The notes under the pieces: generated by a model
The model's database searches: none
Seen by the model: the letters and a program-made list of their open reading frames with translations, nothing else
Told to the model about the DNA's origin: nothing
Program-made: the position numbers and the translations under genes
In this document: positions 1 through 64,000 of the stretch, in pieces
How the letters are laid out: every line of letters starts with the position of its first letter
Position numbering within the stretch: the stretch's first letter is position 1
From: an uncultured Gammaproteobacteria bacterium
GTDB taxonomy: Bacteria; Patescibacteriota; Patescibacteriia; SBBC01; CAIJZX01
Direction: 5' to 3'
NCBI GenBank assembly: GCA_964518425.1
Contig: CAZFGG010000003.1
Span: 9,634-73,633 of the forward strand
DNA length: 64,000 nucleotides

Positions 1-71
1 TTAAAAGCCGCAACGTCATCGGCATCAAGTCCGGGAATACCTTTATCTGTTTTTGGTTTCGCTTTGGGCAT
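1..71 (-). CDS. N-terminal fragment of an unknown gene that continues beyond the window start (MPKAKPKTDKGIPGLDADDVAAF...)
   Basis: ATG at 71-69 on the minus strand; open frame with no stop to position 1; directly downstream of recO. Confidence 0.3.
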   Translation of the reverse strand, partial: MPKAKPKTDKGIPGLDADDVAAF

Positions 72-80
72 ACGACTAGT

Positions 81-854
81 CTACTCCGACGAACGGTGGA
101 CTGGCAACTCAACACGCATGACTGATCGCAAGACCCGTTCACTCCGGAGTGGCTGGTCGATCGTGTGGTGGATCATGGCTTCGATTATTTTGTGAAGGTG
201 GAGGAGCGCTGGCCGTTCCGACTGCGGCCACTGGCCAGTCCGCAGGAAGAGGAGATGATGATCATCGAGCATCAAGGCATCGACCGCCGCTTCACCACGA
301 TGCACAAATCCGTACGCTGGTTCGTAGGCCGCTAGACCTTCCAAGGGGCGGTGACATCGGCCGCAGACGTCCAGACTCGGTCGGAACCCCTCGTGAGCCA
401 AGAAGAGGCTGGCGCGTCGGAGTAAGAGTAGCCAGCGGCGACCGAGTGGCATAACGACTTCACTGGACATCTCCACCAAGCTTTGCCGGACAAGATCGTA
501 CAGTCCGGCGGTCGGTTGGGCTGGCTTGGTCATGACATCAACTAACTCGAGTAGCCACTGACTACTGACCGAAGCCACGAGGTCATCGTGGAGGACCGGA
601 AAGCGGTCAATGATGACGCTGCCGATGACCTGCTCAACCACGCGGCCGTCGGCCAGGCTGAGATCAACTTCTGTCATTGGCTCAAGCGAGCCAGCGAGCT
701 TCGAGGTGCTCTTCTTTGTCCCCCGGGCACGCACTCGTAATTGCCCGTGCTGTGGCGTCAGGACAGTTAATAATCGGTCGTGTTCACGATCGGTTGAGTG
801 ACGGAGAATAATGGCTTTGGTATGGATGACAGCCATCGAGTTACGAGAGTCCAA
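81..854 (-). CDS. recO: DNA repair protein RecO
   Basis: 257 aa; N-terminal OB-fold-like region and C-terminal CGRC zinc-finger-like motif typical of RecO; overlaps the ileS stop by 14 nt. Confidence 0.6.
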   Translation of the reverse strand: MDSRNSMAVIHTKAIILRHSTDREHDRLLTVLTPQHGQLRVRARGTKKSTSKLAGSLEPMTEVDLSLADGRVVEQVIGSVIIDRFPVLHDDLVASVSSQWLLELVDVMTKPAQPTAGLYDLVRQSLVEMSSEVVMPLGRRWLLLLRRASLFLAHEGFRPSLDVCGRCHRPLEGLAAYEPAYGFVHRGEAAVDALMLDDHHLLFLRTGQWPQSERPALLHLHKIIEAMIHHTIDQPLRSERVLRSVMRVELPVHRSSE

Positions 855-3800
855 TCGTTACTGGTCCATCAATATCGATCTGTGCTGTTTGCGTCGCCCC
901 GTCCACCGACGGCGTCACGGCTTTCGCCCGGACATCGCGTAAGAACGTTTGCGCGTAGACCTCAATGACCTTGGCGGCCATCGTCTTCGGTTCAACATGA
1001 GCGATAATCTCATCGGTCGGTTTCAGTCCGGCTGTTTTCCGCAAGGCGTTGAACTCGCGGATGAGATCGCGGAGCATACCTTCGGCCTTGAGTTCATCGG
1101 TAATGGTTGTATCAAGCGCCACATCCTCCCCCACTGCCCATTCATTTCCCGTCGGAAGTTTTTCAGTTAAGTGGATTTCTTTAACATTCAGCTCATCACG
1201 GATCACCGCATCCAGGTCTGGGCGGAGCTGTTCGGTCGTAACGACTTGCTGTAGTGGTTGGCGGACTTTCAACCCAGCTTTGGCTCGTAAACTATGTCCT
1301 TGTTCCACGACCCGACGGGCCAGGGCCATGTCGGCAACCAACCGTTCATGCATCTCCCCCACTTTGGGCCAATCTTCGAGATGGACCGATTCCATTTCAC
1401 CACCAACCAGGTGATACACATGGTCGGCGAGGAACGGCGTAAACGGCGCCATGAGTTTTGAGAGCTTCAAGAGTACGTGCTGCAGCATGGCGCTGGCCAA
1501 CGGCGCTTGGTCGCCCTTGAACCGATCGCGCGACCGCCGAACATACCACGTCGATAAATCAGTCACAAAGGCTCCGATGGCCCGGGCCGCACCAGTGATA
1601 TCATAGTGCTCAAGTCGTTCGGTCACGTCTTTTGTCAGCATGTTGACCATCGAGTGAATCCAACGGTCGAGTGGGTGCGTCGCCTGTTCCGGATCGGTGG
1701 TTGGACCTTGGTACAGTTGCCAGAAGCTGACGACGTTCATCAAGATGAGAAAAGTTTTTTTTACACCGTCATCAACAATTTTCGTGTCGAAATTTTTTGG
1801 ATCCCAGGGCTGATTCGTGGTGTACATGAACCAGCGCAAAGCGTCAGCCCCATGCTTGTCGAAGAGCTCATTCAAATCACCATAATTCTTGAGCGACTTC
1901 GATAGTTTGCGTCCTTTGGCATCGTTGAGGTGTCCGAGGACAACTACGTTTTCGTATGAGGCGTGCTTGACGACCTTGGACTTCTGCAGGAGCGTGCTGA
2001 TCGCTAAGAGCGTGTAGAACCAGCCACGCGTTTGGTCAATCGCTTCGGAAATATAGTTGGCCGGATAGGCTTTGCCCGCATCAATACTTTCCTTGTTCTC
2101 GAATGGATAATGGTATTGCGCGAACGGCATAGCACCCGAATCGAACCAAGCGTCCCCGACTTCCGGGATCCGTTTCATGGTCCCCTGGTGACATTTCTGA
2201 CAAAGCCATGTCACACCGTCAATATACGGCCGATGCGGATCAAAACTGCCGTCGAGTTGCAGCAGACCACCATGGAATTTCAGTTCTTCTGGTTGCCCAT
2301 ACGGCACGTCTTCGAACCGCGTGAGCGTCGGAATTGATTGAAGTGATGTCGCCCATTTTGTCACGAGGATCGGGTCAGCGTGCGTAACAATAACGAATGT
2401 CTTGCCTTCATGGTGAGTATCGAGATCAGACAAGAAACTGATCATCCGTCGGCGAATATCTTTCCACGTTTCTCCACCCGGCGGCGCATCGTCTAAACGC
2501 TTGGCGCGATCACCAAATTTCTCATGAAACTCTTCGATCGTTTTTTCTTCGTAGGCCGGGCCGATGTGGTATTCGTTGATGGCTGTTTCTTCAGTGACGG
2601 ACAGGCCAAGTACTTCCGCATAGATTTCAGCCGTCTCTTTGGCGCGCAAGAATTGTGAAGAGTAGAGCCCATCAACTGATTCTTTTTTCAGTTTTTCAGC
2701 ACCAGCCTTGGCTTCCGCCCGACCTGTGTCAGTCAACGGATATTTCTGGGTATTCGTCAATTCGGTATTCAGCTTGTGTTCAAGATTGAGATTCGACTCT
2801 CCATGCCGGACAAAGAAATACCTGTTGCGTGTCGGCAAATGATCCAATAACTCTTGGTATGAGCCAAGACATTCTTGATGGGCACAATCCTGATTATCAC
2901 ACTGCCAAATCGGCAGCGGTGTCCCCCAATACCGTTCACGCGAAATCGCCCAGTCTTTGACTTCGCGCAGCCATTCGCCAAACCGACCTTCTTTAATGTG
3001 ATTCGGGTACCATTTGATGCTCTCGTTATTCTTGATCAGATCATCACGAAGTTTCGACATCATGATGAACCACGTCATTTTGGCGTAGTACAACAATGGA
3101 TGTTTACACCGCCAGCAAAACGGGTAATCGTGTTTGTACTTCTCAACCTTATACAATTTCCCGTGTTCTTGTAGCCAAGCGATAATTTTTTGTTGCGTCT
3201 CCCCTGCTGGGTCTTTGACTTCTAATCCAGCCCAGGGTTTCACTAAATCATTAAACTTACCAGTAAGGTCGACCGTATGAACTTTCGGCAAGTCGAGTCG
3301 CTGGCCAAGCTTGAAGTCGTCTTCACCATACATCACAGCCGTGTGGACGATGCCTGTGCCGTCTTCGGTCGTGACGAAGTCTGCCTCGGCAATGTAATAG
3401 GCTTTCTTACCTGACTCTTTCGATAAATCAACGAAGTCGAAAAGTGGCCTGTATGCTTGCCCGAGAATTTTTTTGCCCGGAAAACTTTCGACAATTTCAT
3501 GATCACCATTAAGTTTGTGAAGCAACGCTTTGGCAATAATCACGAACTCATCTCCTGACTTAACTTTGATGTATTCAATATTCGGATCAATCGCTAAGGC
3601 GACATTCCCCGGTAATGTCCACGGTGTCGTTGTCCAGGCCAGAACAAAAGTTCCTGGTTCATCGATCAGTTCAAATTTGACGTAGACAGAATCTTCTTCA
3701 ATGTTCTGATATCCTTGCGCCACCTCGTGACTCGACAAGGCCGTGCCGCAGCGCGGACAATACGGCACCACCTTGTAATCCTGTTCCAGTAATTTCTTAT

Positions 3801-4329
3801 CCCAAATCTGCTTGTAGATCCACCACAAGCTCTCAATGTATTCCGGCTGGTAGGTAATGTAGGGATGGTCCGTGTCCAGCCAAAAACCAACGCGCTCAGT
3901 CATCTTTTCCCACAAGTCCTTATACTTCCATACGGATTCTTTGGCCTTGGCGTTGAATTTCTCGATCCCGTACTTCTCGATATCTTTCTTGCCGGAAATG
4001 CCTAAATCTTTTTCGACCTCTAATTCAACGGGCAACCCTTGGGTGTCCCAACCGGCTTTCCGTTCAACGTGAAATCCCTGCATGGTTTTGAACCGCGGGA
4101 TAATGTCCTTGAAGGCCCGGGTTTCAACGTGACCAATGTGCGGAATACCGTTGGCTGTCGGCGGTCCGTCATAAAACACAAAGTTGCCCTGGGGTGAGGA
4201 CTTGGCTAAGGTTTTCTTGAAAATGTCCTTAGCGGCCCAGTCCTTCAGGATCTCTTCTTCGAGTTCGGGGAATTTGGGGATGGGCATTAGGGCAATCGAT
4301 GAACGGTACTGATGGCGATGATTAGCCAA
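841..4329 (-). CDS. ileS: Isoleucyl-tRNA synthetase with an inserted histidine-phosphatase (PGAM-like) domain
   Basis: HIGH motif (PHIGHVETR), KMSKS motif (KLSKSL), WGTPLPIW and DAWFDSG editing/catalytic signatures; 1162 aa, about 200 aa longer than typical IleS. Confidence 0.9.
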   Translation of the reverse strand: MANHRHQYRSSIALMPIPKFPELEEEILKDWAAKDIFKKTLAKSSPQGNFVFYDGPPTANGIPHIGHVETRAFKDIIPRFKTMQGFHVERKAGWDTQGLPVELEVEKDLGISGKKDIEKYGIEKFNAKAKESVWKYKDLWEKMTERVGFWLDTDHPYITYQPEYIESLWWIYKQIWDKKLLEQDYKVVPYCPRCGTALSSHEVAQGYQNIEEDSVYVKFELIDEPGTFVLAWTTTPWTLPGNVALAIDPNIEYIKVKSGDEFVIIAKALLHKLNGDHEIVESFPGKKILGQAYRPLFDFVDLSKESGKKAYYIAEADFVTTEDGTGIVHTAVMYGEDDFKLGQRLDLPKVHTVDLTGKFNDLVKPWAGLEVKDPAGETQQKIIAWLQEHGKLYKVEKYKHDYPFCWRCKHPLLYYAKMTWFIMMSKLRDDLIKNNESIKWYPNHIKEGRFGEWLREVKDWAISRERYWGTPLPIWQCDNQDCAHQECLGSYQELLDHLPTRNRYFFVRHGESNLNLEHKLNTELTNTQKYPLTDTGRAEAKAGAEKLKKESVDGLYSSQFLRAKETAEIYAEVLGLSVTEETAINEYHIGPAYEEKTIEEFHEKFGDRAKRLDDAPPGGETWKDIRRRMISFLSDLDTHHEGKTFVIVTHADPILVTKWATSLQSIPTLTRFEDVPYGQPEELKFHGGLLQLDGSFDPHRPYIDGVTWLCQKCHQGTMKRIPEVGDAWFDSGAMPFAQYHYPFENKESIDAGKAYPANYISEAIDQTRGWFYTLLAISTLLQKSKVVKHASYENVVVLGHLNDAKGRKLSKSLKNYGDLNELFDKHGADALRWFMYTTNQPWDPKNFDTKIVDDGVKKTFLILMNVVSFWQLYQGPTTDPEQATHPLDRWIHSMVNMLTKDVTERLEHYDITGAARAIGAFVTDLSTWYVRRSRDRFKGDQAPLASAMLQHVLLKLSKLMAPFTPFLADHVYHLVGGEMESVHLEDWPKVGEMHERLVADMALARRVVEQGHSLRAKAGLKVRQPLQQVVTTEQLRPDLDAVIRDELNVKEIHLTEKLPTGNEWAVGEDVALDTTITDELKAEGMLRDLIREFNALRKTAGLKPTDEIIAHVEPKTMAAKVIEVYAQTFLRDVRAKAVTPSVDGATQTAQIDIDGPVTIGLS
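2217..2832 (-). other. Inserted histidine phosphatase / phosphoglycerate-mutase-like domain inside ileS (about aa 500-705)
   Basis: FFVRHGESNLN (RHG catalytic motif), LTDTGRAEAKAGAEKL, ETWKDIRRRM, IVTHADPI (second catalytic His). Lies between WGTPLPIW and DAWFDSG, where canonical IleS has only about 60 aa. Confidence 0.65.
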
Positions 4330-4628
4330 AGAGCGATCAGGCCAAGGAAAAATTTACCTATATTTCGGACTCGAGAACCCATCTTGGCAAATAACGATGT
4401 GATCAGAAAAATGGCGGCAATAACAGCCATGCTGGGGAAAATGAGGAAGGGCGACGTCCACGAGTCAAAAAAAATACTTTTCACGCCAGGCCGGTCAGCG
4501 ACTTGGGAAAAAGTTAGCTGGGCCACGACGACGGCCAGCATGAGCAGTACAGTCCATTTCCATCGTTCAACCGAAATGGCCCTTGTATTGTGCTTACCTT
4601 CTAGTTCTTTTTGAAGTGATGGTTCCAT
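4287..4628 (-). CDS. Small integral membrane protein (3 predicted TM helices), unknown function
   Basis: 113-aa ORF, hydrophobic segments; its 3' end overlaps the ileS start by 43 nt. Confidence 0.4.
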   Translation of the reverse strand: MEPSLQKELEGKHNTRAISVERWKWTVLLMLAVVVAQLTFSQVADRPGVKSIFFDSWTSPFLIFPSMAVIAAIFLITSLFAKMGSRVRNIGKFFLGLIALWLIIAISTVHRLP

Positions 4629-4770
4629 AAAAAATCAGCTTGTTGGCTGCTGTAGAATGGCGGGATAGGCGTGGTCATAAGATCGCGATATATCAGATCG
4701 CCAAACCAGTATATCGCACTCCGTGCCAAAGGTAAAGAAAAGCCCGACCATTATCGATCGGGCTCCGTAG

Positions 4771-5364
4771 TTAGCAGGGACTGGTTTTCCAGCCATTGCG
4801 ATGAGCCCAGCGAGATAGGGCCTGGTGAACGATGAAGTAGACAATGAGCAAGAAGAGGACTGCCAACCAACGGCCGGGAATGAAGTTCGTCATGAACCAT
4901 GTCGGACAGACGACCCAGGTCAGAACGAACCCGCCAGCGACGGCATCGAACTGGTCCCAGAAACGCCAGGGGTGGCCGCGCTCCCACCCGCCTCGGCGCT
5001 TGGCAAATGATTTGACCAAGTCACCGAGCAGCGCTCCAGCGGCCAGGGTCAGCATTGGCAGCCATCCGTCGAGGGGACCATCGATCCAGATATCACTGAG
5101 TGCTCTACTCCCAGGTCGAAAGGTCGCCCAACTGAGGAGGTGGGTCAACAGAACGGCAAAGGCTATTCCGTAGACCAGGCCCTGCCAGGTTTTTCCGTCA
5201 CCGAAGATGCGACGTCCGTCGAACCAGAGTCGCCTCCCATCAATCGGTTGGCCACCTCGACCAACGATGACCGGAAGCATATTCGCGCCAACGAGTGGGA
5301 CAGATAGCCAGAGTACCAGTCCAACGTCTTGAAAGAACACGTCGTGCCTCCGGTCCAAAGCCAA
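4771..5364 (-). CDS. CDP-archaeol synthase (CarS/DUF46) family membrane protein
   Basis: GGQPIDGRRLWFDGRRIFGDGKTWQG and GDLVKSFAKRRGGWERG match the CarS signature (PIDxGxxxxDGKRIxGDGKTWRG ... GDLxxSFIKRR.G.ERG). Confidence 0.7.
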   Translation of the reverse strand: MALDRRHDVFFQDVGLVLWLSVPLVGANMLPVIVGRGGQPIDGRRLWFDGRRIFGDGKTWQGLVYGIAFAVLLTHLLSWATFRPGSRALSDIWIDGPLDGWLPMLTLAAGALLGDLVKSFAKRRGGWERGHPWRFWDQFDAVAGGFVLTWVVCPTWFMTNFIPGRWLAVLFLLIVYFIVHQALSRWAHRNGWKTSPC

Positions 5365-5426
5365 GAAGGATGGAACAGCAACTCAACCGGGCTAATCTAA
5401 CGCCCAAGTAACGACTTGTCAATACT

Positions 5427-6572
5427 CTACCGATGCAATGCTCGATAGACTTTTATTGTGCGCCGAGCCGTTTTCTCCCAGGAAAATTGCTTGGCTCGTT
5501 TTTGCCCTTCGACTGATAATCGCTTGGCTATTTTTTCATCTGTCAGAACGGACTTCATGGCTTGGGCTAGCCCCTCAATGTCGTTCGGTTCAACCATCAA
5601 GGTGGCTTTGCCCGCTACTTCCGGAATTGACGCGGTTGAGGTGGTGATAACCGGTACGCCAATTTGCATCGCTTCAAGCACGGGCAGACCGAATCCTTCG
5701 TAGAGGGTTGGGGAAACGAAGGCAGCCGCGTGCTGCATTAAGAGAATTTTATGATTTCGCGAGACGTAGCCAATGTGTTTGACCGTTGAGGACAGGTTCA
5801 TTTTTTTGATCAAGGCTAAGATCGGTTCGCCACTAAAACCAATGCCGCCGGCTAAAACGAGCTGTGTATTTTTCACCGCTTCAGGTCGATGGATGAGCAA
5901 CCGTTTCCACGCTTCGAAGAGTACTTGTAGGTTTTTTCTCGGCTCAATCGTCCCAACGAAGAGGATATACCGTTTCGGAAGCTTGTAAAATTCCCGGACG
6001 TCATGGTCTTTGTCATGAAGATCGAGTAAAGCGGTATCAGCCGCTTCCGGAATGACCGTTATTTTTTTATCGGGGACATTGAAGAAATCTTGAATATCGC
6101 TTTTGGTCGCTTCAGAGACGGCGATAATGTGTTTCGCTCGCTTAATACTTTGCGGTACAAGGAGGCGCGTCGAGAACATTTGCGCTGGGAACCATTCCGG
6201 GTGTTTATAGATCGCTAGGTCGTGGATCGTAATGACGCTCCGCTTAGGGTAGGTCAAGGGAATTGTGTTGGCCGGGCCGTGGAAAAGATTGAGGCGGTGT
6301 TTCAATAAGGCAGCCGACACGAGCATGTGTGAATAAGCGAACGGTAAGAACCGGCTATAGCTCGAGAACGGGAAGAAGGCAATGTCCACATTCGCCTGAA
6401 CGAATTCCTGGGTCGCTTCGCGGGGCATGCGGTAATCGAAAAAGAGAACAAAAGAATTATCCTTGTCATGATCGAGTAGTGTTCGGACCAGGTGGTAGGT
6501 GTAGTGCCCGACGCCAGCTCGCTCCCCGGAATCCGGATTAAGAATAGTGCGGCAATCGATTCCGATTTTCAT
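5427..6572 (-). CDS. Glycosyltransferase family 4 (GT-B, retaining)
   Basis: 381 aa; EGFGLPVLEAMQIGVPVITT C-terminal GT1/GT4 motif. Confidence 0.8.
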   Translation of the reverse strand: MKIGIDCRTILNPDSGERAGVGHYTYHLVRTLLDHDKDNSFVLFFDYRMPREATQEFVQANVDIAFFPFSSYSRFLPFAYSHMLVSAALLKHRLNLFHGPANTIPLTYPKRSVITIHDLAIYKHPEWFPAQMFSTRLLVPQSIKRAKHIIAVSEATKSDIQDFFNVPDKKITVIPEAADTALLDLHDKDHDVREFYKLPKRYILFVGTIEPRKNLQVLFEAWKRLLIHRPEAVKNTQLVLAGGIGFSGEPILALIKKMNLSSTVKHIGYVSRNHKILLMQHAAAFVSPTLYEGFGLPVLEAMQIGVPVITTSTASIPEVAGKATLMVEPNDIEGLAQAMKSVLTDEKIAKRLSVEGQKRAKQFSWEKTARRTIKVYRALHR

Positions 6573-6811
6573 CGGGCCCGCAAACTGGCTACTTCACGAC
6601 GAATTCCATGCCATCCAAAAGCCACGAGCACCAGGCCCACGAAGAGATCAATGATTGGCGAGGCCGCGCGGAGCGTTGGCGCTGCGCCGAGACTGAGCGC
6701 CTGAGCTTGCCAGGCCGTCAGGATCAGCATGAAGAGACCAAACCCAAAGCCGCAACTAGCGGCGATGAATTGGAAATGAAGGTGTTTCATAGTCGATCTC
6801 CTTGTAGACAC
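6569..6811 (-). CDS. Small 2-TM membrane protein, unknown function
   Basis: 80-aa ORF, 4-nt overlap with the GT4 gene. Confidence 0.35.
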   Translation of the reverse strand: MSTRRSTMKHLHFQFIAASCGFGFGLFMLILTAWQAQALSLGAAPTLRAASPIIDLFVGLVLVAFGWHGIRREVASLRAR

Positions 6812-6827
6812 TATACACTCCTCATAA

Positions 6828-7727
6828 CTAAGCGCCAGTTCTTGAGGTATTCACTAGGGGGACCTCGATACGTCGGTGAACGGCCTCCCCAAACATCGCG
6901 CCTTCGCCGCTCATCCATACTTTTTCCGGCACCGCCTTGTAGATCCGCCGGGGATGCTCGCCGAGATAATTTTGGACATCGCCAGAAGTGGTGTTCTCGC
7001 GACCATAGTAGAAGAGCAAGGCCTGAGCGATTTCCCGCTCATCGGTTACTTCCTGGGCGCCCCCCTGGACATAGACACCCTCACCGGTGCCTTCTGTCGC
7101 CGTTGAATCGTACAGCACAAAAAATATTTTCGGGTTATGACGGATATTTCGGGAGTGTTGACTATCTCGATCCGATACCCAGTAAAAATTATACGCGCCG
7201 TCGTGGGCGGCGTAGACCGGGGAATTCCATGGCTGTTCCATTTCGTCGACCGTCGCGACAGTAATATAAATAACCTTCTCAATAATCTCTTTTGCTTTTT
7301 TTAACAATATGTCACCGCGGGGTACATCGACTAAGCCAGAGCGGCCCTGCACTCCGTCATCCTGACGGTCATCTTGAGAAGTGTAACTGTTCCTCGAGGT
7401 GTCATCGAGAAGTTTAAACTCGACGACCTTGATCATCGTTTCCATCGTCACCCGGTTGCCGTAGAAGTCACGATAGTGCTGGAGCATCTCAGCCATATCA
7501 CGGAACTTTTCGTGGCCAAGAAAATCCGGTTCGCTGATGGCCCCAAGTTGTTTCTCTTTGATATCAACAATTTCCGCTGTCGCGAAAACCTTACCGGTTT
7601 CCCACTCAATGAGTTCAAGGTGGTCGCCGACGGTCAGATTTTTGTCGTCAAATAACCGCCAGGTGACAGTTTTTTGTCCGTTCAGAATAAGTCGGGCCAG
7701 GTTAGTTCTAAACTTCAGCGTTTTCAT
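6828..7727 (-). CDS. ASCH domain fused to a pyridoxamine-5'-phosphate-oxidase-like (PNPOx/FMN-binding split-barrel) domain
   Basis: Likely start MKTLKF at 7727, 8 nt after the argS stop (the longer ORF to 7856 would overlap argS). N-terminal ASCH-like (ILNGQKTVTWRLFDD...ELIEWETG); C-terminal PNPOx-like (ITVATVDEMEQPWNSPVYAAHDGAYNFYWVSDRDSQHSRNIRHNPKIFFVLYDS). Confidence 0.55.
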   Translation of the reverse strand: MKTLKFRTNLARLILNGQKTVTWRLFDDKNLTVGDHLELIEWETGKVFATAEIVDIKEKQLGAISEPDFLGHEKFRDMAEMLQHYRDFYGNRVTMETMIKVVEFKLLDDTSRNSYTSQDDRQDDGVQGRSGLVDVPRGDILLKKAKEIIEKVIYITVATVDEMEQPWNSPVYAAHDGAYNFYWVSDRDSQHSRNIRHNPKIFFVLYDSTATEGTGEGVYVQGGAQEVTDEREIAQALLFYYGRENTTSGDVQNYLGEHPRRIYKAVPEKVWMSGEGAMFGEAVHRRIEVPLVNTSRTGA

Positions 7728-7735
7728 GGTCACAG

Positions 7736-9376
7736 TTACATTTTTTCCGGCGCCGACACGCCCATGAATCCTAATGTCTGAGCGAGAATACGTTTCGTCG
7801 TGATGACGAGGTCTAATCGGTGTTTCCAGACCTGTTCCTGATCGATCACCCGGCAATTGGTGTAAAATTCATGGAATTTCGTGGCTAGATCAACGGCGTA
7901 AAACGACAGTTTATGGACTTCATAGGTCCGCCCGATTTCTTCCACCAGTCGCGGAAAGTATAGCAGTGATTTCACTAAATTCAACTCCGACGTGTGCGGG
8001 TGTTCTGGGCTGGCGACGACTGGCAGCTTCTTGGTCTTGGCCAGGATACTGGCAATACGGGCGTGGGCATACTGGACATAGTAGACCGGGTTTTTGTCAG
8101 ATTTTTCTTTGGCCAGAGTCAAATCAAAATCCATGTGGGTATTGGCGCTATGCATCAGGAAAAAGAAGCGCGCCACATCGAGGCCGACCTCATCAACGAG
8201 TTCTTCGAGCGCGACGTACGTTCCGGCTCGCTTTGACATTTTCACTTCCTGACCATCTTTCATTAAGCGCACGAGTTGGACGATTTGGGCTTCGAGTTTA
8301 TGGGCAAAACCTAAGGCGGCCATGGCCGCTGTTAAGCGCGGGACATATCCGTGATGATCGGCGCCTAAAAAAATAATTTCACGGCTGACACCCCGTTCGA
8401 CGAAGCGATTATACCGTAACGCGATGTCCGATAAGAAGTAGGTTTTCTCGCCATCCGCTTTGATCAGCACACGATCCTTGTCGTCACCGAAGGCCGTCGT
8501 CCGAAACCAGATCGCCTTATCTTTCTCGTAGACTAAGTCATGATTACGGAGGAGTTGTAATACTTTCTGATCGAGCTTTTTGGCTTGCAACGTGCTTTCC
8601 CGGAACCAGGTATTGAACTTTACGCCGAGCTTCTTCGTCACGACGCGTTGCAGCTCGGCAATCATCAGGTTGAGGACGCGGCCTTTAATTTTTTCCCGCA
8701 AGGCCGCAACGTTACCAACCTTGTACATGTGGAGCTTCAATTTTTTGGCCAATTCACCGACATAGTCGCCCTGGTACAGGTTCTCCGGATAGTCCGTGGC
8801 AACCCCTTGTTGTTGCCAGTATCGTCGCAACACTGACTCAGCTAAAATGTTGACCTGATTGCCGACGTCATTCAAATAGTATTCTCGCCAAACCTTCCAG
8901 CCGTTCATGGCTAGAATATTCGATAGCGTGTCACCGGCGAAGGCACCACGACCATTTCCCAGGGTCATCGGGCCAGTTGGGTTAGCGGAAATGAATTCTA
9001 CCAGGACTTTTTTTTCTCCGCCGATTGTTGATCGGCCAAATTTCTTGTCAGCCAATATTTCTTTGACTTGTTTCATCAACCAGCTCGCCTTGAGCGTGAA
9101 GTTGATAAACCCCGGTCCGGCCATTTCTGCTTTCTCGAGTGTCGGGGCAAGATTCCCCAACTGGGCGATCAGATGCTGGGCCACATCACGCGGTTGTTCA
9201 TTGAGCTGCTTAGCGATTTTCAAGGCGACGGTTGAGGTGTAGTCGCCAAATTTCGGCTCGCTCGTCGGTTCAATCGGAATCTCAACCTCACCCGCCTTGG
9301 GGTAGGCCTTGGTGATGGCACGTTGGAGAAGTTTCCGGAGGTGCTGGTCAGGCAGGGTCATGAAAGAAGTATACAC
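7736..9376 (-). CDS. argS: Arginyl-tRNA synthetase
   Basis: 546 aa; class I motifs (ANPTGPMTLGNGRGA HIGH-like; MSKRAG KMSK-like); DALR anticodon-binding C-terminus. Confidence 0.9.
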   Translation of the reverse strand: MYTSFMTLPDQHLRKLLQRAITKAYPKAGEVEIPIEPTSEPKFGDYTSTVALKIAKQLNEQPRDVAQHLIAQLGNLAPTLEKAEMAGPGFINFTLKASWLMKQVKEILADKKFGRSTIGGEKKVLVEFISANPTGPMTLGNGRGAFAGDTLSNILAMNGWKVWREYYLNDVGNQVNILAESVLRRYWQQQGVATDYPENLYQGDYVGELAKKLKLHMYKVGNVAALREKIKGRVLNLMIAELQRVVTKKLGVKFNTWFRESTLQAKKLDQKVLQLLRNHDLVYEKDKAIWFRTTAFGDDKDRVLIKADGEKTYFLSDIALRYNRFVERGVSREIIFLGADHHGYVPRLTAAMAALGFAHKLEAQIVQLVRLMKDGQEVKMSKRAGTYVALEELVDEVGLDVARFFFLMHSANTHMDFDLTLAKEKSDKNPVYYVQYAHARIASILAKTKKLPVVASPEHPHTSELNLVKSLLYFPRLVEEIGRTYEVHKLSFYAVDLATKFHEFYTNCRVIDQEQVWKHRLDLVITTKRILAQTLGFMGVSAPEKM

Positions 9377-9568
9377 AAAAAAACCCTTGCCGTCCGCCGC
9401 TTACGGTTCGACGCCACCGCCCTCGGCAGACTATGGTCAGTGTCCCGCGCTGTCATCCCGAGCCCGTGCCGAAGGCGCGGGCAAGATTTGCCGCCAGGCA
9501 AAGATTGGCGTCGAGGGAACAGCGCGGGGCTCACCATGACAAGAATAAGACTATGCTACACTTTCCCC

Positions 9569-10015
9569 ATGCCCTCCTACGCCACGAACCGCGACGCCCA
9601 CCACGACTACACCGTTCTCGAAAAAATCGAGGCCGGTATTTCGTTGACCGGACCGGAAGTAAAATCTATTAAGGGCGGCAATCTCAGCCTGAAAGGAAGT
9701 TACGCTACCGTCACTCACAACGAACTCTGGTTGATCAACGCCCATATTGGGTTGTACAAACCCGCGGCTAGCGTTAAACAAGAACCGACGCGCTCACGCC
9801 GCCTCCTGGTCCGCCGCGCGGAGATCGATCGCCTGATCGGCAAAATGCACAGCGCCGGTTTAACCTTGGTACCGCTATCGGTCTATAGCAAGAACGGCTT
9901 AGTTAAAGTTGAGCTGGGCCTGGCTCGCGGAAAAAAAGCCTACGATAAACGGCAGAGTATCAAGAAACGGGAAGTTGAGCGGAAGATCAAACGAGCGATG
10001 AGGGTGAAGGCATGA
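9569..10015 (+). CDS. smpB: SsrA-binding protein SmpB
   Basis: ATNRDAHHDYTVLEKIEAGISLTGPEVKSIKGG... matches the SmpB N-terminus; the start was moved to the internal ATG at 9569 (the ORF track begins at 9323). Confidence 0.85.
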   Translation: MPSYATNRDAHHDYTVLEKIEAGISLTGPEVKSIKGGNLSLKGSYATVTHNELWLINAHIGLYKPAASVKQEPTRSRRLLVRRAEIDRLIGKMHSAGLTLVPLSVYSKNGLVKVELGLARGKKAYDKRQSIKKREVERKIKRAMRVKA

Positions 10016-10446
10016 GGAAAATCAATTTCACTATTCGGCTAACCAAACTCTCCGACTGCCCTGCCTGCCAACGCCTTGGCCGCGTACCGGAAATCGCTAT
10101 CGCTCCAGGTTGGTATTTACCTCTCGAATATTACCGGCGAGTGGTTCGTAGCAAACACATTTTTCTGGTGGCTGAAATGAAGAAAAAGATTATCGGTTTT
10201 GTCATCTTTGAAAAAATCGAGGCTGGCTTTCTCGGGCAATACGTTGTTGTTCATAAGAAATTCCGACATCATGGCATAGGGCTAGCGCTGTTACGTGCGG
10301 CCGAAACCGAAGCGAAAAAACGCGGCGCCTATTTTCTCCTCGGGTATGCCGTGGCAAAAAGCCAAGGCGTGCAAAAAGCCCTCAAGCACTTGGGTTATCG
10401 GCGTGGGCAATTGACGTATGAGTGGAGTAAGGGGTTGAGTCGGTAG
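10012..10446 (+). CDS. GNAT family N-acetyltransferase
   Basis: FRHHGIGLALLRAAETEAKKRGAYFLL acetyl-CoA-binding motif; ATGA overlap with the smpB stop. Confidence 0.75.
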   Translation: MRKINFTIRLTKLSDCPACQRLGRVPEIAIAPGWYLPLEYYRRVVRSKHIFLVAEMKKKIIGFVIFEKIEAGFLGQYVVVHKKFRHHGIGLALLRAAETEAKKRGAYFLLGYAVAKSQGVQKALKHLGYRRGQLTYEWSKGLSR

Positions 10447-10450
10447 ACAT

Positions 10451-10479
10451 AAAAAAACCGTGGCGTTGCCGGCCGCGGT
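10451..10479 (-). terminator. Rho-independent terminator for the minus-strand gene 10549..11007
   Basis: 8-bp GC-rich stem (CCGUGGC/GCCGCGG with one GU pair) at 10458..10479, followed on the minus strand by a T7 tract (A7 at 10451-10457 on plus). Confidence 0.5.
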
Positions 10480-10548
10480 TAGTTGCTATGTTGCACAAAT
10501 ATTGTTTCTGAAGGTGCTATCTTATGATGTGGCCGGCAGGTGGTGTTC

Positions 10549-11007
10549 CTAGTACGGCAGTTCTTGAAGCTCTGGGTTCAGTAACATGAGATACATTTCA
10601 CGCCTATTTCCGTCCTCACGGCGGCGAGAATCAAGCATGCCGTCTTCGCAATACTCATACCAGCGACCAGCGGCTTGCTCAGGTTGAAGGTTGATCCGGG
10701 CCATGTCATCCAGACCAATGGGCATCAACTCGACGAACTCTTCAAGCACCGCTAGCGTGACAAAGGCGATTTCGGGAGCAGGGTAGCGTCCCTCAAAACC
10801 AGCTTTGAGCGTCTCGCTCATGGTTTGAAGTTCGTCGCCGGTGTGAATGCCTCGAACGACTTTGTTCCGTTTGAGCGTCTCAAACACGAACCACCATCCG
10901 AGCCAATCGATGTGCCGCAACTGATTGAACAGTGTCTGGCTAAAGGATGTGTTATCCTTCCGCTCCCACTGCTCAACTTTCCGAGCAACATCTCTAATCC
11001 TATTCAT
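10549..11007 (-). CDS. Hypothetical protein (152 aa), no recognisable domain
   Basis: ORF only; convergent with the GNAT gene. Confidence 0.35.
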   Translation of the reverse strand: MNRIRDVARKVEQWERKDNTSFSQTLFNQLRHIDWLGWWFVFETLKRNKVVRGIHTGDELQTMSETLKAGFEGRYPAPEIAFVTLAVLEEFVELMPIGLDDMARINLQPEQAAGRWYEYCEDGMLDSRRREDGNRREMYLMLLNPELQELPY

Positions 11008-11122
11008 GTCCCCTCCGAGACAACTGCCGGTGACACAATGTCATCGGTCAGTTCATCGGAAAAGACGGCGGAAAGAACGACTTGCCAGGCTACACCAAAA
11101 TAGCCTTTTTGTCAATGCTAGC

Positions 11123-11151
11123 TTGACAAATCCCTTATTTTCCCCTATACT
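11123..11151 (+). promoter_or_regulatory. Sigma70-type promoter upstream of tmRNA: TTGACA-N17-TATACT
   Basis: TTGACA at 11123-11128, 17-nt spacer, TATACT at 11146-11151. A second -10 (TACAAT, 11206-11211) lies 8 nt before the tmRNA 5' end. Confidence 0.55.
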
Positions 11152-11219
11152 CTAGCCATTCAGTTAACGTTTTGGACCTTCGCCAGTCATCATTCAGCCA
11201 CGCGCTACAATGGTGACCG

Positions 11220-11622
11220 GGGGATGTTCAAACGTCGATCGATCGTTGATAGCTCGATTGGTATCATGCCGAACCGCCGACAACTTCGTAAAAATGTCGG
11301 ACATGATAAGTGCCAATACACTTCTCAGCAAACTTCGGACCGCGGTAGCTCGCGCTTTCGCGACCCCGTCGTTTGTTCCCGCCTTCGCTTAATACCGTTG
11401 GCGCATCCGTCTCCTGACTCCGGTTAGGGAATCACGGGTGTCACTTCACCGGACCGATTGGTAGACCGTTCAGTCCTAGCAATCGGTATTGTCTGAACAC
11501 CGTCATCACGACTTCTCGTTCGTTGTCTACGTGGTGACGTTATCCAACAGCGGACTATGCATGTAAGACGTACTATCGGGATATCCGTCGCCACGCGGGT
11601 GCAAGACCCGCCATCTCCACCA
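11220..11622 (+). ncRNA. ssrA: tmRNA (SsrA)
   Basis: Immediately downstream of smpB. 5' GGGGAUG pairs with 3' CAUCUCC followed by ACCA (11612-11622). T-arm-like GCGGG-UGCAAGA-CCCGC. Internal tag reading frame ends ...ATPSFVPAFA-TAA, like the Mycoplasma-type long tags that end AFA. 5' UUCAAACGUCGA resembles the conserved tmRNA UUCGACG. Confidence 0.6.
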
Positions 11623-11628
11623 AAAGCT

Positions 11629-11657
11629 ACTGTCCGAAAGGATGGTCGTTTTTGTTT
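11629..11657 (+). terminator. Rho-independent terminator after tmRNA
   Basis: ACUGUCC-GAAA-GGAUGGU hairpin (7 bp, GNRA-like loop) followed by UUUUUGUUU. Confidence 0.6.
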
Positions 11658-11690
11658 CTGCTCTCATGGTGTGCTACAGTGAATTGAGAA

Positions 11691-12164
11691 ATGAGTTCGA
11701 AAAAAAGCTCCATTCTCCCAATCGCCGTTATGGCTCTGGCCATTGTCGCGTTTTTGTTCGTCATCAACTGGGCGATCACGCCGAACCAAAAATTGCCATG
11801 GTTGACCAATAGTAGTCAGGTCAAGACGACGAACACAAACACTTCCCCTGAAGGAACAAACGTCGTGTTAGCCGGCAAGGTCTGGATATATGGTTGTCCG
11901 GCTCAGCGGGTGAATACTCCTTGCGGTGGACCGCCGCCCACCAGCGACACTATTGTGGTGTACTCTGGCAACCGATCGACGGTCGTCGCGAAACAACAGT
12001 ATGGTCAAAACGGCTCGTTCCATTTCTCGTTACCAGCTGGAACCTACATCCTGGCTCTCGGAACGTATGGCCTCAGCTCCGGTCAAAATGAGCGACAAGT
12101 GACGCTCACATCCGGCCATGACGTGACCGATCTGTCGATTCAACTCGATAGCGGGATACGATAG
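11691..12164 (+). CDS. Small secreted or membrane-anchored protein, paralog family with a conserved N-terminal leader
   Basis: N-terminus SILPIAVMALAIVAFLFVINWAITPNQKLPWLT shared with ORFs 12201..12644 and 19739..20857; C-terminal beta-rich domain. Confidence 0.55.
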   Translation: MSSKKSSILPIAVMALAIVAFLFVINWAITPNQKLPWLTNSSQVKTTNTNTSPEGTNVVLAGKVWIYGCPAQRVNTPCGGPPPTSDTIVVYSGNRSTVVAKQQYGQNGSFHFSLPAGTYILALGTYGLSSGQNERQVTLTSGHDVTDLSIQLDSGIR

Positions 12165-12200
12165 CTCAAAAACAGCTTTTCTGCTATCCTGTAAGTAGAG

Positions 12201-12644
12201 ATGCTCGAGGTCACAACACGTAAAGGAAGTGTTCTCCCCATCGCCGTCATGGCCTTTGCCATCGTGGCCTTTTTGTTCGTTATGGATTGGGCCGTCAATC
12301 CGCACCAGCGATGGCCGTGGTCGACAACTTCTGCGTCCAAAAACACAAACATCGTAGCCTGTACCCAAGAAGCCAAACTTTGTCCTGATGGAAGTTACGT
12401 TGGTCGGACTGGGCGGGACTGTGCGTTCGCGACCTGTCCGAGTGTGAACGCTAACATGTCCATCAATTCATCAAACTACAACACGAATAGTCCAGAACTC
12501 ACTCCCCAAGAGGACAAGAATAATGCCAATAGCAACACCAACGAATCAGTCTCCTGTGGCGACGCGGCCTACCGTTGTCCTGATGGCAGCTTCGTCTTCG
12601 AGGTTCCCCCGACCTGTCACTTCGCCGCCTGCCCTGGCACCTAG
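12201..12644 (+). CDS. Small secreted Cys-rich protein, same leader family; internal duplicated CPDGS...C..A.CP motif
   Basis: SVLPIAVMAFAIVAFLFVMDWAVNPHQRWPWST leader; CPDGSYVGRTGRDCAFATCP and CPDGSFVFEVPPTCHFAACP repeats; shares NTNSPELTPQED with 19739..20857. Confidence 0.55.
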   Translation: MLEVTTRKGSVLPIAVMAFAIVAFLFVMDWAVNPHQRWPWSTTSASKNTNIVACTQEAKLCPDGSYVGRTGRDCAFATCPSVNANMSINSSNYNTNSPELTPQEDKNNANSNTNESVSCGDAAYRCPDGSFVFEVPPTCHFAACPGT

Positions 12645-12723
12645 ATGTTTCTTGCGCTCCCTTAACCCTTCCGCTATACTCCTTGCAGATAAATTCCTGC
12701 CTTGACTAGTAACCAGCAAAACA

Positions 12724-13236
12724 ATTAGCGCTCGACGGTACCGCGTGAACGCGCAGATCCGCGTGCCGGAAGTCTCGGTCATCGACGAGACCGGGAAGCA
12801 CGTGGGAAATCTACCCACCGCCGACGCCTTGGCCCTCGCTCAACAGCGTGGCTATGATTTAGTTGAGATCGCGCCAATGGCCAAGCCGCCAGTCTGCAAG
12901 ATTCTTGATTTCGGCGCCTTCCAATTCCAACTTGAAAAGAAAGAACGCAAAGCCAAAGCCCACCAGAAGAAGGTTGAACTGAAGGGTATCCGCTTGACCT
13001 TCAAAATGGGCCCGCATGACCGCGACACCCGTAAAGCCCAGACGGCTAAGTTTTTGGAAGAAGGCCATAAAGTCCAGTTAGAAATGCGGCTGCGCGGCCG
13101 GGAAAACGCCCTCAAGGACCTCGCCAAGCAAGGGATGCTGGCCTTCGCTCAAGACCTTGGTTTCCCAGTCACGATTGAAACGGCACTCAACCAGGCCGGC
13201 AACCGGCTAACAATGATCATCGGCAAAAAGCGTTAA
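12724..13236 (+). CDS. infC: Translation initiation factor IF-3, probable AUU start
   Basis: VCKILDFGAFQFQ and VSVIDETGKHVGNLPTADALALAQQRGYDLVEI match IF-3. The ORF track starts at GTG 12745, but the in-frame ATT at 12724 gives an N-terminus (ISARRYRVNAQIRVPEV) that aligns with other IF-3 proteins; infC classically uses an AUU start. Confidence 0.8.
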   Translation: MSARRYRVNAQIRVPEVSVIDETGKHVGNLPTADALALAQQRGYDLVEIAPMAKPPVCKILDFGAFQFQLEKKERKAKAHQKKVELKGIRLTFKMGPHDRDTRKAQTAKFLEEGHKVQLEMRLRGRENALKDLAKQGMLAFAQDLGFPVTIETALNQAGNRLTMIIGKKR

Positions 13237-13267
13237 TCTTGCCTGCCCAGAAATTCGCGAGGGCGGG

Positions 13268-13296
13268 TTGACGTGATTTTAAGGTTCGTGTACACT
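13268..13296 (+). promoter_or_regulatory. Putative internal promoter for rpmI-rplT: TTGACG-N17-TACACT
   Basis: TTGACG at 13268-13273, 17-nt spacer, TACACT at 13291-13296, 11 nt upstream of the rpmI ATG. Confidence 0.35.
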
Positions 13297-13307
13297 CTTT
13301 CCGCATT

Positions 13308-13514
13308 ATGTCCAAGCTCAAGCTCAAAACCCACCAAGCCACGGCCAAACGGTTTCGCCAAACCGCTGGCGGTAAATTTATGAAACGGGCCGCCGGCCAG
13401 GACCATTTTAATTCCCGTGACCGCGGTGTAAAAACCATGGGCAAGCGACGCGATACGGTGGTGGCTGAGGTCAACGTTCCAGCAGTCAAGCGGCTGCTCC
13501 CCTATTCCTCATAA
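13308..13514 (+). CDS. rpmI: 50S ribosomal protein L35
   Basis: MSKLKLKTHQATAKRFRQTAGGKFMKRAAGQDHF... typical L35. Confidence 0.85.
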   Translation: MSKLKLKTHQATAKRFRQTAGGKFMKRAAGQDHFNSRDRGVKTMGKRRDTVVAEVNVPAVKRLLPYSS

Positions 13515-13517
13515 CCG

Positions 13518-13862
13518 ATGCGCGTAAAACGCGGTGTCGCCCACCTCAAGCGGCGAAAAAATTTACTGAAGCAGACCAAAGGTTTTCGTTGGAAACGGAA
13601 ATCCTCGATTCGGCTTGGCCGCCAAGCCGCCGTCCGGGCTGGCCGACATGCCTACCAGGATCGCAAGTTAAAGAAGCGTGATTTCCGGGCGTTGTGGCAA
13701 ATACGCATCAATGCGGGCGTTCGACCCTTTGACCTGAGCTACAGCCAATTCATCCACAAGCTCAAGGTGGCCAAAATTGAACTCGATCGGAAAGTATTGT
13801 CCGATTTAGCCGCCAATCAACCCGAGGTTTTTTCGGCCATCGTCAAGTTGGTCAACAGGTAA
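13518..13862 (+). CDS. rplT: 50S ribosomal protein L20
   Basis: MRVKRGVAHLKRRKNLLKQTKGF...FRALWQIRINAG matches L20. Confidence 0.9.
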   Translation: MRVKRGVAHLKRRKNLLKQTKGFRWKRKSSIRLGRQAAVRAGRHAYQDRKLKKRDFRALWQIRINAGVRPFDLSYSQFIHKLKVAKIELDRKVLSDLAANQPEVFSAIVKLVNR

Positions 13863-13954
13863 GTATTCAGTCACCGGGGCGTCATAGTGAGGTGAGGCGG
13901 GCCGTTTTTTGTTATCTATGCTATGCTAGTCTTAGCAAATAAATAACTACGCCT

Positions 13955-15907
13955 ATGCGACATACCATGTTCAAAGCCATCGCGGTCCTGACCGCCATGT
14001 TTTCGTTGTTCATGACCAGCGTTCTACCGGTCGCCGCTAAAGTTGGCGATGTCCGGACATTCTTTAGTAAAACCTATGGCGGTGACGGTGGGGACGCGAA
14101 TAGTGCCTTCCTCGATACGCCTCAAGGATTCCTCGCCGATAGTTCATGCAATCTGTACATTGCCGATACAGGTAATTACGTCATTAGAAAAATTGATACC
14201 AGTAATATCATCACGACCTACGCCGGTTCAAACAAGTACGATAAGAATAATGGCGCCCTACGGACAGCCTCGTTCCGATCGCCAACTGATATCGTTATGA
14301 GTTCGACCGGAGAATTCTATGTCAGCGATGCCGACACGAATTCTATTCGTTTAATATCCGGCTCAGTGGTCAGTACCTGGTTGAGTAACCTGAAACAACC
14401 GCAGGGCGTCGCCACTGATGGCACGTCACTGTTTGTCTCCGACACGGGGCACAATAAAATCCTGAAAGTAAACTTGACGACGAAATCGGCATCAACCTTG
14501 GCCACGCTCACCAGCCCGGGAAAAATGGTTATTCTGAATGGCACGATTTATGTCGTCCACGCTGGCTACACCGCTCTGGCGGCCGTCGACATGACTACCG
14601 GGAATGTGACCGATCTCAAGACCGGCATGCAAGATACCGAGGGTGTGACGACGTACAATAGCCAAATCTACTTCATCTCCGGCACGAATGGGACCTGGAA
14701 CTCGCTGTGGCAATATAACCCCAGTGGCGGAGCAATCACCCTCCTCCAAAATGTTCCAGAAACCGAGTGGTATAACCATGCCTCTGATCTGCTCTTTTGC
14801 GGCGGGAAAATGTACATCCTCTTCAAGGCCGGATCGAGCATCTTCACGGCTGATCTGGATGGCAGTAACCCAGTAAAAATTGCCGGACTCCACCGCTGGA
14901 ATGATCGCAACGGCGCGCTCAGCCAAGCCCTGACTGGCCGACCAACCGCTATGGCTTTGTCCCCCGATGGCAAGAAGGTCTACCTCATCGAGAACGAGAA
15001 GATCAAGGTCATCAACCTCAAGGCAAAAACCTTATCGTTCTTGGCTGGTCATGCCGACGATAACTACGTTGATGGCGTCGGCGGGGCTGCCCGGTTCAGC
15101 GGCGTCCAGCAAATCGTCATGTCGCCTGGCGGGACGAAAATCTACCTGGCCGACCGGAATAACAACCGTATCCGCGTCTTCGATCTTAAAACGTTGACGC
15201 TCTCCACGCTGACTGGAGCGGGCGGATTCAATCTCTTCAATGGCACGGCCAATGCCTATGCCGAAGGCGGACCATGTACGACAACGACCCTAGGGGTGGC
15301 CGGCTGCGCTTACTTTGACCGGCCGACCGGCATTGCCATCAGCAAGAATGGTAAAACGCTCTATGTCGCCGACAGCTTCAACCATCGAATCCGAACGGTT
15401 GACGTAGCAACCGGAAAAACGAAACTGCTGGCCGGCAGCGGGATCTCGGGCATGAAGGATGGGGTCGGTTCAGCCGCGCGGTTTAAACGGCCGTCGAACC
15501 TCCTGCTTGATAAGAATGGTTTAACCCTCTACGTGGTTGACTCTAGCGCTCACGCGATCAGCGCTATTAACCTTCATACAAAGAAAGTGACTCGCCTGAT
15601 GGGTACTGGTAAGGCCGGTTACCTCGACGGCAAGTGGAATCAAGCGGTCTTGTCCTATCCCGATACGTTGTCCTACGGACCGGCGCACACCTTACTGCTG
15701 ACGGAAGTTGGGAGCCAGCGGGTTCGGACAATCGACCTGACGAAGAAAACCATTAGCCTGGCGGCCGGATCGGGTCAGCGCGGCAATGCCAATGGTGACA
15801 AATCACATGCCACATTCAACCAGCCACGCGGCGTTCTCCTCATCTCGCCACACACCGCCTTGGTCGCCGACCAGCTGAACGATCTGATTCGCACGATAAA
15901 CCTGTAG
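13955..15907 (+). CDS. Secreted NHL-repeat beta-propeller protein
   Basis: N-terminal signal peptide; repeated NHL motifs (LYIADTGNYVIRKID, LYVADSFNHRIRTVD, IYLADRNNNRIRVFD). Confidence 0.7.
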   Translation: MRHTMFKAIAVLTAMFSLFMTSVLPVAAKVGDVRTFFSKTYGGDGGDANSAFLDTPQGFLADSSCNLYIADTGNYVIRKIDTSNIITTYAGSNKYDKNNGALRTASFRSPTDIVMSSTGEFYVSDADTNSIRLISGSVVSTWLSNLKQPQGVATDGTSLFVSDTGHNKILKVNLTTKSASTLATLTSPGKMVILNGTIYVVHAGYTALAAVDMTTGNVTDLKTGMQDTEGVTTYNSQIYFISGTNGTWNSLWQYNPSGGAITLLQNVPETEWYNHASDLLFCGGKMYILFKAGSSIFTADLDGSNPVKIAGLHRWNDRNGALSQALTGRPTAMALSPDGKKVYLIENEKIKVINLKAKTLSFLAGHADDNYVDGVGGAARFSGVQQIVMSPGGTKIYLADRNNNRIRVFDLKTLTLSTLTGAGGFNLFNGTANAYAEGGPCTTTTLGVAGCAYFDRPTGIAISKNGKTLYVADSFNHRIRTVDVATGKTKLLAGSGISGMKDGVGSAARFKRPSNLLLDKNGLTLYVVDSSAHAISAINLHTKKVTRLMGTGKAGYLDGKWNQAVLSYPDTLSYGPAHTLLLTEVGSQRVRTIDLTKKTISLAAGSGQRGNANGDKSHATFNQPRGVLLISPHTALVADQLNDLIRTINL

Positions 15908-15921
15908 CAAGAGTTTACTCC

Positions 15922-15954
15922 GACATCCAACGTCCCGGACAGGCGTTGGATGTC
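15922..15954 (+). terminator. Strong hairpin after the NHL gene stop (possible terminator; no U-tract)
   Basis: 11-bp perfect inverted repeat GACATCCAACG...CGTTGGATGTC with an 11-nt loop, 15 nt after the stop codon. Confidence 0.3.
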
Positions 15955-16031
15955 TTGCGTACCAAGAATTCACCTGGACAATCTCTCACCGTGGTGCTAC
16001 ACTCCAGCCCGACGTATTTTTGTGTCAGTCT

Positions 16032-16107
16032 GGACCCATAGTGTAGCGGTTAACACGTCTCCCTGTCACGGAGAAGATCGGGGGTTCGAATCCCCCTGGG
16101 TCCGCCA
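16032..16107 (+). tRNA. tRNA-Asp (GTC)
   Basis: Cloverleaf: acceptor GGACCCA/TGGGTCC, D-stem GTGT/ACAC, anticodon loop CTGTCAC, T-loop TTCGAAT, encoded CCA. Preceded by a TGcTACACT extended -10-like element. Confidence 0.9.
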
Positions 16108-16995
16108 ATGCCCCCGCCCATCGGTCTCGAGGGTGATGTTGCCGTCCTGATCGGTTCGTAAAATCTTCGCGCCAATACGTTGAAGATGGAGCACGGCGGT
16201 TGGGTGGGGATGATGATAGTGATTATGCAGGCCAACCGAAATAACTGCCCAAACCGGTTGAACGGCCGCCAGAAATCTCGGACCCGAGGAGAATCGTGAC
16301 CCATGGTGACCGACTTTAAGCAGATCAGCTCGAACGTTGGCGCCGCTATCGAGAATCCGATCTTCAATGTCCGTCGACGCATCGCCCATCAACATTGCTC
16401 GACTTCCGTCGCAGGCTAATCGAAGCACAATGGAACTATCGTTCACTCCCCCGCCATTCGCAGCGTTGTCATGGTCAATCGTTTCGTGGGATAGGTCACG
16501 ACCGGGCCAGAGGACATCGAGAGTTGCTGTCCCGACGTGGTATCGTTGACCTGCCACCGCCACATGCTCAGGAACATGTTGGCGATTCAATTGGTCTAAC
16601 CACGCGGCGTACGCGCCTTGACGAAACTTCAGTTCTGTTAACAGCACTTGCCGGACAACAAATCGTTGGGTTACGGCTACTAAGCCGTTGACATGATCCG
16701 CGTGCGGATGCGTCAAGACAACCAGTTCGAGATCCCGGTCTCCGGGTGGCAAAGCCCGGCTGAGTTTTTGGACCACCGTGTCATCGGGTCCGCCATCAAT
16801 CAAAATATCTTGGCCGTCCGATGTTCGAATAAACAGGCTATCACCTTGACCGATATCAAGGGCAGTAAATGTACAGCCCTGATGGACGGGGTGGGGCACG
16901 TGGCCAGCACCAAGCCAAAGGAGAAAGCTACAACTAAGCAGGAAAATTTTCAGACGCATGGGTATGTCGAAGAAGAGCGGCCGCCAAAGCAACAA
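16066..16995 (-). CDS. comEC: ComEC C-terminal-type metallo-beta-lactamase-fold domain protein, encoded separately from the ComEC membrane domain
   Basis: HPHADH metal-binding motif, GDASTD, HHGS. Predicted N-terminal signal/TM (MRLKIFLLSCSFLLWLGAG). The last 14 codons overlap tRNA-Asp on the opposite strand. Overlaps the upstream comEC ORF by 62 nt in another frame. Confidence 0.6.
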   Translation of the reverse strand: MLLWRPLFFDIPMRLKIFLLSCSFLLWLGAGHVPHPVHQGCTFTALDIGQGDSLFIRTSDGQDILIDGGPDDTVVQKLSRALPPGDRDLELVVLTHPHADHVNGLVAVTQRFVVRQVLLTELKFRQGAYAAWLDQLNRQHVPEHVAVAGQRYHVGTATLDVLWPGRDLSHETIDHDNAANGGGVNDSSIVLRLACDGSRAMLMGDASTDIEDRILDSGANVRADLLKVGHHGSRFSSGPRFLAAVQPVWAVISVGLHNHYHHPHPTAVLHLQRIGAKILRTDQDGNITLETDGRGHWRTQGDSNPRSSP

Positions 16996-18361
16996 ATACT
17001 AATCCGCTCGCAGCGGTCAAGGCAAACGGAAGGTACACCAATGACCACGGCCAGGCGGCGGCGGTCGTGATCACGCCGAGCACTATTCTGAGCACAGCGT
17101 CGGTCACCGCAATCACCGGCGTTGCCAACACTGGAATCATCAGACCGACCAAACAGAGCGTTCCTAGGCCCATGGCCAAGGGAATCAGAGGCAAAACAAG
17201 AATGTTTACGAACGATGCAGTCAATGATAACCGTCCGAATTGCCAGAGCAATAGCGGTTCAGTCGTAATGATTGCGGCGAGCGTCGTGGCTAAGTTATCG
17301 CGCAGCCCGAAAATTTCGGGGATGAAGGGCAACTGCTGAGCAAGTGGTTTTGACATGAAGACGAGGCCAATGGTCGCTAGAAACGACAACTGAAAACCCA
17401 GGTCGTGAAGCAGAATCAGCGGGTTCTGCAGCAGCATAATCAGGGCGGTATACGATAACAACCGCGCCGGATGAATCGGCCGACCGAAGAACATGCCGAC
17501 TTGGCCGATGACCGCCATGACCGCCGCCCGGACAACCGACGCTGAAGCGCCGGTCATAACGACAAACAGCAAGACGATGAGCAATCCGGGAATCCAGGCC
17601 CACCGTCGTCCGACTACGCGCACGAGCACGACCATGACGCTGTTGACGATGATCGTCACATTGAATCCCGATAGGGCAATAATGTGCGTTGTGCCGGTGG
17701 CTTGAAAGGCGCGGACGAGTTCGGCCGGCATTCCTGTTTGATTGCCGAGGATAATACCGGACAAAAGTGACGCCTGAGGTTCGTTGAAATTGTAGCGAAT
17801 GAAGTCCACTACCGATGCTTCCGTGTTTGTCAGCCATCGGCGAAGCGATGGCGGGCCGGAAGTGCTGGCCATGACTACCGCATTGAAACAACGACCCTGA
17901 ATTCCGTGCGACCATTGTCGCCATTTGGCTCGAGCGGAAAACGCTTCCAGCTGGCAAGACACGGTGAGCTGCTGGCCGCCCAGGTACTCTGGAAACGGCG
18001 GCAGACTAGCCTGGAGTCGTCCGGTCAGTTGTTCGTTACCACGACGGAGTCCTCGAAGAACAACGACCTGTTGATCGCTGTCATCCGGCAACCCAACAAT
18101 ATCGCCGGTCAGGGTCATGTGCTGACCAATATGCGTCGCCAGACCACTCACCGGCACAGCCGTCATTGTTTGCCACCGCCACACGCCGAATCCAAGACCC
18201 AAGAGAATGAGGGCCGGCAGGCGTGTTCCCCGCCAGGATAGACAAACGCATGAGATGGCCAGCGCACTCCCAACCATGGCTACCGGCGCAGCCCAAAGCT
18301 CGGCCAGGCAAATCCCGCCGCAAAAACCAATCAGGAATGAAAACAAAAATGACCGACGCAT
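16934..18361 (-). CDS. comEC: ComEC/Rec2 DNA-uptake channel, membrane (DUF4131 + Competence) domains
   Basis: 475 aa polytopic; TGTTHIIALSGFNVTII matches the ComEC competence-domain motif. Confidence 0.75.
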   Translation of the reverse strand: MRRSFLFSFLIGFCGGICLAELWAAPVAMVGSALAISCVCLSWRGTRLPALILLGLGFGVWRWQTMTAVPVSGLATHIGQHMTLTGDIVGLPDDSDQQVVVLRGLRRGNEQLTGRLQASLPPFPEYLGGQQLTVSCQLEAFSARAKWRQWSHGIQGRCFNAVVMASTSGPPSLRRWLTNTEASVVDFIRYNFNEPQASLLSGIILGNQTGMPAELVRAFQATGTTHIIALSGFNVTIIVNSVMVVLVRVVGRRWAWIPGLLIVLLFVVMTGASASVVRAAVMAVIGQVGMFFGRPIHPARLLSYTALIMLLQNPLILLHDLGFQLSFLATIGLVFMSKPLAQQLPFIPEIFGLRDNLATTLAAIITTEPLLLWQFGRLSLTASFVNILVLPLIPLAMGLGTLCLVGLMIPVLATPVIAVTDAVLRIVLGVITTAAAWPWSLVYLPFALTAASGLVFVALAAALLRHTHASENFPA

Positions 18362-18423
18362 AGACGCGATTCGGCCACCAACTTGTCGACGTGAACCTAG
18401 CTTAGAATTACTGCTTTGTCAAG

Positions 18424-19543
18424 TTAGACTTTGTCATCACTCCCGGCAACTTTAGGGCGGCCTGCCTTGACCCATCGCAAGTAGGCCTCCATAAACGGCA
18501 GGAGGTCGCCATTCAACACCTGATCGACCTGCGACGTTTCCTGCTTGGTCCGATGATCTTTGACCATCCGATAGGGCTGTAAAACGTACGACCGAATTTG
18601 ATTTCCCCAGGCCGCTTCGTGGTATTCCCCACGCAGTTTTGATTTTTCATCGGCCCGTTTTTGCAACTCAAGTTGATGAAGTTTCGCCTTAAGAATTTTC
18701 ATGGCTGTCTCCTTATTCTGCGTCTGCGATCGCTCATTCTGGACGGAGACCATAATCTTCGTCGGCAAATGGACCACCCGAACAGCCGAGTACGTTGTCT
18801 GGACGCTTTGTCCGCCATGTCCAGACGACAAGAACGTATCAATACGTAAATCTTTCGGATCGATGATTATCGACTCAATCTCTTCAAGCTCTGGCAAGAC
18901 TTCGACCAGGGCGAAGGACGTATGTCGCATTTTTTCCGCGTCAAACGGTGAGATACGGACGAGGCGATGAACACCAGCTTCGGACTTGAGATAGCCGTAG
19001 GCCAGTCGCCCTTGAACCTCAAACGTTATGCTCTTAATCCCCGCTTCTTGGGCGCGGGATTCATCGACGACTTTGGTCTTCCACCCGCGCTGCTCACAGA
19101 ATCGCAGCAGCATCCGCGACAACATCTCCGCCCAGTCCATGGCGTCCGTTCCACCGGTGCCAGCGTGAATACTGACGATCGCATTGGCTTCGTCGTGCTC
19201 ATCGCCGAGAAGTAACAAAAATTCCAGTTGCCGGTACTGGTCCTCAAGTTCAGCGACATGCTTTTCAACTTCGGGCCGCTGGGATTCCTCGGCCATGCCA
19301 GCTAACTCAATCCACGATTGAACTTCTTTTTCTATCTTCTCCCAAGACCCAACTTCATCTTTCAGCTCTTTCAAGAGGCGGCTCTTCGTTTCGGCGGTGG
19401 CCCGGTCAGCCCAAAACTCCGGCTGGCTCATCGCCTCCTCGAGCTCCCCTATCTGTTGTCGTTTTTGATCGAGGTCAAAGTAAGCCCCGTGCCGAAGCGA
19501 TCTTCGTACGGAGCGTCTCCAGTTTTCTGACCAGGTCGTTCAT
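18424..19543 (-). CDS. prfB: Peptide chain release factor 2, with a programmed +1 frameshift
   Basis: Frame 0: ATG at 19543, MNDLVRKLETLRTKIASARGLL then TGA. Continues in the +1 frame (DLDQKRQQIGELEEAMSQPEFW...); SPF and GGQ motifs. Confidence 0.9.
19474..19480 (-). other. RF2 +1 ribosomal frameshift site CUU UGA C
   Basis: Canonical heptamer CTTTGAC preceded by an SD-like GGGGC, 3 nt upstream. Confidence 0.85.
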
Positions 19544-19738
19544 GAGAGTAACTCTACAGTATTATGTTTGGGTTGTCGATATTGTCGCGACGCATCACCG
19601 TTTCTAACAAAAATCCGTGGCTCGCCGATTTATCGACTTTGATGAGAGCCCATGAATGGGCAAGTTACGTATCAACCAACCGTCGCCTCGTCCTTCGTCC
19701 TACTTCGCTTGCCCAGTACTACAACGCAGTCGTTAGTG

Positions 19739-20857
19739 CTAGGTGAAGGTGAAGGTGGAAAGAATGGTTTTGGGTACAGTGGAAGAATCGGAGCCAGCCC
19801 GTAAGAGAATGTTTCTTTCACCCGTCCAACTAGTCGGTGGTGTGCTGAATTTAATGGTAGTGGCGGGTGAACAGGATGTGCAGTTGGCTGAAGAAACAAC
19901 GGTCCAATCGCTTTGAGTGGCCATCTTATTGCCGACAGTTACTTGCGAGGTTGTGGCTGTATATTGAGCATCTTGGGTCACGAGACAACCCTGGCTAGTC
20001 GGACACACTTCAAATAAAATATTGGAGTTAGCCGGATCCGTTACTAACGCATACTCGGTTCCAAACACATTCTTTGGATCATCCGCGTGGGCGGTTTGCA
20101 AACTCCAATTCGATGGGTACTTGAACGAATACCCATACTTCGTATCAGTATACGTCTTCCACCCGGCGGTGGGATCGGTGATAACTAACGTCGACAGAAT
20201 AATTCGAAGTGTTTCGATGTCAGCCGATGTCTTTGGTTCAGAAGTAATGTTGTTGTTGGCAGTCCATCCATTCATACGATACGTTGTTAGGACGTAATAG
20301 TCGTAGTTAGGAAGATTTGTAGCCCCTAAATTCTTCCGTACGGTTTTCTTGGCTACCTGCCCAGCCAGCGTCACAGTTTCGGTGGAAATCACATTGCTAT
20401 CGTCTGTCGTTGACCCATCTGGGATAACGTAGAATAAAGACTTTGTTGTCGGCGCGGTTACCCCTGCGCCTACTGACAATGCGGGCTTTGTATCTAACGT
20501 CCAATTTGTCGGATACTTGAAAGAGAAGCCATGTGTCGAATCCGTATACGTCTTCCAATCCGCCGTTGCATCAACATCCCCGTGCGTCGGGCCGATGTTA
20601 GCATTTTGCTGATCTTCTTGGGGCGTTAGTTCGGGACTATTGGTGTTGTAGATTGGGGTGTTTACCACCTGCCCGGTATTCGTGTTCGCGGTGTTCTCCA
20701 CCTTCGTTGACCATGGCCATTTCAGCCCCGGCGAGACTGCCCAAGCGATAACGAAAATAAAAGCCGCCACGGCAAAGGCCATTACAGCGATGGGGAGAAT
20801 GGAGGCACGACGCATAGGGTTTGTTGTTATTTCTGCGGTGGATAAAGTATAGCACAA
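19739..20857 (-). CDS. Secreted protein of the conserved-leader family with two tandem about 110-aa domains
   Basis: Leader SILPIAVMAFAVAAFIFVIAWAVSPGLKWPWST; duplicated GWKTYTD..G(F/Y)SFKYP(T/S)NW(T/S)L domains. Confidence 0.55.
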   Translation of the reverse strand: MCYTLSTAEITTNPMRRASILPIAVMAFAVAAFIFVIAWAVSPGLKWPWSTKVENTANTNTGQVVNTPIYNTNSPELTPQEDQQNANIGPTHGDVDATADWKTYTDSTHGFSFKYPTNWTLDTKPALSVGAGVTAPTTKSLFYVIPDGSTTDDSNVISTETVTLAGQVAKKTVRKNLGATNLPNYDYYVLTTYRMNGWTANNNITSEPKTSADIETLRIILSTLVITDPTAGWKTYTDTKYGYSFKYPSNWSLQTAHADDPKNVFGTEYALVTDPANSNILFEVCPTSQGCLVTQDAQYTATTSQVTVGNKMATQSDWTVVSSANCTSCSPATTIKFSTPPTSWTGERNILLRAGSDSSTVPKTILSTFTFT

Positions 20858-20908
20858 AATATCAGCCCCTCCCCTGAATTCAGGGGAGGGGCTTGGGGTG
20901 GGGCGAGA

Positions 20909-22099
20909 TCACTTCCGCTCTTCCAACTTCACCGACACATCCTTCGCCTTGCCAGCGTGATAAACCTTCAGGGTGATGGTATCACCGGCGTTATAGCGAT
21001 TGAGGAGTCCAGTCAGCGTATGCTCGGTATCAATGTCCGTTCCATTCACGGAGACGATAATGTCGTTCACAACCAACCCCGCCTTCTCGGCTGGCGAACC
21101 AGAAACGACGGCTGGGCTATTGGTCGTGTCGTCAGCTTGGATCAAGGCCCCATGATTCACCGGTAATTTATTATTGTCGGCCAAGGCTTGTGTCACGACG
21201 ACGTAGCGGACACCAAGGAATGGTTTCACGATGTGTCCAACCTGCGTGACGCTGTCCAGATCGCGTTTGACGACGTTGACCGGAATGGCAAATCCAATCA
21301 ATTGCCCAGACTGGTTAACGGCCGTATTCATACCAACCACGTGCCCGGCTAAGTTCAGTAGTGGTCCGCCGGAGTTACCAGGGTTAATAGCTGCATCCGT
21401 TTGGAAAACATCTTCGAGCGTTTCCGTCTGGCCGTTTGAGTCGCCAGCCGTGATGGTCCGGGATTTACCTGATATGATCCCTTTGGTCACGGTGTTGCGG
21501 TATTCGCCCAAGGCGTTGCCGATGGCGATAACGCTCTCGCCAATTTGCACCTTATCGGAGTCATCGAACTGCAAAGTTGGCAAATTCGAGGCTTCAATTT
21601 TCACGACTGCCACATCGTTGGACGGGTCCTTAGCTAATACTTTGGCGTCGTATCGTTTGCCGTCATTCATAACAACCGTGTAACTGGCTTGATCGTCGTC
21701 GACGACGTGCTTATTGGTAATGATCGTGCCGTCGGACTTGGCAATAAATCCGCTCCCGCCACCGATCTCCTGCACGCCTGATTGGGGTTGCTGCGGAAGG
21801 CCAAAAAAATTATCAAACGGCGACGCTGGCTGTTGGCCGTAAATCTTGGAGAAGTCTTTAGAGATAATAATGCTCACCACGGCTGGATCGGCGGCTTTGA
21901 CAACATCAACAGTAGCCGAGTCTTCTTGGACCGCGAGGGTCTGGGTTTTTGTGCTCGTTCCACTGGCTGAGGTGGTTGTCGAGCTCATCGGACTGGCTAA
22001 TCGATAGCCAAACGCACCGCCAATCAAACCACCGGCGACAGCCGCAATCAGCAAGCTCAGACCAAGTGTTGACCGAGGGTTTGTCGTGGGTTCATTCAT
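20909..22099 (-). CDS. HtrA/DegP-family serine protease (trypsin-like S1C + PDZ)
   Basis: GNSGGPLLNLAGHVVGMNTA catalytic Ser motif; C-terminal PDZ (GLVVNDIIVSVNG); N-terminal TM anchor. Confidence 0.85.
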   Translation of the reverse strand: MNEPTTNPRSTLGLSLLIAAVAGGLIGGAFGYRLASPMSSTTTSASGTSTKTQTLAVQEDSATVDVVKAADPAVVSIIISKDFSKIYGQQPASPFDNFFGLPQQPQSGVQEIGGGSGFIAKSDGTIITNKHVVDDDQASYTVVMNDGKRYDAKVLAKDPSNDVAVVKIEASNLPTLQFDDSDKVQIGESVIAIGNALGEYRNTVTKGIISGKSRTITAGDSNGQTETLEDVFQTDAAINPGNSGGPLLNLAGHVVGMNTAVNQSGQLIGFAIPVNVVKRDLDSVTQVGHIVKPFLGVRYVVVTQALADNNKLPVNHGALIQADDTTNSPAVVSGSPAEKAGLVVNDIIVSVNGTDIDTEHTLTGLLNRYNAGDTITLKVYHAGKAKDVSVKLEERK

Positions 22100-22188
22100 A
22101 GAGATATCATCCTTTCTACTACAGTATGTAGTAGATGAATTCCCATGTCAACTGGCTGTTGGGATAGGGCGTCCAGCGGAGCCTGGGC

Positions 22189-22764
22189 TTACTGGATGGT
22201 AAAGACCGATGACACGACAGTCGGCGCGTTCTCCACCTGCCAATCCCCTTCGCTGGGGGCCTTGGTCATGGCCAGGTACTTCGCGGCGAAACGATAGGTC
22301 CCGGATGGAGCATTCATGACGACGTTGCCGAGTTGAGGTCCGGGGACTTGGGTATTCCATTGTGCTGTTTTGATCGTGTGACGGGTGAACGTCTCTTGAC
22401 CGAAGTGCGTTGTCGAGCAGGTTTCTTTGCTCAACGGAACGGCCATCCAGGTTTCTCCATCGCTCTGCAACTGTTGAACTTGCCACCAGCTATCGCTACA
22501 ACCGTCCGCGTGCTCGGTCAGCCAAATTGGTTTCCGACTATCGTTGCGCAAGGCAAGTAAAACCGTGTCTCCGGCCCGATAGACCTCTTTATCGATTTGG
22601 AATTTCAATCGTACCGACGACGTCATCACACTGGCTGGGTGGTCGAGGCTATCAGCCCCAGCTGTCGTGATTCTCGATTGCAGAACAAGAATGGCCAAGA
22701 CGCCCCAACCGACAATCAGTCCCAAGGAAATAGGGATGCTAACCCGCTTCGTAACGCCCATCAT
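22189..22764 (-). CDS. Hypothetical N-terminally anchored secreted protein
   Basis: 191-aa ORF with N-terminal TM; 4-nt overlap with the upstream gene. Confidence 0.35.
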   Translation of the reverse strand: MMGVTKRVSIPISLGLIVGWGVLAILVLQSRITTAGADSLDHPASVMTSSVRLKFQIDKEVYRAGDTVLLALRNDSRKPIWLTEHADGCSDSWWQVQQLQSDGETWMAVPLSKETCSTTHFGQETFTRHTIKTAQWNTQVPGPQLGNVVMNAPSGTYRFAAKYLAMTKAPSEGDWQVENAPTVVSSVFTIQ

Positions 22765-23705
22765 GATGATTGGAGGAGAGTTGATAAGGATACCGGCGTG
22801 TAGCCCTTAGCTTTCAGGTCAGTCAGCAATCCCGGGAGGAACTGCGGAGTAATATCATAGCCGGCATGGAGCAAAATAATTGCCCCAGGTTCAAGTTTAT
22901 CGAGGACACGCTGCTTCGCTTGGTCAGCCGTGACGCCATCTTTCCAATCAAAGGCATCAACCGACCAGGTCACGACGCAGTACCCAGCGGCCTTGGCGGC
23001 CGCTACGACGGCAGCGTTGGTCGCGCCAAAGGGCGGCCGGACAAGTGGTTTTGAACTCTGATTGGTCGCGTTACTAATGCTTTGGTCGGCCGACGCCAGC
23101 GATGCAGTAACCTCCTCGGGTGTGAGCGTCGTGAGATCAACGCTTTTTGCGCCATGGTTGTAGATCGCGTAGCCGGCGGAGGACACTGATTTTAGGAAGT
23201 CCGCATGGGCGTCGGCGAACGTCCCGGTGCTAAAGAAGCTGGCGGCAACTTTTTGCTGTTGTATCAGGGTCAGCACCTGCTTGGCTTGATCGTTGGCGGC
23301 GGACAGGTCAAACGTCAGCGCCACGTTCTTCTTCGTTCCGAATTGTCCAATCACACCACTACAACTATCAACCGAAAAATTCGTCCATGCTTCAGAAGTT
23401 GTCACCGAGGTGTTCGTGTTGCTATTGGTCGTCGCGACATTAACGTTCACGGACGAATTTTCGTTCAGCAGGGCAATGTCGACGGAATTGGAATTTTTTG
23501 ACGCGGCGTGGGTTGAAGGCTTCTTATGACCAAAAACCGCTCGTCCAATCAGAACGACAACCAGAATGGTCACGAGCGCGCCAAGCCAGCGCCGCCACGG
23601 GAGTGGGGACGAAGCATGACGAGGTTGGTACCGGCGAAAATCACTCATGAATAGCGACGGTTGCGCGCCGCCGTGAGTATACCACAGCCAATTGGTACAG
23701 GCCAA
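22761..23705 (-). CDS. Polysaccharide deacetylase (CE4/NodB homology) family, membrane-anchored
   Basis: RPPFGATN (RxPF), DAFDWKDG (DxxDW) and IILLHAGYD motifs. TFDLS and NHG are divergent at the metal-binding positions. Confidence 0.65.
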   Translation of the reverse strand: MACTNWLWYTHGGAQPSLFMSDFRRYQPRHASSPLPWRRWLGALVTILVVVLIGRAVFGHKKPSTHAASKNSNSVDIALLNENSSVNVNVATTNSNTNTSVTTSEAWTNFSVDSCSGVIGQFGTKKNVALTFDLSAANDQAKQVLTLIQQQKVAASFFSTGTFADAHADFLKSVSSAGYAIYNHGAKSVDLTTLTPEEVTASLASADQSISNATNQSSKPLVRPPFGATNAAVVAAAKAAGYCVVTWSVDAFDWKDGVTADQAKQRVLDKLEPGAIILLHAGYDITPQFLPGLLTDLKAKGYTPVSLSTLLQSS

Positions 23706-24198
23706 AGAAGAGCCCTGTATACCCTAGGTCGCCGAGAACGGTGTTGCGGAAAAACGGTAAGCCAGCGATATACGACTGGCCGAGGCCAGCCAGCGTGCGC
23801 ACATAGATGGTTCCAAAAGCCCAGACGGCCGCGTTCGTCACCAGGTAAAACAATGCTGAGCCAGCCAGGCTGGCGAGGATTAAGCGAGCGGTGGTGAGTC
23901 GCCGGGATAGCCACCGCCCAAGGGCGTAGCTAGCGGCGAAACTGGCGTAGATGCTGATTGTGATCGGCAGGAGGTCAAAACCAATGATCGTGTCGGCCAC
24001 GAGCATCAGTCCCAAGGGGACAACCAGGGCATATTTTCGCGGTAACGCGACGGCGCTGAGCATGGCCAGGGCGCTGACCGGAGCGATGTTCGGAGGCAAT
24101 GGCAGATAGCCAAAATGCCGGGTCACCCGCAAACCAGCGCCGATAATGATCAGCCCAATCGCGTACCAGGTCGTGAATGACCAACGTTTCATTCCCAT
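23641..24198 (-). CDS. Small polytopic membrane protein, possibly an ECF-type substrate-capture (S) component
   Basis: 185 aa, about 5-6 TM helices, the size and topology of ECF S components. Immediately downstream of two DUF4430 genes and cobO. Confidence 0.35.
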   Translation of the reverse strand: MGMKRWSFTTWYAIGLIIIGAGLRVTRHFGYLPLPPNIAPVSALAMLSAVALPRKYALVVPLGLMLVADTIIGFDLLPITISIYASFAASYALGRWLSRRLTTARLILASLAGSALFYLVTNAAVWAFGTIYVRTLAGLGQSYIAGLPFFRNTVLGDLGYTGLFFGLYQLAVVYSRRRATVAIHE

Positions 24199-24992
24199 GT
24201 GACGGTCAGCGTGTCGCCCTGACTGAGACTCGTTGAGCTCAAGTCATTGACCGCCGTCCCATTCAGCTCGACAACCCATTGCCCAGTAGCGTCGTTGGGC
24301 TGATGCAAGAACGAAGCCAGGTATATTGATGCTCCCCGGCTGACATAGGTCAATGACCCGTGGAGAGCGCTGGCCGACCGGGCCAGGGCTTCAGTCACGG
24401 TCCCGCTGGCGACCGTCGTGGTGACTGTCGTTTCGCTGGTCGGTTGACGAACAGTCACGCTGACGCTTAAGGGTTGACTGGTCTTCAATCCAAGAATCTT
24501 TCCCGATGATTCGCCTGGCAAAGTAGATGGGCTGGTTGAACGCGTGACAAAACCGGCAATGGAAACCAAGGCGACCGCCGTCAGTACCCCCACCATCGGC
24601 AAGAATCGTGACCGAGCCTGAATTAACTCGGGCGGCGCGATGAGCGGACGGGAAGAGGGGGTCGGCCCAACCTTGAGTACTGGTTGGTGGATCGCCTCGG
24701 CGTAAACAGTCTTCTCGGCTACCGCTAGCGCCGCCGGTCGGATCAAGCTCCGAAGGGCAGTCGAAACTGGGACTGCACGCTCCCCGCCCATCTTCTTGGC
24801 AGAAGTGGTTGTGGTGGACCGGCGGACTGACCGCTTCGTCGAATGAGAACTTTTCCGGCGACCCGCCGGACCTGAAGCCTTAGAAGGCTTCAAGCTTCCA
24901 CTCGATGGTATCCGTGTTCTTGGTTTGGTAGTCTTTCGCACCGACTTCAGCTTGTTTGCCATTAACGTAGAATGACCAATATTGGTGATCAC
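24189..24992 (-). CDS. DUF4430-domain protein (transcobalamin-beta-like fold), N-terminal basic/Ser-Thr-rich region and TM anchor
   Basis: C-terminal GQWVVELNGTAVNDLSSTSLSQGDTLTVTWE matches the DUF4430 signature (W.F.VNG...GD.I.W). The true start is probably internal, since the long ORF overlaps the upstream gene by 113 nt. Confidence 0.55.
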   Translation of the reverse strand: MITNIGHSTLMANKLKSVRKTTKPRTRIPSSGSLKPSKASGPAGRRKSSHSTKRSVRRSTTTTSAKKMGGERAVPVSTALRSLIRPAALAVAEKTVYAEAIHQPVLKVGPTPSSRPLIAPPELIQARSRFLPMVGVLTAVALVSIAGFVTRSTSPSTLPGESSGKILGLKTSQPLSVSVTVRQPTSETTVTTTVASGTVTEALARSASALHGSLTYVSRGASIYLASFLHQPNDATGQWVVELNGTAVNDLSSTSLSQGDTLTVTWE

Positions 24993-25260
24993 CGGGTTTC
25001 ACGCCGTCGATAGCGTTGACGAATCCGGCGGTCGAGACATCGACCGTGTGTGTAGACTTGAGCAAGTCTAAAGCATTTTTGCCAGTTTGACCAGGGTAGC
25101 GGTGACAGCTATCAGTCTCGGTCGGACATTTGACGACAACCTGGGCACTGGTATTCGTGTGAACGACTGTATTGGCATTATAGGTCTGCGTCAGACTGCA
25201 TGAAGCGCCGGTTAGGCTCAGGGTGACCAGGACCGCCAGAAGTAGTTTTTTTTGATGCAT
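24880..25260 (-). CDS. DUF4430-domain secreted/lipoprotein-like protein
   Basis: Signal peptide; KNALDLLKSTHTVDVSTAGFVNAIDGVKPGDHQYWSFYVNGKQAEVGAKDYQTKNTDTIEWKLEAF, a strong DUF4430 pattern. Confidence 0.65.
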   Translation of the reverse strand: MHQKKLLLAVLVTLSLTGASCSLTQTYNANTVVHTNTSAQVVVKCPTETDSCHRYPGQTGKNALDLLKSTHTVDVSTAGFVNAIDGVKPGDHQYWSFYVNGKQAEVGAKDYQTKNTDTIEWKLEAF

Positions 25261-25299
25261 AAGATGTTGGTGGGTTATGAATAAATCCCCGCCAACGTG

Positions 25300-25510
25300 T
25301 TGTAGCAGGTATTTTCTGTCATGGTTCGACTACCCGCTTCGCGGGCCTCGCCTCCGGCGAGGGCTCACCATGACATTGAATACTAGCCTTTCCACGAAGG
25401 TCTTGTCTTTATCCATCATTCGACGGTGATGGAAAGGTGTCCGATTGTACGGTGGCGGGACCATCCCGGAATTGCGCCGGGTTACCTACAAACAGTGTAA
25501 ATGTCCGCTA
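25300..25510 (-). promoter_or_regulatory. Candidate cobalamin riboswitch in the 265-nt leader of the DUF4430 operon
   Basis: Minus-strand GGUAACCCGGCGCAAUUCCGGGAUGGUCCCGCCACCGUACAAUCGG resembles the B12-element core (GGGAAn-CGGUGnnAAUCCnG ... CCCGCnACUGUnA), with several mismatches. Followed by GC-rich hairpins (CCUCGCC-GGA-GGCGAGG; CCCGC-GAA-GCGGG). Confidence 0.35.
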
Positions 25511-25525
25511 TCAGGGTGTCAACCA

Positions 25526-26170
25526 CTAATAATCCAATCCCCTGGTCGCAATAATCCCCTGGTAGTAGGGGTGCTTGATCATTTTCATCTCTGTCACGAG
25601 GTCTGCGTATTTCAGCATCCACGGAATTTTTTTGTGTCCGGTCCAGATGAGGTGGATATTCTTGGCTTGCTTGTCTTTCCGTCGGTCCTTCAGAAATTGT
25701 TCAACGGGTTTGCGTTCCAACAACTTTTCCTCAACCGCTGATCCGAGTTCGTCGAGAATAACGAGTTGGAATCCACCGCGAAAAACTTTTTCCCGGGCGA
25801 CGTCGAGGGCGTGCAAAGCCGCGCCCTTATGTTGCTTTTCGGCTTTACGGTCATTGAGAATCTTGTACCATCCTTCACCCATGACCTGAACTTCAACGCC
25901 AAGTTTTTTCAAGCTCGTCCGCTCCCCGCTCGGCCACTTGGCTTCTTTCATGAACTGTAAAAAAAGCACTCGCCAGCCATACCCAGCGGCCCGAACCGCC
26001 GTCCCGACCGCCGCCGTGGTTTTGCCTTTGCCGTCACCAATATACGCATGGGTCAGGCCGTGGTCAGCGGGACGGAGTTTTTTTGGAGCGCGAGGTGGCA
26101 TACATTCGTCGTCCTGAGGCTTACGAAGGACAATGTTGTCGATCGTGGTTCGAGAACCTCGCCACGACAA
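25526..26170 (-). CDS. cobO: Cob(I)alamin/corrinoid adenosyltransferase (CobA/CobO/BtuR family)
   Basis: IGDGKGKTTAAVGTAVRAAGYGWRVLFLQFMK...GE and QLVILDELG motifs of the BtuR/CobO P-loop family. Confidence 0.75.
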   Translation of the reverse strand: MSWRGSRTTIDNIVLRKPQDDECMPPRAPKKLRPADHGLTHAYIGDGKGKTTAAVGTAVRAAGYGWRVLFLQFMKEAKWPSGERTSLKKLGVEVQVMGEGWYKILNDRKAEKQHKGAALHALDVAREKVFRGGFQLVILDELGSAVEEKLLERKPVEQFLKDRRKDKQAKNIHLIWTGHKKIPWMLKYADLVTEMKMIKHPYYQGIIATRGLDY

Positions 26171-26506
26171 CTAAATTTTTATCTTCTGACTCCACCCATA
26201 CACCAGCGGCAACTGGTACCGTTTCCCCTGCCAGGCCTGGACGAATCCAACCACCATCCCGGCCACCGCCAAGGCCCAAACAATCCAGCCAATAACGGGG
26301 ATGAACCCAAAAACCGAAGCGATCAAGAGGATGACACCCTGTTTAGCGTGGAATTGAACGAACTCGTCGTTCCGTTTCACCACCAACATAATCAAGCTGA
26401 TAATCCAGACATACGACAGGGCGGCCATGATATTCTGGTCGCTCGTCGGCGGGATTTTGTTGATCTCGCTCTTAACATCTTCTTTAACTTTGTTGATGGT
26501 AGGCAT
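26171..26506 (-). CDS. DUF4870-family small membrane protein
   Basis: AALSYVWIISLIMLVV...FVQFHAKQGVILLI pattern typical of DUF4870. Confidence 0.5.
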   Translation of the reverse strand: MPTINKVKEDVKSEINKIPPTSDQNIMAALSYVWIISLIMLVVKRNDEFVQFHAKQGVILLIASVFGFIPVIGWIVWALAVAGMVVGFVQAWQGKRYQLPLVYGWSQKIKI

Positions 26507-26532
26507 AAAATATTCCTTTCGTTAGTAGTATA

Positions 26533-27369
26533 TCACTGCTTGTCCGTTGTGGATACTTTAAGGTTATCGAAACGCACCTTTGGTAAAGCGTTTAGGGTCG
26601 GATCAGATAAACCGATACCAATACGTTTTTTGCCATTAAAGGATTGTTGCATAGTGAACGTCCACTGCATTTCCGGTCCGGCGCTTTTTGTTTCAACCTT
26701 CTTTCCATCTCGGTCGTAAAAACTGAGAAAAACTCGCACCTCGTGCAGCCCTCCCGCCGTCGGTTTTGCCTCAATATAAATCTTCCCTTTGACAGCATGT
26801 TCAAGGGGAATGTCTTGGGAAAGATACACTCGGTCTTGAGCCCTTTCAGGTAATCCGTCCGGCCTCCAGTTACGCCAAATGTTGTCTTCGTCCATTTTCT
26901 TTAATGAAACTGCTCGTCGGTCGCCATCGCCAACATTAAGTATAAAAGTATTTTCAACAATCACAAATGTGTTCATCTGTTGCGTCTTAGGCGCGACGGA
27001 AAATTCTATTACAGAGTTCTCGGTCAGTGATTTTTTTGAAAGAAAATATCCTTCGGTACACCCTCCGGCGAGAGTCATTACATTACTATCCAGGACAATA
27101 CAATTTTTTAAATTTACCAAGTCTGACATATCATTAGGATCAGCAGCAAGAATCACCTTATAGGCCGGGCTAGTAATCGCAAAAACAATACCGAGCCCGT
27201 CCTTGATGATCGGGTATAGAGCTGTCAGCACCGCTGCTGCCAAAAAAAGTTCCCTTGACCGTTTAAGTGCCCATTTACGAAGAGCACCAAAACTCAGGGA
27301 GTTTTGGTGCTTCTTCTGGCGCTGTTTCCACTTGTATAAAGTCTTTTTAGGCTTTCCCCATAAGGACAT
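26533..27369 (-). CDS. Hypothetical type-II membrane protein (basic N-terminus, one TM, about 200-aa extracytoplasmic domain)
   Basis: ORF only; the region 26.5-27.4 kb is visibly AT-richer than its surroundings. Confidence 0.35.
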   Translation of the reverse strand: MSLWGKPKKTLYKWKQRQKKHQNSLSFGALRKWALKRSRELFLAAAVLTALYPIIKDGLGIVFAITSPAYKVILAADPNDMSDLVNLKNCIVLDSNVMTLAGGCTEGYFLSKKSLTENSVIEFSVAPKTQQMNTFVIVENTFILNVGDGDRRAVSLKKMDEDNIWRNWRPDGLPERAQDRVYLSQDIPLEHAVKGKIYIEAKPTAGGLHEVRVFLSFYDRDGKKVETKSAGPEMQWTFTMQQSFNGKKRIGIGLSDPTLNALPKVRFDNLKVSTTDKQ

Positions 27370-27440
27370 TTCTTTGCTTACCTGTCACGAGCGGTTTCAC
27401 CTAGTTCCGTTCGATTAGTGAGTAAATTATTATAAGTTCG

Positions 27441-30400
27441 TCAACTACACCCCGTCGTCGTCCCACACTCAATGCAGAGCATGCACGAGCCATTCCGTTT
27501 CATCTTCATCGAGCCACAGTTGGTACACGTATCGCCGGTAAAGCCTTGGGCTTTGGCCACGGCTGTCGTGTTGATCGGTGATGGACTCATGGCGACATTG
27601 TTGGCCGCAACATTGGCTGGTTTTTCAATGACGGCCGTACCCGGGAACTGTGCTTGGACCGGCTGATCGTCGTGGTTCGGCTTGATCTGGACGAGGTCTT
27701 CACGATTGAGGTATTCGTACCCAAGCAAGCGGAAGATGTAATCAAGAATCGAGGTCGACATCTTGATATTCGGATGGCCGATGACTGGGCCGGCTGGTTC
27801 GAAGCGGGTGAAGGTGAATGTTTCGACCAATTCTTCCAAGGGCATACCGTACTGTAAGCTCTTCGAGACGAGGATAGCGAAACAGTTGATCAACGAGCGG
27901 TAGGCCGCGCCGTCCTTATACATGTCGATGAAGACTTCGCCCAGCCGGCCGTCATTGTACTCACCGGTCCGGAGGAAAACTTTGTGTCCGCCGACCACAG
28001 CTTCTTGGGTCCAGCCGACGCGTTTCGGCGGCAACTTCTCTTTGACCGCCCGCATGGCCGCGATATTGTTGACCTGCTGCGGCGTCACTTCTGCCACGTC
28101 GTCGTCGACCGCGCCAAGGGCCGTGATCTCATCGTCATCAGAATTGGAGTTCAGGGGTTGTGATAATTTCGAACCGTCACGGTAGAGCGCCACCGCTTTG
28201 AGCATCATCTTCCACGAATCCCAGTAGACCTGCTTGACCTCTTCGATCGACGCTTCGGCCGGCATGTTGATCGTCTTGGAGATAGCGCCAGAGATGAATG
28301 GTTGAGTGGCGGCCATCATTTTGACGTGGGCATTGTAGGCGATGTAACGCTGACCCTTGGTGCCACATTTATTGGCGCAGTCAAAAATCGCGTAATGTTC
28401 TTCTTTTAGGTGCGGCGCGCCTTCGATAGTCATGGTCCCAACGACGTACTCATTGGCCAGGGTGATCTGATCTTTGGTGAAGCCAATCGTTTCAAGAATG
28501 TTTAAGGAGGGATCGTCAACTTTGACACCCAACCGATTGATGATGTCCGGGCCAAGCGTAGCCGGATTGAAGACGAAACGGATATCAAAGGCACCGTCCA
28601 GCGTCAATTCAATCTTGGCCAGGTCTTCGCCGGTCAATCCTTTGGCTTTGAGCGTTTCGTGATTGATGTGCGGGCTACCGAGCAAGGTGCCATGACCCTT
28701 ACAGTAGTTTTCGATGTCCACGATTTGCTGATCAGAGTACCCCAAGCGCTTGAGCGCTTTCGGCACAGATTGGTTGACGATTTTAAAGTATCCGCCGCCG
28801 GCAAGTTTCTTGAATTTCACAATGGCGAAATCCGGCTCAACACCAGTTGTATCGCAATCCATCAGTAGGCCGATCGTACCAGTCGGCGCGATAACCGTGA
28901 CTTGGGCGTTGCGGAAGCCGTAGTCTTTCCCCCACTGGAGAGCACGGTCCCAGGCTTCGCGAGCGGCTCGGATGAGGTACTCGGGCGCGGCTTTCGGGTC
29001 AATGCCCATGGGCGTAATGCTCAACCCTTCATATTCGCTGGCCGGGGCGTTGTAGGCCGCCCGACGGTGATTTCGAATAACCCGGAGCATGTGGTCTTTG
29101 TTCCGTTCATAGCCGGGGAAAGCGCCGAGGTGCGAAGCGATCTCGGCCGAAGCGGCGTAGGCTTCGCCGGTCATGATCGAGGTCAGTGAGCCCGCGATCG
29201 ACAAGGCTTGTGGCGAGTCGTACGGTACGCCCATCATCATCAAGACTGTCCCGAGGTTGGCGTAGCCGAGACCAAGCGTGCGGAAGATGTAGGACAAGCG
29301 GGCAATTTCTTTACCTGGAAATTGGGCCATCAGAACCGAAATTTCTAGAGTGATCGTCCAGAGCCGGCAGGCATGTTTGAATCCATCGACGTTGAAGGTG
29401 CCGGTTTCAGGGTTATAGAAATGGGCTAAATTGATTGACGATAAATTACAGGCCGTATCGTCGAGGAACATATACTCCGAACAGGGGTTCGAGCCGTTGA
29501 TCCGGCCGTCTTCCGGACAGGTGTGCCATTCGTTAATCGTCGTATCGAATTGTAACCCCGGGTCAGCGCAAGCCCAAGCGGCGTACGCGATTTCATCCCA
29601 CAGGTGCCGCGCCGGAACAGTCTTGGCGACGTCGCGTGTTGTCCGCCAGAGTAAATTCCAGGGCTGATCCCGCTCGACATTATCCATGTAGGTATTCGTG
29701 ACGCGGACCGTGTTGTTGGAGTTTTGACCGGCCACCGTCTGATAGGCCTCGTCTTCGAAGTGCGTAGAAAATGTTGGGAAGTCAATGTGATCATGGCCTT
29801 GCTCAACCAAAGCTAAACAGCGCTGGATGTAGCTGAGCGGAACGTGGCGTTGTCGGGCGTGACGGACGGCCTGGCCGAGCCGGGCGCTCTTGCGATAATC
29901 GGTGGTGTTCTCTTCGCTGGCCACGGCCATGATGACGTTGAGTTCGTGGTTGTTGATTTTGCTTCCGGCCACCAGGTCGGCGACTTTCTGTTCTTCTTCC
30001 ACTTTCCAATCAATGAACTGTTCAATATCTGGATGATCGACGTCGACCACGACCATTTTGGCCGCCCGCCGGGTCGTGCCGCCAGATTGGATGGCGCCGG
30101 CGCTGCGATCGAAGATTTTCAGGAAAGACATCAAGCCGGAACTATGACCGCCGCCGGACAATTTCTCTTCCCGGCCGCGCAGGGCCGAGAAGTTCGATCC
30201 GGTCCCGGAACCAAATTTGAACAGCCGCGCTTCACGCGTGACCAGGTCGAAAATACCGCCCTCGTTGACGAGATCATCGTTGATTTTCTGAATGAAGCAG
30301 GCGTGCGGCTGGGGGTGGGTATAGGCGTCCGTTGATTCTTTCAAAACACCGCTCTGCGGATCAATGTAGTAGTGCCCCTGAGGCGTACCAGTAATCCCGT

Positions 30401-30944
30401 AGGCCCACTGCAAGCCCGTGTTAAACCACTGCGGCGAGTTCGGCGCGCCCATTTGGCGGATCAGGGTGTGTTCCATTTCGTCCTGGTACGCTTGAGCGTC
30501 ATCGGTCGAAAAGAAATAGCCGTGTTGCTCACCCCACCAGCGCCAGGTTCCCGCTAACCGTCGGACGACTTGTTGAGCGCTTCGTTCCGGCCCAAGAATC
30601 TGGCGACCGTCGGTCCCAAGAATTGGTGAGCCGTCAACATGGACCTGGGGTACACCAGCCTTGCGGAAGTATTTCTGGGCGATAATGTCCGTCGCGACCT
30701 GGCTCCAGGTGACTGGTACCTCGACATCCTTAATCTCCTTGACGACCGTTCCATCAGGATTCTTAATGATGGAACTGCGTTTTTCATATTGCAATTGCTC
30801 GAGCGGATCCTGCCCGGCCATGGTGAACTGCCGTTGGATCTTCATCCCCGGTCCACGTTTCTTCGGTACAGCCGCAACTGGTTGATCAACCGACGCTGCT
30901 TGCGTGCGCAAGCGATCAGGAGAAGAGGTGGTGGTCGCGGGCAT
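27441..30944 (-). CDS. nrdJ: Adenosylcobalamin-dependent class II ribonucleotide reductase, long form with C-terminal Zn-ribbon
   Basis: [25 protein letters not shown]-terminus typical of NrdJ (so the true start may be M34 at 30845); NPCSEY active-site region; C-terminal [22 protein letters not shown]. Confidence 0.85.
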
Positions 30945-30984
30945 GGAACCGAGTAGTTAGATGAATAAAAGTAAATGTCGTTAT

Positions 30985-31458
30985 TTATTTGGTTGAACCT
31001 TTTCGCTTTTTTTTGGTCAGCCGGTTCAACTCATCTTTGAACGATTCAACATCTTGGAATTGGCGATAGACTGAGGCGAAACGAATGTAGGCTACCTGAT
31101 CGACCCGTTGGAGACGCTTCATGACAATCTCGCCAATCTGCTGGGAGGTAATCTCGGTCCGACCGCGGAGCTGAATGTCGCGTTCAATTTGCCCCACCAG
31201 CTTTTTGAAGGTTTGCCCAGTGATGGATCGTTTCTCCGTCGCTCGACGAAGCCCAGCTTCCATCTTCTCGCGGCTGTAGGGTTCCCGTCGGCCATCTCGT
31301 TTCATGACCGTCAGGTTCAGAATTTCGACTTCTTCGATCGTCGAAAAACGATAACCGCAGCGATCACACTCTCGGCGGCGGCGGATGGCCAGACCCTCAT
31401 CGGTCACCCGGGAGTCCATGACGCTGGTATCAGGATTGTGGCAAGAAGGGCACTTCAT
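30985..31458 (-). CDS. nrdR: Transcriptional repressor NrdR (Zn-ribbon + ATP-cone)
   Basis: MKCPSCHNPDTSVMDSRVTDEG...CDRCGYRFST Zn ribbon; ATP-cone (VMKRDGRREPYSREKM). Confidence 0.9.
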   Translation of the reverse strand: MKCPSCHNPDTSVMDSRVTDEGLAIRRRRECDRCGYRFSTIEEVEILNLTVMKRDGRREPYSREKMEAGLRRATEKRSITGQTFKKLVGQIERDIQLRGRTEITSQQIGEIVMKRLQRVDQVAYIRFASVYRQFQDVESFKDELNRLTKKKRKGSTK

Positions 31459-31594
31459 CGTCGCAAAGCAGGATGGTGGAGGTGGCCATGAAGAAACCCC
31501 AGCCCGCTGGTCAGGACCTCGGGTCTGGATGGACGGCCAAATTGTTCAATGTTCTTGGAGTTTGTCTTCGCCGCCGTGGTTGGGGCGGGTCAAT

Positions 31595-31649
31595 CACTAC
31601 ATCTAGTACTGTTATGGGGTAGTATACTACTACATCTAGGGTTGGTCAA
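31595..31649 (-). promoter_or_regulatory. nrdR-nrdJ promoter (TTGACC-N17-TATACT) with two NrdR boxes
   Basis: Minus strand: -35 TTGACC (31649-31644), 17-nt spacer, -10 TATACT (31626-31621). Box 1 (plus 31627-31642, ACTACATCTAGGGT) lies in the spacer. Box 2 (plus 31595-31610, CACTACATCTAGTACT) lies over the predicted TSS. Centres 32 bp apart; both match the aCACtATATaTAGTGt consensus at 11-12 of 16 positions. Confidence 0.6.
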
Positions 31650-31749
31650 GAATGGCTATTTCCGATGATTTCTTAAGAAAATGACTTGTTTCACGTTTGC
31701 CGAACTTCCTTTTCCGACACATGTCTCCCCTAGCGCTGTGGACAAGTGC

Positions 31750-33318
31750 TTATTGCCCGAGCAATCCGTCCGGCCATGACGGTAAGGGTCGGTCCTCTTG
31801 CCCAAGACGTTGGTAAAGATAGACTCGGTCGTCATGATAGACTTGCCGATAGGCTGGAGATCCATCGAGCCATGGAATCAGGCGATCAAGCATAACTTTT
31901 TCAGCCAGACGCTTATCATTCGTCATTAGTTGGGGGTCGAATTTTCTGGCCAGGATAACGATGTAGTCGACGGAGGTAATACCATTCGGTAATAACTGTA
32001 CCACTGGCCGCTCAGCGAGAAGCGGGCCGAGATTTTGCGTGAGCGCGACCGATGATCGACCAGGAATCATGGCCAGGGCCCGCTGCACCTGGGGAGTCAG
32101 GTGTTCACGCCAGCGGACAATGGGCCAGCGATTTTGCTCGCTCGTCGCCGTCAAGGGGCTGAACGCATAGGTCGACAACACGCTTCCCCCGAGGATGAGT
32201 ATGCTCAGTCCAACATCGACGAATCGGCGTAGCGGCGCCCAGTGCCGTAGCCAGGCCCATCCAAAGCACGTACTCAAGAACAGGAATGGAATAAATAGCG
32301 CGTGATAATGGAGAACGACAGTCTGCATGTTCGGGCTATCGGATAGCCAGTACAGCAGAACTTCTGGGGTAGCCAAGAAAACGATGGGGCTCAGTAATGG
32401 CCCAATGATTCCCAGAGGTAACGCCAGCTGCACCGCTGAGTGGAGATGGATTGAAGTAAAAAGCTTGTGGGCGACGGTAGACGGATGAAGCAGATGACTC
32501 AGGATTCCTGCCAGCCCGTCATCGTGTTCACTAAAAAACTTGTAGGCGAAGCTAGCCGGTAACGCCGGACGAGAGAGTGGGATAATGATCGCTATTTGGA
32601 GGACAGCCCAAGCCCAAGGAATCGCTAAGGCCCATCCAGCTAAACGGCGGCGATGTTGCCACCAGGCCACGGCCCCAGCCAGGAGACCTAGTGTTATTCC
32701 AGCTTGTTCTTTAGTCAGGAGCGCTAAACTAAGCCACATCCAAAACAGGCGATCTCGACGATCAAGGAGTGCGTCCATCGCCGCCAAGAAAAAAGTAACG
32801 GCCAGGGTCACAGCATGAAATTCAAACATGGTGGCAAACTGCAGCGGGGAATAGAACAAGTAGACCAGTGCCAGTATCCAAGCTGGCCACGGTCCGAGGA
32901 GGCGCCGGGCTAAGCGATACAGAAACCAAGCGCCGACGGCAACGACTGTCGCTTGGACAATCAGCAAGAGTTCCGCCGTGTGACCAAACCAACTCAGCGG
33001 CGCCAAGAGGGCCAACACATAGTCAGCGTGAATGCTAGTTCGCGGGGCTGTCCAGCCATGAACCCCGCCCGGACCGAGTTCCGGATTCGTAAAGGTAAAA
33101 CCGAAACCATGTCCGACCCGCCAAACCGTCTGCGTCATGATGCCGAGATCGTACCAGCCGGCATTGAAATTATGAGCGCGGGCAATAGAAAACCAACTGA
33201 AGAAAACCGCGTACACTCCAATCGCCACCCAGAGTAGGCGCTGCATCCAGCGTTCTAGGATCGATCGCGTAAAAGGAGGCGTGTGCTTCATGGATGATAC
33301 GCAGCGACCCCGCCTCAA
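31750..33318 (-). CDS. DUF2079-like polytopic membrane protein (possible GT-C-like glycosyltransferase)
   Basis: 522 aa, more than 10 TM helices with a C-terminal soluble domain; the real start is probably MKHTPPF (aa 10). Confidence 0.45.
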   Translation of the reverse strand: MRRGRCVSSMKHTPPFTRSILERWMQRLLWVAIGVYAVFFSWFSIARAHNFNAGWYDLGIMTQTVWRVGHGFGFTFTNPELGPGGVHGWTAPRTSIHADYVLALLAPLSWFGHTAELLLIVQATVVAVGAWFLYRLARRLLGPWPAWILALVYLFYSPLQFATMFEFHAVTLAVTFFLAAMDALLDRRDRLFWMWLSLALLTKEQAGITLGLLAGAVAWWQHRRRLAGWALAIPWAWAVLQIAIIIPLSRPALPASFAYKFFSEHDDGLAGILSHLLHPSTVAHKLFTSIHLHSAVQLALPLGIIGPLLSPIVFLATPEVLLYWLSDSPNMQTVVLHYHALFIPFLFLSTCFGWAWLRHWAPLRRFVDVGLSILILGGSVLSTYAFSPLTATSEQNRWPIVRWREHLTPQVQRALAMIPGRSSVALTQNLGPLLAERPVVQLLPNGITSVDYIVILARKFDPQLMTNDKRLAEKVMLDRLIPWLDGSPAYRQVYHDDRVYLYQRLGQEDRPLPSWPDGLLGQ

Positions 33319-33345
33319 GCGGGGTCGAAAACAAGCATCAAAAAA

Positions 33346-34509
33346 TTAAAGCATTTTCTTCCGGATGAAGGCCGGAATTTCTAAATCGTCTTCGGGCGCC
33401 TTGGGCACGACTGGCGACGACACTGGCTTCATGGGCATGGCTGTCGGTGTCGCTCTCGGCCGCTCGGGCACGCTCGGCATCTCCATGGCTGGAGACATAT
33501 TCGTCGCGGCCGCCACAACTTTTCTGGCTGATCGACCGCCGCCCTTTCCGAACCCTGTGGCAATAACCGTGATTTTCAGTTCGTCTTTCAGTGATTCGTC
33601 GATGACGGCGCCAAAGATAATCTTGGCATTGGCGTCGGCCGATTGGGTGATGACCCGCGCCGCTTCATTGACCTCGTACATACTCATATTCTGTCCGCCG
33701 GTAACGGTAAAGAGAATACCTTTCGCTCCATCAATCGGCATTTCTAACAACGGAGAATCAATGGCCGCTTTGGCCGCATCAACCGAACGATTGTCACCCG
33801 TCGCTCGACCAATACCCATCAACGCCGTGCCTTGTTCTTTCATGATCGCTTTGACGTCAGCAAAGTCGACGTTGATTAATCCTGGGACAGTAATGAGTTC
33901 GGCGATACCTTGGATACCTTGGCGAAGGACGTCGTCGACGACCTGGAACGATTCGAGAAGCGACGTTTTCTTGTCGATGATCTGGAGCAGACGGTCATTC
34001 GGGATGGTGATGATGGTATCAACATTTTCCGCTAAGGCTGAATATCCGACGTCGGCGATCTGACGGCGCTGGGCGCCTTCGAAGGAAAAAGGCTTGGTCA
34101 CCACGGCCACGGTCAGCGCTCCAGCATCGCGGGCAATTTCCGCCACGAGCGGCGCCGCGCCGGTTCCCGTCCCGCCGCCTAACCCGCAGGTAATAAAAAC
34201 CATGTCGCTCCCCTTGAGGATTTCATGGAGTTCTTCCTGGTCTTCTTCAGCGGCTTTGCGTCCGACTTCCGGATCCATTCCCGCTCCGAGTCCTCGGGTT
34301 ACCGTTTTGCCAATGTGGACTTTCGTGGGAGCGGCATTGTGATGCAAGGCTTGGGCGTCGGTATTGACAGCCACAAATTCAATCCCCCGGATTTTATGTT
34401 GCATCATCCGATTGAGGGCTGAGCCTCCTGATCCGCCGACGCCAACGACCTTGATCTTGGCGAAGGTTTCGATATCGGGTTTCACTTCCATAGTCGGGCG
34501 AGGGGTCAT
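33346..34509 (-). CDS. ftsZ: Cell division GTPase FtsZ
   Basis: GGGTGTGAAP tubulin signature; 387 aa. Confidence 0.95.
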   Translation of the reverse strand: MTPRPTMEVKPDIETFAKIKVVGVGGSGGSALNRMMQHKIRGIEFVAVNTDAQALHHNAAPTKVHIGKTVTRGLGAGMDPEVGRKAAEEDQEELHEILKGSDMVFITCGLGGGTGTGAAPLVAEIARDAGALTVAVVTKPFSFEGAQRRQIADVGYSALAENVDTIITIPNDRLLQIIDKKTSLLESFQVVDDVLRQGIQGIAELITVPGLINVDFADVKAIMKEQGTALMGIGRATGDNRSVDAAKAAIDSPLLEMPIDGAKGILFTVTGGQNMSMYEVNEAARVITQSADANAKIIFGAVIDESLKDELKITVIATGFGKGGGRSARKVVAAATNMSPAMEMPSVPERPRATPTAMPMKPVSSPVVPKAPEDDLEIPAFIRKKML

Positions 34510-34717
34510 GATGGAATTAGTCTACCAAAGTCATCAGGGTTGAGCAACTGGTCCCGGGCCAACTGAACACCAGAAGTGTTCAAGCCCTTACCGAACGGCT
34601 AGCCACCACACAAACATGAACGCCATGACAGCCAGCAACGAAATAACGGCCGGGGTCAGGGTATCGGTTTTTTTGACTGACGGTTTGTTTGCCATAGGCA
34701 CAATGAGTGAATAAAGA

Positions 34718-35965
34718 TTATGGAAGGAAGCCTTTAAACCACTTACGCATCGTATCGACCGTATCGGTCACGGCCGTCAATCGACCAGGTAGGGCGCGAA
34801 GTAATCCGCCTGAACCGCCACTGTTCCCCGCCGCCCAGCTCGCTAACCCGAGAGCCGTGGTGAATGCTGGGTCATTGATTTTGTCGATAGCGCTGCTATA
34901 TCCTTCTGGGAAGCCGATACTCGCCGGCAATCGGAATTCTCGTTTGGCCACGTCGACCATGCCGGGTAATTTTGCTCCGCCCCCAGTCAAGATAACGCCG
35001 GCCGGTAAAAGCCCAGCGCGGTCAATGTGTTGTAGCTCTCGCTCGGCTAACGACAAGATTTCTTCAACCCGGGCGGCGATAATATCAGCTACCTGTTTTC
35101 GTGAGACCGTTGTGTTCTCGCCTCCGAGCTCGGACAGATTGATATCATCGTGTTTGCCGACTTCGGTTGGAAGCGCCGTGCCGAATTCTGTTTTCACTTT
35201 TTCCGCTAGATCAATCCCAATCCGTAGGCCTATGGCCACGTCATTCGTCACGTGACTCGCGCCAACCGGGAAGATCTTCGTATGAAGAACATCCCCTTCT
35301 TCGAAAACGAGAAGGCTCGTGGTATTCGCGCCGATGTTGACCAAGGCAACGCCCAAGTCCTTTTGGCGCTTCGTCACGCAAGCTAGTGATGAGGCTAGTG
35401 CCGCCAGGACCAGATCATCAATACTGACACCGGTGCGGTAGATGGCTTTTTGAAGATTCTTAATATTCGAGGTCAAGCCTTGGATAATCTGGGCGTCCAC
35501 TTCTAACCGCATACCGGACATACCAATAGGGTCCTTGACCCCGTGCTGATTGTCAACCGTGAACGACCGCGGGATGACGTGGAGAATTTCGTAGTTCGGC
35601 GGCGTGGCAACGGCCTGGGCGGCTTCGAGAACGCGATCAACGTCATTGGGTTTTATTTCTCCATCAGCCTTGGCGACGGCGACAATACCGTGGCTCTCTT
35701 GGGAGGTAATCTGAGGACCATTAATCGCCACGGTCGCGTGCTCAACCGGGACCCCAGTCATCCGTTCGACTTTTTCTAAGGTCGACGACAATGACGACAC
35801 CGCATCATCAATACTCGTGATGGTGCCCTTGGTGATTCCTTCCGCTGGCCCTTCCGCCGCCCCAAGAATATGCAGTCCTTCCTGGTTGGGATGACGTTGG
35901 GCTACGATGACCCGGATAGCAGATGAACCAACATCTAATCCGGTAAACAGTTCGGTTTTCGCCAT
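34718..35965 (-). CDS. ftsA: Cell division protein FtsA
   Basis: Actin-like ATPase; GLDVGSSAIRV phosphate-1 motif; 415 aa; directly upstream of ftsZ. Confidence 0.9.
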   Translation of the reverse strand: MAKTELFTGLDVGSSAIRVIVAQRHPNQEGLHILGAAEGPAEGITKGTITSIDDAVSSLSSTLEKVERMTGVPVEHATVAINGPQITSQESHGIVAVAKADGEIKPNDVDRVLEAAQAVATPPNYEILHVIPRSFTVDNQHGVKDPIGMSGMRLEVDAQIIQGLTSNIKNLQKAIYRTGVSIDDLVLAALASSLACVTKRQKDLGVALVNIGANTTSLLVFEEGDVLHTKIFPVGASHVTNDVAIGLRIGIDLAEKVKTEFGTALPTEVGKHDDINLSELGGENTTVSRKQVADIIAARVEEILSLAERELQHIDRAGLLPAGVILTGGGAKLPGMVDVAKREFRLPASIGFPEGYSSAIDKINDPAFTTALGLASWAAGNSGGSGGLLRALPGRLTAVTDTVDTMRKWFKGFLP

Positions 35966-36069
35966 AAGCTAGACTGACCGATAAGGCATAGTGTCAATAG
36001 TATACATAAAAAATGACAAAAAGACGAGGCTGTGGATAACATGGACTGAACACTTTTTGTGTTCAGTGA

Positions 36070-36429
36070 TTAGAGGTGAGGCCAAAAAATGAGTAGGCCA
36101 ATAATAATTGCCGCCATCGTTGTGATGAGTACGGCTGCGGCCATGAAGTCCTTAATCACTCGGACATAGGGGTGAACCCGCGGTTCCAAGAGACCAGTGA
36201 ATCGTTCAACAATCGTGTTGACGAGCTCTAGATTGAGGATGGTACTGATGACCAGGATAAGGATGATTGCCTCAAGTCGACTGACGCCGAAGAACAGCAT
36301 GGCTAGCACGACCACCCCGGCCGCCACTAGATGAATGCGAAAACTGTTTTCCGTCGCGATCGCTTGGCGCAATCCCTGGCGAGCATAGCCGAAGCTGCGG
36401 CGAAAGCGGGACCAGCTAATCGTTGTCAT
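36070..36429 (-). CDS. dgkA: Prokaryotic diacylglycerol/undecaprenol kinase
   Basis: 119 aa, 3 TM; FRIHL and ELVNTIVE motifs of the DAGK_prokar family. Confidence 0.8.
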   Translation of the reverse strand: MTTISWSRFRRSFGYARQGLRQAIATENSFRIHLVAAGVVVLAMLFFGVSRLEAIILILVISTILNLELVNTIVERFTGLLEPRVHPYVRVIKDFMAAAVLITTMAAIIIGLLIFWPHL

Positions 36430-36866
36430 GGGTGGAGGAGGTGTTCGTACCGTTGCCAGCGACGTTGCTCGGCAGGCGTCTGATGATCCAGGTTCAGCAA
36501 GTGAATGAGGCCATGCTCCAGGAGAAAACGTAGGTGCTGGCGATACGATCGATTGTGCAGCCGAGCTTCCGACCGAATAACGGCCGGACAGAGAATAATT
36601 TCACCCCACAACGCTTGGCTGCCTTCAGCGATCGGAAGTCGCGGATAGTGAAAGGATAAGACGTTGGTCGGTTTATCCTTTCGTCGGTAGGTCCGATTCA
36701 GCTGGCGACTTCTGGCCGGCCCAACAATGCTGATCGACAGCGCTCCCGCATGTGCCGGTAAACGTCGTCGAGCCGTGGCCGCCCAGGATGTTAGCGTCCG
36801 ATCGCTGACCCCGCTGACGGCTAGTTGACGAACATCAATGCGCCCGGCAGGTTTAGCTAGCGACAA
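36426..36866 (-). CDS. ybeY: rRNA maturation endoribonuclease YbeY
   Basis: LLEHGLIHLLNLDH = HGxLHLxGxDH zinc-binding motif. Confidence 0.85.
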   Translation of the reverse strand: MSLAKPAGRIDVRQLAVSGVSDRTLTSWAATARRRLPAHAGALSISIVGPARSRQLNRTYRRKDKPTNVLSFHYPRLPIAEGSQALWGEIILCPAVIRSEARLHNRSYRQHLRFLLEHGLIHLLNLDHQTPAEQRRWQRYEHLLHP

Positions 36867-37923
36867 GTTTGAAGCTACGAACGATCACGTCAAACGTGGT
36901 TCGATAATTGACTTGCGTTAATGAACCGGTGTTGTACTGGATGCTGTAAACTTTCGTATCTTTGAACAGATAGGCCGTGCTCTGGTCTTCGCTGTAGATG
37001 CCTTCTAACCCGTTGACCGCAAAGGTTGTTAGCTGATCGGTGTTGGCCGCAGGGTTATTTGTTTTGTACCAGTCCTTCGGCGCTAATCGATTTGGATTGT
37101 CGTTGATCGCGACTTGGAAAAATTCTCCCGTTTGCTGCGTCGGCGTCACGAGGAGTCCACCGCTCTGATCAGCGGTTGCCGTCCAGCTGGTTGGAATAAG
37201 AAGACTGTAGATTTTCCCACTGTCTTCGACTCGCTTAACCAACCCCGACGTTTCGAGCTGACCAGCGCCTTTAGGATTATATCCGAGGTAAAGTTCTCCG
37301 ACGATCGTGCCATCAGCCCGAACTTGTTTGCCATCAATAAACCCATCAGCGTCGGTATCAGCTTTCGCCGCATCGGTTCCGTAAACCGCTTCTTCAACGT
37401 CGGTCAGTCCATCACTATCCGTGTCAGTTGACGAGGGCAGGGGTCCAGTCGGAGTAACAGTCGTATTCGTATTGGCATTTGTGCTGACGTTAGTATTCGC
37501 GTTGGCGGTGATGTTCGTATTCTGATTCAAGTTGCCATTCGCGTTCTCGTTGGTGATGCTATTCGTATTTTCATTGGCCGCGTTGACCGACGTGTTCGTA
37601 TTTCGATTCACCCGGTTGGTCACGACAACGTTGACCGAATTGCTGTTCGTCTTGTTCAGCACATTCTGGAAGACGTACAGACCGGCGAACCCAAGCCCAC
37701 CCAGGACAGCCACCACAATAAGAATAATGACCAGCTTTTTCGTCGAATTTGATCCGGCCGGAGGCCCTCCAGCGGCGCGGAATCGTTCCGGCATGGAATG
37801 CACCTGCGGCGCCATGTTGGGCGATGGGGGCGGAGTCATCCCCGGGGTTGGAGGAGTCATGCCGGGAGAGGGAATGATCGGATTCAATGGATTAGAGCTT
37901 GGTTGTGATTGGTCTTCAAACAT
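36853..37923 (-). CDS. Membrane-anchored secreted protein with an Asn/Thr-rich low-complexity linker, thrombospondin-type-3 (TSP3) Ca-binding repeats and a C-terminal beta-rich domain
   Basis: TDTDSDGLTDVEEAVYGTDAAKADTDADGFIDGKQ TSP3-like repeats; NxNTN low-complexity tract. Confidence 0.5.
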   Translation of the reverse strand: MFEDQSQPSSNPLNPIIPSPGMTPPTPGMTPPPSPNMAPQVHSMPERFRAAGGPPAGSNSTKKLVIILIVVAVLGGLGFAGLYVFQNVLNKTNSNSVNVVVTNRVNRNTNTSVNAANENTNSITNENANGNLNQNTNITANANTNVSTNANTNTTVTPTGPLPSSTDTDSDGLTDVEEAVYGTDAAKADTDADGFIDGKQVRADGTIVGELYLGYNPKGAGQLETSGLVKRVEDSGKIYSLLIPTSWTATADQSGGLLVTPTQQTGEFFQVAINDNPNRLAPKDWYKTNNPAANTDQLTTFAVNGLEGIYSEDQSTAYLFKDTKVYSIQYNTGSLTQVNYRTTFDVIVRSFKLVAS

Positions 37924-37934
37924 ACTGGCGGGGG

Positions 37935-38453
37935 TTATTTAGTTGGTGACTGATGAATAGCTTGATTGACATCAAATAGAGTACCACTTCCATTCGGATT
38001 CGTCCCGCGCCGGACTTCGAGTCCATCCGAAGCGCCATCATTATCGGTGTCAGGATTGAGGGGGTTGGTGTGATAAATCTTGACCTCGTCGTAGTCAGAT
38101 AGACCGTCCCCGTCGGTGTCTGCTTGCGCTGGATTCGTCCCGATTTTCTCCTCATCCGCGTCCGGCAATCCGTCGAGGTCTTGGTCGGCAATCGTCGTGA
38201 CCGAATACCGCCGGAAGGTGGGGTTGGTTTTTTTGCCCGGCGTCGTTTGGTTTCCGACCACGACCGGAGTCGCTGTGTTAGATGTCGGTGTCGATCGATT
38301 GGATTGAAGGAGCGGGGCTAACGCGACGATCCCAACCAAAACCACCACCGTCCCTCCTAGTATAACGAATCGGCGGTTACGCGCCAACCACGACTCCGCT
38401 ACCGGTTCGGGTGGCAGTTGGGGGTACTGGCTGGAATTCAGATCATCAGCCAT
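37935..38453 (-). CDS. Small membrane-anchored protein with thrombospondin type-3 repeats
   Basis: DQDLDGLPDADEEKIGTNPAQADTDGDGLSDYDEVKIYHTNPLNPDTDNDGASDGLEV. Confidence 0.55.
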   Translation of the reverse strand: MADDLNSSQYPQLPPEPVAESWLARNRRFVILGGTVVVLVGIVALAPLLQSNRSTPTSNTATPVVVGNQTTPGKKTNPTFRRYSVTTIADQDLDGLPDADEEKIGTNPAQADTDGDGLSDYDEVKIYHTNPLNPDTDNDGASDGLEVRRGTNPNGSGTLFDVNQAIHQSPTK

Positions 38454-38455
38454 GG

Positions 38456-41400
38456 TTATGAGGAGGTCAGTTTATAATTGAAACAGCCACAACTCGAACC
38501 AGCTTGCGACGTGCAGGGGTTATCGGGCGGTTGCGGGCTTGGGAAGAACGTTGATTCCATATGTCCATAGAGGGAGTACGTCGAGCCATCAGAGTGGTAG
38601 AGATAGACATGGGAATTCGATGGACATTGGAACGCGTGCTGCGGTTCATTCCAGCAGGTCGAGCCATCATACCCACTAGGACAGGCCGGGCTAAAGGTAT
38701 TCGCTGGATCGGTCGACAAAGATTTATTCAGGGTTTGTCCAAGCGTCGCCTGCCAGGACGGCCAGGACGATGTGCTGAAGCCTGGTAAGTAGGTTCCGCT
38801 TTGGAGGGTCGGGTAGCTGCCGTGTAAAGTTTTGTAATTATCGAGGGCAACCTTGACCGAGGCCAGGTCCTGTCCCCGCTTCGTGTCGTTGAGAATTGCC
38901 TGCTTGGTAAAGCTATCTTGGTTGATGTTGAACATGAGCTGACTCGTCATTTGATCATAGATCTGTTTCGTCGCGTCAGAAGCATTGTTTGAGTTGTAGT
39001 CGAAGACAAACATCAATCCGGTCGGCGTGCCGCTGGTACTGACATCCGTCACACCAATGTAGGTTGTCGTGCCGGTCCGGACCGCCGGATAACCGCTGAC
39101 CGAGGTGGTCGCGGCACCAGTTTGCGTCGGGAAGCGCTGAATGAACCAGTCGTAGGGCGACAATATTTGCGGGTTGTTGAAGATCAGAATACCAATGGTA
39201 TCGCGCGATGCCTGCGATTCTTTGAAGAAAAAGCTTTTGAGCCGCGTTGGATCTTGGCTAGCTGATGCATCGATGACTGGGTAAGAGAAGTTCGGTAAAA
39301 GCTGCGTGTTGTTTTGTCCGCGGCAGTAAAAGAGTTTGAAATTCCAAGTACTATCGGTATACCCGGAGTTGGCGGGTTGACCAGGGACATCCCACGGATT
39401 GTCACAGATATCCACGTTGATATCTGTTCGCCCGGTCCGCTCAGGTTTATCGTTTTGATTGAGGCTATTGAATGTCACTTTGGCCTTGGCTTCAGCGTAG
39501 GTCTTGCCGTTGGCCTTGGCCGTAACAACGGCCGTACTGGCCAAGAGGTTTTTGGTCGTCGGATCCATAACGGCCGTCGCGACCGCGTCATTTCCCGACA
39601 GCCATGACCAGTCCCAGCTGTAGACTTGGTCAATGTTCTGCAACTGTTCGCCATTGGCGGCGTAAGCTTTGGCGACTGGCGTCGGCGCTGCGGTTTGGTT
39701 GACCGCGGTCAGGAGATAGGTGTTCTCCAGAATCCCGACGTGATCGAGCGTACAAATGTTCGCTCCGGTAGTAAATTTCAGCGGCGAACCGCCGACGTCA
39801 GCCAGAACTCCTTTATCACTACGCAGCGATGTCTGACCAGCGGTCGTCGTTAAGAAAAATTGCTGCGCCGCGCCGGCCGTCAGTAACCCTGGGCTATAGG
39901 TTATCGTCGATTGGTTATTCGCTGTCGTCAGGCCAATGCTTCCGTTCACGACCGTCGCACCGTCCTGATATCGAACCGTCGAGGGCGTGACAGTTGATCC
40001 GTCGAGGGGCGTGCTGAACGTCACTTGAGCGGCCGTGTTCCGACAGGCGTTTGGGCTGTTTTGGGGCGGCTGGAAACTGATGATCTTCGGTTTCAATTGG
40101 CAACAGCCAATTGACGCACCGGCCGGCAACGCGCAGCCGCGCGGCGCATTCGTCGCATCGTTGCTGCAGACCGCCGCGTCGCTAGCACATTGATCAGCCA
40201 AGGGGCAGCCTCCCGGACCTGAACCATTTGGATCGTTCACAAAGAAAGGCCAGGGGTTCGACTCCGCACCATCGTTCATCACCCGGACCTCGCTATCCCC
40301 TAGCCCGGCCAAAGCCGGGACGGCCGTATCAATGGTCGCCTTAGAACCAATGTCGCTCCAACTATTGTAGGTCGACATGACAACTGGGGTAGCACCAGAG
40401 ATAAGTTTCGTGACGTTCACTTGGTCCTGGGCCGTGCGCTTGGCTGGTTCATCGGCGCCAAAGCGTATGCCGGTCGCGGTCAACGAGCTGTTGGGCAGAC
40501 CATTACCCGGATTGAGGTGACAGAGTCCAGGATAGACCTTGGTATTGACGGTAAAATCATTAGGAGAGGTCGCTTGTTTGCTGTCGCCACGGGTAATTTG
40601 GACTGGGCCCGTCACGGCGTCATTCGTTGGGTCATTCGTCGGCGAATCGAGCTTCGGTACCTCCCGAACAATCCGTTCATTTTCCCAGGTGGCAGCCGCT
40701 GAACCACAAATAGTGGTATTGGGATCAAGGCCATCTTGATCGTCAGCTGCACCGGCACCGCCGAGGAAAGTCACTTTGCTCTTGGCCGTATCATATCCGC
40801 CAAACCAACACCCCTTGATTGTCGTCCATGTCCCGACGGAACCATTGTCTGGTTCGAAACCATTGACGACTGGTGTGCACGCATTATTGACACAGGTTGA
40901 GGCTGAACAGGACTCGCCGTACTTATTTTTCTTGCATTGTGAGTCGTCAGTACAGGACGTTGGGTTATACGTAATCTTGACCGTATTTGATTGTTTACCA
41001 AGTACCTTCGTGAAGACGCCTTCTTGTCCAACCGCCGGACCAGTCGGCGGGTTGGCGGCAATATTTTGGACTGGGGAGGTTCCGGTGATCGATGTTGATT
41101 GCAGATCAAAAACATGTGGCTCGCTGCTCGTCGCCGGGGCCGTCCAATCGAACGTTTCGCTTTGATTGACGATGTGACAGGCAGCATCAACGACGTTTGC
41201 CGGCAGAGCCAGGGAGAACGGCGCCTGCTGGAAGGTTGCGTCTGATTGCTGGATAACGACTCCGCTGATTTGACACCCTTGGGTACTGGTCGTGAATTGC
41301 CAAGTATACGGTGCCGACAAAGCTTTACCACCCGCGGACGGATCAGCTTTCACACCGGTCGTGATCGTTACTTGGTAGAGCGTGTTTGCCGTCAAAGGAT

Positions 41401-44152
41401 TCGTCGGTTTCAGGAGGAAGGACTTTGTTCCCTGCTGGGTGACTGTATATGCCACTGTACCAGCACAGGTCGTGGTGTTCGTACAAGAATTCAGGATGAT
41501 ATTCGTAGTGTTGATCGTCGAGGCATCCATGCCTAACGTAAAATCAGCGGAAATATCGGCCGTCAAACAGACATTATTGTCACCGTGATACGGATTCGGG
41601 CTAGGCGTAATTCCTGACTGAACGTTGCAGGCCGGATTATCAACGACCGTAGGCACTCCCGTGACCGGCGGTTGAACGTCGAAGATGACGGGATTACTCT
41701 TGATGACACCTTGCTCAACTCGGACAGTACTTTGGCCAATCGATGTCCCCACCGCAACGTTGACTTGGTCGATTTGGGTGTTATGCCAGTTCGTGGCCGG
41801 GTTGGTTATCGGCCAACCGGATACTGGCGGGTAACCACTCGCCGTGACCTTGCTTTGCCCAGCAGTGTAGGCTCCAAATCCATCGCCGGAGGCCGATAGG
41901 GTTGTACCAACCTGACCTTGATTGGGATTGAGCGAGTAGAGGCAGATACCATTACCGCCACTTCCAGCATCGAGTAGGAAATTCGAGGTAGGTGTGATGG
42001 CGCTCTTGAGAACACCGATTTGGCCACCATAATCAACGCTGACCTGGTAGGGATGTGGTCCCCCAGCCGGCAGCGACCCGGCCTGAACTTTAGAAACAAT
42101 GCTCTGCTGATTCCAAGCACCATTCGGAACCGTTTGGTTTACCCCGCCCAAGGTCAATGTATCATTGGCACCTGGCGTCAGAATGCCTGGTTTCAAGAAA
42201 TATGAACCGAGGACGGAAACGCAAGCCCCGTTCTGACCTTCGCCTGGTTGGACGCTGGTCACGACTGGCGGTTGGATGCACTTATCGGCGGCCGCAACGG
42301 TAAAGCTCCAGGGTCCTTGCGACGGAGCGTCAGCGAGTGGGTTTGCCTGCGTTCCGGTATCACCATAGTTGAGTGTGTCGCCGTTGACATTGATCGTCAA
42401 ATCAGAGTTAACGCCGACATGATAGGTCGTTCCGGGAGTCAGGTCGACGCTCTCCGGAGTAAAGGCATAGATCTTACAGGTGTTGAGTTGGTTGTTCGGA
42501 TCGAACTGGTCAACCACCGAGAAACTCCTGTTCATGTCCGGAAAGTTTCGGCCATTGCTCACATGTGATCCCGGCGTACCCGGATTACAGGCGAACACTC
42601 CACTCCCCACTTTCCACATCGAGGTGTTGTATTGAATAAACACTTTCGTTGAAGGGCAGGCGTTGGCAAAGCCATCGGTTGGATAGACTTGGGCCACGCC
42701 GGGCGTAACGTCATTGGTTTCAAACACCCAGCTATATGGCGCGGTCATGGCCGTACCGCACAGGTTCCGGAAATTCTCGACCACGACTTTGTACCAGGTA
42801 AAGCTGTCAAACAATGTGTCCTTCAGCTGCAGCCACGCACCCATCCCGTCTGGGCTGCGCCGAATATCAAACAGGGTCGGGTCTAAGGGCTTGGTCGCAT
42901 CATACGTCCCGCCGGTCCCATCATTCGGATCGGGCGGTGCCGTAAACTTGTAGACGCGGAAGTTTTGGGTCGTGATTGAGGCTTTATCAATAGCGTTATT
43001 GAATTGAATGTTCAGCGCCGCATTGCGTGGAATATTCCGGTCAGGATGGGCCGTGGAGTTAGCGGCCAAGTAGGCTGACGATGGTTGCGTACTTACTTCC
43101 TGCAAGGCCGGCCCATCCGTATCGCTCCCGGCTTTGAAGATCCATGTCAAGGTACCATCCGTACTTTCTTGGCAATGTTCACCGGGAAAACTATCGCCAA
43201 TAATCGGAATTCCCGGTTGCTGCTGACAATGGAGGAGAACGCGCTGAAGTGTATCGCTGAGCGCGGATTTAGCGGTATTCCGCGGAATGGTTAAGCGGTA
43301 GAACCGGCCCGCTTCAAAATATCGATTGTCTGGGCTGGCCGGGTCTGTTGAAAATGACAGGTGATAGAACGTAACGGTATTTTGATCAGCGAGCCATTCC
43401 GCCTTTGTGCTCCCCTTGGCGCCGGCCGGAGTAGTGCCGGCCGTGAAGACTTGGTTATCAACGGGTTTCGGTGTGCCAGGGTTATTACAATGAGACGCGT
43501 CGCTGGAAGCATCACACGCTTCGACGATCAACTTCGGATGGTCGACGTCACCGTTGGCTTCGACCGCGGCTTTGACCGAGGCGGCGGTCACATCCGTATT
43601 GAAGGTCAAGCTGATATTGCTCGATCGGGGGACATTCTGGCTGAAATCGGGGGCGGCCGCACAAGAGGTAATCGCCGTCAAATCGAACGTGCTCGTCGTT
43701 GAGCAGAGTGGGCAAGGCGGGTTGCAGTTTACAACGCAGGGGGGATTATTATTTCCGGTCACGTTCGTCGCCGTTTTAACGACGAACAAGACAATCGCCC
43801 AGGCCAGTAGAATAATGACCAGGCCAATAGCGGCCTGGAGAATAACTTGTTTGGCTTTCTCAACCCGCTGTTCATTCCCAGCCGCGGTCAACCACAAGTA
43901 GCCACCATAGATCATGTACGCCACGGCCACCAGTGTGACAAAACCTAAAGCCCAGCGGATGATATTGAGAACGGTTTTTTGTAGGTCCGCGTTGCCTAAA
44001 CCAACCTGGCTACCAACCGATTCAATACTAAACGTCGTCTGGGCGAAGAGATGATGCGGTCCAATCAGCAGCGTCACCAACGCCACCGCTACCCCGATGA
44101 AGAGGCCGACGGCGAAGGGATGGCGCGGTCTCAGCATGGAGAGACGTCGCAT
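38456..44152 (-). CDS. Giant (1898 aa) cell-surface protein with a VirB2/TrbC-pilin-like N-terminal double-TM hairpin
   Basis: Signal peptide, then IIRWALGFVTLVAVAYMIYGGYLWLTAAGNEQRVEKAKQVILQAAIGLVIILLAWAIVLFVV (two TM helices around a short loop). The rest is Cys-containing and beta-rich, consistent with Ig-like domains. Confidence 0.6.
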   Translation of the reverse strand: MRRLSMLRPRHPFAVGLFIGVAVALVTLLIGPHHLFAQTTFSIESVGSQVGLGNADLQKTVLNIIRWALGFVTLVAVAYMIYGGYLWLTAAGNEQRVEKAKQVILQAAIGLVIILLAWAIVLFVVKTATNVTGNNNPPCVVNCNPPCPLCSTTSTFDLTAITSCAAAPDFSQNVPRSSNISLTFNTDVTAASVKAAVEANGDVDHPKLIVEACDASSDASHCNNPGTPKPVDNQVFTAGTTPAGAKGSTKAEWLADQNTVTFYHLSFSTDPASPDNRYFEAGRFYRLTIPRNTAKSALSDTLQRVLLHCQQQPGIPIIGDSFPGEHCQESTDGTLTWIFKAGSDTDGPALQEVSTQPSSAYLAANSTAHPDRNIPRNAALNIQFNNAIDKASITTQNFRVYKFTAPPDPNDGTGGTYDATKPLDPTLFDIRRSPDGMGAWLQLKDTLFDSFTWYKVVVENFRNLCGTAMTAPYSWVFETNDVTPGVAQVYPTDGFANACPSTKVFIQYNTSMWKVGSGVFACNPGTPGSHVSNGRNFPDMNRSFSVVDQFDPNNQLNTCKIYAFTPESVDLTPGTTYHVGVNSDLTINVNGDTLNYGDTGTQANPLADAPSQGPWSFTVAAADKCIQPPVVTSVQPGEGQNGACVSVLGSYFLKPGILTPGANDTLTLGGVNQTVPNGAWNQQSIVSKVQAGSLPAGGPHPYQVSVDYGGQIGVLKSAITPTSNFLLDAGSGGNGICLYSLNPNQGQVGTTLSASGDGFGAYTAGQSKVTASGYPPVSGWPITNPATNWHNTQIDQVNVAVGTSIGQSTVRVEQGVIKSNPVIFDVQPPVTGVPTVVDNPACNVQSGITPSPNPYHGDNNVCLTADISADFTLGMDASTINTTNIILNSCTNTTTCAGTVAYTVTQQGTKSFLLKPTNPLTANTLYQVTITTGVKADPSAGGKALSAPYTWQFTTSTQGCQISGVVIQQSDATFQQAPFSLALPANVVDAACHIVNQSETFDWTAPATSSEPHVFDLQSTSITGTSPVQNIAANPPTGPAVGQEGVFTKVLGKQSNTVKITYNPTSCTDDSQCKKNKYGESCSASTCVNNACTPVVNGFEPDNGSVGTWTTIKGCWFGGYDTAKSKVTFLGGAGAADDQDGLDPNTTICGSAAATWENERIVREVPKLDSPTNDPTNDAVTGPVQITRGDSKQATSPNDFTVNTKVYPGLCHLNPGNGLPNSSLTATGIRFGADEPAKRTAQDQVNVTKLISGATPVVMSTYNSWSDIGSKATIDTAVPALAGLGDSEVRVMNDGAESNPWPFFVNDPNGSGPGGCPLADQCASDAAVCSNDATNAPRGCALPAGASIGCCQLKPKIISFQPPQNSPNACRNTAAQVTFSTPLDGSTVTPSTVRYQDGATVVNGSIGLTTANNQSTITYSPGLLTAGAAQQFFLTTTAGQTSLRSDKGVLADVGGSPLKFTTGANICTLDHVGILENTYLLTAVNQTAAPTPVAKAYAANGEQLQNIDQVYSWDWSWLSGNDAVATAVMDPTTKNLLASTAVVTAKANGKTYAEAKAKVTFNSLNQNDKPERTGRTDINVDICDNPWDVPGQPANSGYTDSTWNFKLFYCRGQNNTQLLPNFSYPVIDASASQDPTRLKSFFFKESQASRDTIGILIFNNPQILSPYDWFIQRFPTQTGAATTSVSGYPAVRTGTTTYIGVTDVSTSGTPTGLMFVFDYNSNNASDATKQIYDQMTSQLMFNINQDSFTKQAILNDTKRGQDLASVKVALDNYKTLHGSYPTLQSGTYLPGFSTSSWPSWQATLGQTLNKSLSTDPANTFSPACPSGYDGSTCWNEPQHAFQCPSNSHVYLYHSDGSTYSLYGHMESTFFPSPQPPDNPCTSQAGSSCGCFNYKLTSS

Positions 44153-44173
44153 CGGTAATCGTTGTTTCGTTGG

Positions 44174-44614
44174 TTAGTGAAGTTTGGCTTTGACGGCGGC
44201 CGAGACGCGGCTACCGTCGGCTTGACCTTTGACTTTGGCCATGGCGGCGGACATAACTTTTCCGAAATCCTTTGGGGTTGGTTGAAGCTCGGCAATGACC
44301 GAGGACACAATCTGGTCTAATTCATGATCGCTGAGCTGCGTTGGCAAGTATTCCATCAATTCCTGCAATTCAGCATTTTCGTCGGCCACCTTGTCCGCCC
44401 GCCCAGCCTGTTGGTACATGGCGATGGCCTCGCGTCGTCGTTTCGCCTCGGTCGTCATGACCGCGATGATCTCCTGGTCGCTCAGTGGATGGTGAACCTC
44501 AATTTCAGCGTTTTTGATCGCCGCTTTGATCAAGCGCAAGAGATTGACCTTGACCTGATGGTGCCCCTTGAAGGCGACCTTGTAGTCTTCTTCGATCTGC
44601 TCGAGCAGGGCCAT
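44174..44614 (-). CDS. GatB/YqeY domain protein
   Basis: 146 aa matching the YqeY family. Confidence 0.7.
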   Translation of the reverse strand: MALLEQIEEDYKVAFKGHHQVKVNLLRLIKAAIKNAEIEVHHPLSDQEIIAVMTTEAKRRREAIAMYQQAGRADKVADENAELQELMEYLPTQLSDHELDQIVSSVIAELQPTPKDFGKVMSAAMAKVKGQADGSRVSAAVKAKLH

Positions 44615-44615
44615 G

Positions 44616-44894
44616 CTAAATCGTTCGAGGAATGGGCGGCAGGCGCTTACGCGGCTTGCCTCGTTTCTTTAAATCAAACTCTTCAAGTTTTCCCATTTTG
44701 CGGAGTATTTCTCGCTGTTCGCGAATACCCTTGCGACGAAGCGCGTCGTCCCGCTGTTCGCGTTTATTCGGCGAGGGTTCGTAAAAACGGCGTTTCTTAG
44801 CTCGAATGAGCACGCCGGATTGCTGGACCCGCTTGGTAAAGCGTCGGACCAGGCTTTCGCTTGATTCGTTATCACGTTTTTTGACTTCAACCAT
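44616..44894 (-). CDS. rpsU: 30S ribosomal protein S21
   Basis: MVEVKKRDNESSESLVRRFTKRVQQSGVLIRAKKRRFYEPSPNKRE typical S21. Start moved to ATG 44894, which has an AGGAGGTG Shine-Dalgarno 7 nt upstream (the track ORF starts at 44957). Confidence 0.85.
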   Translation of the reverse strand: MVEVKKRDNESSESLVRRFTKRVQQSGVLIRAKKRRFYEPSPNKREQRDDALRRKGIREQREILRKMGKLEEFDLKKRGKPRKRLPPIPRTI

Positions 44895-44991
44895 GCAGGC
44901 ACACCTCCTTTTCAGACTCGCCGCTTGAGCGGCGAACAACAAATAGTAGATGGCCAAACTCTACCATCTTTTTGTCACTTCGTCAAACGCT

Positions 44992-45438
44992 TCAAACCAT
45001 CCGTCCTAGCAGCTGACCACCCAAAAGATGGAGATGGACGTGGTCGACCTCCTGACCACCATGGCGACGGACGTTGAAGACAAGGCGGTAGCCATCGGTT
45101 TCAATCCCCTGCTCGGCCGCCAAGACCTTCGCTCGCCAGAGCATCCGACCGAGGATATCCTGTTGGCCTTGGGTCATGTCGGCCACTGAGGCCATGACAT
45201 GATCTTTCGGGATAATCAGCAGATGGACTGATGCTTTCGGATGAATGTCCTTGAAGGCCATCAGTTGATCGTCCTCGAACACCGTCGCACTCGGTATCTC
45301 ACCGGCCGCGATCCGGCAAAAGAGACACTCCGGATCACGCATCGTCTGCTCCGTCATCAATCGGCGGCATCGGAGTTTCTTCGGGCTCATCATCCGGCTG
45401 CTGATACCGATCAAGGCGTTCAGGCGCGACTTGACCAA
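44992..45438 (-). CDS. HIT-family (histidine triad) nucleotide hydrolase
   Basis: HVHLHLLGG HIT motif; the true start is probably MTEQTM or MRDPE (45357 or 45342), overlapping the hisS stop. Confidence 0.75.
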   Translation of the reverse strand: MVKSRLNALIGISSRMMSPKKLRCRRLMTEQTMRDPECLFCRIAAGEIPSATVFEDDQLMAFKDIHPKASVHLLIIPKDHVMASVADMTQGQQDILGRMLWRAKVLAAEQGIETDGYRLVFNVRRHGGQEVDHVHLHLLGGQLLGRMV

Positions 45439-46741
45439 TCACCGGGGCAACACCATTCGTCTTTGTCTTTTCGAGTCGTTTTTTAATCTCGCCAACCGCT
45501 TTCTTGAAATCCACAACTTCCTGGATTCCGTTCTCCATGTCGCGGATTAAAATCGTATCATCCATTAATTCTTTTTGACCGACAATCAGCGTGTACTGAG
45601 CGCCGAGTTTATTGGCCATTTCCAGTTGCTGTTTAAGTCCGTCCTTGATCAGGTTCTCCGATACCCGGATACCTTCAGATCGAAACTGCTCGAAGAGTTT
45701 CAACATTTTCTTCCGGGCCGGTTCTCCTAACTGAGCTAAGAAAATTTCCGGACGGGCAGGAGGCGGTGGATTAATTTGTCGTTCTTTGAGCTGAAGTAGC
45801 AGTCGTTCAACGCCGCCAGCAAAACCGGCAGCCGGGGTCGGACGGCCCCCGAGGTTTTCGACCAGCGTATCATAGCGCCCCCCGCCACCGAGGCTGCTTT
45901 GGCCGGAATCATCGCCGACCGGCCAGAACTCCCAGACTGTTCGGTTGTAGTAATCCAAGCCGCGGACAAGGCGCGGATTCAAGACGAAGGCGACCTCGAC
46001 TTCATCGAGATATCCAACGACTTCTTGAAAGTGCAGTTGGGAAGCTTCATCAAGATAATCAATGATCTGCGGCGCGTCGGTCAGGAGACCCTGAATGACT
46101 GGGTCTTTACTGTCGAGTAATCGCAACGGGTTCTTTTGTAGGAGTAGGCGGTGATCTTCGGTCAGCTCAGATTTTTTTGTTCGGAAAAACGCCTGGAGAG
46201 CTTTAATGTATTGTTGACGAGATGTTTTGTCGCCGAGGCTGTTGATTTGGATGGTCGTTTCAAGACCGAGCGTACTATAGATTGCTCGAGCCAACAGAAT
46301 GAGTTGGGCTTCAATGATTGGCTGGGGGGCGCCGAGAACCTCAAAACCAAATTGCCAGAACTGTCGATACCGTCCAGCCTGTGGCCGGTCATGGCGGAAA
46401 AACGGCCCGAAGTACCAGAGCTTGACCGGCTGAGGCAGGTTAAGCATGCCATGTTCGATGTAGCTGCGGACAACGCTGGCCGTTCCTTCAGGCCGCAGGC
46501 TCACGTTGTCACCGTTTTTATCGACAAAGGAATACATTTCCTTTTGGATATCTGATCCTTCCCCGACCGACCGGGTGAAGAGCGACGTGGCTTCGAGGAC
46601 CGGAGTTTCAATTCGTTCAAATCCGTACAAAGTTGCTAGAGAACGAACCGTATCAAAGAACCACCACCAGTACGGTTGGTCGGCTGGCAAGATGTCTTTC
46701 ATGCCGCGCAGCAGTTGCGGAGTAGGAGCCTCTTTAGCCAT
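45335..46741 (-). CDS. hisS: Histidyl-tRNA synthetase
   Basis: Class II motifs; GGGRYDTLVENLGGRPTPAAGFAGGVERL histidine-binding and motif-3 regions. Confidence 0.9.
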   Translation of the reverse strand: MAKEAPTPQLLRGMKDILPADQPYWWWFFDTVRSLATLYGFERIETPVLEATSLFTRSVGEGSDIQKEMYSFVDKNGDNVSLRPEGTASVVRSYIEHGMLNLPQPVKLWYFGPFFRHDRPQAGRYRQFWQFGFEVLGAPQPIIEAQLILLARAIYSTLGLETTIQINSLGDKTSRQQYIKALQAFFRTKKSELTEDHRLLLQKNPLRLLDSKDPVIQGLLTDAPQIIDYLDEASQLHFQEVVGYLDEVEVAFVLNPRLVRGLDYYNRTVWEFWPVGDDSGQSSLGGGGRYDTLVENLGGRPTPAAGFAGGVERLLLQLKERQINPPPPARPEIFLAQLGEPARKKMLKLFEQFRSEGIRVSENLIKDGLKQQLEMANKLGAQYTLIVGQKELMDDTILIRDMENGIQEVVDFKKAVGEIKKRLEKTKTNGVAPVIGQVAPERLDRYQQPDDEPEETPMPPIDDGADDA

Positions 46742-46743
46742 GG

Positions 46744-47451
46744 TTATTGGGATGGAACGACAGGCGCTTTGTACTCAATGACTGGGGTCTGGAACGTTCG
46801 GGCTCGATAGACTGGCCAGGCTCGAACGGCGGTCCGGCCGATAATTTGCGTACGCATAACCGGACCAAAGATCCGTGAATCAAGGCTGGCTGGTCGGTTA
46901 TCGCCTAAGACATAGAATTCGTTTTGACCGAGTGTCACGTCAAGGTGGCCAAAGGTTATCCGATCAGGCGGCAAATATTCTGATTCATTAAGGATGGCGC
47001 CGTCCGGATGAGCTGTATCAAAAACAGTTATTTCACCATCATTAATTGTTAAGCGGTCGCCGGGAAGGCCGATAACTCGTTTAATCAGAAATTCGCTGGG
47101 TTGGCTAGGATTTCGCAAAACAATGACGTCTCCGCGGGCCGGCTGGTGCAACCGGTAGGACAATTCATCAATGATGAGATATTCATTGTCATGAAAGTTC
47201 GGTTCCATCGACGCCCCCTTGACGTAGAACGGCTGGAGAATAAAGAACCTGATCGGAATAATGATCGCGAAGGCGATGACGATGATTTTGACAAGTTCCG
47301 CGGCAAAACTCCCAGCTGATCGATTGAAGCTCGGGAGAAAGTCTGATCGTTTTTCTGTAGCGGCCAATTTCCGTAAGTCAGTGCTCATACCACGAAAACG
47401 GCGTGGGTCACCAAGTGGGTTTTCCGGAGTAGACGTTGGAGAAGTAGGCAT
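46744..47451 (-). CDS. lepB: Signal peptidase I (S26)
   Basis: GASMEPNF (catalytic Ser box) and GDNRPASLDSR box E. Confidence 0.85.
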   Translation of the reverse strand: MPTSPTSTPENPLGDPRRFRGMSTDLRKLAATEKRSDFLPSFNRSAGSFAAELVKIIVIAFAIIIPIRFFILQPFYVKGASMEPNFHDNEYLIIDELSYRLHQPARGDVIVLRNPSQPSEFLIKRVIGLPGDRLTINDGEITVFDTAHPDGAILNESEYLPPDRITFGHLDVTLGQNEFYVLGDNRPASLDSRIFGPVMRTQIIGRTAVRAWPVYRARTFQTPVIEYKAPVVPSQ

Positions 47452-47465
47452 GAAGAGAAAAATTG

Positions 47466-47542
47466 TGGTGGTCGCACCTGGACTCGAACCAGGGACCTTT
47501 CCGATGTGAACGGAACGCTCTAACCAACTGAGCTATGCGACC
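47466..47542 (-). tRNA. tRNA-Val (CAC)
   Basis: Minus-strand cloverleaf GGTCGCA...TTCACAT anticodon loop...TTCGAGT...TGCGACC-A-CCA. Confidence 0.9.
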
Positions 47543-47625
47543 GAATCAACCGAGGAAGGCCCGTCACCGCTAAAATTGGCCAAGAATAGCCACAGGATAC
47601 CACGATTTTCTGACCATGGCAAGGG

Positions 47626-48315
47626 TTAACGTCGAGACAGGCGCCAGGCTAAGCGAAGGTCTTCAATAATGATGGACCAGGAGAATTTTGATTGGCCTGC
47701 CCGTCGATCGGTAAAGACCATCGGCACTTCGGCCACCCGGGCTCCCGCTCGCCGCGCCAGCCAGGTCATTTCCATCAACCACGCGTATCCGCGCCCCTCC
47801 ATTGTCTGTGCCAGGATCCGGTTCAAGATGTCAGCCCGCCAAGCTTTGTAGCCAGTACTCCAGTCGTGAATGTCCCATCCAAGCAGAAGCCGGATATAGA
47901 CATTCCCGAAAGTGCTGATCCAGCGTCGAAACCAAACAATATTGACCCGGCCACCAGGCACATAGCGCGAAGCAATAACCACATCATGGTTATCGAGTGC
48001 GGCCAAGAGCGCCGGAATGAGGCTGGGCGGATGTGATCGATCAGCGTCGAGTTGAATAATCGCCTGCGCGCCATGTTCCAGGGCATAACGAAAACCTGCT
48101 TGGTAGGCGGTGCCCAGCCCAGCTTTAGCTGGGCGATGGATGACATGAATCCGAGGATGCTGCTGATGGAGTTCATCCGCTAGCTGCCCCGTCCCATCGG
48201 GTGAATTGTCATCAACCACGACGACATCAACGTCTCCAATGCTGAAAATTTCGTCGATCAGCGGCTTGAGGTTGTCCCGCTCGTTGTAGGTCGGCGTAAC
48301 GATCCAGGTGGTCAT
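47626..48315 (-). CDS. GT2 polyprenol-phosphate glycosyltransferase (DPM1-like)
   Basis: VTPTYNERDNL, VVVDDNSPDGT and QLDADRSH GT-A motifs. Confidence 0.8.
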   Translation of the reverse strand: MTTWIVTPTYNERDNLKPLIDEIFSIGDVDVVVVDDNSPDGTGQLADELHQQHPRIHVIHRPAKAGLGTAYQAGFRYALEHGAQAIIQLDADRSHPPSLIPALLAALDNHDVVIASRYVPGGRVNIVWFRRWISTFGNVYIRLLLGWDIHDWSTGYKAWRADILNRILAQTMEGRGYAWLMEMTWLARRAGARVAEVPMVFTDRRAGQSKFSWSIIIEDLRLAWRLSRR

Positions 48316-49991
48316 GACGATCGACGGCGGCTCGGGCGCCGGGGTCGAGAGCGACGCGTCGGTCGTTCAAGATCGCGCTCGATATTTTCCAATGATTCTT
48401 CAACTTCAAGATCGGACAACTGCTTCCGACGAACCTGTCGGCGAAGTGTATCAATTTCTTCTTCCGCCCTGAGATCCCGTTGGTGCATCCGTTGGACAGC
48501 CACCAGGAGCCGGATCATGGTCCAGGTAATCAACCCTGCGAAAAAGATCAGAGCCAGCGTGGCGACCGGAAGAAATGCTACGGTGGCAATTGGCCGACCG
48601 CCCAGCAGAACGGAGTGCCCGCTCACAACGAGTGGGACTGGATCGCTCGCCACGCTCACTTGGCCGTCAGGGCCCATTGCAACAGCGGTGACGTTGTAAT
48701 GACCGGGACGAAAAACCTGATCGGTCGCGAGGGTCCACGGCGCTCGAACCGTTACCCCGCTCGCTAGCGCTGAAGGATCAACTTGTCCAGCGACCGATTG
48801 TCCAACCGCCTGACCATTAACATAGACCGTGACCGTATCTCCGGCGTTAGCGGTTCCCTTCACCTCCAGGCGGTCAAGGAGAAGCAGTGGACTGGTCAGA
48901 CTGGTGATCGTAGGAGCCTGGTAGCCTTCTTGTCCAACGGTCACTTCACTCGCGGTACTATTTCCAGCTTTATCAACCGCCGTGACCACGACCGTATGTT
49001 GCCCAGATTTCAGATCAGTCAGGGTAGCCGGACTAGAAACCGTCGTGGCCGGAACGCCGTCGAGGGATACTGTGTAGTGATCAACTCCGCTCGTGGCATC
49101 AGTCGTTTCGAACTGGACCTGGGGAGTCGGGTCTGATGGTCCCCGATCACGGATGACGGAGAGCGTGAAGTGGTCTGGTGCCGTATGGTCGTATTGCAGA
49201 CGGAATCGCTTCAGTCCGCCCCAGCCATCGCTGGTATGACTCTGGAGTACAAAATACCATACACCATCTGCGGGGAGAGAAACGCTGGCGGCAGTCAACG
49301 TTGTTTCGGTGAATTGATCGGGCGTAGCATTCGCGTCTTGGGTCAGAGCATATCGAAAACTCGTCACTCCGGATGGCTGTGACCACGTCATACTGGCTTG
49401 GCTCTGCTGGTACCAAGCATTTTCGCTTGGATGAGTAGTCGAGCTCACCGATGGCAGCGTCGGACTAGGGTTCGACGGAGCGGGTGTCGGAGTCGAGGCG
49501 GCCGTGACGGTGATTGAGGCTGTCCCGACACTCGTTAAAATATCAGTACCTTGCCCGTCATTCGCCAAGACCTTAGCTCCGCTGATTGAAAGATCCGCTT
49601 GGCCAACGGCGGTGGCTCGAAAAGTTGCGGAAATGATTTTCCCTCCGCTACCCGTATATCCTGGACTTGGTAAGCCGCCAGAAAGGGTAATACGTCCAGT
49701 GCTATTCGAACCGCTTGGCTGGACTGCCCAAAAGCTAAAAATTGATCCGCTCGTACTGAGGGAACTCAGTTGGAGGCGATTGGTTGAAAAAACAATGGTC
49801 GCTTCGGCAGCATTAATGGCTTGTCCGCCGGTGTTCACTTTTAAGGATAAGGTCACCGTCGAGCCAACTGCAAGAGATTTGCTGGCTGGGCTAAAATAGA
49901 GGCTCGCCCCAGCAGCCTTGGCGGGCTGCGCCCAAACGCTCACCAGTGTCCAGGCAAGCATGACCGTCAGTAAAGAAATTCGTCGGATCAT
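48312..49991 (-). CDS. Cohesin-domain surface protein with a C-terminal TM anchor and charged coiled-coil tail (paralog 1)
   Basis: Signal peptide; cohesin-like about 140-aa beta-sandwich (ASLYFSPASKSLAVGSTVTLSLKVNTGGQAINAAEATIVF...ISATFRATAVGQADLSI); second beta domain (GVWYFVLQSHTSDGW); C-terminal TM plus RRKQLSDLEVEESLENIERDLERP. Confidence 0.6.
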   Translation of the reverse strand: MIRRISLLTVMLAWTLVSVWAQPAKAAGASLYFSPASKSLAVGSTVTLSLKVNTGGQAINAAEATIVFSTNRLQLSSLSTSGSIFSFWAVQPSGSNSTGRITLSGGLPSPGYTGSGGKIISATFRATAVGQADLSISGAKVLANDGQGTDILTSVGTASITVTAASTPTPAPSNPSPTLPSVSSTTHPSENAWYQQSQASMTWSQPSGVTSFRYALTQDANATPDQFTETTLTAASVSLPADGVWYFVLQSHTSDGWGGLKRFRLQYDHTAPDHFTLSVIRDRGPSDPTPQVQFETTDATSGVDHYTVSLDGVPATTVSSPATLTDLKSGQHTVVVTAVDKAGNSTASEVTVGQEGYQAPTITSLTSPLLLLDRLEVKGTANAGDTVTVYVNGQAVGQSVAGQVDPSALASGVTVRAPWTLATDQVFRPGHYNVTAVAMGPDGQVSVASDPVPLVVSGHSVLLGGRPIATVAFLPVATLALIFFAGLITWTMIRLLVAVQRMHQRDLRAEEEIDTLRRQVRRKQLSDLEVEESLENIERDLERPTRRSRPRRPSRRRSS

Positions 49992-51412
49992 AGGGACGGG
50001 GCGGGTGGTGGAGGGGGCATGGTCGGAGGCGGAGGCGGAATCGTTGGCGAGACAGGCGTCGTTACCGTTGGAGGGACCGTCATATCGAGGTTGTGTTGAA
50101 CGAGTACTTGCGCTCGTTGAAGTTCATTTAATTCCCGCTGCAACTGATCAGATTTTTTTCGAGCGTCTTTCTCTAACGTCGCTAAGTCATGCTGGAATGT
50201 CGAGCGAATCCGGAGACGACGCACGATGAGGATCGTCAAGGCAATCAAGAGCAAGACCCCGAGTCCGAGAACGACAGCGTTAGCAACTGCTGGATTTCGC
50301 AATAATGGTACCCGGGCGAAGAACGATAGTCCAGCGGCCGTGACCGTTAATGTGACGCTGCCATCGGTCGCGTTGCCGGCCCGGTCGAAAGCCCGAACTT
50401 GCCATGCATACTTGCCAGCGGCCAAGGGGTTGATGATGTAGGGACTGGATGTTTCAACAAACAGCGTGTTGCCGGAACCGTCGCCACCGAGCGTCACTTG
50501 TCGAACTTCATAGTGATCGAGTCCCGAAGCTGCGTCCGTCGTTAAAAAACGTAAGGTTGTCGTATCTTGAGTGGTGACAATTGATTGGTCGATTTTCGGC
50601 GTGAACCCCGCGGGGGGCGTCGTGTCGATCTGGACCGGGTAGGACGTCGTTCCGCCCCAACTGACCGTCAGGGCCCGGATGTGAAAATACCAAACGCCAT
50701 CACTCGTAGCCTTGACGCTCGCTGAGGTTTGGGTCGTATCCACTTTTTCGTCGGGTGTCGACTTGGCCGTTTGATCGAAACTGTAGCTGTAGCCAAGTGC
50801 GCTGTCGATCGGTTCCCAGGCGAGTTGGACCTGGGAATTGCTATACCACTCATTACTATCCGGATGGGTCGGACTAGTCACGACCGGGCCAGCAGGGGGA
50901 GGGGTTTTGAGAGTAAGTTGAGCGGTCCCACTGCTGGTTAAGATGTTTGTTCCTTTGCCGTCGTTCCGTAAAACTTGTGAGGTCGGAGCAAACTTTATGG
51001 TGGCCGGGCCGGGTGATTTAACGCGAAACGTAACCGTGCTAATAACGCCGCCACTCGTTTTAATACCAGGGTTTGGCAGGCCTCCTTGAAAATGAATCGT
51101 GCCGTCGGTGTTAGAATACGACGGGGCAGTGACCCAAATCGAGATAAACGACGTACTGGCGACCGGATTAACGACTTGGAGTTTATCAGCCGGAAAAAGA
51201 ATATCAGCTTGGACCGCGTTGATGGCTTCCCCGCCAGTATCAACCAGGAACGACACGTCAATCGTACTACCGACTTCGTAGGTACCAGCTAGCGGTGAGA
51301 TGCTCAAGCTGGCGCCAGAGGCATACACAATTCGCCCCGTCGCGAGAAGTAGGATCAAGCTGAGCCCGACCGTCAGTGACCGACGCCCTGAGCCTGTGAT
51401 CTGTCGGACCAT
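49988..51412 (-). CDS. Cohesin-domain surface protein with C-terminal TM and Pro-rich tail (paralog 2)
   Basis: Same architecture (GASLSISPLAGTYEVGSTIDVSFLVDTGGEAINAVQADILF...; GVWYFHIRALTVSWGG; C-terminal TM plus a coiled-coil and PPPPPTMPPPPP). Start set to MVRQITG (51412) to avoid overlapping paralog 3. Confidence 0.6.
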   Translation of the reverse strand: MVRQITGSGRRSLTVGLSLILLLATGRIVYASGASLSISPLAGTYEVGSTIDVSFLVDTGGEAINAVQADILFPADKLQVVNPVASTSFISIWVTAPSYSNTDGTIHFQGGLPNPGIKTSGGVISTVTFRVKSPGPATIKFAPTSQVLRNDGKGTNILTSSGTAQLTLKTPPPAGPVVTSPTHPDSNEWYSNSQVQLAWEPIDSALGYSYSFDQTAKSTPDEKVDTTQTSASVKATSDGVWYFHIRALTVSWGGTTSYPVQIDTTPPAGFTPKIDQSIVTTQDTTTLRFLTTDAASGLDHYEVRQVTLGGDGSGNTLFVETSSPYIINPLAAGKYAWQVRAFDRAGNATDGSVTLTVTAAGLSFFARVPLLRNPAVANAVVLGLGVLLLIALTILIVRRLRIRSTFQHDLATLEKDARKKSDQLQRELNELQRAQVLVQHNLDMTVPPTVTTPVSPTIPPPPPTMPPPPPAPSL

Positions 51413-51434
51413 AGGCGGTGAGTATACCACAAGC

Positions 51435-52556
51435 TTAGCGCCGACGTTGGCGTCGCGTGAAGAACAAAACTCCGCCGACAACGATGACGACAGCGGCTGT
51501 CGCAAGGCTATCGCGGACGAGAACCGAGTGTCCAGTCAGGTGAATGGTTGCCGCACGTTCATTACCAGCCTGATCGCGAACGATAATCATCGCGTCATGG
51601 CCGCGCCACTCCGGCTTGATGACGAGCGGACTGGTCACTATTCCTTTGTCCACGTTGCCGACGCGAAGGTGGGCATCAGCTACCCCCGAGGTGGTGTCCG
51701 TGGTCGTCCAACTCATCGTCGGTTGCCCGTTCGTTTGGCTCGACGGGAGCAGCAGGATAGAAAATGGTGATGGCGGTTCGCGATCGAGGAGGAACCTGTA
51801 CTGACTCACGCGAGACCAAACACCATCCCCAACTTCACTTTTGATGGTGAAAAAATACACGCCGTCGCTCAAGCCATCGTAGTCAACCGAACCTGGCATT
51901 GGTTCGGCGGTGTCATCGGGGACATCATCAATTTTTGAAGATAACCGGTAGCTATAGATCGTTCCGGATGGAATCGTCCAACGAACATGAATCGTGTCAA
52001 TGGCCGTCCATCGATCAGGTGTCGGGATCGTCGAGGCATCGAGCGGAATACTCTGGACCAGCGTGTCGGCCAGCATCACATCGAGAGGTGAGCTCGTCAG
52101 ATCTAAGCGAGTTCCCTGACCATCATTCAGGTAGGCTGATGATATTTTTTGTTGGAGTGAGATCTGCCCGATGCCCGAGGCGAGACTGCGGAAGACCAGC
52201 GTCGCGACGGGAGCATCAATGGCGACTAATCCATGTGGCCGCCCAGCAACGAGACTAACCGTGCCGCTGTGGTTGTCCCATCCTGGTTCTTCCGGCCAGA
52301 GTGTCCAAATCGACTGCTGCCGCTCAACGCGCAGAAGTTCAAATTGAGTGCTGCTGAAGGCCAGGTGAAGATCGACCGCATTAATGATTCGGCCAAGACT
52401 ATCCATCCGGACCTCAACGCTGACGGTATCACCGGCCCGAACAAGGCCCGCCGGTCCAACGAGATGAACGTTCGGACTGGAGGCAGCCATGGCCGGCCGA
52501 ATGAATGCCAACCCAGCCACGGCGATGACGATGATGGCGTATCTTATCCGGTCCAT
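51435..52556 (-). CDS. Cohesin-domain surface protein with C-terminal TM (paralog 3)
   Basis: VHLVGPAGLVRAGDTVSVEVRMDSLGRIINAVDLHLAF...; GVYFFTIKSEVGDGVW; C-terminal TM plus RRQRRR. Confidence 0.55.
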   Translation of the reverse strand: MDRIRYAIIVIAVAGLAFIRPAMAASSPNVHLVGPAGLVRAGDTVSVEVRMDSLGRIINAVDLHLAFSSTQFELLRVERQQSIWTLWPEEPGWDNHSGTVSLVAGRPHGLVAIDAPVATLVFRSLASGIGQISLQQKISSAYLNDGQGTRLDLTSSPLDVMLADTLVQSIPLDASTIPTPDRWTAIDTIHVRWTIPSGTIYSYRLSSKIDDVPDDTAEPMPGSVDYDGLSDGVYFFTIKSEVGDGVWSRVSQYRFLLDREPPSPFSILLLPSSQTNGQPTMSWTTTDTTSGVADAHLRVGNVDKGIVTSPLVIKPEWRGHDAMIIVRDQAGNERAATIHLTGHSVLVRDSLATAAVVIVVGGVLFFTRRQRRR

Positions 52557-53863
52557 TGGAAGAGCATAATACTAAAGTCTGTCAGGTCAACGCGACCATC
52601 GTGATTGATGTCCGCCCGGCTGTTACTCGGATTCGTCTGGCGCCAGAAGAACAAGAGGATACTAAAATCGACGATGTTGACCTGGCCATCACCATTCAGG
52701 TCGGCCGGCGGCTTGCCATCGAACAAGCCCAGTGGGTTCACCGCGAAGGTCACGACCGCGCTCGCTTCGGAGGCAACACTACCACCGAGCACGGCCCGGG
52801 CCTGAGCTGTGTGTGTTCCAACACCTAAGGCTGTTGTATCAACTGATTTTGACCAGCGTCCTTGATCATCTGGATTGAGCGTAAATGACGTCGCTTGGAC
52901 TGAGTGGACGGTAAGTGTCAGGGCGCTGTCTGGAGTCGTCGTACCGGAAATAAGGACCGGCGTACCAATCTTAACGGTCCTGGTATTAATCGCGATCGAG
53001 GGACCAAGAAAGACGCCGCTAATGAAGGTCGTGGTGCTCGGGCTCAACGTTAAAGCAAAGGTGACTGGGCTCAGGACATTCTGCTGGTCATCGGTACCAT
53101 CGACTTCATAGACGACGGCTCCGGTCGGCTGATCGGAGAGGGTAATCGAAAACCTTGCTTGCGCATCAGCCGGCGTCGTGTTCACTAATTGACCATTACG
53201 GTTGATGGTCACCGTCGCGGTCGGAGCGGCATACCCGCTGAAGATGACGGTTGGGTTGGTCGGACCGGGCGGGGTGGTTTCTACCACTTCCGCTGACACC
53301 ACAACTTGGTCACTGCTGAGAACCGATAAAAAAAACTGGAAAGTATCAATTGGTGTTACGCCATTGGTGGTCGTCAGGTTAACAATCAGTCCCTGGGCCG
53401 GTGGCGGCGTTCCCAATTTAGCAATTGACCCGTCCGTCACGGACCAGCCATAGAGGGTTCCGGCGACCAAGGGACCGACCCCACTGACCGTGATGGTGTC
53501 AACGCTGCTCGAGCCGCTGCCTTGAACACAGTCGGCAGTGAGTGTTCCCGGTAGCGGCGTCGCGTTTTCTGTCACCCCCTCCGGACTACTGATGCCGCTG
53601 ACGCTCAAATCTACACCGGCCGTCCGGCACCACTGGCCGTCATCGCCGTCGGGAAAATCAAAAACAACGGTATTTGAAGAACCCGGGAGAGAAGTAGCTG
53701 GATTAAAAAAAACTTGATGAACTTCGCCCCCAGCCAAGTTGGCCTGTTGTCGCATCAAGTAATCCCGAACTTGGCTCAAACTACCAGCGTGAGCTCCGTG
53801 GGCGGAGAAGGCAAAAAACGTGATGACGACGAGACAGGCTAATCGCCAACGTTCCAGCCTCAT
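52544..53863 (-). CDS. Secreted dockerin-containing protein
   Basis: C-terminal tandem dockerin Ca-binding repeats DLNGDGQVNIVDFSILLFFW and DINHDGRVDLTDFSIMLFQW. The N-terminal about 150 aa (DDGQWCRTAGVDLSVSGI) is homologous to the N-termini of 54897..55979 and 56018..57118. Confidence 0.75.
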   Translation of the reverse strand: MRLERWRLACLVVITFFAFSAHGAHAGSLSQVRDYLMRQQANLAGGEVHQVFFNPATSLPGSSNTVVFDFPDGDDGQWCRTAGVDLSVSGISSPEGVTENATPLPGTLTADCVQGSGSSSVDTITVSGVGPLVAGTLYGWSVTDGSIAKLGTPPPAQGLIVNLTTTNGVTPIDTFQFFLSVLSSDQVVVSAEVVETTPPGPTNPTVIFSGYAAPTATVTINRNGQLVNTTPADAQARFSITLSDQPTGAVVYEVDGTDDQQNVLSPVTFALTLSPSTTTFISGVFLGPSIAINTRTVKIGTPVLISGTTTPDSALTLTVHSVQATSFTLNPDDQGRWSKSVDTTALGVGTHTAQARAVLGGSVASEASAVVTFAVNPLGLFDGKPPADLNGDGQVNIVDFSILLFFWRQTNPSNSRADINHDGRVDLTDFSIMLFQWTG

Positions 53864-53869
53864 GGAGAA

Positions 53870-54859
53870 TTACTTCTTCGGGGATCCGCTGGCCCGGCGG
53901 ATAATCATGGCGTTATACTGCCGGAGGCCAATGACCAGGGCATAGATGACGGCCACAATCACGAGAAGAATAACCAGCAATAATTGCCATGGGAAAATGG
54001 TGAATCGGACGGTTCCAACGAGTGGTTGGTTGGTGCTACCGTAGGTCAAATTCAAGCTAGCGGTATACGTCCCTAAGGCGAAATTGTGCCACTCGGCTCC
54101 AACTTCGTGGAAGAACCCTCCGCGTCCCTGGTCAACGCTACTTTTCGCCCAGGCGACGTCAAAGTGCCGAGACGAGTTTGGCAAAATAGCTCCGCGGCTA
54201 GAATTGAAGACGAGCGAGGCTGTCTGCCCGCCAAACATGTTATGAATAACGACTGTTCCTTCTGGACGGATATGAACGTTGCCAGTGTTGTTAATAACCG
54301 TTTCAATCGTTACCGGCGGACGCGTAAACGATCGGGTTCCACTTTTGACGACAAGGCTTTCAACCTTGGCCGATTCATTCAGCTGTCCTTGGACAGTCAG
54401 AATGATCAACGTTCCGATTTTTGAAGCAATCAAGACTGTTCCGCCCTGCCCGGCGTTCGGTTGAGTGCCGAAGAACAAGGCCGCGTAGTGACCGCCCGGA
54501 GCGGCATCTTTCGGAACGGTGATCGTGACCGGGACAGTCACGTTCTCGTTTGGCGCTAAGGCGTATTGTGTCGGCTTGACCGAAATCCATGAAGCCAAGT
54601 CTTCTTGTTTTCCTTGCGGATCAAACTTCGGCGTTCCATCTTCGTCAGCCGCGGTAAAGTTCGACGTTGACGTAAACAATGTCACCGGGTCAGACGACTC
54701 ATTGTAGAGCTTGATTGACGTGGTCAATGACTCACCGGGTTGGGCACCAAATTCAAGACTCGGCGGAACAAGTGTAATCGCTCGGGCGGCTGGAGAAAAG
54801 AATATTGCCCCGATGATGATAATAACTGAGGCCAGTGCTCGAGTAATGTTTTTGTTCAT
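53870..54859 (-). CDS. DUF916/DUF3324-like cell-surface protein (signal peptide, two Ig-like domains, C-terminal TM plus basic tail)
   Basis: 329 aa; architecture identical to the WxL-cluster CscA-type proteins of Firmicutes; C-terminus WQLLLVILLVIVAVIYALVIGL-RQYNAMIIRRASGSPKK. Confidence 0.45.
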   Translation of the reverse strand: MNKNITRALASVIIIIGAIFFSPAARAITLVPPSLEFGAQPGESLTTSIKLYNESSDPVTLFTSTSNFTAADEDGTPKFDPQGKQEDLASWISVKPTQYALAPNENVTVPVTITVPKDAAPGGHYAALFFGTQPNAGQGGTVLIASKIGTLIILTVQGQLNESAKVESLVVKSGTRSFTRPPVTIETVINNTGNVHIRPEGTVVIHNMFGGQTASLVFNSSRGAILPNSSRHFDVAWAKSSVDQGRGGFFHEVGAEWHNFALGTYTASLNLTYGSTNQPLVGTVRFTIFPWQLLLVILLVIVAVIYALVIGLRQYNAMIIRRASGSPKK

Positions 54860-54896
54860 GGTTGTGTCCCCTCCAGGATTAATACTGTTGGTTCTT

Positions 54897-55979
54897 TTAA
54901 AACTTCCCCGTCGTCACTAAGGTACTGGTGCTCGTGTAACTACCAGCTTTCGTTGTGCCAGAGACACCAGCGCCAAAGCATAGGGTCGTTGTCTGCGCAC
55001 TGACTGGAGCGCTGGCAGAGGCAAAGCTTTGGAAAGATGTTGAGAGTGCCGTCAGGTTGGTCGTGCTGGTAGTGGTAGCACAGGATGTTGGGTTCCACTG
55101 GGCGATCGTGTTGCCGGATTGTGAAGACGAAGCGCCATAGCCTTCGTTACCGATGGCTAACGTGCTACCAGGGACGTTCTGGATTGTGTTGCTACCGGAA
55201 GTAAGCGTCGCGTTGTAGTTCACTAAGGAGGCATAGCCGTTGGCACCATTCGTCGTGACTTGGCTGGTAATACCGGCTTGGTTGATGTGACCGGTATCGA
55301 GGGTACCGAGTGAAGCGGTGTTGGCACTCAGGACAACCGTCAAGGTTGGATTGACCGTGGCTGACACGGCGACTTGGTCGTTCGAAATAATTGAGAGAGC
55401 GACGGTTCCCGAATCAACATCGGCCGAGGCTCCCGTTTGGGTTTTGACGGTGACCTGAATGTCGTTCGCTGCGGCTGAGGTCGTTCCCAGTAAAGCGGTT
55501 GGCGATCCGGCTTGGGCAATGCGGACACCATATTTTGTCGTGCCGGACAGTGCCGCGACGTTGCTAATGGTAATCGTATCTGGCGTTTGGCTACAGGCGG
55601 TGCTGAAGCTGCTCGAGGAGGTCAAGGCTGAAGCTGATTCTGTCGCACCGGTTGGGTTGGTAATACCGGTCGCGACTAAGTCTGAGCCGGTCGTTCGGCA
55701 CCACTTGGTATTGTGGTTAGCGCCAGAGGGGAAGATGATCACGACTTTGCCGCCCGAAGAAACCGCGCTGACCGTTGTGAAAAAGACTTCCAGTTGCAAT
55801 CCGCTGGCGAGGTCCGCGATTTGGCGACTGAGGTAAACACGAGGAGTTGAGAGAGTACCAACGGCAAAAGCATTGTTGATCGGATACGAACAAACAAGAA
55901 GGCTCAGTACGCCAATCAATGCTGTCCAACGTGACAAACGGATTCTCTGGCTCTTAGTGATTATAGGGAGGTTCTTCAT
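54897..55979 (-). CDS. Secreted surface protein, paralog A, with the conserved C-terminal module ending ...LVTTGKF
   Basis: Signal peptide; N-terminal domain shared with the dockerin protein; C-terminal about 150 aa nearly identical to paralog B and homologous to the C-terminus of the giant protein 57205..63972. Confidence 0.55.
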   Translation of the reverse strand: MKNLPIITKSQRIRLSRWTALIGVLSLLVCSYPINNAFAVGTLSTPRVYLSRQIADLASGLQLEVFFTTVSAVSSGGKVVIIFPSGANHNTKWCRTTGSDLVATGITNPTGATESASALTSSSSFSTACSQTPDTITISNVAALSGTTKYGVRIAQAGSPTALLGTTSAAANDIQVTVKTQTGASADVDSGTVALSIISNDQVAVSATVNPTLTVVLSANTASLGTLDTGHINQAGITSQVTTNGANGYASLVNYNATLTSGSNTIQNVPGSTLAIGNEGYGASSSQSGNTIAQWNPTSCATTTSTTNLTALSTSFQSFASASAPVSAQTTTLCFGAGVSGTTKAGSYTSTSTLVTTGKF

Positions 55980-56017
55980 ATCGTCCAGGCTAGAATGAAA
56001 AGTAGTTAGAGGGTGTA

Positions 56018-57118
56018 TTAAAACTTCCCCGTTGTCACTAAGGTACTGGTGCTCGTGTAACTACCGGCTTTGGTTGTGCCGGAGACACCCGCGCCAAAGC
56101 ACAGGGTGGTCGTTTGGGCGCTCACCGGAGCACTGGCGGAAGCAAATGATTTGAAGCTCGTGGAGAGGGCCGTCAGGTTGGTGGTACTGGTAGTCGTAGA
56201 ACATGCCGTCGGGTTCCACTGAGCAATCGTATTGCCAGATTGTGAAGATGCCGCACCATAACCTTCGTTACCAATGGCTAAGGTGCTACCAGGCACATCT
56301 TGGATGGTGTTACTTCCAGACGTGAGGGTAGCATTGTAGTTCACTAGTGACGCATAGCCATTGGCACCATTCGTCGTGACTTGGCTGGTAATACCGGCTT
56401 GGTTGATGTGACCGGTATCGAGGGTACCGAGTGAAGCGGTGTTGGCACTCAGGACAACCGTCAAGGTTGGATTGACCGTGGCTGACACGGCGACTTGGTC
56501 GTTGGTGATGAGAGACATGGCCAAGGTTCCACTATCGATATCTACCGATGAGTTGTTTGTCGTCGTCACTAAGACCTGAATATCGTTACCGGCCGAGGCG
56601 GCCGTCCCGAGTAGGGCGGTCGGTGATCCTGCTTGAGCGATTTGAACACCATACTTGGTTGTCGCTGAAAGGGTCGTGAAGTTGGCCACGATAATCTTGT
56701 CAAAGCTACTGCCACCAGATCCTTGGGTACAGCTCGCGGTGACTGAACCGCCGGGTAGGGTCGTGGCACTTTCCGTCGCGCCGGTTGGGTTAGCAATGCC
56801 GGTCACCACTAAATCGGTTCCAGCCGTCCGACACCATTTGCCATCGTCGGCATCGGGAAACTGTAGGGTGATTTTCGCGCTCGCACCACCCGTCACTGAA
56901 CTGACCGTCGTGAAGAATACTTGGTGGGTAATGCCGCTGGCGACATCCGCTTGCTGCCGGCTCAAGTAGTCTCGAGGAGTGCTCAGGACCCCGACCGCCA
57001 GAGCGTTACGAATAGGCAGGCTAGAAAACGCCAGTCCAAGAATTGTGAGAACAGCAAAAAAACGGGCGAAAATGGCTCGCGTTGTTTTATTTGGTCCAGA
57101 CCGAAATTTCATGGTCAT
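56018..57118 (-). CDS. Secreted surface protein, paralog B (same family)
   Basis: Over 120 bp of 100% DNA identity with paralog A (55261-55380 versus 56381-56500), embedded in about 85-90% identity elsewhere. Confidence 0.55.
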   Translation of the reverse strand: MTMKFRSGPNKTTRAIFARFFAVLTILGLAFSSLPIRNALAVGVLSTPRDYLSRQQADVASGITHQVFFTTVSSVTGGASAKITLQFPDADDGKWCRTAGTDLVVTGIANPTGATESATTLPGGSVTASCTQGSGGSSFDKIIVANFTTLSATTKYGVQIAQAGSPTALLGTAASAGNDIQVLVTTTNNSSVDIDSGTLAMSLITNDQVAVSATVNPTLTVVLSANTASLGTLDTGHINQAGITSQVTTNGANGYASLVNYNATLTSGSNTIQDVPGSTLAIGNEGYGAASSQSGNTIAQWNPTACSTTTSTTNLTALSTSFKSFASASAPVSAQTTTLCFGAGVSGTTKAGSYTSTSTLVTTGKF

Positions 57119-57204
57119 AATTGGAAAATAGTCTTGTTTTTCTTTGTTTTTACTTATTTCTGTCTATAGTATAGCACTTCCTGACAAAATGGTCAATCCA
57201 CAGG

Positions 57205-60200
57205 CTAGAACCGACCAGTTGTCACAACCGTCAAATTGCTTGTGTAGGCCCCAGGGACTTGCGTTCCTGATAGAGCGGTCAGAAGGCAGAGCGTCGTAGC
57301 CTGTCCAGAAACCGTGCCCGATGACGAAGCGAAGCTCTTAGCAGAGGTAGACAGCGGCGTGGCGCTTGAGGCACTGGCCGTCGTGGCGCAGCTTGTCGGG
57401 TTCCACTGGGCAATCGTGTTGCCGGCCTGAGAAGTTGAGGCCCCGAACCCGGACGTACCAGCCGACATGTTGTTCGGCGGTGATCCCGTCGTATCGGCAA
57501 TTGTGTTGGCACCGCTCTGGAGGGTGTGGTCGTAGCTTACAACCGAGACGTATCCCCCGCTCCCCGTGGTCGTGACGGTGCTAGAAATACTTCCTTGGTA
57601 GACTTGGCCAGTGGTTAGCGTTCCAAACGCTACTGAGTTGCCGGATAAACTGACCGTCAGCTTCGCAAAGGTCCAACAATCATTATCTCCTTCGTTCTTA
57701 TTTGTGCCATCGGAAGCATCAATCACTCCACCCGTACTACTACAAGCTTCGGAATCTTTGACGCTGGCAAAGGTAATCGTTCTTGAACCACTGCCAGCGT
57801 TGATATGCCACTGTGAACCTCCGGCTGAACTGTGCAGAGTGACAAAGTGTCCGGATGTTCCACTGAAGTTGATGGCGGTTAACGTATAGGTTGAACCGGC
57901 GTTGAACCGGAGCTTGACGTCGTTGGTCGCGGCGGTAAACGTATTGTTCGTCGTCAGTCCGCTAGCCAGAATAACTGACGGCGACGAATCGGGATCAGAA
58001 CCGGAACTGTTGGTGATGGTTAAATTGTAGAACGTCGGCGACCCGCTGACAGTTTGTTGCGACGAGCCATTGAGGGTTAACGTATTATTCGTTGTCGGGG
58101 TAAACGTACCATTCGAGGCATCAAAGTTTCCGCTGACTGTCCAAGCTCCCGTACCGGTCGTGATCGCCGGAGTAGCTGATCCCCCTTTGGTATAGGTCAG
58201 GTTTCCGGTCAGGTTGACCACCGGGTTATTCGATCCAGAGAGCGTCAGTATCTGACTTTGGCTAGCACCAGTAATAATTTTTAGATTAGCGCTAAGGTTG
58301 TGCGTCCCGGCTGACATTGTCACGCTTCTGACGTTGGCCGTATTACCGTAGATTTCTACGTCACCACCATAGGTTCGGTTTGACATCGTCACGTTTCCGC
58401 TGACCGTATCAAAGCGGACAATACTATTAACCGTGCCGGTCGTGGGGAAAGCGGTGCCCGTGTTTTGATAGTTCAGGGTACCCGTATTGCCGCCAATGGT
58501 CCCGCTCAGGCTCAGCGTCGTGCCGCTCGTCCCAGACAAGGTGAGCGTCCGGCTAGCGTTGAGTGTTAGCGTCTTCGTGTTGTTGACGGTGAGCGTTGTG
58601 CCGACCGTCAGGTCAGATGTCGCTAAACTGATGGTGCCACCGATCGTCAGACTACTTAACGTCGCTGAACCACCAGTCAGGTTTTTACTTGTCCCGTCCA
58701 TGGTCAACGTACTCGTCCCAGCGGTAACCGTACCATTCGTCAGGTCGACGTTGCCGCTCATTGTCCATGTCCCACTCCCCATGGTCATTGTCGGCGTGCC
58801 GCTCGAGGGTTTACTAAAGGCGAAGTCCCCGGTGAGATTGACCGTTGGGTTATTCGTTGCTCCGGCTAACGTCACGTTCTGAGAATTGTTCGCGGTAATT
58901 GTTAATGTACCCGAGAGTGTGTGCGTACTGGATAACATGGTCACCGTGCGGGCTGACGACCCGGAATTGTTGTAGATTTCTACATTACCACCATAGGTTC
59001 GATTGCTCATCGTTTGATTGCCGCCGGTGGCGTCGAACCGTAGGGGCGAAGAAATTGTTCCGGTCGTCGGGAAAGCGGTTGTGCTTTGATAAACGAGCGT
59101 TCCGCTACCGCTGATAGTCCCGTTTAAGTTTAAGGTTGAACCAGAATGTGTCAGTGTTCGGCTGGCTCCCAGTGATAGTGTGTCACCGGTCGCAACCGTG
59201 ACCGTGCCGGAGGCAGTAAGATCACTACCACTAAGCGTGACGGTGCCCGTGCTTTCTGGATCAATGTTCAAGCCGCTGAGCGTAGCGTTGCCGCCAGTGA
59301 TCGTGGCCGCAGTGCCTTCCATCAGGACTGTCGATGATCCCGCGGTAATCGTCCCGCCGGTCATATCAAGATTACCGGCAATAATATGCGTCGCGTTGGC
59401 TAGAGTGATCGTGCCCGACAGCGTTAAGTTGTATAAAGCATTACTGTCCGTCGTCAGTGTCTTGCTCGAGCCGTTCATGACCAGCGTCGGCGTACCGGCC
59501 GAAACGTATCCAACGCGCATGACCGGTGGAACCGTACCTTCACTCGAATCAAAGAATTGATCAACGTCATTAATATAATTCGTGGCCACGGTAATATCCC
59601 CAGCAATACGCGATTTGACGTCACTCGTCGCCGTAGCACCGAGTTGATAATACTTGCGACCGGTCGACGTCCAATCTGTGGCCGTAGCATAGGTCTGTGA
59701 AACACCTTGTCGGGCATACATCCCTCCGGGAGCGCCTGAACTACAGCTGCTGGCATCGATACTATCGACGTTGGTCCGGCCGATAAGAACTTGCCCGCTG
59801 GCGGCAGTCGAAACATTCACCATGAGCTGCGACGAGGTAATGGTCGATGAACCGAGTCCGGAAAAGGCCGTCGATAGGCTAAAGCGCATAGCTGACTTAT
59901 AGGTATCTTCGTCGTAGGGGTAGTTACTGACGCAATCCCCACCCGTGACATGCGCAACTTCTAAGCTTGCGCCGCTCGCGCCCTGACATGAGTAGATGGT
60001 CGATTGAAGATCACAGCCCAGTCCAGCATCGTCAAAGTGCATGTCTTGAAAAACTGTCCGATCCCAGGCGGGGTTGATCACTTTTACCTGCGGCGCATAG
60101 AATCCACTAGTGAAATCAACGTTGCCGCTAACCGTCCACGTTCCACTGCCAGCTACCAGCACTTCTTCCCCACTGCCCGTACCGGTGTAGTCGAGATCGC

Positions 60201-63200
60201 CAGTGATATTGATCGTCGGATTTTGGGCACTACCGTCAACCGTGACGTCAGCCGCGCCATTGGCATTGAGATAGAAATGGCTGGAGAAGGTGAGCGTCTG
60301 CGAACCAGCCGTCCCTAGGGTAACTGTTCGTAGCGTCGAGGCTGAGTTGTTGTAAAACTCGACTTGGCCGCCATACGTTCGGGCCGAGGCGGTTTGATTG
60401 TTGTTCGTAGCATCAAATCGGAGATGCGAACTGATCGTGCCCGAGGTGGGAAACGTCGTACTGCTTTGATAGACATACGTTCCGGAACCGGTGATTGTCC
60501 CGTTGAGCGTGAGCGTGGCGCCTGAATGGGTTAAGGTTCGGTTGACATTAATCGTGAGTGTTTTTGGAGAGTCGATTTGCAGTGTCCCCGACACCGTCAA
60601 ATCGGTATTTTGCAACGTCGTATCGTCAGAAATCGTCAGGGCGCTCAGCGTTTTTCCTCCGCCATCAATTGTTTTTGTCGACCCAGTCATAACGACTGTT
60701 GACGTACCAGCCGTCAACCCAGTCGAGCCAATGTTGAGATTGCCAGCCAAAGTATGGGTCGCGCTGGCTAAAGTAATCGTTCCACCGCCAGAGGTCGTGA
60801 AATTGTTTAATGTCTTTCCGTTCGACGTTAGCGTACCCGTGCCGTTCATGGCGAGCGTGCCAGAGTTATGGTTGAACGTGGTGACGTTTGTCAGGTCAAA
60901 GTTACCGCCGACAGTCCAGGTGTTCGAACCCATCGACAAGGTGATCGCGCCGTTGGCCGTTGAAGCGGTTACGTTGCCGGTAACATTGACCGCCGGGTTA
61001 TTCGTATTTCCAGCGATGATCATCGCCCCGCTACCGGTCGTTTGCATATCGAAATATCCAGAGAGCGTGTGCGTGCCATTCCCCAGTGTGAAGGTTCGCG
61101 ATGAACTCGAGGTGTTCAGAACTTCGATTGAACCATAATCCGTTCGAACCGCCGACGTCATGGCATTCGTGACCATGTCGTACCGGAGGATCAGAACGGC
61201 GGCGAGGGTGCCAGTCGTCGGGAAGGCTGTCGATGAACGGTAAATTAATTTTCCCGGCCCGTTGATCGTCCCATTCAGCGTCAAGGCACTGGCTCCAGTA
61301 TTCGAAAGCGTCAGTGTCCGACCGCTGTTCAGGGTGATGCTCTTCGTATTATCTACTTGCAATGTATTTGACGCCGTCAGATCGGTATTTTGTAAAGTTT
61401 CAGAACCGGAAATGGTCAAGTTGTACAAGGTTTGCCCACCTCCATCGATCGTCTTACTTGAACCGGTCATGGCGATCGTTGATGTGCCGGCGGTAATCGT
61501 CGCGCTCGAACCAAGCGTCAGGTTTCCGGCCAGCGTGTGCGTCGCGCTGGCTAAAGTAATAGCTCCTGATCCTGAGGTCGTGACGTTATTGAGGGTCTTA
61601 CCGTTCGAGGTTAGTGTTCCAGTTCCATTGAGTGCGAGAGTTCCCGAGTTATGGTTCAAGGTCGTAACGTTTGTCAGGTCAAAGTTGCCACCAACGGTCC
61701 ACGTATTCGAACCCATCGACAAGGTAATTGCGCCGCTGGCCGTCGAAGCTGTCACATTAGTCGTGACGTTGACTGCTGGATTATTGGTATCCGTCGCCAC
61801 GATCATCGCACCGCTGCCGGTCGTTTGCATGTCGAAGTATCCAGAGAGCGTGTGCGTCCCGTTACCGATCGTGAGCGTTCGGGACGAGCTGGAAGAGTTG
61901 AATGCCTCAATCGAACCATAGTCGGTCCGCACAGCCGACGTCATAGCGTTCGTGACCATGTCGTACCGAAGAATAAGGACTGCCGCTAAAGTCCCGGTCG
62001 TTGGGAAGGCTGTTGATGAACGGTAGATCAGGCGACCAGGACCGTTGATAGTGCCATTTAAGGTCAGCGCGCTCGCGCCAGTGTTCGACAGGGTGAGCGT
62101 CCGGCTGCTGTTGAGCGTAATACTATTCGTATTGTCTACCTGAAGGGTGCTCGAGACAGTTAAATCAGTGTTTTGTAAAGTCTCCGAACCTGAAATGGTT
62201 AGATTATTGAGGGTCAATCCTCCGCCATCAATCGTTTTCGAGGAACCGTTCATGACAACCGTCGATGTTCCGGCGGTTAATCCAACCGAGCCTAAGGTCA
62301 GGTTGCCAGTAATCGTATGCGTCGCATTGGCCAAGGTAACAGTTCCTATACCGGAGGTGGTGAAGTTGCCTAGGGTGCTGCTCCCCGTTGTGAGGGTTCC
62401 TGTACCGTTCATTACTAGCGTTCCTCCGCTTGAGGTAAACGTTCCTGAGTTTGTGAAGCTGCCACCAACGGTTAGTGAATTTGCGTCTGATGCGACGAAA
62501 ATGGCCGAGGCTGCGATGGTCATCGTGCTGGTCACAGTGATGGTTGGATCATTCGTTACGTTGGTAAACGTTAGGGCGTTCGTCCCGTTGCCGACGGTCA
62601 GGCTACCTTGGACGCCGAACGCGCCAGACTGGCCCGTATACGTTACCGTCCCAGCTGGCGTCAGGTTCAAGGTCCCGTAGTTTTGGGTCGAAACGTTTTG
62701 CGCGCTGGTTTGCTTATAGGTCGTCGTGCTTGTTGAGCCAAAGGTGTAGGTCGTGAAACCGGTCGGGAACGTTTGTGTTGTCCCGTCCATTTGGAAGGTG
62801 GCCAGGTTCTTCACTTCAAATGTTTTGCCGCTGGCGCCGGTGATATTGAGACTCCCGTTCTTAAACAGGACGCTCGACGTTGAACCGTCGCCGACCGTTA
62901 GGTTTCCGGTTAAGGTGGTAGCCGTCGGAGCTGCGTCTGGGGAAGCACCGCTGGCATTCGTATTCAGAATTTGCAGGTCATTGTACTGCGCTCCCGCGTT
63001 ACCCCAGGTGAAGTAGACCGTTTGGGCGGCTGAACCATTATAAACCCATTTACAGCCGGATGAACCAGGCGTCGAGGTGGCGCTGCCGGGATTGGTGATC
63101 GATCCGGAAATTTTTACTGTGGCCGCACCGCCGGAACAGTCAATCACTTGGTCAGCCACTGTCGCGTTCGAGGCGAAGGACAGACTGGTTGAGGCGGTCA

Positions 63201-63972
63201 TGGTTAATGTCCCGGTCGTCAAGATAATTTTATTAATGAAGTTGCCGGTATTTCCGCCGCTGAAGGTGATCGTTCCCGACACTTCGGCGGTCCCGGCGTT
63301 TATCAACCAACTACTAATCACTTGGTTATTGACCGGTTGGGTCAGGGCCACACTGCCAGAAATATTGAGGTCAATCCCGCTCGCTTGGGTAAAGGTGGTG
63401 GCCGTGTTGTTTGGGTTCCAGGTCAAGTTTCCACCGCCGATGGTGGCGTTGGTATTGAGTGTATAAGAAGAACCATTACCAAGGACCATGCCATAGAACG
63501 GCGTCAAGGATGACCCCCCGATGGTTTTGCTTGAGCCAATGAAGACAATGGTTTGGTTGCCGCCAGTAAATGGTGTCGTACTATTGTTCGTCCAGTTACC
63601 GGCGATCGTGAACCCAGCCACCATATTTAATGTCACCCCGGAATCAATGAAGAAATTCGGGTAGGTATAGGATCCCGGACGACCGTTGGCCGTGAAATGG
63701 AAATTTGACGTTGAATCGAAGGTACAGGTGCAGCCAGGAATAAAGTCTCCGCCGCTATTGACCGTTGCCGCGCCGCTCGTCGTAATTTTCGTATTGCCAC
63801 TCGTCCCAGCAAAGGTAAAGGCACCAACCGAGGTTATCGTTCCCGTACTGGCTTTCAGCTCAGCGGCGGTGACGGTACCGCCCGTGATTGAAATCGTCCC
63901 GGCCGTCAACGTGCAGGTCAGCATGTCGACTGTCGTTTTGCCGGTCTGGGCGGCAGTTGAGCTGCTGGTCAT
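57205..63972 (-). CDS. Giant (at least 2255 aa) Thr/Ser/Gly/Asn-rich repetitive adhesin-like protein carrying the shared C-terminal ...VTTGRF module; may extend beyond the window end
   Basis: Tandem about 260-aa repeats (NGTGTLTSNGKTLNN..TSG.G.ITLASATHTLAGNL...), beta-helix-like composition; C-terminal about 150 aa homologous to paralogs A and B. Confidence 0.6.
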   Translation of the reverse strand: MTSSSTAAQTGKTTVDMLTCTLTAGTISITGGTVTAAELKASTGTITSVGAFTFAGTSGNTKITTSGAATVNSGGDFIPGCTCTFDSTSNFHFTANGRPGSYTYPNFFIDSGVTLNMVAGFTIAGNWTNNSTTPFTGGNQTIVFIGSSKTIGGSSLTPFYGMVLGNGSSYTLNTNATIGGGNLTWNPNNTATTFTQASGIDLNISGSVALTQPVNNQVISSWLINAGTAEVSGTITFSGGNTGNFINKIILTTGTLTMTASTSLSFASNATVADQVIDCSGGAATVKISGSITNPGSATSTPGSSGCKWVYNGSAAQTVYFTWGNAGAQYNDLQILNTNASGASPDAAPTATTLTGNLTVGDGSTSSVLFKNGSLNITGASGKTFEVKNLATFQMDGTTQTFPTGFTTYTFGSTSTTTYKQTSAQNVSTQNYGTLNLTPAGTVTYTGQSGAFGVQGSLTVGNGTNALTFTNVTNDPTITVTSTMTIAASAIFVASDANSLTVGGSFTNSGTFTSSGGTLVMNGTGTLTTGSSTLGNFTTSGIGTVTLANATHTITGNLTLGSVGLTAGTSTVVMNGSSKTIDGGGLTLNNLTISGSETLQNTDLTVSSTLQVDNTNSITLNSSRTLTLSNTGASALTLNGTINGPGRLIYRSSTAFPTTGTLAAVLILRYDMVTNAMTSAVRTDYGSIEAFNSSSSSRTLTIGNGTHTLSGYFDMQTTGSGAMIVATDTNNPAVNVTTNVTASTASGAITLSMGSNTWTVGGNFDLTNVTTLNHNSGTLALNGTGTLTSNGKTLNNVTTSGSGAITLASATHTLAGNLTLGSSATITAGTSTIAMTGSSKTIDGGGQTLYNLTISGSETLQNTDLTASNTLQVDNTKSITLNSGRTLTLSNTGASALTLNGTINGPGKLIYRSSTAFPTTGTLAAVLILRYDMVTNAMTSAVRTDYGSIEVLNTSSSSRTFTLGNGTHTLSGYFDMQTTGSGAMIIAGNTNNPAVNVTGNVTASTANGAITLSMGSNTWTVGGNFDLTNVTTFNHNSGTLAMNGTGTLTSNGKTLNNFTTSGGGTITLASATHTLAGNLNIGSTGLTAGTSTVVMTGSTKTIDGGGKTLSALTISDDTTLQNTDLTVSGTLQIDSPKTLTINVNRTLTHSGATLTLNGTITGSGTYVYQSSTTFPTSGTISSHLRFDATNNNQTASARTYGGQVEFYNNSASTLRTVTLGTAGSQTLTFSSHFYLNANGAADVTVDGSAQNPTINITGDLDYTGTGSGEEVLVAGSGTWTVSGNVDFTSGFYAPQVKVINPAWDRTVFQDMHFDDAGLGCDLQSTIYSCQGASGASLEVAHVTGGDCVSNYPYDEDTYKSAMRFSLSTAFSGLGSSTITSSQLMVNVSTAASGQVLIGRTNVDSIDASSCSSGAPGGMYARQGVSQTYATATDWTSTGRKYYQLGATATSDVKSRIAGDITVATNYINDVDQFFDSSEGTVPPVMRVGYVSAGTPTLVMNGSSKTLTTDSNALYNLTLSGTITLANATHIIAGNLDMTGGTITAGSSTVLMEGTAATITGGNATLSGLNIDPESTGTVTLSGSDLTASGTVTVATGDTLSLGASRTLTHSGSTLNLNGTISGSGTLVYQSTTAFPTTGTISSPLRFDATGGNQTMSNRTYGGNVEIYNNSGSSARTVTMLSSTHTLSGTLTITANNSQNVTLAGATNNPTVNLTGDFAFSKPSSGTPTMTMGSGTWTMSGNVDLTNGTVTAGTSTLTMDGTSKNLTGGSATLSSLTIGGTISLATSDLTVGTTLTVNNTKTLTLNASRTLTLSGTSGTTLSLSGTIGGNTGTLNYQNTGTAFPTTGTVNSIVRFDTVSGNVTMSNRTYGGDVEIYGNTANVRSVTMSAGTHNLSANLKIITGASQSQILTLSGSNNPVVNLTGNLTYTKGGSATPAITTGTGAWTVSGNFDASNGTFTPTTNNTLTLNGSSQQTVSGSPTFYNLTITNSSGSDPDSSPSVILASGLTTNNTFTAATNDVKLRFNAGSTYTLTAINFSGTSGHFVTLHSSAGGSQWHINAGSGSRTITFASVKDSEACSSTGGVIDASDGTNKNEGDNDCWTFAKLTVSLSGNSVAFGTLTTGQVYQGSISSTVTTTGSGGYVSVVSYDHTLQSGANTIADTTGSPPNNMSAGTSGFGASTSQAGNTIAQWNPTSCATTASASSATPLSTSAKSFASSSGTVSGQATTLCLLTALSGTQVPGAYTSNLTVVTTGRF
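58400..62700. repeat. Tandem about 770-790-bp intragenic repeats (about 5 units; the two central units are almost identical) within the giant adhesin gene
   Basis: Reverse-frame ORFs at 60491..61138 and 61262..61921 are near-identical copies offset by 771 bp; further copies at about 58.5, 59.2 and 62.1 kb. Confidence 0.7.
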
Positions 63973-64000
63973 GGCAAAACCATTGGTGACAGTTAACGTG

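What the first reader, a model, noticed from the sequence alone, without database searches (positions are those of the whole stretch)
36853..44152. Giant surface protein with a VirB2/TrbC-pilin-like N-terminus, co-oriented with two thrombospondin-type-3 (Ca-binding) repeat proteins
The 1898-aa ORF begins with a signal peptide followed by two hydrophobic helices separated by a short loop (…AYMIYGGYLWLTAAGNEQRVEKAKQ…). This is the hallmark topology of type-IV-secretion/conjugative pilins, and it is followed by about 1700 aa of beta-rich, Cys-containing domains.
- Immediately downstream and co-oriented are two small membrane-anchored proteins made of TSP3 calcium-binding repeats (DxDxDGxxDxxE).
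- The group ends at ybeY-dgkA.
A pilin-like membrane hairpin fused to a huge extracellular stalk suggests a filament or attachment organelle of unknown type.
Basis: inference. Interest (0 to 1): 0.6.

Follow-up and report, generated by a model that had tools for sequence, protein, structure and literature searches.

The report
Giant surface protein on a pilin anchor
A 1898-residue cell-surface protein of an ultra-small (Patescibacteria/CPR) bacterium is held in the membrane by the same two-helix module that forms this group's small type IV secretion pilins; this "pilin with a giant passenger" design is widespread in sequence databases, but I found no description of it in the papers I could search.

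Summary
ORF 38456..44152 (-) encodes 1898 aa: a signal peptide, a two-helix hairpin scoring above Pfam's threshold for T4SS_pilin (PF18895), then about 1770 aa of disulfide-rich Ig-like ectodomain. Two membrane-anchored genes follow, then ybeY-dgkA. The first has three strong TSP3 repeats; the second has only one sub-threshold repeat.

New findings:
- The hairpin is by far the most conserved part of the protein and is near-identical to stand-alone 100-140-aa pilins.
- The distal end is a beta-sandwich domain followed by a GspG/pseudopilin-like head. The third gene carries a homologue of that sandwich domain.
- The three genes occupy one fixed position (SPase-HisRS-HIT-S21-YqeY-[trio]-YbeY-DgkA-FtsA-FtsZ) in about 50 species of Kerfeld-, Uhr- and Komeilibacteria.
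- No T4SS machinery lies in the window or within 10 kb in relatives. Published tables list VirB4 in most Kerfeldbacteria MAGs.

Best reading: a "modular" VirB2-type pilin, that is, a Sec-exported giant fibril or adhesin whose anchor can pack with the small pilins. Whether it enters a pilus is not shown; a plain membrane anchor is a serious rival. I rate it a new variant of a known kind, interest about 0.6.

The parts
38456..44152 (-). Giant gene, 1898 aa (stop codon included): modular VirB2-type pilin / giant surface protein
   Evidence: ORF list; translation; Pfam PF18895 + Big_5; 61 collinear homologues
44042..44152 (-). Residues 1-37: Sec signal peptide (basic n-region, hydrophobic core, ..LFA|Q site)
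   Evidence: Hydropathy; AxA-type sites at the same position in orthologues. Cleavage itself is inferred.
43748..44041 (-). Residues 38-135: T4SS_pilin module. Conserved 'TFSIESxG..GLG..DL' lead-in, TM helix 1 (~60-86), cytoplasmic loop TAAGNEQRVEKAKQ, TM helix 2 (~102-126).
   Evidence: PF18895 33.6 bits, above GA 26.6; NF045849 36.2 bits, below cutoff 40; AF2 hairpin; 81-82% mean identity across 48 orthologues; 43-65% identity to 20 stand-alone pilins; hhalign vs VirB2 Prob 85%
39476..43747 (-). Residues 136-1559: Cys-rich neck (C139/143/147/150) and a long stalk of Ig-like (Big_5, IPT/TIG-like) modules
   Evidence: Big_5 at about res 483-592, 853-955 and 1354-1437; TIG domains precomputed in orthologues; invariant Cys throughout
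38927..39217 (-). Residues ~1646-1742: conserved distal beta-sandwich domain, homologous to the C-terminal domain of the 356-aa protein; weakly PsbP/Mog1/DUF1795-like
   Evidence: 50-63% identity block; AF2 pLDDT 86-93 in this stretch; weak Foldseek hits only; hhalign vs p356 C-terminus Prob 95.9%, E 6e-9
38459..38920 (-). Residues ~1745-1898: C-terminal GspG/pseudopilin-like head domain (long helix plus small sheet), with no hydrophobic alpha1-N and no prepilin signal
   Evidence: 11 of 22 family members hit PF08334 T2SSG below threshold but in register; hhalign vs 6 real GspG Prob 85.9%, E 5e-6, control 0.2%; AF2 helix at 188-218 of the model
37935..38453 (-). 172-aa type II membrane protein: short cytoplasmic N-terminus, one TM (~29-48), three TSP3 Ca-binding repeats
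   Evidence: TSP3_bac 82.9 bits, 3 repeats; translation; conserved position in most of the syntenic loci
36853..37923 (-). 356-aa membrane protein: Pro-rich cytoplasmic N-terminus, one TM (~64-85), Asn/Thr-rich linker, one weak TSP3 motif (~167-184), C-terminal domain homologous to the giant's distal sandwich
   Evidence: Translation; TSP3_bac 17.3 bits, below 25; weak PsbP hits; hhalign to giant res 1646-1742; conserved position
36070..36866 (-). ybeY and dgkA: housekeeping genes that bound the trio downstream. Context only, not part of the system.
   Evidence: Pfam YbeY and DAGK_prokar

Best explanation
The giant is a "modular" VirB2-type pilin of a Kerfeldbacteria-like Patescibacterium.

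Proposed steps:
1. It is exported by Sec and its signal peptide is cut by signal peptidase I.
2. It sits in the cytoplasmic membrane as a helix-loop-helix hairpin. The N-terminus is outside, the short basic loop is in the cytoplasm, and the C-terminus is outside.
3. That topology puts the 1770-aa passenger on the cell surface.
4. The passenger is a disulfide-stabilised rod of Ig-like modules, tens of nm long. At its far end it carries a conserved two-part head: a beta-sandwich domain plus a pseudopilin-like domain. The head probably binds a conserved ligand or partner.
5. The hairpin is under the same strong sequence constraint as the stand-alone 100-140-aa pilins of this phylum. I therefore infer it makes the same contacts they do, packing side by side with them in the membrane pool, or as an occasional or terminal subunit of the T4SS-type pilus. 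The passenger would then be displayed as a long-reach adhesin or spacer.
6. The two downstream proteins are co-inherited partners in the same envelope layer: a Ca-binding TSP3 protein, and a protein carrying a copy of the giant's distal sandwich domain.

Shown: the architecture, family membership of the hairpin, its conservation, the synteny, and the domain homologies.

Inferred: signal-peptide cleavage, topology, co-assembly with small pilins, the adhesive role, and any physical partnership among the three proteins.
For: - PF18895 scores above the gathering threshold, and hhalign to real VirB2 gives Prob 85% over helix 1.
- Hydropathy and AF2 both give a signal peptide plus a hairpin.
- The hairpin has 81-82% mean identity across 48 orthologues, against about 20-45% over most of the ectodomain. 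That is far more than a plain TM anchor needs.
- Stand-alone pilins such as P0070 (128 aa) share the whole module, including the lead-in and the '..ARTxxNVT' exit, and stop there.
- Sixty-one collected proteins are tandem concatenations of 2-13 hairpins, which argues that hairpins pack side by side in one orientation.
- 102 collected proteins of 1272-3722 aa have the same design of one N-terminal hairpin plus a passenger, with varied passengers such as VWA, Big_7 and FN3.
- 46 near-invariant Cys point to an extracellular, disulfide-bonded rod.
- The distal head is the second most conserved region.
- The p356 C-terminal domain is homologous to the giant's distal domain (Prob 95.9%).
- The trio is syntenic in the roughly 35-40 of 52 species-level loci that have enough flank on both sides.
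- Literature: Patescibacterial T4SS clusters carry essential VirB2-like pilins (PMC10633639). PF18895 pilins were found in 1948 assemblies, and no PrgB-type adhesin was found (PMC12102498). VirB4 is reported in 8 of 11 visible Kerfeldbacteria MAGs.
- Established knowledge of F and T pili: both pilin termini face outward and the loop faces the lumen, so a C-terminal passenger is topologically compatible. This rests on my own knowledge.
Against: - No T4SS machinery gene lies in the 64-kb window or within 8-10 kb of five orthologues.
- The gene sits in a housekeeping and cell-division synteny block, not in a T4SS locus.
- The trio looks universal in this clade, while VirB4 is reported in only about half of the visible Uhrbacteria MAGs. 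MAG incompleteness confounds this comparison.
- A 1770-aa passenger on every subunit is sterically incompatible with a homopolymeric VirB2-type helix, so at best it is a rare or terminal subunit.
- The profile of the hairpin finds no solved VirB2/TraA chain by sequence, and Foldseek returns only generic helical hairpins.
- PF04956 itself is not hit.
- There are no expression or localisation data.
Confidence: 0.45

Rival explanations
1. Plain anchor. The pilin hairpin has been co-opted purely as a stable membrane anchor. The giant, with the two TSP3/sandwich-domain proteins, is a constitutive envelope scaffold: an S-layer-like or spacer fibril that sets envelope geometry or general adhesion. 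It would work independently of any T4SS or pilus.
For: - The trio has a core-genome position between translation genes and ftsA/ftsZ in about 50 species, and is never next to T4SS genes.
- The ectodomain is collinear and conserved within Kerfeldbacteria, which is unlike a fast-evolving host adhesin.
- VirB4 detection in the clade is patchy.
- Steric arguments weigh against polymerisation.
- Ca-binding TSP3 partners fit a structural lattice.
Against: - An anchor alone does not explain 81-82% identity across the hairpin, including its cytoplasmic loop. Nor does it explain that the conserved motifs are those of the stand-alone pilins.
- Tandem-hairpin proteins imply hairpin-hairpin packing.
- More distant relatives swap ectodomain modules freely (VWA, Big_7), as adhesins do.
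Confidence: 0.35
2. Pilus-tip or nucleator subunit. The giant plays the role of VirB5 or of a tip adhesin. One or a few copies would cap a VirB2-type tube built from small pilins, giving a "barbed" tip that contacts the host cell.
For: - Patescibacterial T4SSs have VirB2-like pilins, but no VirB5 or PrgB-like adhesin has been found (PMC12102498; PMC12857230).
- Cryo-ET of a Saccharibacterium shows an 8.6-nm tube and a lance-like tube with a barbed tip (PMC11880426).
- The giant is a single-copy gene, and a mid-sized second PF18895-anchored protein lies next to it in 6 of 49 loci.
Against: - The cryo-ET organism belongs to a different class, and no link to PF18895 giants has been made.
- There is no genetic linkage to T4SS genes here.
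- This reading is entirely inferential.
Confidence: 0.12
3. Annotation or assembly artefact: a fused or chimeric ORF with no biological meaning.
For: None found.
Against: There are 61 full-length homologues, collinear from hairpin to C-terminus, in independent assemblies, at 24-63% identity and with conserved synteny.
Confidence: 0.01

Closest known systems
Patescibacterial VirB2-like T4SS pilins (Pfam PF18895; the essential pilin array in the Southlakia epibionticum T4SS cluster; arrays described in PMC12102498)
   Same: The N-terminal module is the same: signal peptide, conserved lead-in, two TM helices, and the GG[FY]xW[LM]TAxGNE..KAK loop. It scores above the Pfam threshold and is 43-65% identical to 20 stand-alone pilins.
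   Different: Those pilins are about 100-140 aa and end just after helix 2, and they are often in arrays or near virB4. This protein has about 1770 extra residues, is single-copy, sits in a housekeeping synteny block, and has no T4SS gene nearby.
Agrobacterium VirB2 / TrbC family (PF04956), F-type TraA
   Same: The same precursor plan (long signal peptide, helix-loop-helix, both termini outside). There is an in-register profile match over the pre-helix and helix 1 (hhalign Prob 85%, E 6e-6).
   Different: There is no direct HMM hit to PF04956 and no sequence hit to any solved pilin. Helix 2 did not align. Cyclisation or C-terminal processing as in VirB2/TrbC is not possible with a giant passenger.
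Modular type IV pilins of Streptococcus sanguinis (PilB with a vWA module, PilC with a lectin module; PMC8179133)
   Same: The design principle is the same: a pilin module with a functional, adhesive module grafted onto its C-terminus. A distant relative here even carries VWA domains (P0057).
   Different: The pilin superfamily differs (type IV pilin alpha1 helix versus VirB2-type hairpin). The passenger is also an order of magnitude larger here.
Cell-wall-anchored adhesins of Gram-positive conjugative T4SSs (PrgB) and giant Ig-repeat adhesins (SiiE, LapA/Bap-type)
   Same: A long rod of Ig-like repeats with a distal binding region. It could serve as the mating or contact adhesin for a monoderm-type T4SS.
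   Different: There is no LPxTG/sortase signal, no T1SS signal and no polymer-adhesin domain. Anchoring is by an N-terminal pilin hairpin, and export is by Sec.
GspG major pseudopilin / type IV pilin head domain (PF08334)
   Same: The last ~150 aa align to GspG positions 40-102: the alpha1-C helix, the 'YP' motif and the 'LP.DP' motif (Prob 85.9%).
   Different: It lacks the prepilin signal and the hydrophobic alpha1-N, so it cannot polymerise as a type 4 filament subunit. It sits at the C-terminus of a giant protein. All Pfam scores are below threshold.
Bacterial TSP3-repeat proteins (PF18884; Myxococcus CglD, MtsC/D)
   Same: The 172-aa protein has three canonical DxDxDGxxDxxE Ca-binding repeats.
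   Different: It is a tiny single-TM protein rather than a large lipoprotein or adhesin. NCBIfam scores to CglD/Mts are far below their cutoffs.

Membership tests
Pfam PF18895 T4SS_pilin (Patescibacterial VirB2-like pilins) | HMM score above the curated gathering threshold | tested here: met
   33.6 bits against 26.6, E 4e-8, res 59-122. The same family is precomputed on all 61 homologues.
Pfam PF18895 T4SS_pilin (Patescibacterial VirB2-like pilins) | Signal peptide followed by two TM helices joined by a short basic loop | tested here: met
   Hydropathy segments at 10-37, 60-86 and 99-132. AF2 hairpin H17-52/H57-96 of res 38-140, pLDDT 80.5.
Pfam PF18895 T4SS_pilin (Patescibacterial VirB2-like pilins) | Small protein (~100-140 aa) ending shortly after helix 2 | tested here: not met
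   The protein is 1898 aa, with about 1770 aa following helix 2. 102 collected relatives share this giant architecture.
Pfam PF18895 T4SS_pilin (Patescibacterial VirB2-like pilins) | Gene located in or near a virB4-containing T4SS cluster (true for 1135 of 1948 assemblies per PMC12102498) | tested here: not met
   No T4SS component was found among the window ORFs that were scanned, nor within 8-10 kb in L001-L005.
Pfam PF18895 T4SS_pilin (Patescibacterial VirB2-like pilins) | Polymerises into, or is handled by, a T4SS pilus machinery | not testable with these tools
   This needs experiments or multimer modelling. The source genome could not be retrieved to look for VirB4/VirB6.
TrbC/VirB2 family (PF04956) | Detectable sequence or profile homology to bona fide VirB2 | tested here: inconclusive
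   No PF04956 hit at E<=0.1. hhalign vs 7 real VirB2/TrbC gives Prob 85%, E 6e-6 over only 39 columns, covering helix 1. No PDB pilin was hit.
NCBIfam NF045849 Mbov_0395 pilin-like conjugal transfer protein (Mycoplasma ICE) | Score above the curated cutoff | tested here: not met
   36.2 bits against a cutoff of 40, res 57-127 over profile positions 9-79 of 80. Close to, but below, the cutoff.
Bacterial Ig-like (Big_5, PF13205) surface proteins | Big_5 domains above threshold | tested here: met
   94.2 bits, 3 stretches, best at 853-955. Further copies at about 483-592 and 1354-1437.
Type IV pilin / T2SS pseudopilin GspG (PF08334) | Class III (prepilin) signal peptide and hydrophobic alpha1-N | tested here: not met
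   The domain lies at res ~1745-1898, preceded by a soluble domain. The protein has no hydrophobic segment after res 132.
Type IV pilin / T2SS pseudopilin GspG (PF08334) | Head-domain homology (alpha1-C, alpha-beta loop, sheet) | tested here: inconclusive
   11 of 22 relatives hit T2SSG at 13-20.8 bits (cutoff 21), all in the same register. hhalign vs real GspG gives Prob 85.9%, with a control at 0.2%. Foldseek of the two-domain model did not return pilins.
TSP3_bac (PF18884) repeat proteins | Repeats above threshold | tested here: met
   172-aa protein: 82.9 bits, 3 repeats.
TSP3_bac (PF18884) repeat proteins | Repeats above threshold (second downstream protein, 356 aa) | tested here: not met
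   17.3 bits against a cutoff of 25, one stretch at 167-184.

The most novel reading that the evidence does not exclude
Patescibacteria build their T4SS-type pilus, or a pilin-based membrane platform, from small VirB2-like pilins plus giant "adhesin-pilins" such as this one. The adhesin that monoderm T4SSs normally encode separately would here be fused directly to a pilin subunit. That would supply the "missing" adhesin or tip of the essential Patescibacterial T4SS.

The protein would also be a double chimera. It has a T4SS-type pilin at the proximal end and a type-4-filament (pseudopilin-like) head at the distal end. With its two Ca-binding/sandwich-domain partners, it would form a conserved, vertically inherited host-contact organelle of the ABY1-type lineages.
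Probability: 0.2. Interest if true: 0.8.

Novelty: new variant of a known kind. Interest (0 to 1): 0.6.

Why it matters
The T4SS of Patescibacteria is essential for the epibiotic lifestyle in the one species tested. Its function is described as completely unknown (PMC11665869), and no adhesin has been found for it (PMC12102498).

This protein shows that the phylum's pilin module is routinely fused to giant, variable surface passengers. There were 102 such proteins among those collected here. It also occurs as tandem poly-hairpins.

Together these give concrete, testable candidates for how these cells present adhesins, and for what the "pilins" actually assemble into. The fixed three-gene module next to the division genes in about 50 species gives a well-defined target for structure prediction, metaproteomics and cryo-ET.

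Tried and rejected
- PDB sequence searches found nothing useful: the whole protein, the C-terminal profile and the hairpin profile.
- Foldseek of the hairpin model returned only generic helical hairpins at E>0.2, which is uninformative.
- Foldseek of the C-terminal model against the PDB gave only weak PsbP/Mog1/DUF1795-like matches (E>=3e-3, TM<=0.44). Against viral models it gave only two "lipoprotein" hits.
- My early idea that the C-terminus is a pilin head had no support from Pfam at default settings or from Foldseek. It regained moderate support from family-wide sub-threshold T2SSG hits and from hhalign.
- I looked for a second PF18895 module in the window and found none.
- The promoter and terminator scan of 35900-47600 was at chance level.
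- I tried to identify the source assembly so I could look for VirB4. The window proteins are not on record and the cluster carries no accession.
- I tested whether the upstream surface cluster (47.6-64 kb) has WxL domains. There was no hit.
- I considered an S-layer or scaffold role. I could not exclude it and keep it as the main rival.
- I considered a mobile-element or conjugation origin and rejected it: the locus is core-syntenic, with no relaxase, no coupling protein and no composition anomaly.

Full report
**Observation.** The three ORFs are exactly as reported: 38456..44152 (-) 1898 aa, 37935..38453 (-) 172 aa, and 36853..37923 (-) 356 aa. They are followed by ybeY (36426..36866) and dgkA (36070..36429) (Pfam). 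The genes are tightly packed, with gaps of 2 and 11 nt and then overlaps of 14 and 4 nt. Upstream on the same strand lie yqeY, rpsU (S21), a HIT protein, hisS and signal peptidase I; downstream lie ftsA, ftsZ, nrdR and a class II RNR. G+C is even across the region. The gene content is that of a Patescibacterium, and the closest named homologues are "Candidatus Kerfeldbacteria".

**N-terminus.**
- Hydropathy gives three hydrophobic segments: res 10-37, 60-86 and 99-132.
- The first has a basic n-region and ends ..LFA|QTT. Orthologues have AxA-type sites at the same place, so I read it as a cleaved Sec signal peptide (inference).
- Residues 59-122 score 33.6 bits on Pfam T4SS_pilin PF18895, above the gathering score of 26.6.
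- They score 36.2 bits on NCBIfam NF045849, the Mycoplasma ICE pilin-like conjugal transfer protein, just below its cutoff of 40.
- AF2 of res 38-140 gives a two-helix hairpin (pLDDT 80.5).
- A profile of this module (A2) aligned to seven genuine TrbC/VirB2 proteins, including Agrobacterium VirB2, gives hhalign Prob 85% and E 6e-6. The match covers 39 columns spanning the pre-helix and helix 1, in register.
- Direct tests against solved pilins were negative or uninformative.
Homology to classical VirB2 is moderately supported, and membership of PF18895 is firm.

**What the module is related to.**
- A full-library phmmer search with res 1-140 found 32,186 representative clusters at E<=1e-3.
- I classified 192 collected proteins. 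102 have one N-terminal module followed by a giant passenger (1272-3722 aa, median 2081). 25 are stand-alone pilins. 61 are tandem concatenations of 2-13 hairpins. Four did not fit any class.
- Stand-alone pilins such as P0070 (128 aa) share the whole module, including the 'TFSIESIG..GLG..DL' lead-in and the '..ARTxxNVT' exit, and then stop. The giant is literally a small pilin plus 1770 residues.
- In a 48-orthologue alignment, the hairpin (res 76-125) is 81-82% identical on average. Most of the ectodomain is about 20-45% identical, rising to 59-66% in two short blocks and to 50-63% in the C-terminal head.

**Ectodomain.**
- Big_5 Ig-like domains are significant (94 bits; best at 853-955, with further copies near 483-592 and 1354-1437). 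Orthologues also carry TIG domains.
- All but two of the 46 Cys are conserved in at least 77% of orthologues, and most are invariant. This fits an extracellular disulfide-bonded rod.
- The last 339 residues (alignment A1) have no Pfam or PDB sequence match. AF2 gives a usable model (pLDDT 77.5, pTM 0.78) with two subdomains.
- The first subdomain, about res 1646-1742, is a beta-sandwich with only weak PsbP/Mog1/DUF1795-like Foldseek matches.
- The second subdomain, about res 1745-1898, starts with a 31-residue helix. Eleven of 22 family members hit Pfam T2SSG below threshold but always in the same register.
- hhalign of that subdomain against six real GspG pseudopilins gives Prob 85.9% and E 5e-6 over 61 columns (alpha1-C, 'YP', 'LP.DP'). 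The control with the other half of A1 gives 0.2%.
- The distal tip is therefore probably a pseudopilin-like head lacking the hydrophobic alpha1-N.

**Downstream genes.**
- The 172-aa protein is a single-TM protein with three strong TSP3 repeats (82.9 bits).
- The 356-aa protein has a Pro-rich N-terminus, one TM, an Asn-rich linker, and one sub-threshold TSP3 motif (17.3 bits against a cutoff of 25).
- Its C-terminal domain is homologous to the giant's distal sandwich. A 47-orthologue profile gives hhalign Prob 95.9% and E 6e-9 over 88 columns, including the shared motif NP..L(S/A)P.DW(F/Y). That ties the third gene to the giant beyond mere adjacency.

**Context in relatives.**
- Five orthologous loci (24-45% identity) show the same order: SPase I-HisRS-HIT-S21-YqeY-[giant]-[TSP3]-[~350-390 aa]-YbeY-DgkA-FtsA-FtsZ-NrdR.
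- A scan of GTDB species representatives with A1 returned 52 loci. They come from Kerfeld-, Uhr- and Komeilibacteria, one "Paceibacter" and unclassified Patescibacteria.
- tblastn shows the same order and strand in the roughly 35-40 of these loci that have enough flank on both sides.
- In some lineages the giant is 2.7-3.7 kaa, with extra modules and an extra ~540-aa gene. In 6 of 49 loci a second, mid-sized PF18895-anchored protein lies directly upstream.
- No T4SS machinery is present in the window or in those flanks.
- The module is therefore a vertically inherited core element, not a mobile conjugation system.

**Literature.**
- Patescibacteria carry a monoderm (MPF_FATA-like) T4SS that usually lacks a relaxase. 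VirB2-like pilins (PF04956/PF18895) occur in 1948 assemblies, often in arrays. "No adhesins, such as PrgB, were detected" (PMC12102498).
- In S. epibionticum the T4SS and its pilin genes are essential (PMC10633639). The system's role is called completely unknown (PMC11665869).
- Table S1 of PMC12102498 lists VirB4 in 8 of the 11 Kerfeldbacteria MAGs I could see, and in about half of the visible Uhrbacteria.
- None of the papers I could search describes giant C-terminally extended PF18895 proteins.
- Type IV pili offer a precedent for the design: the "modular pilins" of S. sanguinis (PMC8179133).
- Cryo-ET of a Saccharibacterium shows an 8.6-nm tube and a barbed lance-like appendage of unknown composition (PMC11880426).

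**Mechanism.**
- Shown: a PF18895 hairpin with a signal peptide; a disulfide-rich Ig-like passenger; a conserved two-part distal head; two co-inherited membrane proteins, one Ca-binding and one sharing the distal domain.
- Inferred: Sec export and SPase I cleavage; an N-out/loop-in/C-out topology that displays the passenger; lateral packing of the hairpin with small pilins; an adhesin or spacer role.
- The packing inference rests on three things: the hairpin's extreme conservation, its identity with stand-alone pilins, and the existence of tandem-hairpin proteins.
- In F and T pili both pilin termini face outward (my knowledge of the published structures). A C-terminal passenger is therefore topologically allowed, but sterically only as a rare or terminal subunit.
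- I give the modular-pilin reading 0.45, a pure membrane-anchor/scaffold reading 0.35, a dedicated tip or nucleator role 0.12, and an artefact about 0.01.

**Verdict.** The anchor belongs to a known family, and giant Ig-repeat adhesins are known too. Four things appear undescribed in the literature I could search: the fusion, its distal pseudopilin-like head, the paralogous domain in the third gene, and the fixed three-gene module across about 50 species. I rate it a new variant of a known kind, interest 0.6.

Noticed in passing
window 47626..63972 (-): A second, separate surface-protein cluster lies directly upstream of signal peptidase I.
- It has a GT2 glycosyltransferase, cohesin-like and dockerin-bearing proteins, and a WxL-interacting-protein-like (DUF916-type) protein with a C-terminal TM.
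- Three ~370-560-aa proteins have a C-terminal TM and a charged tail.
- Two paralogous ~360-aa proteins and a 2255-aa Thr/Gly-rich repeat giant all share a ~150-aa C-terminal domain ending TTG(K/R)F.
- Dockerin and cohesin genes sit at the same place in relatives (L001, L002).
- A Pfam check found no WxL domain.
   Followed up: partly
proteins P0062, P0064, P0065, P0068, P0177 and others: Sixty-one proteins are tandem concatenations of 2-13 PF18895 pilin hairpins, about 100 aa per unit (for example P0062 with 6 units in 501 aa). Covalently chained pilin subunits imply side-by-side packing of hairpins. I found no description of them.
   Followed up: partly
window 841..4329 (-): A 1162-aa class I aminoacyl-tRNA synthetase (Ile/Val/Leu type) has a histidine-phosphatase domain (His_Phos_1, E 9e-33, res 505-656) inserted between the two halves of its catalytic domain.
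   Followed up: no
L005 6128..7999; L047, L049, L051, L055, L057: In 6 of 49 syntenic loci (Komeili-, Uhrbacteria and others), a second PF18895-anchored protein of 475-900 aa lies directly upstream of the giant. This makes a pair of modular pilins.
   Followed up: partly
L006 8156..10803: An array of four PF18895 genes (411 aa with a PG_binding_1 domain, then 102, 128 and 124 aa) lies next to a DUF2079 membrane protein and glycosyltransferases. No VirB4 lies within 10 kb.
   Followed up: no
L008, L014, L016, L019, L021 and other loci: Many third-party (TPA) MAG records titled "uncultured Gammaproteobacteria bacterium" carry this unmistakably Patescibacterial synteny block. The organism names in those records look wrong.
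   Followed up: no
window 16066..18361 (-) and 19739..20857 (-): ComEC is split into a Competence/DUF4131 ORF and an overlapping metallo-beta-lactamase ORF. Nearby is a 372-aa protein with two PsbP-like domains. PsbP-like folds thus recur in this genome's exported proteins.
   Followed up: no
window 11691..12164 (+) and 12201..12644 (+): Two adjacent small paralogous membrane-anchored proteins have near-identical N-terminal TM segments (..SxLPIAVMAxAIVAFLFVxxWA..) and Cys-rich ectodomains. Neither has a Pfam match.
   Followed up: no

Follow-up and report, generated by a model that had tools for sequence, protein, structure and literature searches.

The window, by which we mean the whole 64,000-nucleotide stretch of DNA that was analysed, carries on its minus strand four co-oriented open reading frames that, in the ORF list, encode proteins of 329, 360 and 366 aa and a giant protein. 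A preliminary description of the same DNA had recognised these genes, and their positions hold (53870-54859, 54897-55979, 56018-57118, and from 57205 past 63999), but the locus does not end where that description had placed its end. The gene block is larger and extends downstream to 47626, taking in a dockerin subunit and cohesin membrane proteins that had been missed. We think that the whole block probably encodes a thin adhesive fibre, a Pam-type pilus, of an ultra-small Patescibacteria/CPR bacterium. Its features are listed here in the direction of the genes.

57205..64000, minus strand: putative giant tip adhesin gene, partial (ORF without upstream stop)
61633-62418, minus strand: giant repeat u1
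60850-61638, minus strand: giant repeat u2
60106-60855, minus strand: giant repeat u3
59485-60105, minus strand: non-repeat insert in the giant
58729-59484, minus strand: giant repeat u4
58078-58806, minus strand: giant repeat u5
57208..57663, minus strand: predicted acceptor domain of the giant, Pam pilin CTD type (alignment with the pilin CTDs)
56018..57118, minus strand: pilin 1, 366 aa (AF2 model and NCBIfam NF058581)
56474..56500, minus strand: linker (putative donor) strand DQVAVSATV of pilin 1 (coordinates verified)
56361..56503, minus strand: 143-nt conversion tract, pilin 1 copy (100% identity to 55240-55382)
54897..55979, minus strand: pilin 2, 360 aa, paralogue of pilin 1 with the same architecture
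55353..55379, minus strand: linker (putative donor) strand DQVAVSATV of pilin 2
55240..55382, minus strand: partner of the 143-nt tract, pilin 2 copy
53870..54859, minus strand: chaperone-like membrane-anchored protein, 329 aa, putative PamC/PamD counterpart
52544..53863, minus strand: dockerin-bearing "donor-only" subunit, 439 aa (Pfam Dockerin_1, Big_6)
51435..52556, minus strand: cohesin-like type-I membrane protein 1, 373 aa (paralogy, cohesin-domain HMM)
49988..51505, minus strand: cohesin type-I membrane protein 2 (505 aa in the ORF list; Pfam Cohesin)
48312..49991, minus strand: cohesin-like type-I membrane protein 3, 559 aa (paralogy to proteins 1 and 2)
47626..48315, minus strand: GT2 glycosyltransferase, 229 aa (Pfam Glycos_transf_2, E=1e-30)
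46744..47451, minus strand: signal peptidase I (S26) (Pfam Peptidase_S26, E=4e-42)

The GT2 gene is the final gene of the tightly packed block, is found at the same position in the related loci L001, L003, L008, L012 and L013, and possibly encodes a pilin-glycosylation enzyme. The signal peptidase I gene lies downstream of tRNA-Val in a synteny that is conserved in related loci; a functional tie between it and the pilus is uncertain.

The shared C-terminal module

The giant and both pilins end in a homologous 152-aa module in which both cysteines are conserved, the module of the giant being 56% identical to those of the pilins (local phmmer E ~1e-38), in agreement with the preliminary description, which had noted a shared C-terminal module of about 150 aa with two cysteines. 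The module profile found 237 cluster representatives among 1.84 billion proteins, in each of which the module ends at the last residue, a result far beyond chance. For both pilins, the module matches the NCBIfam model NF058581 (CPR_Pam_pilin_C) at E=2e-8 over model positions 3-148 of 148, with a score of 34 bits that lies below the curated cut-off of 55; no NCBIfam score reaches its curated threshold, and the values for the second model, at most 72 bits where 240 are required, fall short as well. The same model matches 64 of the 89 homologues (best 2e-13). The module profile also retrieves proteins of ~220-260 aa, and the PamT model recognises all 10 of those tested, nine at 1e-9 to 1e-20 and one outlier at 6e-4. 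The Pam pilus of Candidatus Mycosynbacter amalyticus was described in 2026 and consists of the pilins PamA and PamB, the chaperones PamC and PamD, the tip PamT and the anchor PamR (bioRxiv 10.64898/2026.03.03.709456; NF058581, NF058579).

By sequence homology, the module is the predicted acceptor domain of Pam pilins and not a new anchoring domain, and its role is most likely filament polymerisation by donor-strand exchange rather than wall anchoring. The earlier proposal of a new surface anchoring or assembly domain thus survives in its assembly part and loses its claim to novelty, and the analogy that it drew with pilin C-terminal domains has turned out to be apt. A different reading is that the module is a sorting signal for a dedicated enzyme (LPXTG/sortase-like or PEP-CTERM-like) or an SLH-like wall-binding domain. 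Its strictly C-terminal position in all 237 representatives and the signal peptidase I gene in conserved synteny would fit such a role, but the AF2 model shows a confidently folded beta domain of ~150 aa (pLDDT 94-98), and the module lacks an LPXTG motif, a hydrophobic tail and a basic stop-transfer end. Neither Pfam nor NCBIfam gave an SLH or sortase-signal match, and the block holds no sortase or exosortase gene. We regard this reading as barely credible. A match of the module to an LPXTG or SLH sorting domain, which the preliminary description had named beforehand as counting against its own view, was likewise looked for and not found.

Pilins and the linker strand

The two pilins, of 360 and 366 aa, are 73% identical in protein and are the paralogues of about 360 aa that had been reported before. 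In both, a conserved linker strand (DQVAVSATV) joins an N-terminal sandwich to the acceptor domain. In the AF2 model (pLDDT 92.7), 9-10 strands in aa 46-204 and a second beta domain in aa 219-364 contain one Cys pair each (C96/C130 and C306/C340), and the linker between them, aa 205-218, is unpaired in the monomer; two beta domains, Cys pairs and linker all agree with the published description of PamA and PamB. The hydrophobic residues of the linker alternate (V.V.A.V), and 42 of 59 pilin ORFs carry the motif at the corresponding place, compared with 12 of 1840 ORFs in the background set.

All 154 pilin homologues are from CPR bacteria. Where the record titles of relatives are informative, they name Kerfeldbacteria, Parcubacteria, Moraniibacteriota, Dojkabacteria (WS6), Microgenomates, 'Saccharibacteria' and MAGs of the Patescibacteria group, and we place the source bacterium in the Patescibacteria (CPR), near Ca. 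Kerfeldbacteria. A few relatives' records are labelled Gammaproteobacteria or Bdellovibrionales, which we take to be mislabelled bins.

The two pilin genes also share identical DNA, in one perfect tract of 143 nt (56361-56503 = 55240-55382) and in a second tract of 32 nt near their 3' ends. Downstream of the longer tract, 48% of 113 codons differ, 49 of them only synonymously, and the chance of zero change over 48 codons is ~3e-14. The suggestion of gene conversion made from the identical stretches is confirmed at the sequence level for the 143-nt tract, which falls exactly on the linker and the opening strands of the predicted acceptor domain, a position that favours the donor-acceptor polarity proposed below.

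The giant repeat protein

The reading frame of the giant stays open up to the window edge, which gives a protein of 2264 aa or more whose N-terminus is missing; the 5' end of the gene lies beyond the window, as would any secretion signal. The protein is rich in Thr, Ser, Gly and Asn and is built of degenerate repeats of ~261 aa (783 nt). The best pair of repeats reaches 85% identity at the protein level and 75% at the DNA level, where its longest stretch free of mismatches measures 20 nt, and the remaining copies share 43-53% protein identity (53, 49 and 43%). The repeats had been described as nearly identical, which they are not, and they thus give no grounds for slipped-strand or phase variation. 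Nor is there a basis for assembly collapse, which had been raised in advance as an objection.

The giant has no match in Pfam or NCBIfam. Homologous giants of up to 4380 aa occupy the same position in relatives, and those in the related loci all end in the acceptor module, none with the linker motif beside it. In the window, a segment with a Cys, NEGDNDCWTFAK, stands ahead of the giant's module, where the pilins have the DQVxVSATV linker. With an acceptor domain and no linker strand, the giant would be the tip subunit. We see it as a variant in which the acceptor domain is fused to a giant adhesin, not as an orthologue of PamT.

The chaperone-like protein

In the 329-aa protein, a signal peptide is followed by two beta-sandwich (Ig-like) domains in a PapD-like two-domain fold, a C-terminal TM segment at aa 291-324 and a basic tail (AF2 model, pLDDT 92.4; hydropathy scan). 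The protein matches Pfam WxLIP_PGBD (DUF916) at E=1e-4, with 22.6 bits against a cut-off of 27.3, as do 50 of 98 homologues, also below threshold; DUF3324 gave no match in it. In copies of the PDB without 25PZ, 25QA or PamA/PamB coordinates, WxLIP was the top sequence-profile match (E=0.023) and enterococcal WxLIP the best structural match, in fold and topology. Its description as a DUF916-like TM protein was therefore reasonable. In almost all of the 53 related loci the gene lies beside a pilin gene; where it does not, the contig is short or truncated. Judged by its modelled structure, the protein is a putative membrane-anchored PapD-like chaperone that resembles WxLIP.

The likeness to WxLIP also favours a view along the lines of the preliminary description, in which the locus encodes a WxL-cluster-like, non-filamentous complex whose module holds a small and a large protein non-covalently on the wall, where the DUF916-like protein stabilises them. 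The layout of WxL clusters in Lactobacillales and Listeria is parallel, with small and large secreted proteins that have one C-terminal domain in common and a two-Ig membrane protein, WxLIP (DUF916-DUF3324-TM); an AlphaFold2 analysis has predicted that a WxLIP strand inserts into the WxL domain (PMC10599100). We nevertheless consider this view improbable, because the C-terminal module has no detectable relation to the WxL domain: the W-x-L motif, of which a WxL domain has two, is absent from the three module-bearing proteins, Pfam WxL (PF13731) has no match in the 89 homologues at E<=0.1, and an hhalign alignment of the module with WxL gave a probability of 0.1% (E 0.48). The models that do match are those of the Pam pilin and PamT, and the relatives PamA and PamB of Mycosynbacter have been observed experimentally as filaments. 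The linker strand is moreover kept in a subunit without the module, which makes little sense unless the strand is donated. WxL proteins are described as peptidoglycan-bound and not filamentous, and WxL clusters lack dockerin and cohesin.

The dockerin subunit and the cohesin proteins

The 439-aa protein that retains the linker begins with a signal peptide and an N-terminal domain of the pilin type. The linker, here DQVVVSAEV (53285-53311), comes next, then a spacer rich in Pro, a pair of Ig domains and, at the end, a type-I dockerin (52553-52708); the protein lacks an acceptor domain. Pfam Dockerin_1 (PF00404) matches at E=1.8e-8, with 34.9 bits against a cut-off of 22.9, and Big_6 matches as well; the dockerin has duplicated Ca-binding repeats and reads DLNGDGQVNIVD...DINHDGRVDLTD. 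The three cohesin proteins are paralogous (phmmer E 1e-24 to 1e-29). Protein 1 has a signal peptide and a C-terminal TM segment and matches a cohesin-domain HMM at E=6e-43; protein 2 matches Pfam Cohesin (PF00963) at E=1.8e-6, with 28.6 bits against a cut-off of 24.1, and has a TM segment at aa 410-428 and a Pro-rich cytoplasmic tail; protein 3 combines an OmpL47-type barrel with a TM helix and a charged tail. Proteins 1 and 3 are below Pfam significance on their own and are paralogous to protein 2 over the region of its cohesin module. Cohesin matches were found in 8 of 22 family members. The true start of protein 2 may be further downstream than listed.

These features suggest a dockerin protein that serves as filament terminator and anchor adaptor, and from gene adjacency and co-occurrence we infer that its dockerin binds the cohesin modules of the three membrane proteins. 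It is also possible, though unlikely, that the locus encodes a Pam-type pilus while the dockerin and cohesin proteins form a separate surface system, with the pilus anchored or terminated otherwise, or released. The Kerfeldbacteria locus L011 has giant, pilin and chaperone genes and no dockerin or cohesin genes downstream, and Mycosynbacter uses the TM protein PamR and has pili that detach easily. CPR genomes often encode dockerins and cohesins, and the true partner could therefore lie elsewhere in the genome. Against a separate system stands the N-terminal domain of the dockerin protein, which is 37% identical to the pilins (E=3e-36) and is followed by the pilin linker motif, present in 9 of 12 dockerin-subunit orthologues; short orthologues that lack the N-terminal domain keep the linker, their mature N-terminus starting directly with the motif after the signal peptide. 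Furthermore, among 54 sequences (the 53 related loci and the window), dockerin and cohesin genes occur together in 12, are both absent from 42 and never occur one without the other. The sequences with both have one dockerin gene followed by 2-3 cohesin-TM genes, and the dockerin gene and its neighbours overlap or lie 6 nt apart.

Discussion

Our results support a model in which the locus probably encodes an usher-less, Sec-dependent Pam-type pilus assembled by donor-strand exchange. It seems to be a variant of the recently described pilus, with a giant adhesin at the tip and apparently plugged into the membrane through a cohesin-dockerin pair. The linker insertion in trans, the capping by the chaperone and the cohesin-dockerin pairing are steps that we infer from sequence. 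The membrane-anchored chaperone would cap the open C-terminal domain of each secreted subunit, and the giant adhesin, an acceptor only, would start the fibre as its tip. The linker DQVAVSATV of each incoming pilin would then displace the chaperone and fill the groove of the preceding subunit, so that the fibre would grow at its base. The dockerin subunit, a donor only, would fill the last groove and end growth, because it has no groove of its own. Its Ca-binding dockerin would plug into cohesin modules on these type-I membrane proteins, three in number, holding the fibre on the cell in place of the transmembrane PamR of Mycosynbacter, and the GT2 may glycosylate the Ser/Thr-rich subunits. The likely function of such a fibre is to reach and bind a host cell.

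The Pam pilus shares with this locus a PapD-like chaperone with a C-terminal TM helix, a tip subunit with only an acceptor domain, and an usher-less, CPR-restricted system encoded in a single operon. There are also differences. Pam is known from Saccharimonadia or Microgenomatia, whereas the lineage here is Kerfeldbacteria-like and the scores are below the family cut-offs; its tip is a PamT of ~240 aa, whereas here the acceptor domain is attached to a giant repeat adhesin that exceeds 2264 aa; it has two chaperones rather than one; and its neighbours are ATP synthase and CorB rather than HisRS, signal peptidase and GT2. PamR, in which an N-terminal strand precedes two FnIII domains and a TM helix (bioRxiv 10.64898/2026.03.03.709456), is a TM terminator, in contrast to the donor-only dockerin subunit and three cohesin membrane proteins found here. 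No PamR-type terminator was found in the block, where the 439-aa dockerin protein lacks a TM helix, and the function of PamR may be split between the dockerin subunit and the cohesin-TM proteins.

The same logic of an acceptor-only tip, a donor-plus-acceptor shaft and a donor-only terminator like PapH is found in the chaperone-usher pili of Gram-negative bacteria (Pap, Fim, CFA/I and archaic Csu), which also have a donor strand with alternating hydrophobic residues and subunits with a conserved extreme C-terminus. Unlike those pili, the present system does without an usher or an outer membrane (the block yielded no usher-like ORF, and CPR bacteria lack an outer membrane), its chaperone is tethered to the membrane, its putative donor strand is a linker between two domains and not an N-terminal extension, and there is no detectable sequence similarity. 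TasA fibres, archaeal threads and bundling pili, which use chaperone-free donor-strand complementation, have neither a dedicated PapD-like chaperone nor defined tip, shaft and terminator subunits. The proposed anchor resembles that of cellulosomes, in which the dockerin of a scaffoldin binds anchoring cohesin proteins on the cell surface and where an extracellular structural protein likewise carries a C-terminal type-I dockerin with two Ca-binding repeats and the cohesin modules are on cell-bound proteins encoded next to it; here, however, the cargo would be a pilus and not enzymes, and the cohesins are anchored by a single TM helix and not by SLH or sortase.

We know of no pilus class for which anchoring through cohesin and dockerin has been described. 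Since the nearest solved relative of the chaperone is WxLIP, WxL clusters, long enigmatic, are suggested as the same kind of machine. Taken together, the two ideas, that a cohesin-dockerin plug tethers a donor-strand pilus and that WxL clusters work alike, form a tentative proposal that we hold to be doubtful. If it is true, a donor-only subunit would cap the base of the filament and dock on dedicated cohesin proteins, the plug tethering the filament. The WxL clusters of lactobacilli, enterococci and Listeria would in that case have a membrane-anchored chaperone that complements subunits and hands them over, and usher-less chaperone systems would be an ancient invention of monoderms.

Gene order of the locus

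From 47.6 kb to the right edge of the window, every gene in the ORF call lies on the minus strand, and the genes are close-set, with gaps of 6–86 nt or overlaps. Of the preliminary description of this region, the four co-oriented genes are all real, but they form just the upstream half of a larger block that reaches 47626.

Genes of the block, in transcription order
57205 to beyond 63999, minus strand: giant ORF, at least 2264 aa (first)
56018–57118, minus strand: pilin paralogue 1, 366 aa (second)
54897–55979, minus strand: pilin paralogue 2, 360 aa (third)
53870–54859, minus strand: chaperone-like protein, 329 aa (fourth)
52544–53863, minus strand: dockerin subunit, 439 aa (fifth)
51435–52556, minus strand: cohesin membrane protein 1, 373 aa (sixth)
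49988–51505, minus strand: cohesin membrane protein 2, 505 aa (seventh)
48312–49991, minus strand: cohesin membrane protein 3, 559 aa (eighth)
47626–48315, minus strand: GT2 glycosyltransferase, 229 aa (ninth)

Past the GT2 gene lie tRNA-Val, the signal peptidase I gene and HisRS. A promoter and terminator scan gave a result not above shuffled expectation. Its one suggestive feature is a terminator-like hairpin immediately 3′ of the giant stop codon (57168–57217, minus strand), overlapped by a promoter-like sequence with an upstream TG (TTGACC-17-TATACT) that lies 50 nt ahead of the first pilin gene; such a site behind the giant gene might give the pilins stronger transcription of their own.

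The shared C-terminal module and the Pam pilus

A module of 152 aa closes the two paralogues as well as the giant; over it the giant shares 56% identity with the pilins, and both cysteines and the VTTG(K/R)F end are kept in all three proteins, confirming the homology first noticed by eye. From 1.84 billion proteins, a profile of the module retrieved 237 cluster representatives; the alignment reached the last residue every time, so that the module is C-terminal in all of these relatives. Its carriers fall into size classes of about 210–260 aa, 330–375 aa and 450–960 aa, with giants of up to 2786 aa.

Pfam gave no match in the pilins or the giant. The NCBIfam model NF058581 (CPR_Pam_pilin_C, Pam pilus system pilin subunit) aligns with the whole module in both paralogues at E = 2e-8 and 34 bits, below its curated cut-off of 55 bits, and it matches 64 of 89 homologues with a best E of 2e-13. 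In addition, all 10 tested proteins of 217–257 aa from the module-profile matches fit both NF058581 and the PamT equivalog model NF058579 (E = 1e-9 to 1e-20 in nine and 6e-4 in one), which ties the window family transitively to the Pam system. The Pam pilus became known in 2026 through a preprint on a single cultured parasite of the Saccharimonadia, Ca. Mycosynbacter amalyticus, whose filaments were shown by cryo-EM to consist of two pilins, PamA and PamB, with the linker strand of each inserted into the C-terminal domain of its neighbor (10.64898/2026.03.03.709456). The same operon encodes the PapD-like chaperones PamC and PamD, which carry a TM helix at the C-terminus, together with PamT as acceptor-only tip and PamR as TM terminator (10.64898/2026.03.03.709456). 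We conclude that the locus is probably a Pam-type donor-strand pilus operon, and of the anchoring and assembly roles first suggested for the module, the sub-cut-off NF058581 match together with the PamT-model link favors assembly.

Readings of the module as an LPXTG, SLH or other sorting signal were rejected, as none was found in Pfam, NCBIfam or a motif search. Searching the pilin and a pilin profile against PDB sequences, a set without PamA or PamB entries, returned nothing relevant, and a Foldseek search with the pilin model found just generic two-Ig matches in the PDB (TM about 0.2).

Pilins and the linker strand

The two pilins are 73% identical in protein sequence. In the AF2 model of the 366-aa pilin (pLDDT 92.7), 9–10 strands lie within aa 46–204 and a second beta domain spans aa 219–364, each domain having one Cys pair; between them, aa 205–218 (TNDQVAVSATVNPT) are unpaired yet confidently placed. 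Hydrophobic residues alternate in the linker motif (V.V.A.V), as in the donor strands of chaperone-usher pili; the strand would insert in trans into a neighboring subunit. Counts from a loose motif pattern by ORF class place the motif largely in pilins, at one relative position, and in dockerin subunits.

Occurrence of the linker motif by ORF class
Pilins: 42/59, at one relative position
Dockerin subunits: 9/12
Cohesin proteins: 0/27
Chaperones: 1/64
Giants, adjoining the module: 0/12
Background ORFs: 12/1840

Two of the 12 giants match the pattern, at positions unrelated to the module. Within loci, the motif was too conserved for covariation of the pilin linker with the dockerin-subunit strand to be informative.

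The suggestion that the paralogues share identical DNA through gene conversion held up. A perfect tract of 143 nt (56361–56503 = 55240–55382) is accompanied by an identical tract of 32 nt, whereas in the 113 codons downstream of the longer tract 48% differ, 49 of the 54 differences being synonymous. Against this divergence, 48 codons without any difference are a strong outlier (P about 3e-14), and recent gene conversion is therefore the best reading. The tract coincides precisely with the linker and the opening strands of the acceptor domain; this placement may mean that conversion maintains the interchangeability of the two pilins at their interface. Tandem pilin duplicates with equal domain-search scores also occur in two related CPR loci (L003, 9974–11062 and 11160–12251; L049, 9986–11113 and 11242–12369), which suggests that recent duplication or homogenization of pilin pairs recurs in the family, like the conversion tract in the window.

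A probable WxLIP-like chaperone without a WxL module

In the AF2 model of the 329-aa protein (pLDDT 92.4), a signal peptide is followed by two beta-sandwich domains and, toward the C-terminus, a long helix (aa 291–324), an arrangement that matches the architecture originally described. Its resemblance to DUF916 proteins was likewise upheld: with a profile of 98 homologues, EfmWxLIP1 was the top match among all PDB sequences (E = 0.023), and 50 of the 98 match Pfam WxLIP_PGBD (DUF916), albeit sub-threshold. In the structural ranking, WxLIP was followed by EcpB (11.9), CfaA (11.8), CupB2 (11.5), FimC (11.3), CsuC (11.2), SafB (10.8) and PapD (9.8). Taken together, the matches to DUF916/WxLIP and to chaperones of chaperone-usher systems indicate that the protein is a membrane-tethered PapD-like chaperone, the counterpart of PamC/PamD, which would cap subunits.

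The idea of a WxL-type module did not survive. No W-x-L motif was found in the module and PF13731 (WxL) did not match it; hhalign of 139 modules against 20 aligned WxL sequences, taken from WxL clusters on plasmids and from a homology search that collected 17 homologues, returned a probability of 0.1%, so that at this sensitivity, and with a thin WxL profile, homology was rejected. The small WxL proteins of two enterococcal plasmid clusters (L054, 372–1178; L055, 5177–5785) have a beta-strand-like segment after the signal peptide (AKVTILEND, ANIKVLDND) and a Pro/Asp-rich spacer before the WxL domain. This layout is like the "strand plus Pro-rich spacer" N-terminus of short dockerin subunits, and by analogy the segment could be an N-terminal donor strand.

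The giant protein

The giant ORF has no in-frame stop up to the window edge, and its N-terminus is therefore missing. Its internal repeats, with a unit of about 261 aa, are not nearly identical as had been stated: the best pair shares 85% protein and 75% DNA identity, with a longest exact match of 20 nt, and the remaining copies are 43–53% identical. Tandem Repeats Finder reported nothing in the gene, the 783-nt period exceeding its limit, and these values come from BLAST. The repeats have diverged too far for collapse during assembly or variation by slippage to be expected, which speaks against an assembly artifact and also leads us to reject the proposed length or phase variation. Inside the array, aa 1299–1505 (59485–60105, minus strand) form a Cys-containing, non-repeat insert of about 207 aa (VKVINPAWDRTVFQDMHFDDAGLGCDLQ...) that matched no family and is a candidate ligand-binding domain.

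Subunit polarity and a proposed anchor

The 439-aa protein has a pilin-like N-terminal domain (37% identical to the pilins, E = 3e-36) and retains the linker as DQVVVSAEV, but its acceptor domain is replaced by a Pro-rich spacer, a pair of Ig domains and, at the C-terminus, a type-I dockerin (aa 381–439; Pfam E = 1.8e-8). Its peptide SSDQVVVSAEVVE is the segment proposed to meet the pilin. Among 12 sequences with a dockerin-subunit gene, seven encode a short protein of 287–304 aa that lacks the N-terminal domain, as does an eighth of 351 aa (L017). In the short subunits, the linker motif is the mature N-terminus, right behind the signal-peptide cleavage site (for example, AFAQ/LSDQVIVTATVPSSPP and VLAQ/VSQQVVITATVPEKPP). 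The distribution of domains and linker thus defines three subunit classes: the giant is acceptor only, the pilins are donor and acceptor, and the dockerin protein is donor only, a division that corresponds to tip, shaft and terminator in donor-strand pili.

The three cohesin proteins are paralogues (E = 1e-24 to 1e-63), each of which combines a signal peptide and an N-terminal cohesin-like module with Ig/OmpL47-type domains, a single TM helix and a cytoplasmic tail that is either charged or Pro-rich. The Pfam Cohesin model exceeds its gathering score for the 505-aa protein and has matches in 8 of the 22 family members. The tail of the 505-aa protein ends in a proline-rich run, PPTVTTPVSPTIPPPPPTMPPPPPAPSL (49988–50080, minus strand), and that of the 559-aa paralogue in an Arg/Ser-rich stretch instead; the two tails may have different binding partners in the cytoplasm.

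All ORFs of 53 related loci and the window were searched with HMMs built for the cohesin module and for the dockerin. Exactly one dockerin gene, followed directly by 2–3 cohesin-TM genes, was present in 12 of the 54 sequences; the other 42 had neither kind, and none had one kind alone. On the basis of domain content and this co-occurrence, we propose a dockerin–cohesin anchor, a mechanism whose chances we consider evenly balanced. The donor-only subunit would cap the base of the fiber, and its dockerin would plug the fiber into the membrane cohesins, taking over the role given to PamR in Mycosynbacter. The locus would then be a Pam variant with a giant tip adhesin and a cohesin–dockerin anchoring module.

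Distribution among Patescibacteria

The pilin and chaperone homologues are all from MAGs of Patescibacteria; of those with names, the closest belong to Ca. Kerfeldbacteria and Parcubacteria-group bacteria and more distant ones to Dojkabacteria (WS6), Microgenomates and bins labeled Saccharibacteria. In a close clade the full gene order is kept: giant, 1–2 pilins, 1–2 chaperones, dockerin subunit, 2–3 cohesin proteins, then GT2, signal peptidase and HisRS. An 823-kb contig (L001) is an example, with a giant of 4380 aa. A Kerfeldbacteria locus (L011) has giant, pilin and chaperone genes without the dockerin/cohesin module. In four more distant CPR loci, a PamT-like acceptor-only protein of 234–258 aa lies upstream of the pilin in place of the giant adhesin (L014, 5499–6272; L015, 9114–9815; L018, 9139–9849; L022, 9107–9820), with a chaperone gene on either side in L014 and L015. 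The alternation of giant and small PamT-like proteins at this position argues that the tip is modular across lineages.

Other genes in the window

A second large surface protein (38456–44152, minus strand; 1898 aa) combines Big_5 Ig repeats with a T4SS_pilin domain at its N-terminus (PF18895, E = 4e-8). Downstream of it lie a 172-aa protein with bacterial TSP3 (Ca-binding) repeats (37935–38453) and then a 356-aa protein of no family (36853–37923); the three may belong to a type IV secretion or conjugation-like apparatus of CPR bacteria. An isoleucyl-type class I tRNA synthetase (841–4329, minus strand; 1162 aa) contains an unusual insertion, a complete histidine-phosphatase domain (His_Phos_1, E = 9e-33; aa 505–656) between the halves of the catalytic domain. 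The window also encodes a class II ribonucleotide reductase of 1167 aa with a TSCPD domain (27441–30944, minus strand) and a DUF2079 membrane protein (31750–33318, minus strand), kin of PMT_2 glycosyltransferases, which could be relevant to surface glycosylation.

Discussion

Our results extend the Pam system, whose pilins are mainly found in Saccharimonadia and Microgenomatia (10.64898/2026.03.03.709456), to a different CPR lineage, in which the genes are still labeled hypothetical because annotation models score below their cut-offs. The preprint makes no mention of dockerins, cohesins, adhesins or WxL proteins (10.64898/2026.03.03.709456), and our literature search found no other account of donor-strand pili in CPR and none of a link between WxLIP and chaperones. 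It leaves as a question how the fiber terminates and is held on a cell without an outer membrane (10.64898/2026.03.03.709456); the dockerin subunit and cohesin membrane proteins offer a testable answer. The structural tie between the chaperone and WxLIP likewise allows a concrete hypothesis to be framed for the WxL clusters seen in Gram-positive bacteria, which still lack an explanation. Finally, the modular tip can take the form of a very large adhesin, which exceeds 2264 aa in the window and reaches 4380 aa in a relative; a protein of this kind readily suggests itself as a candidate determinant of host recognition in an episymbiont.
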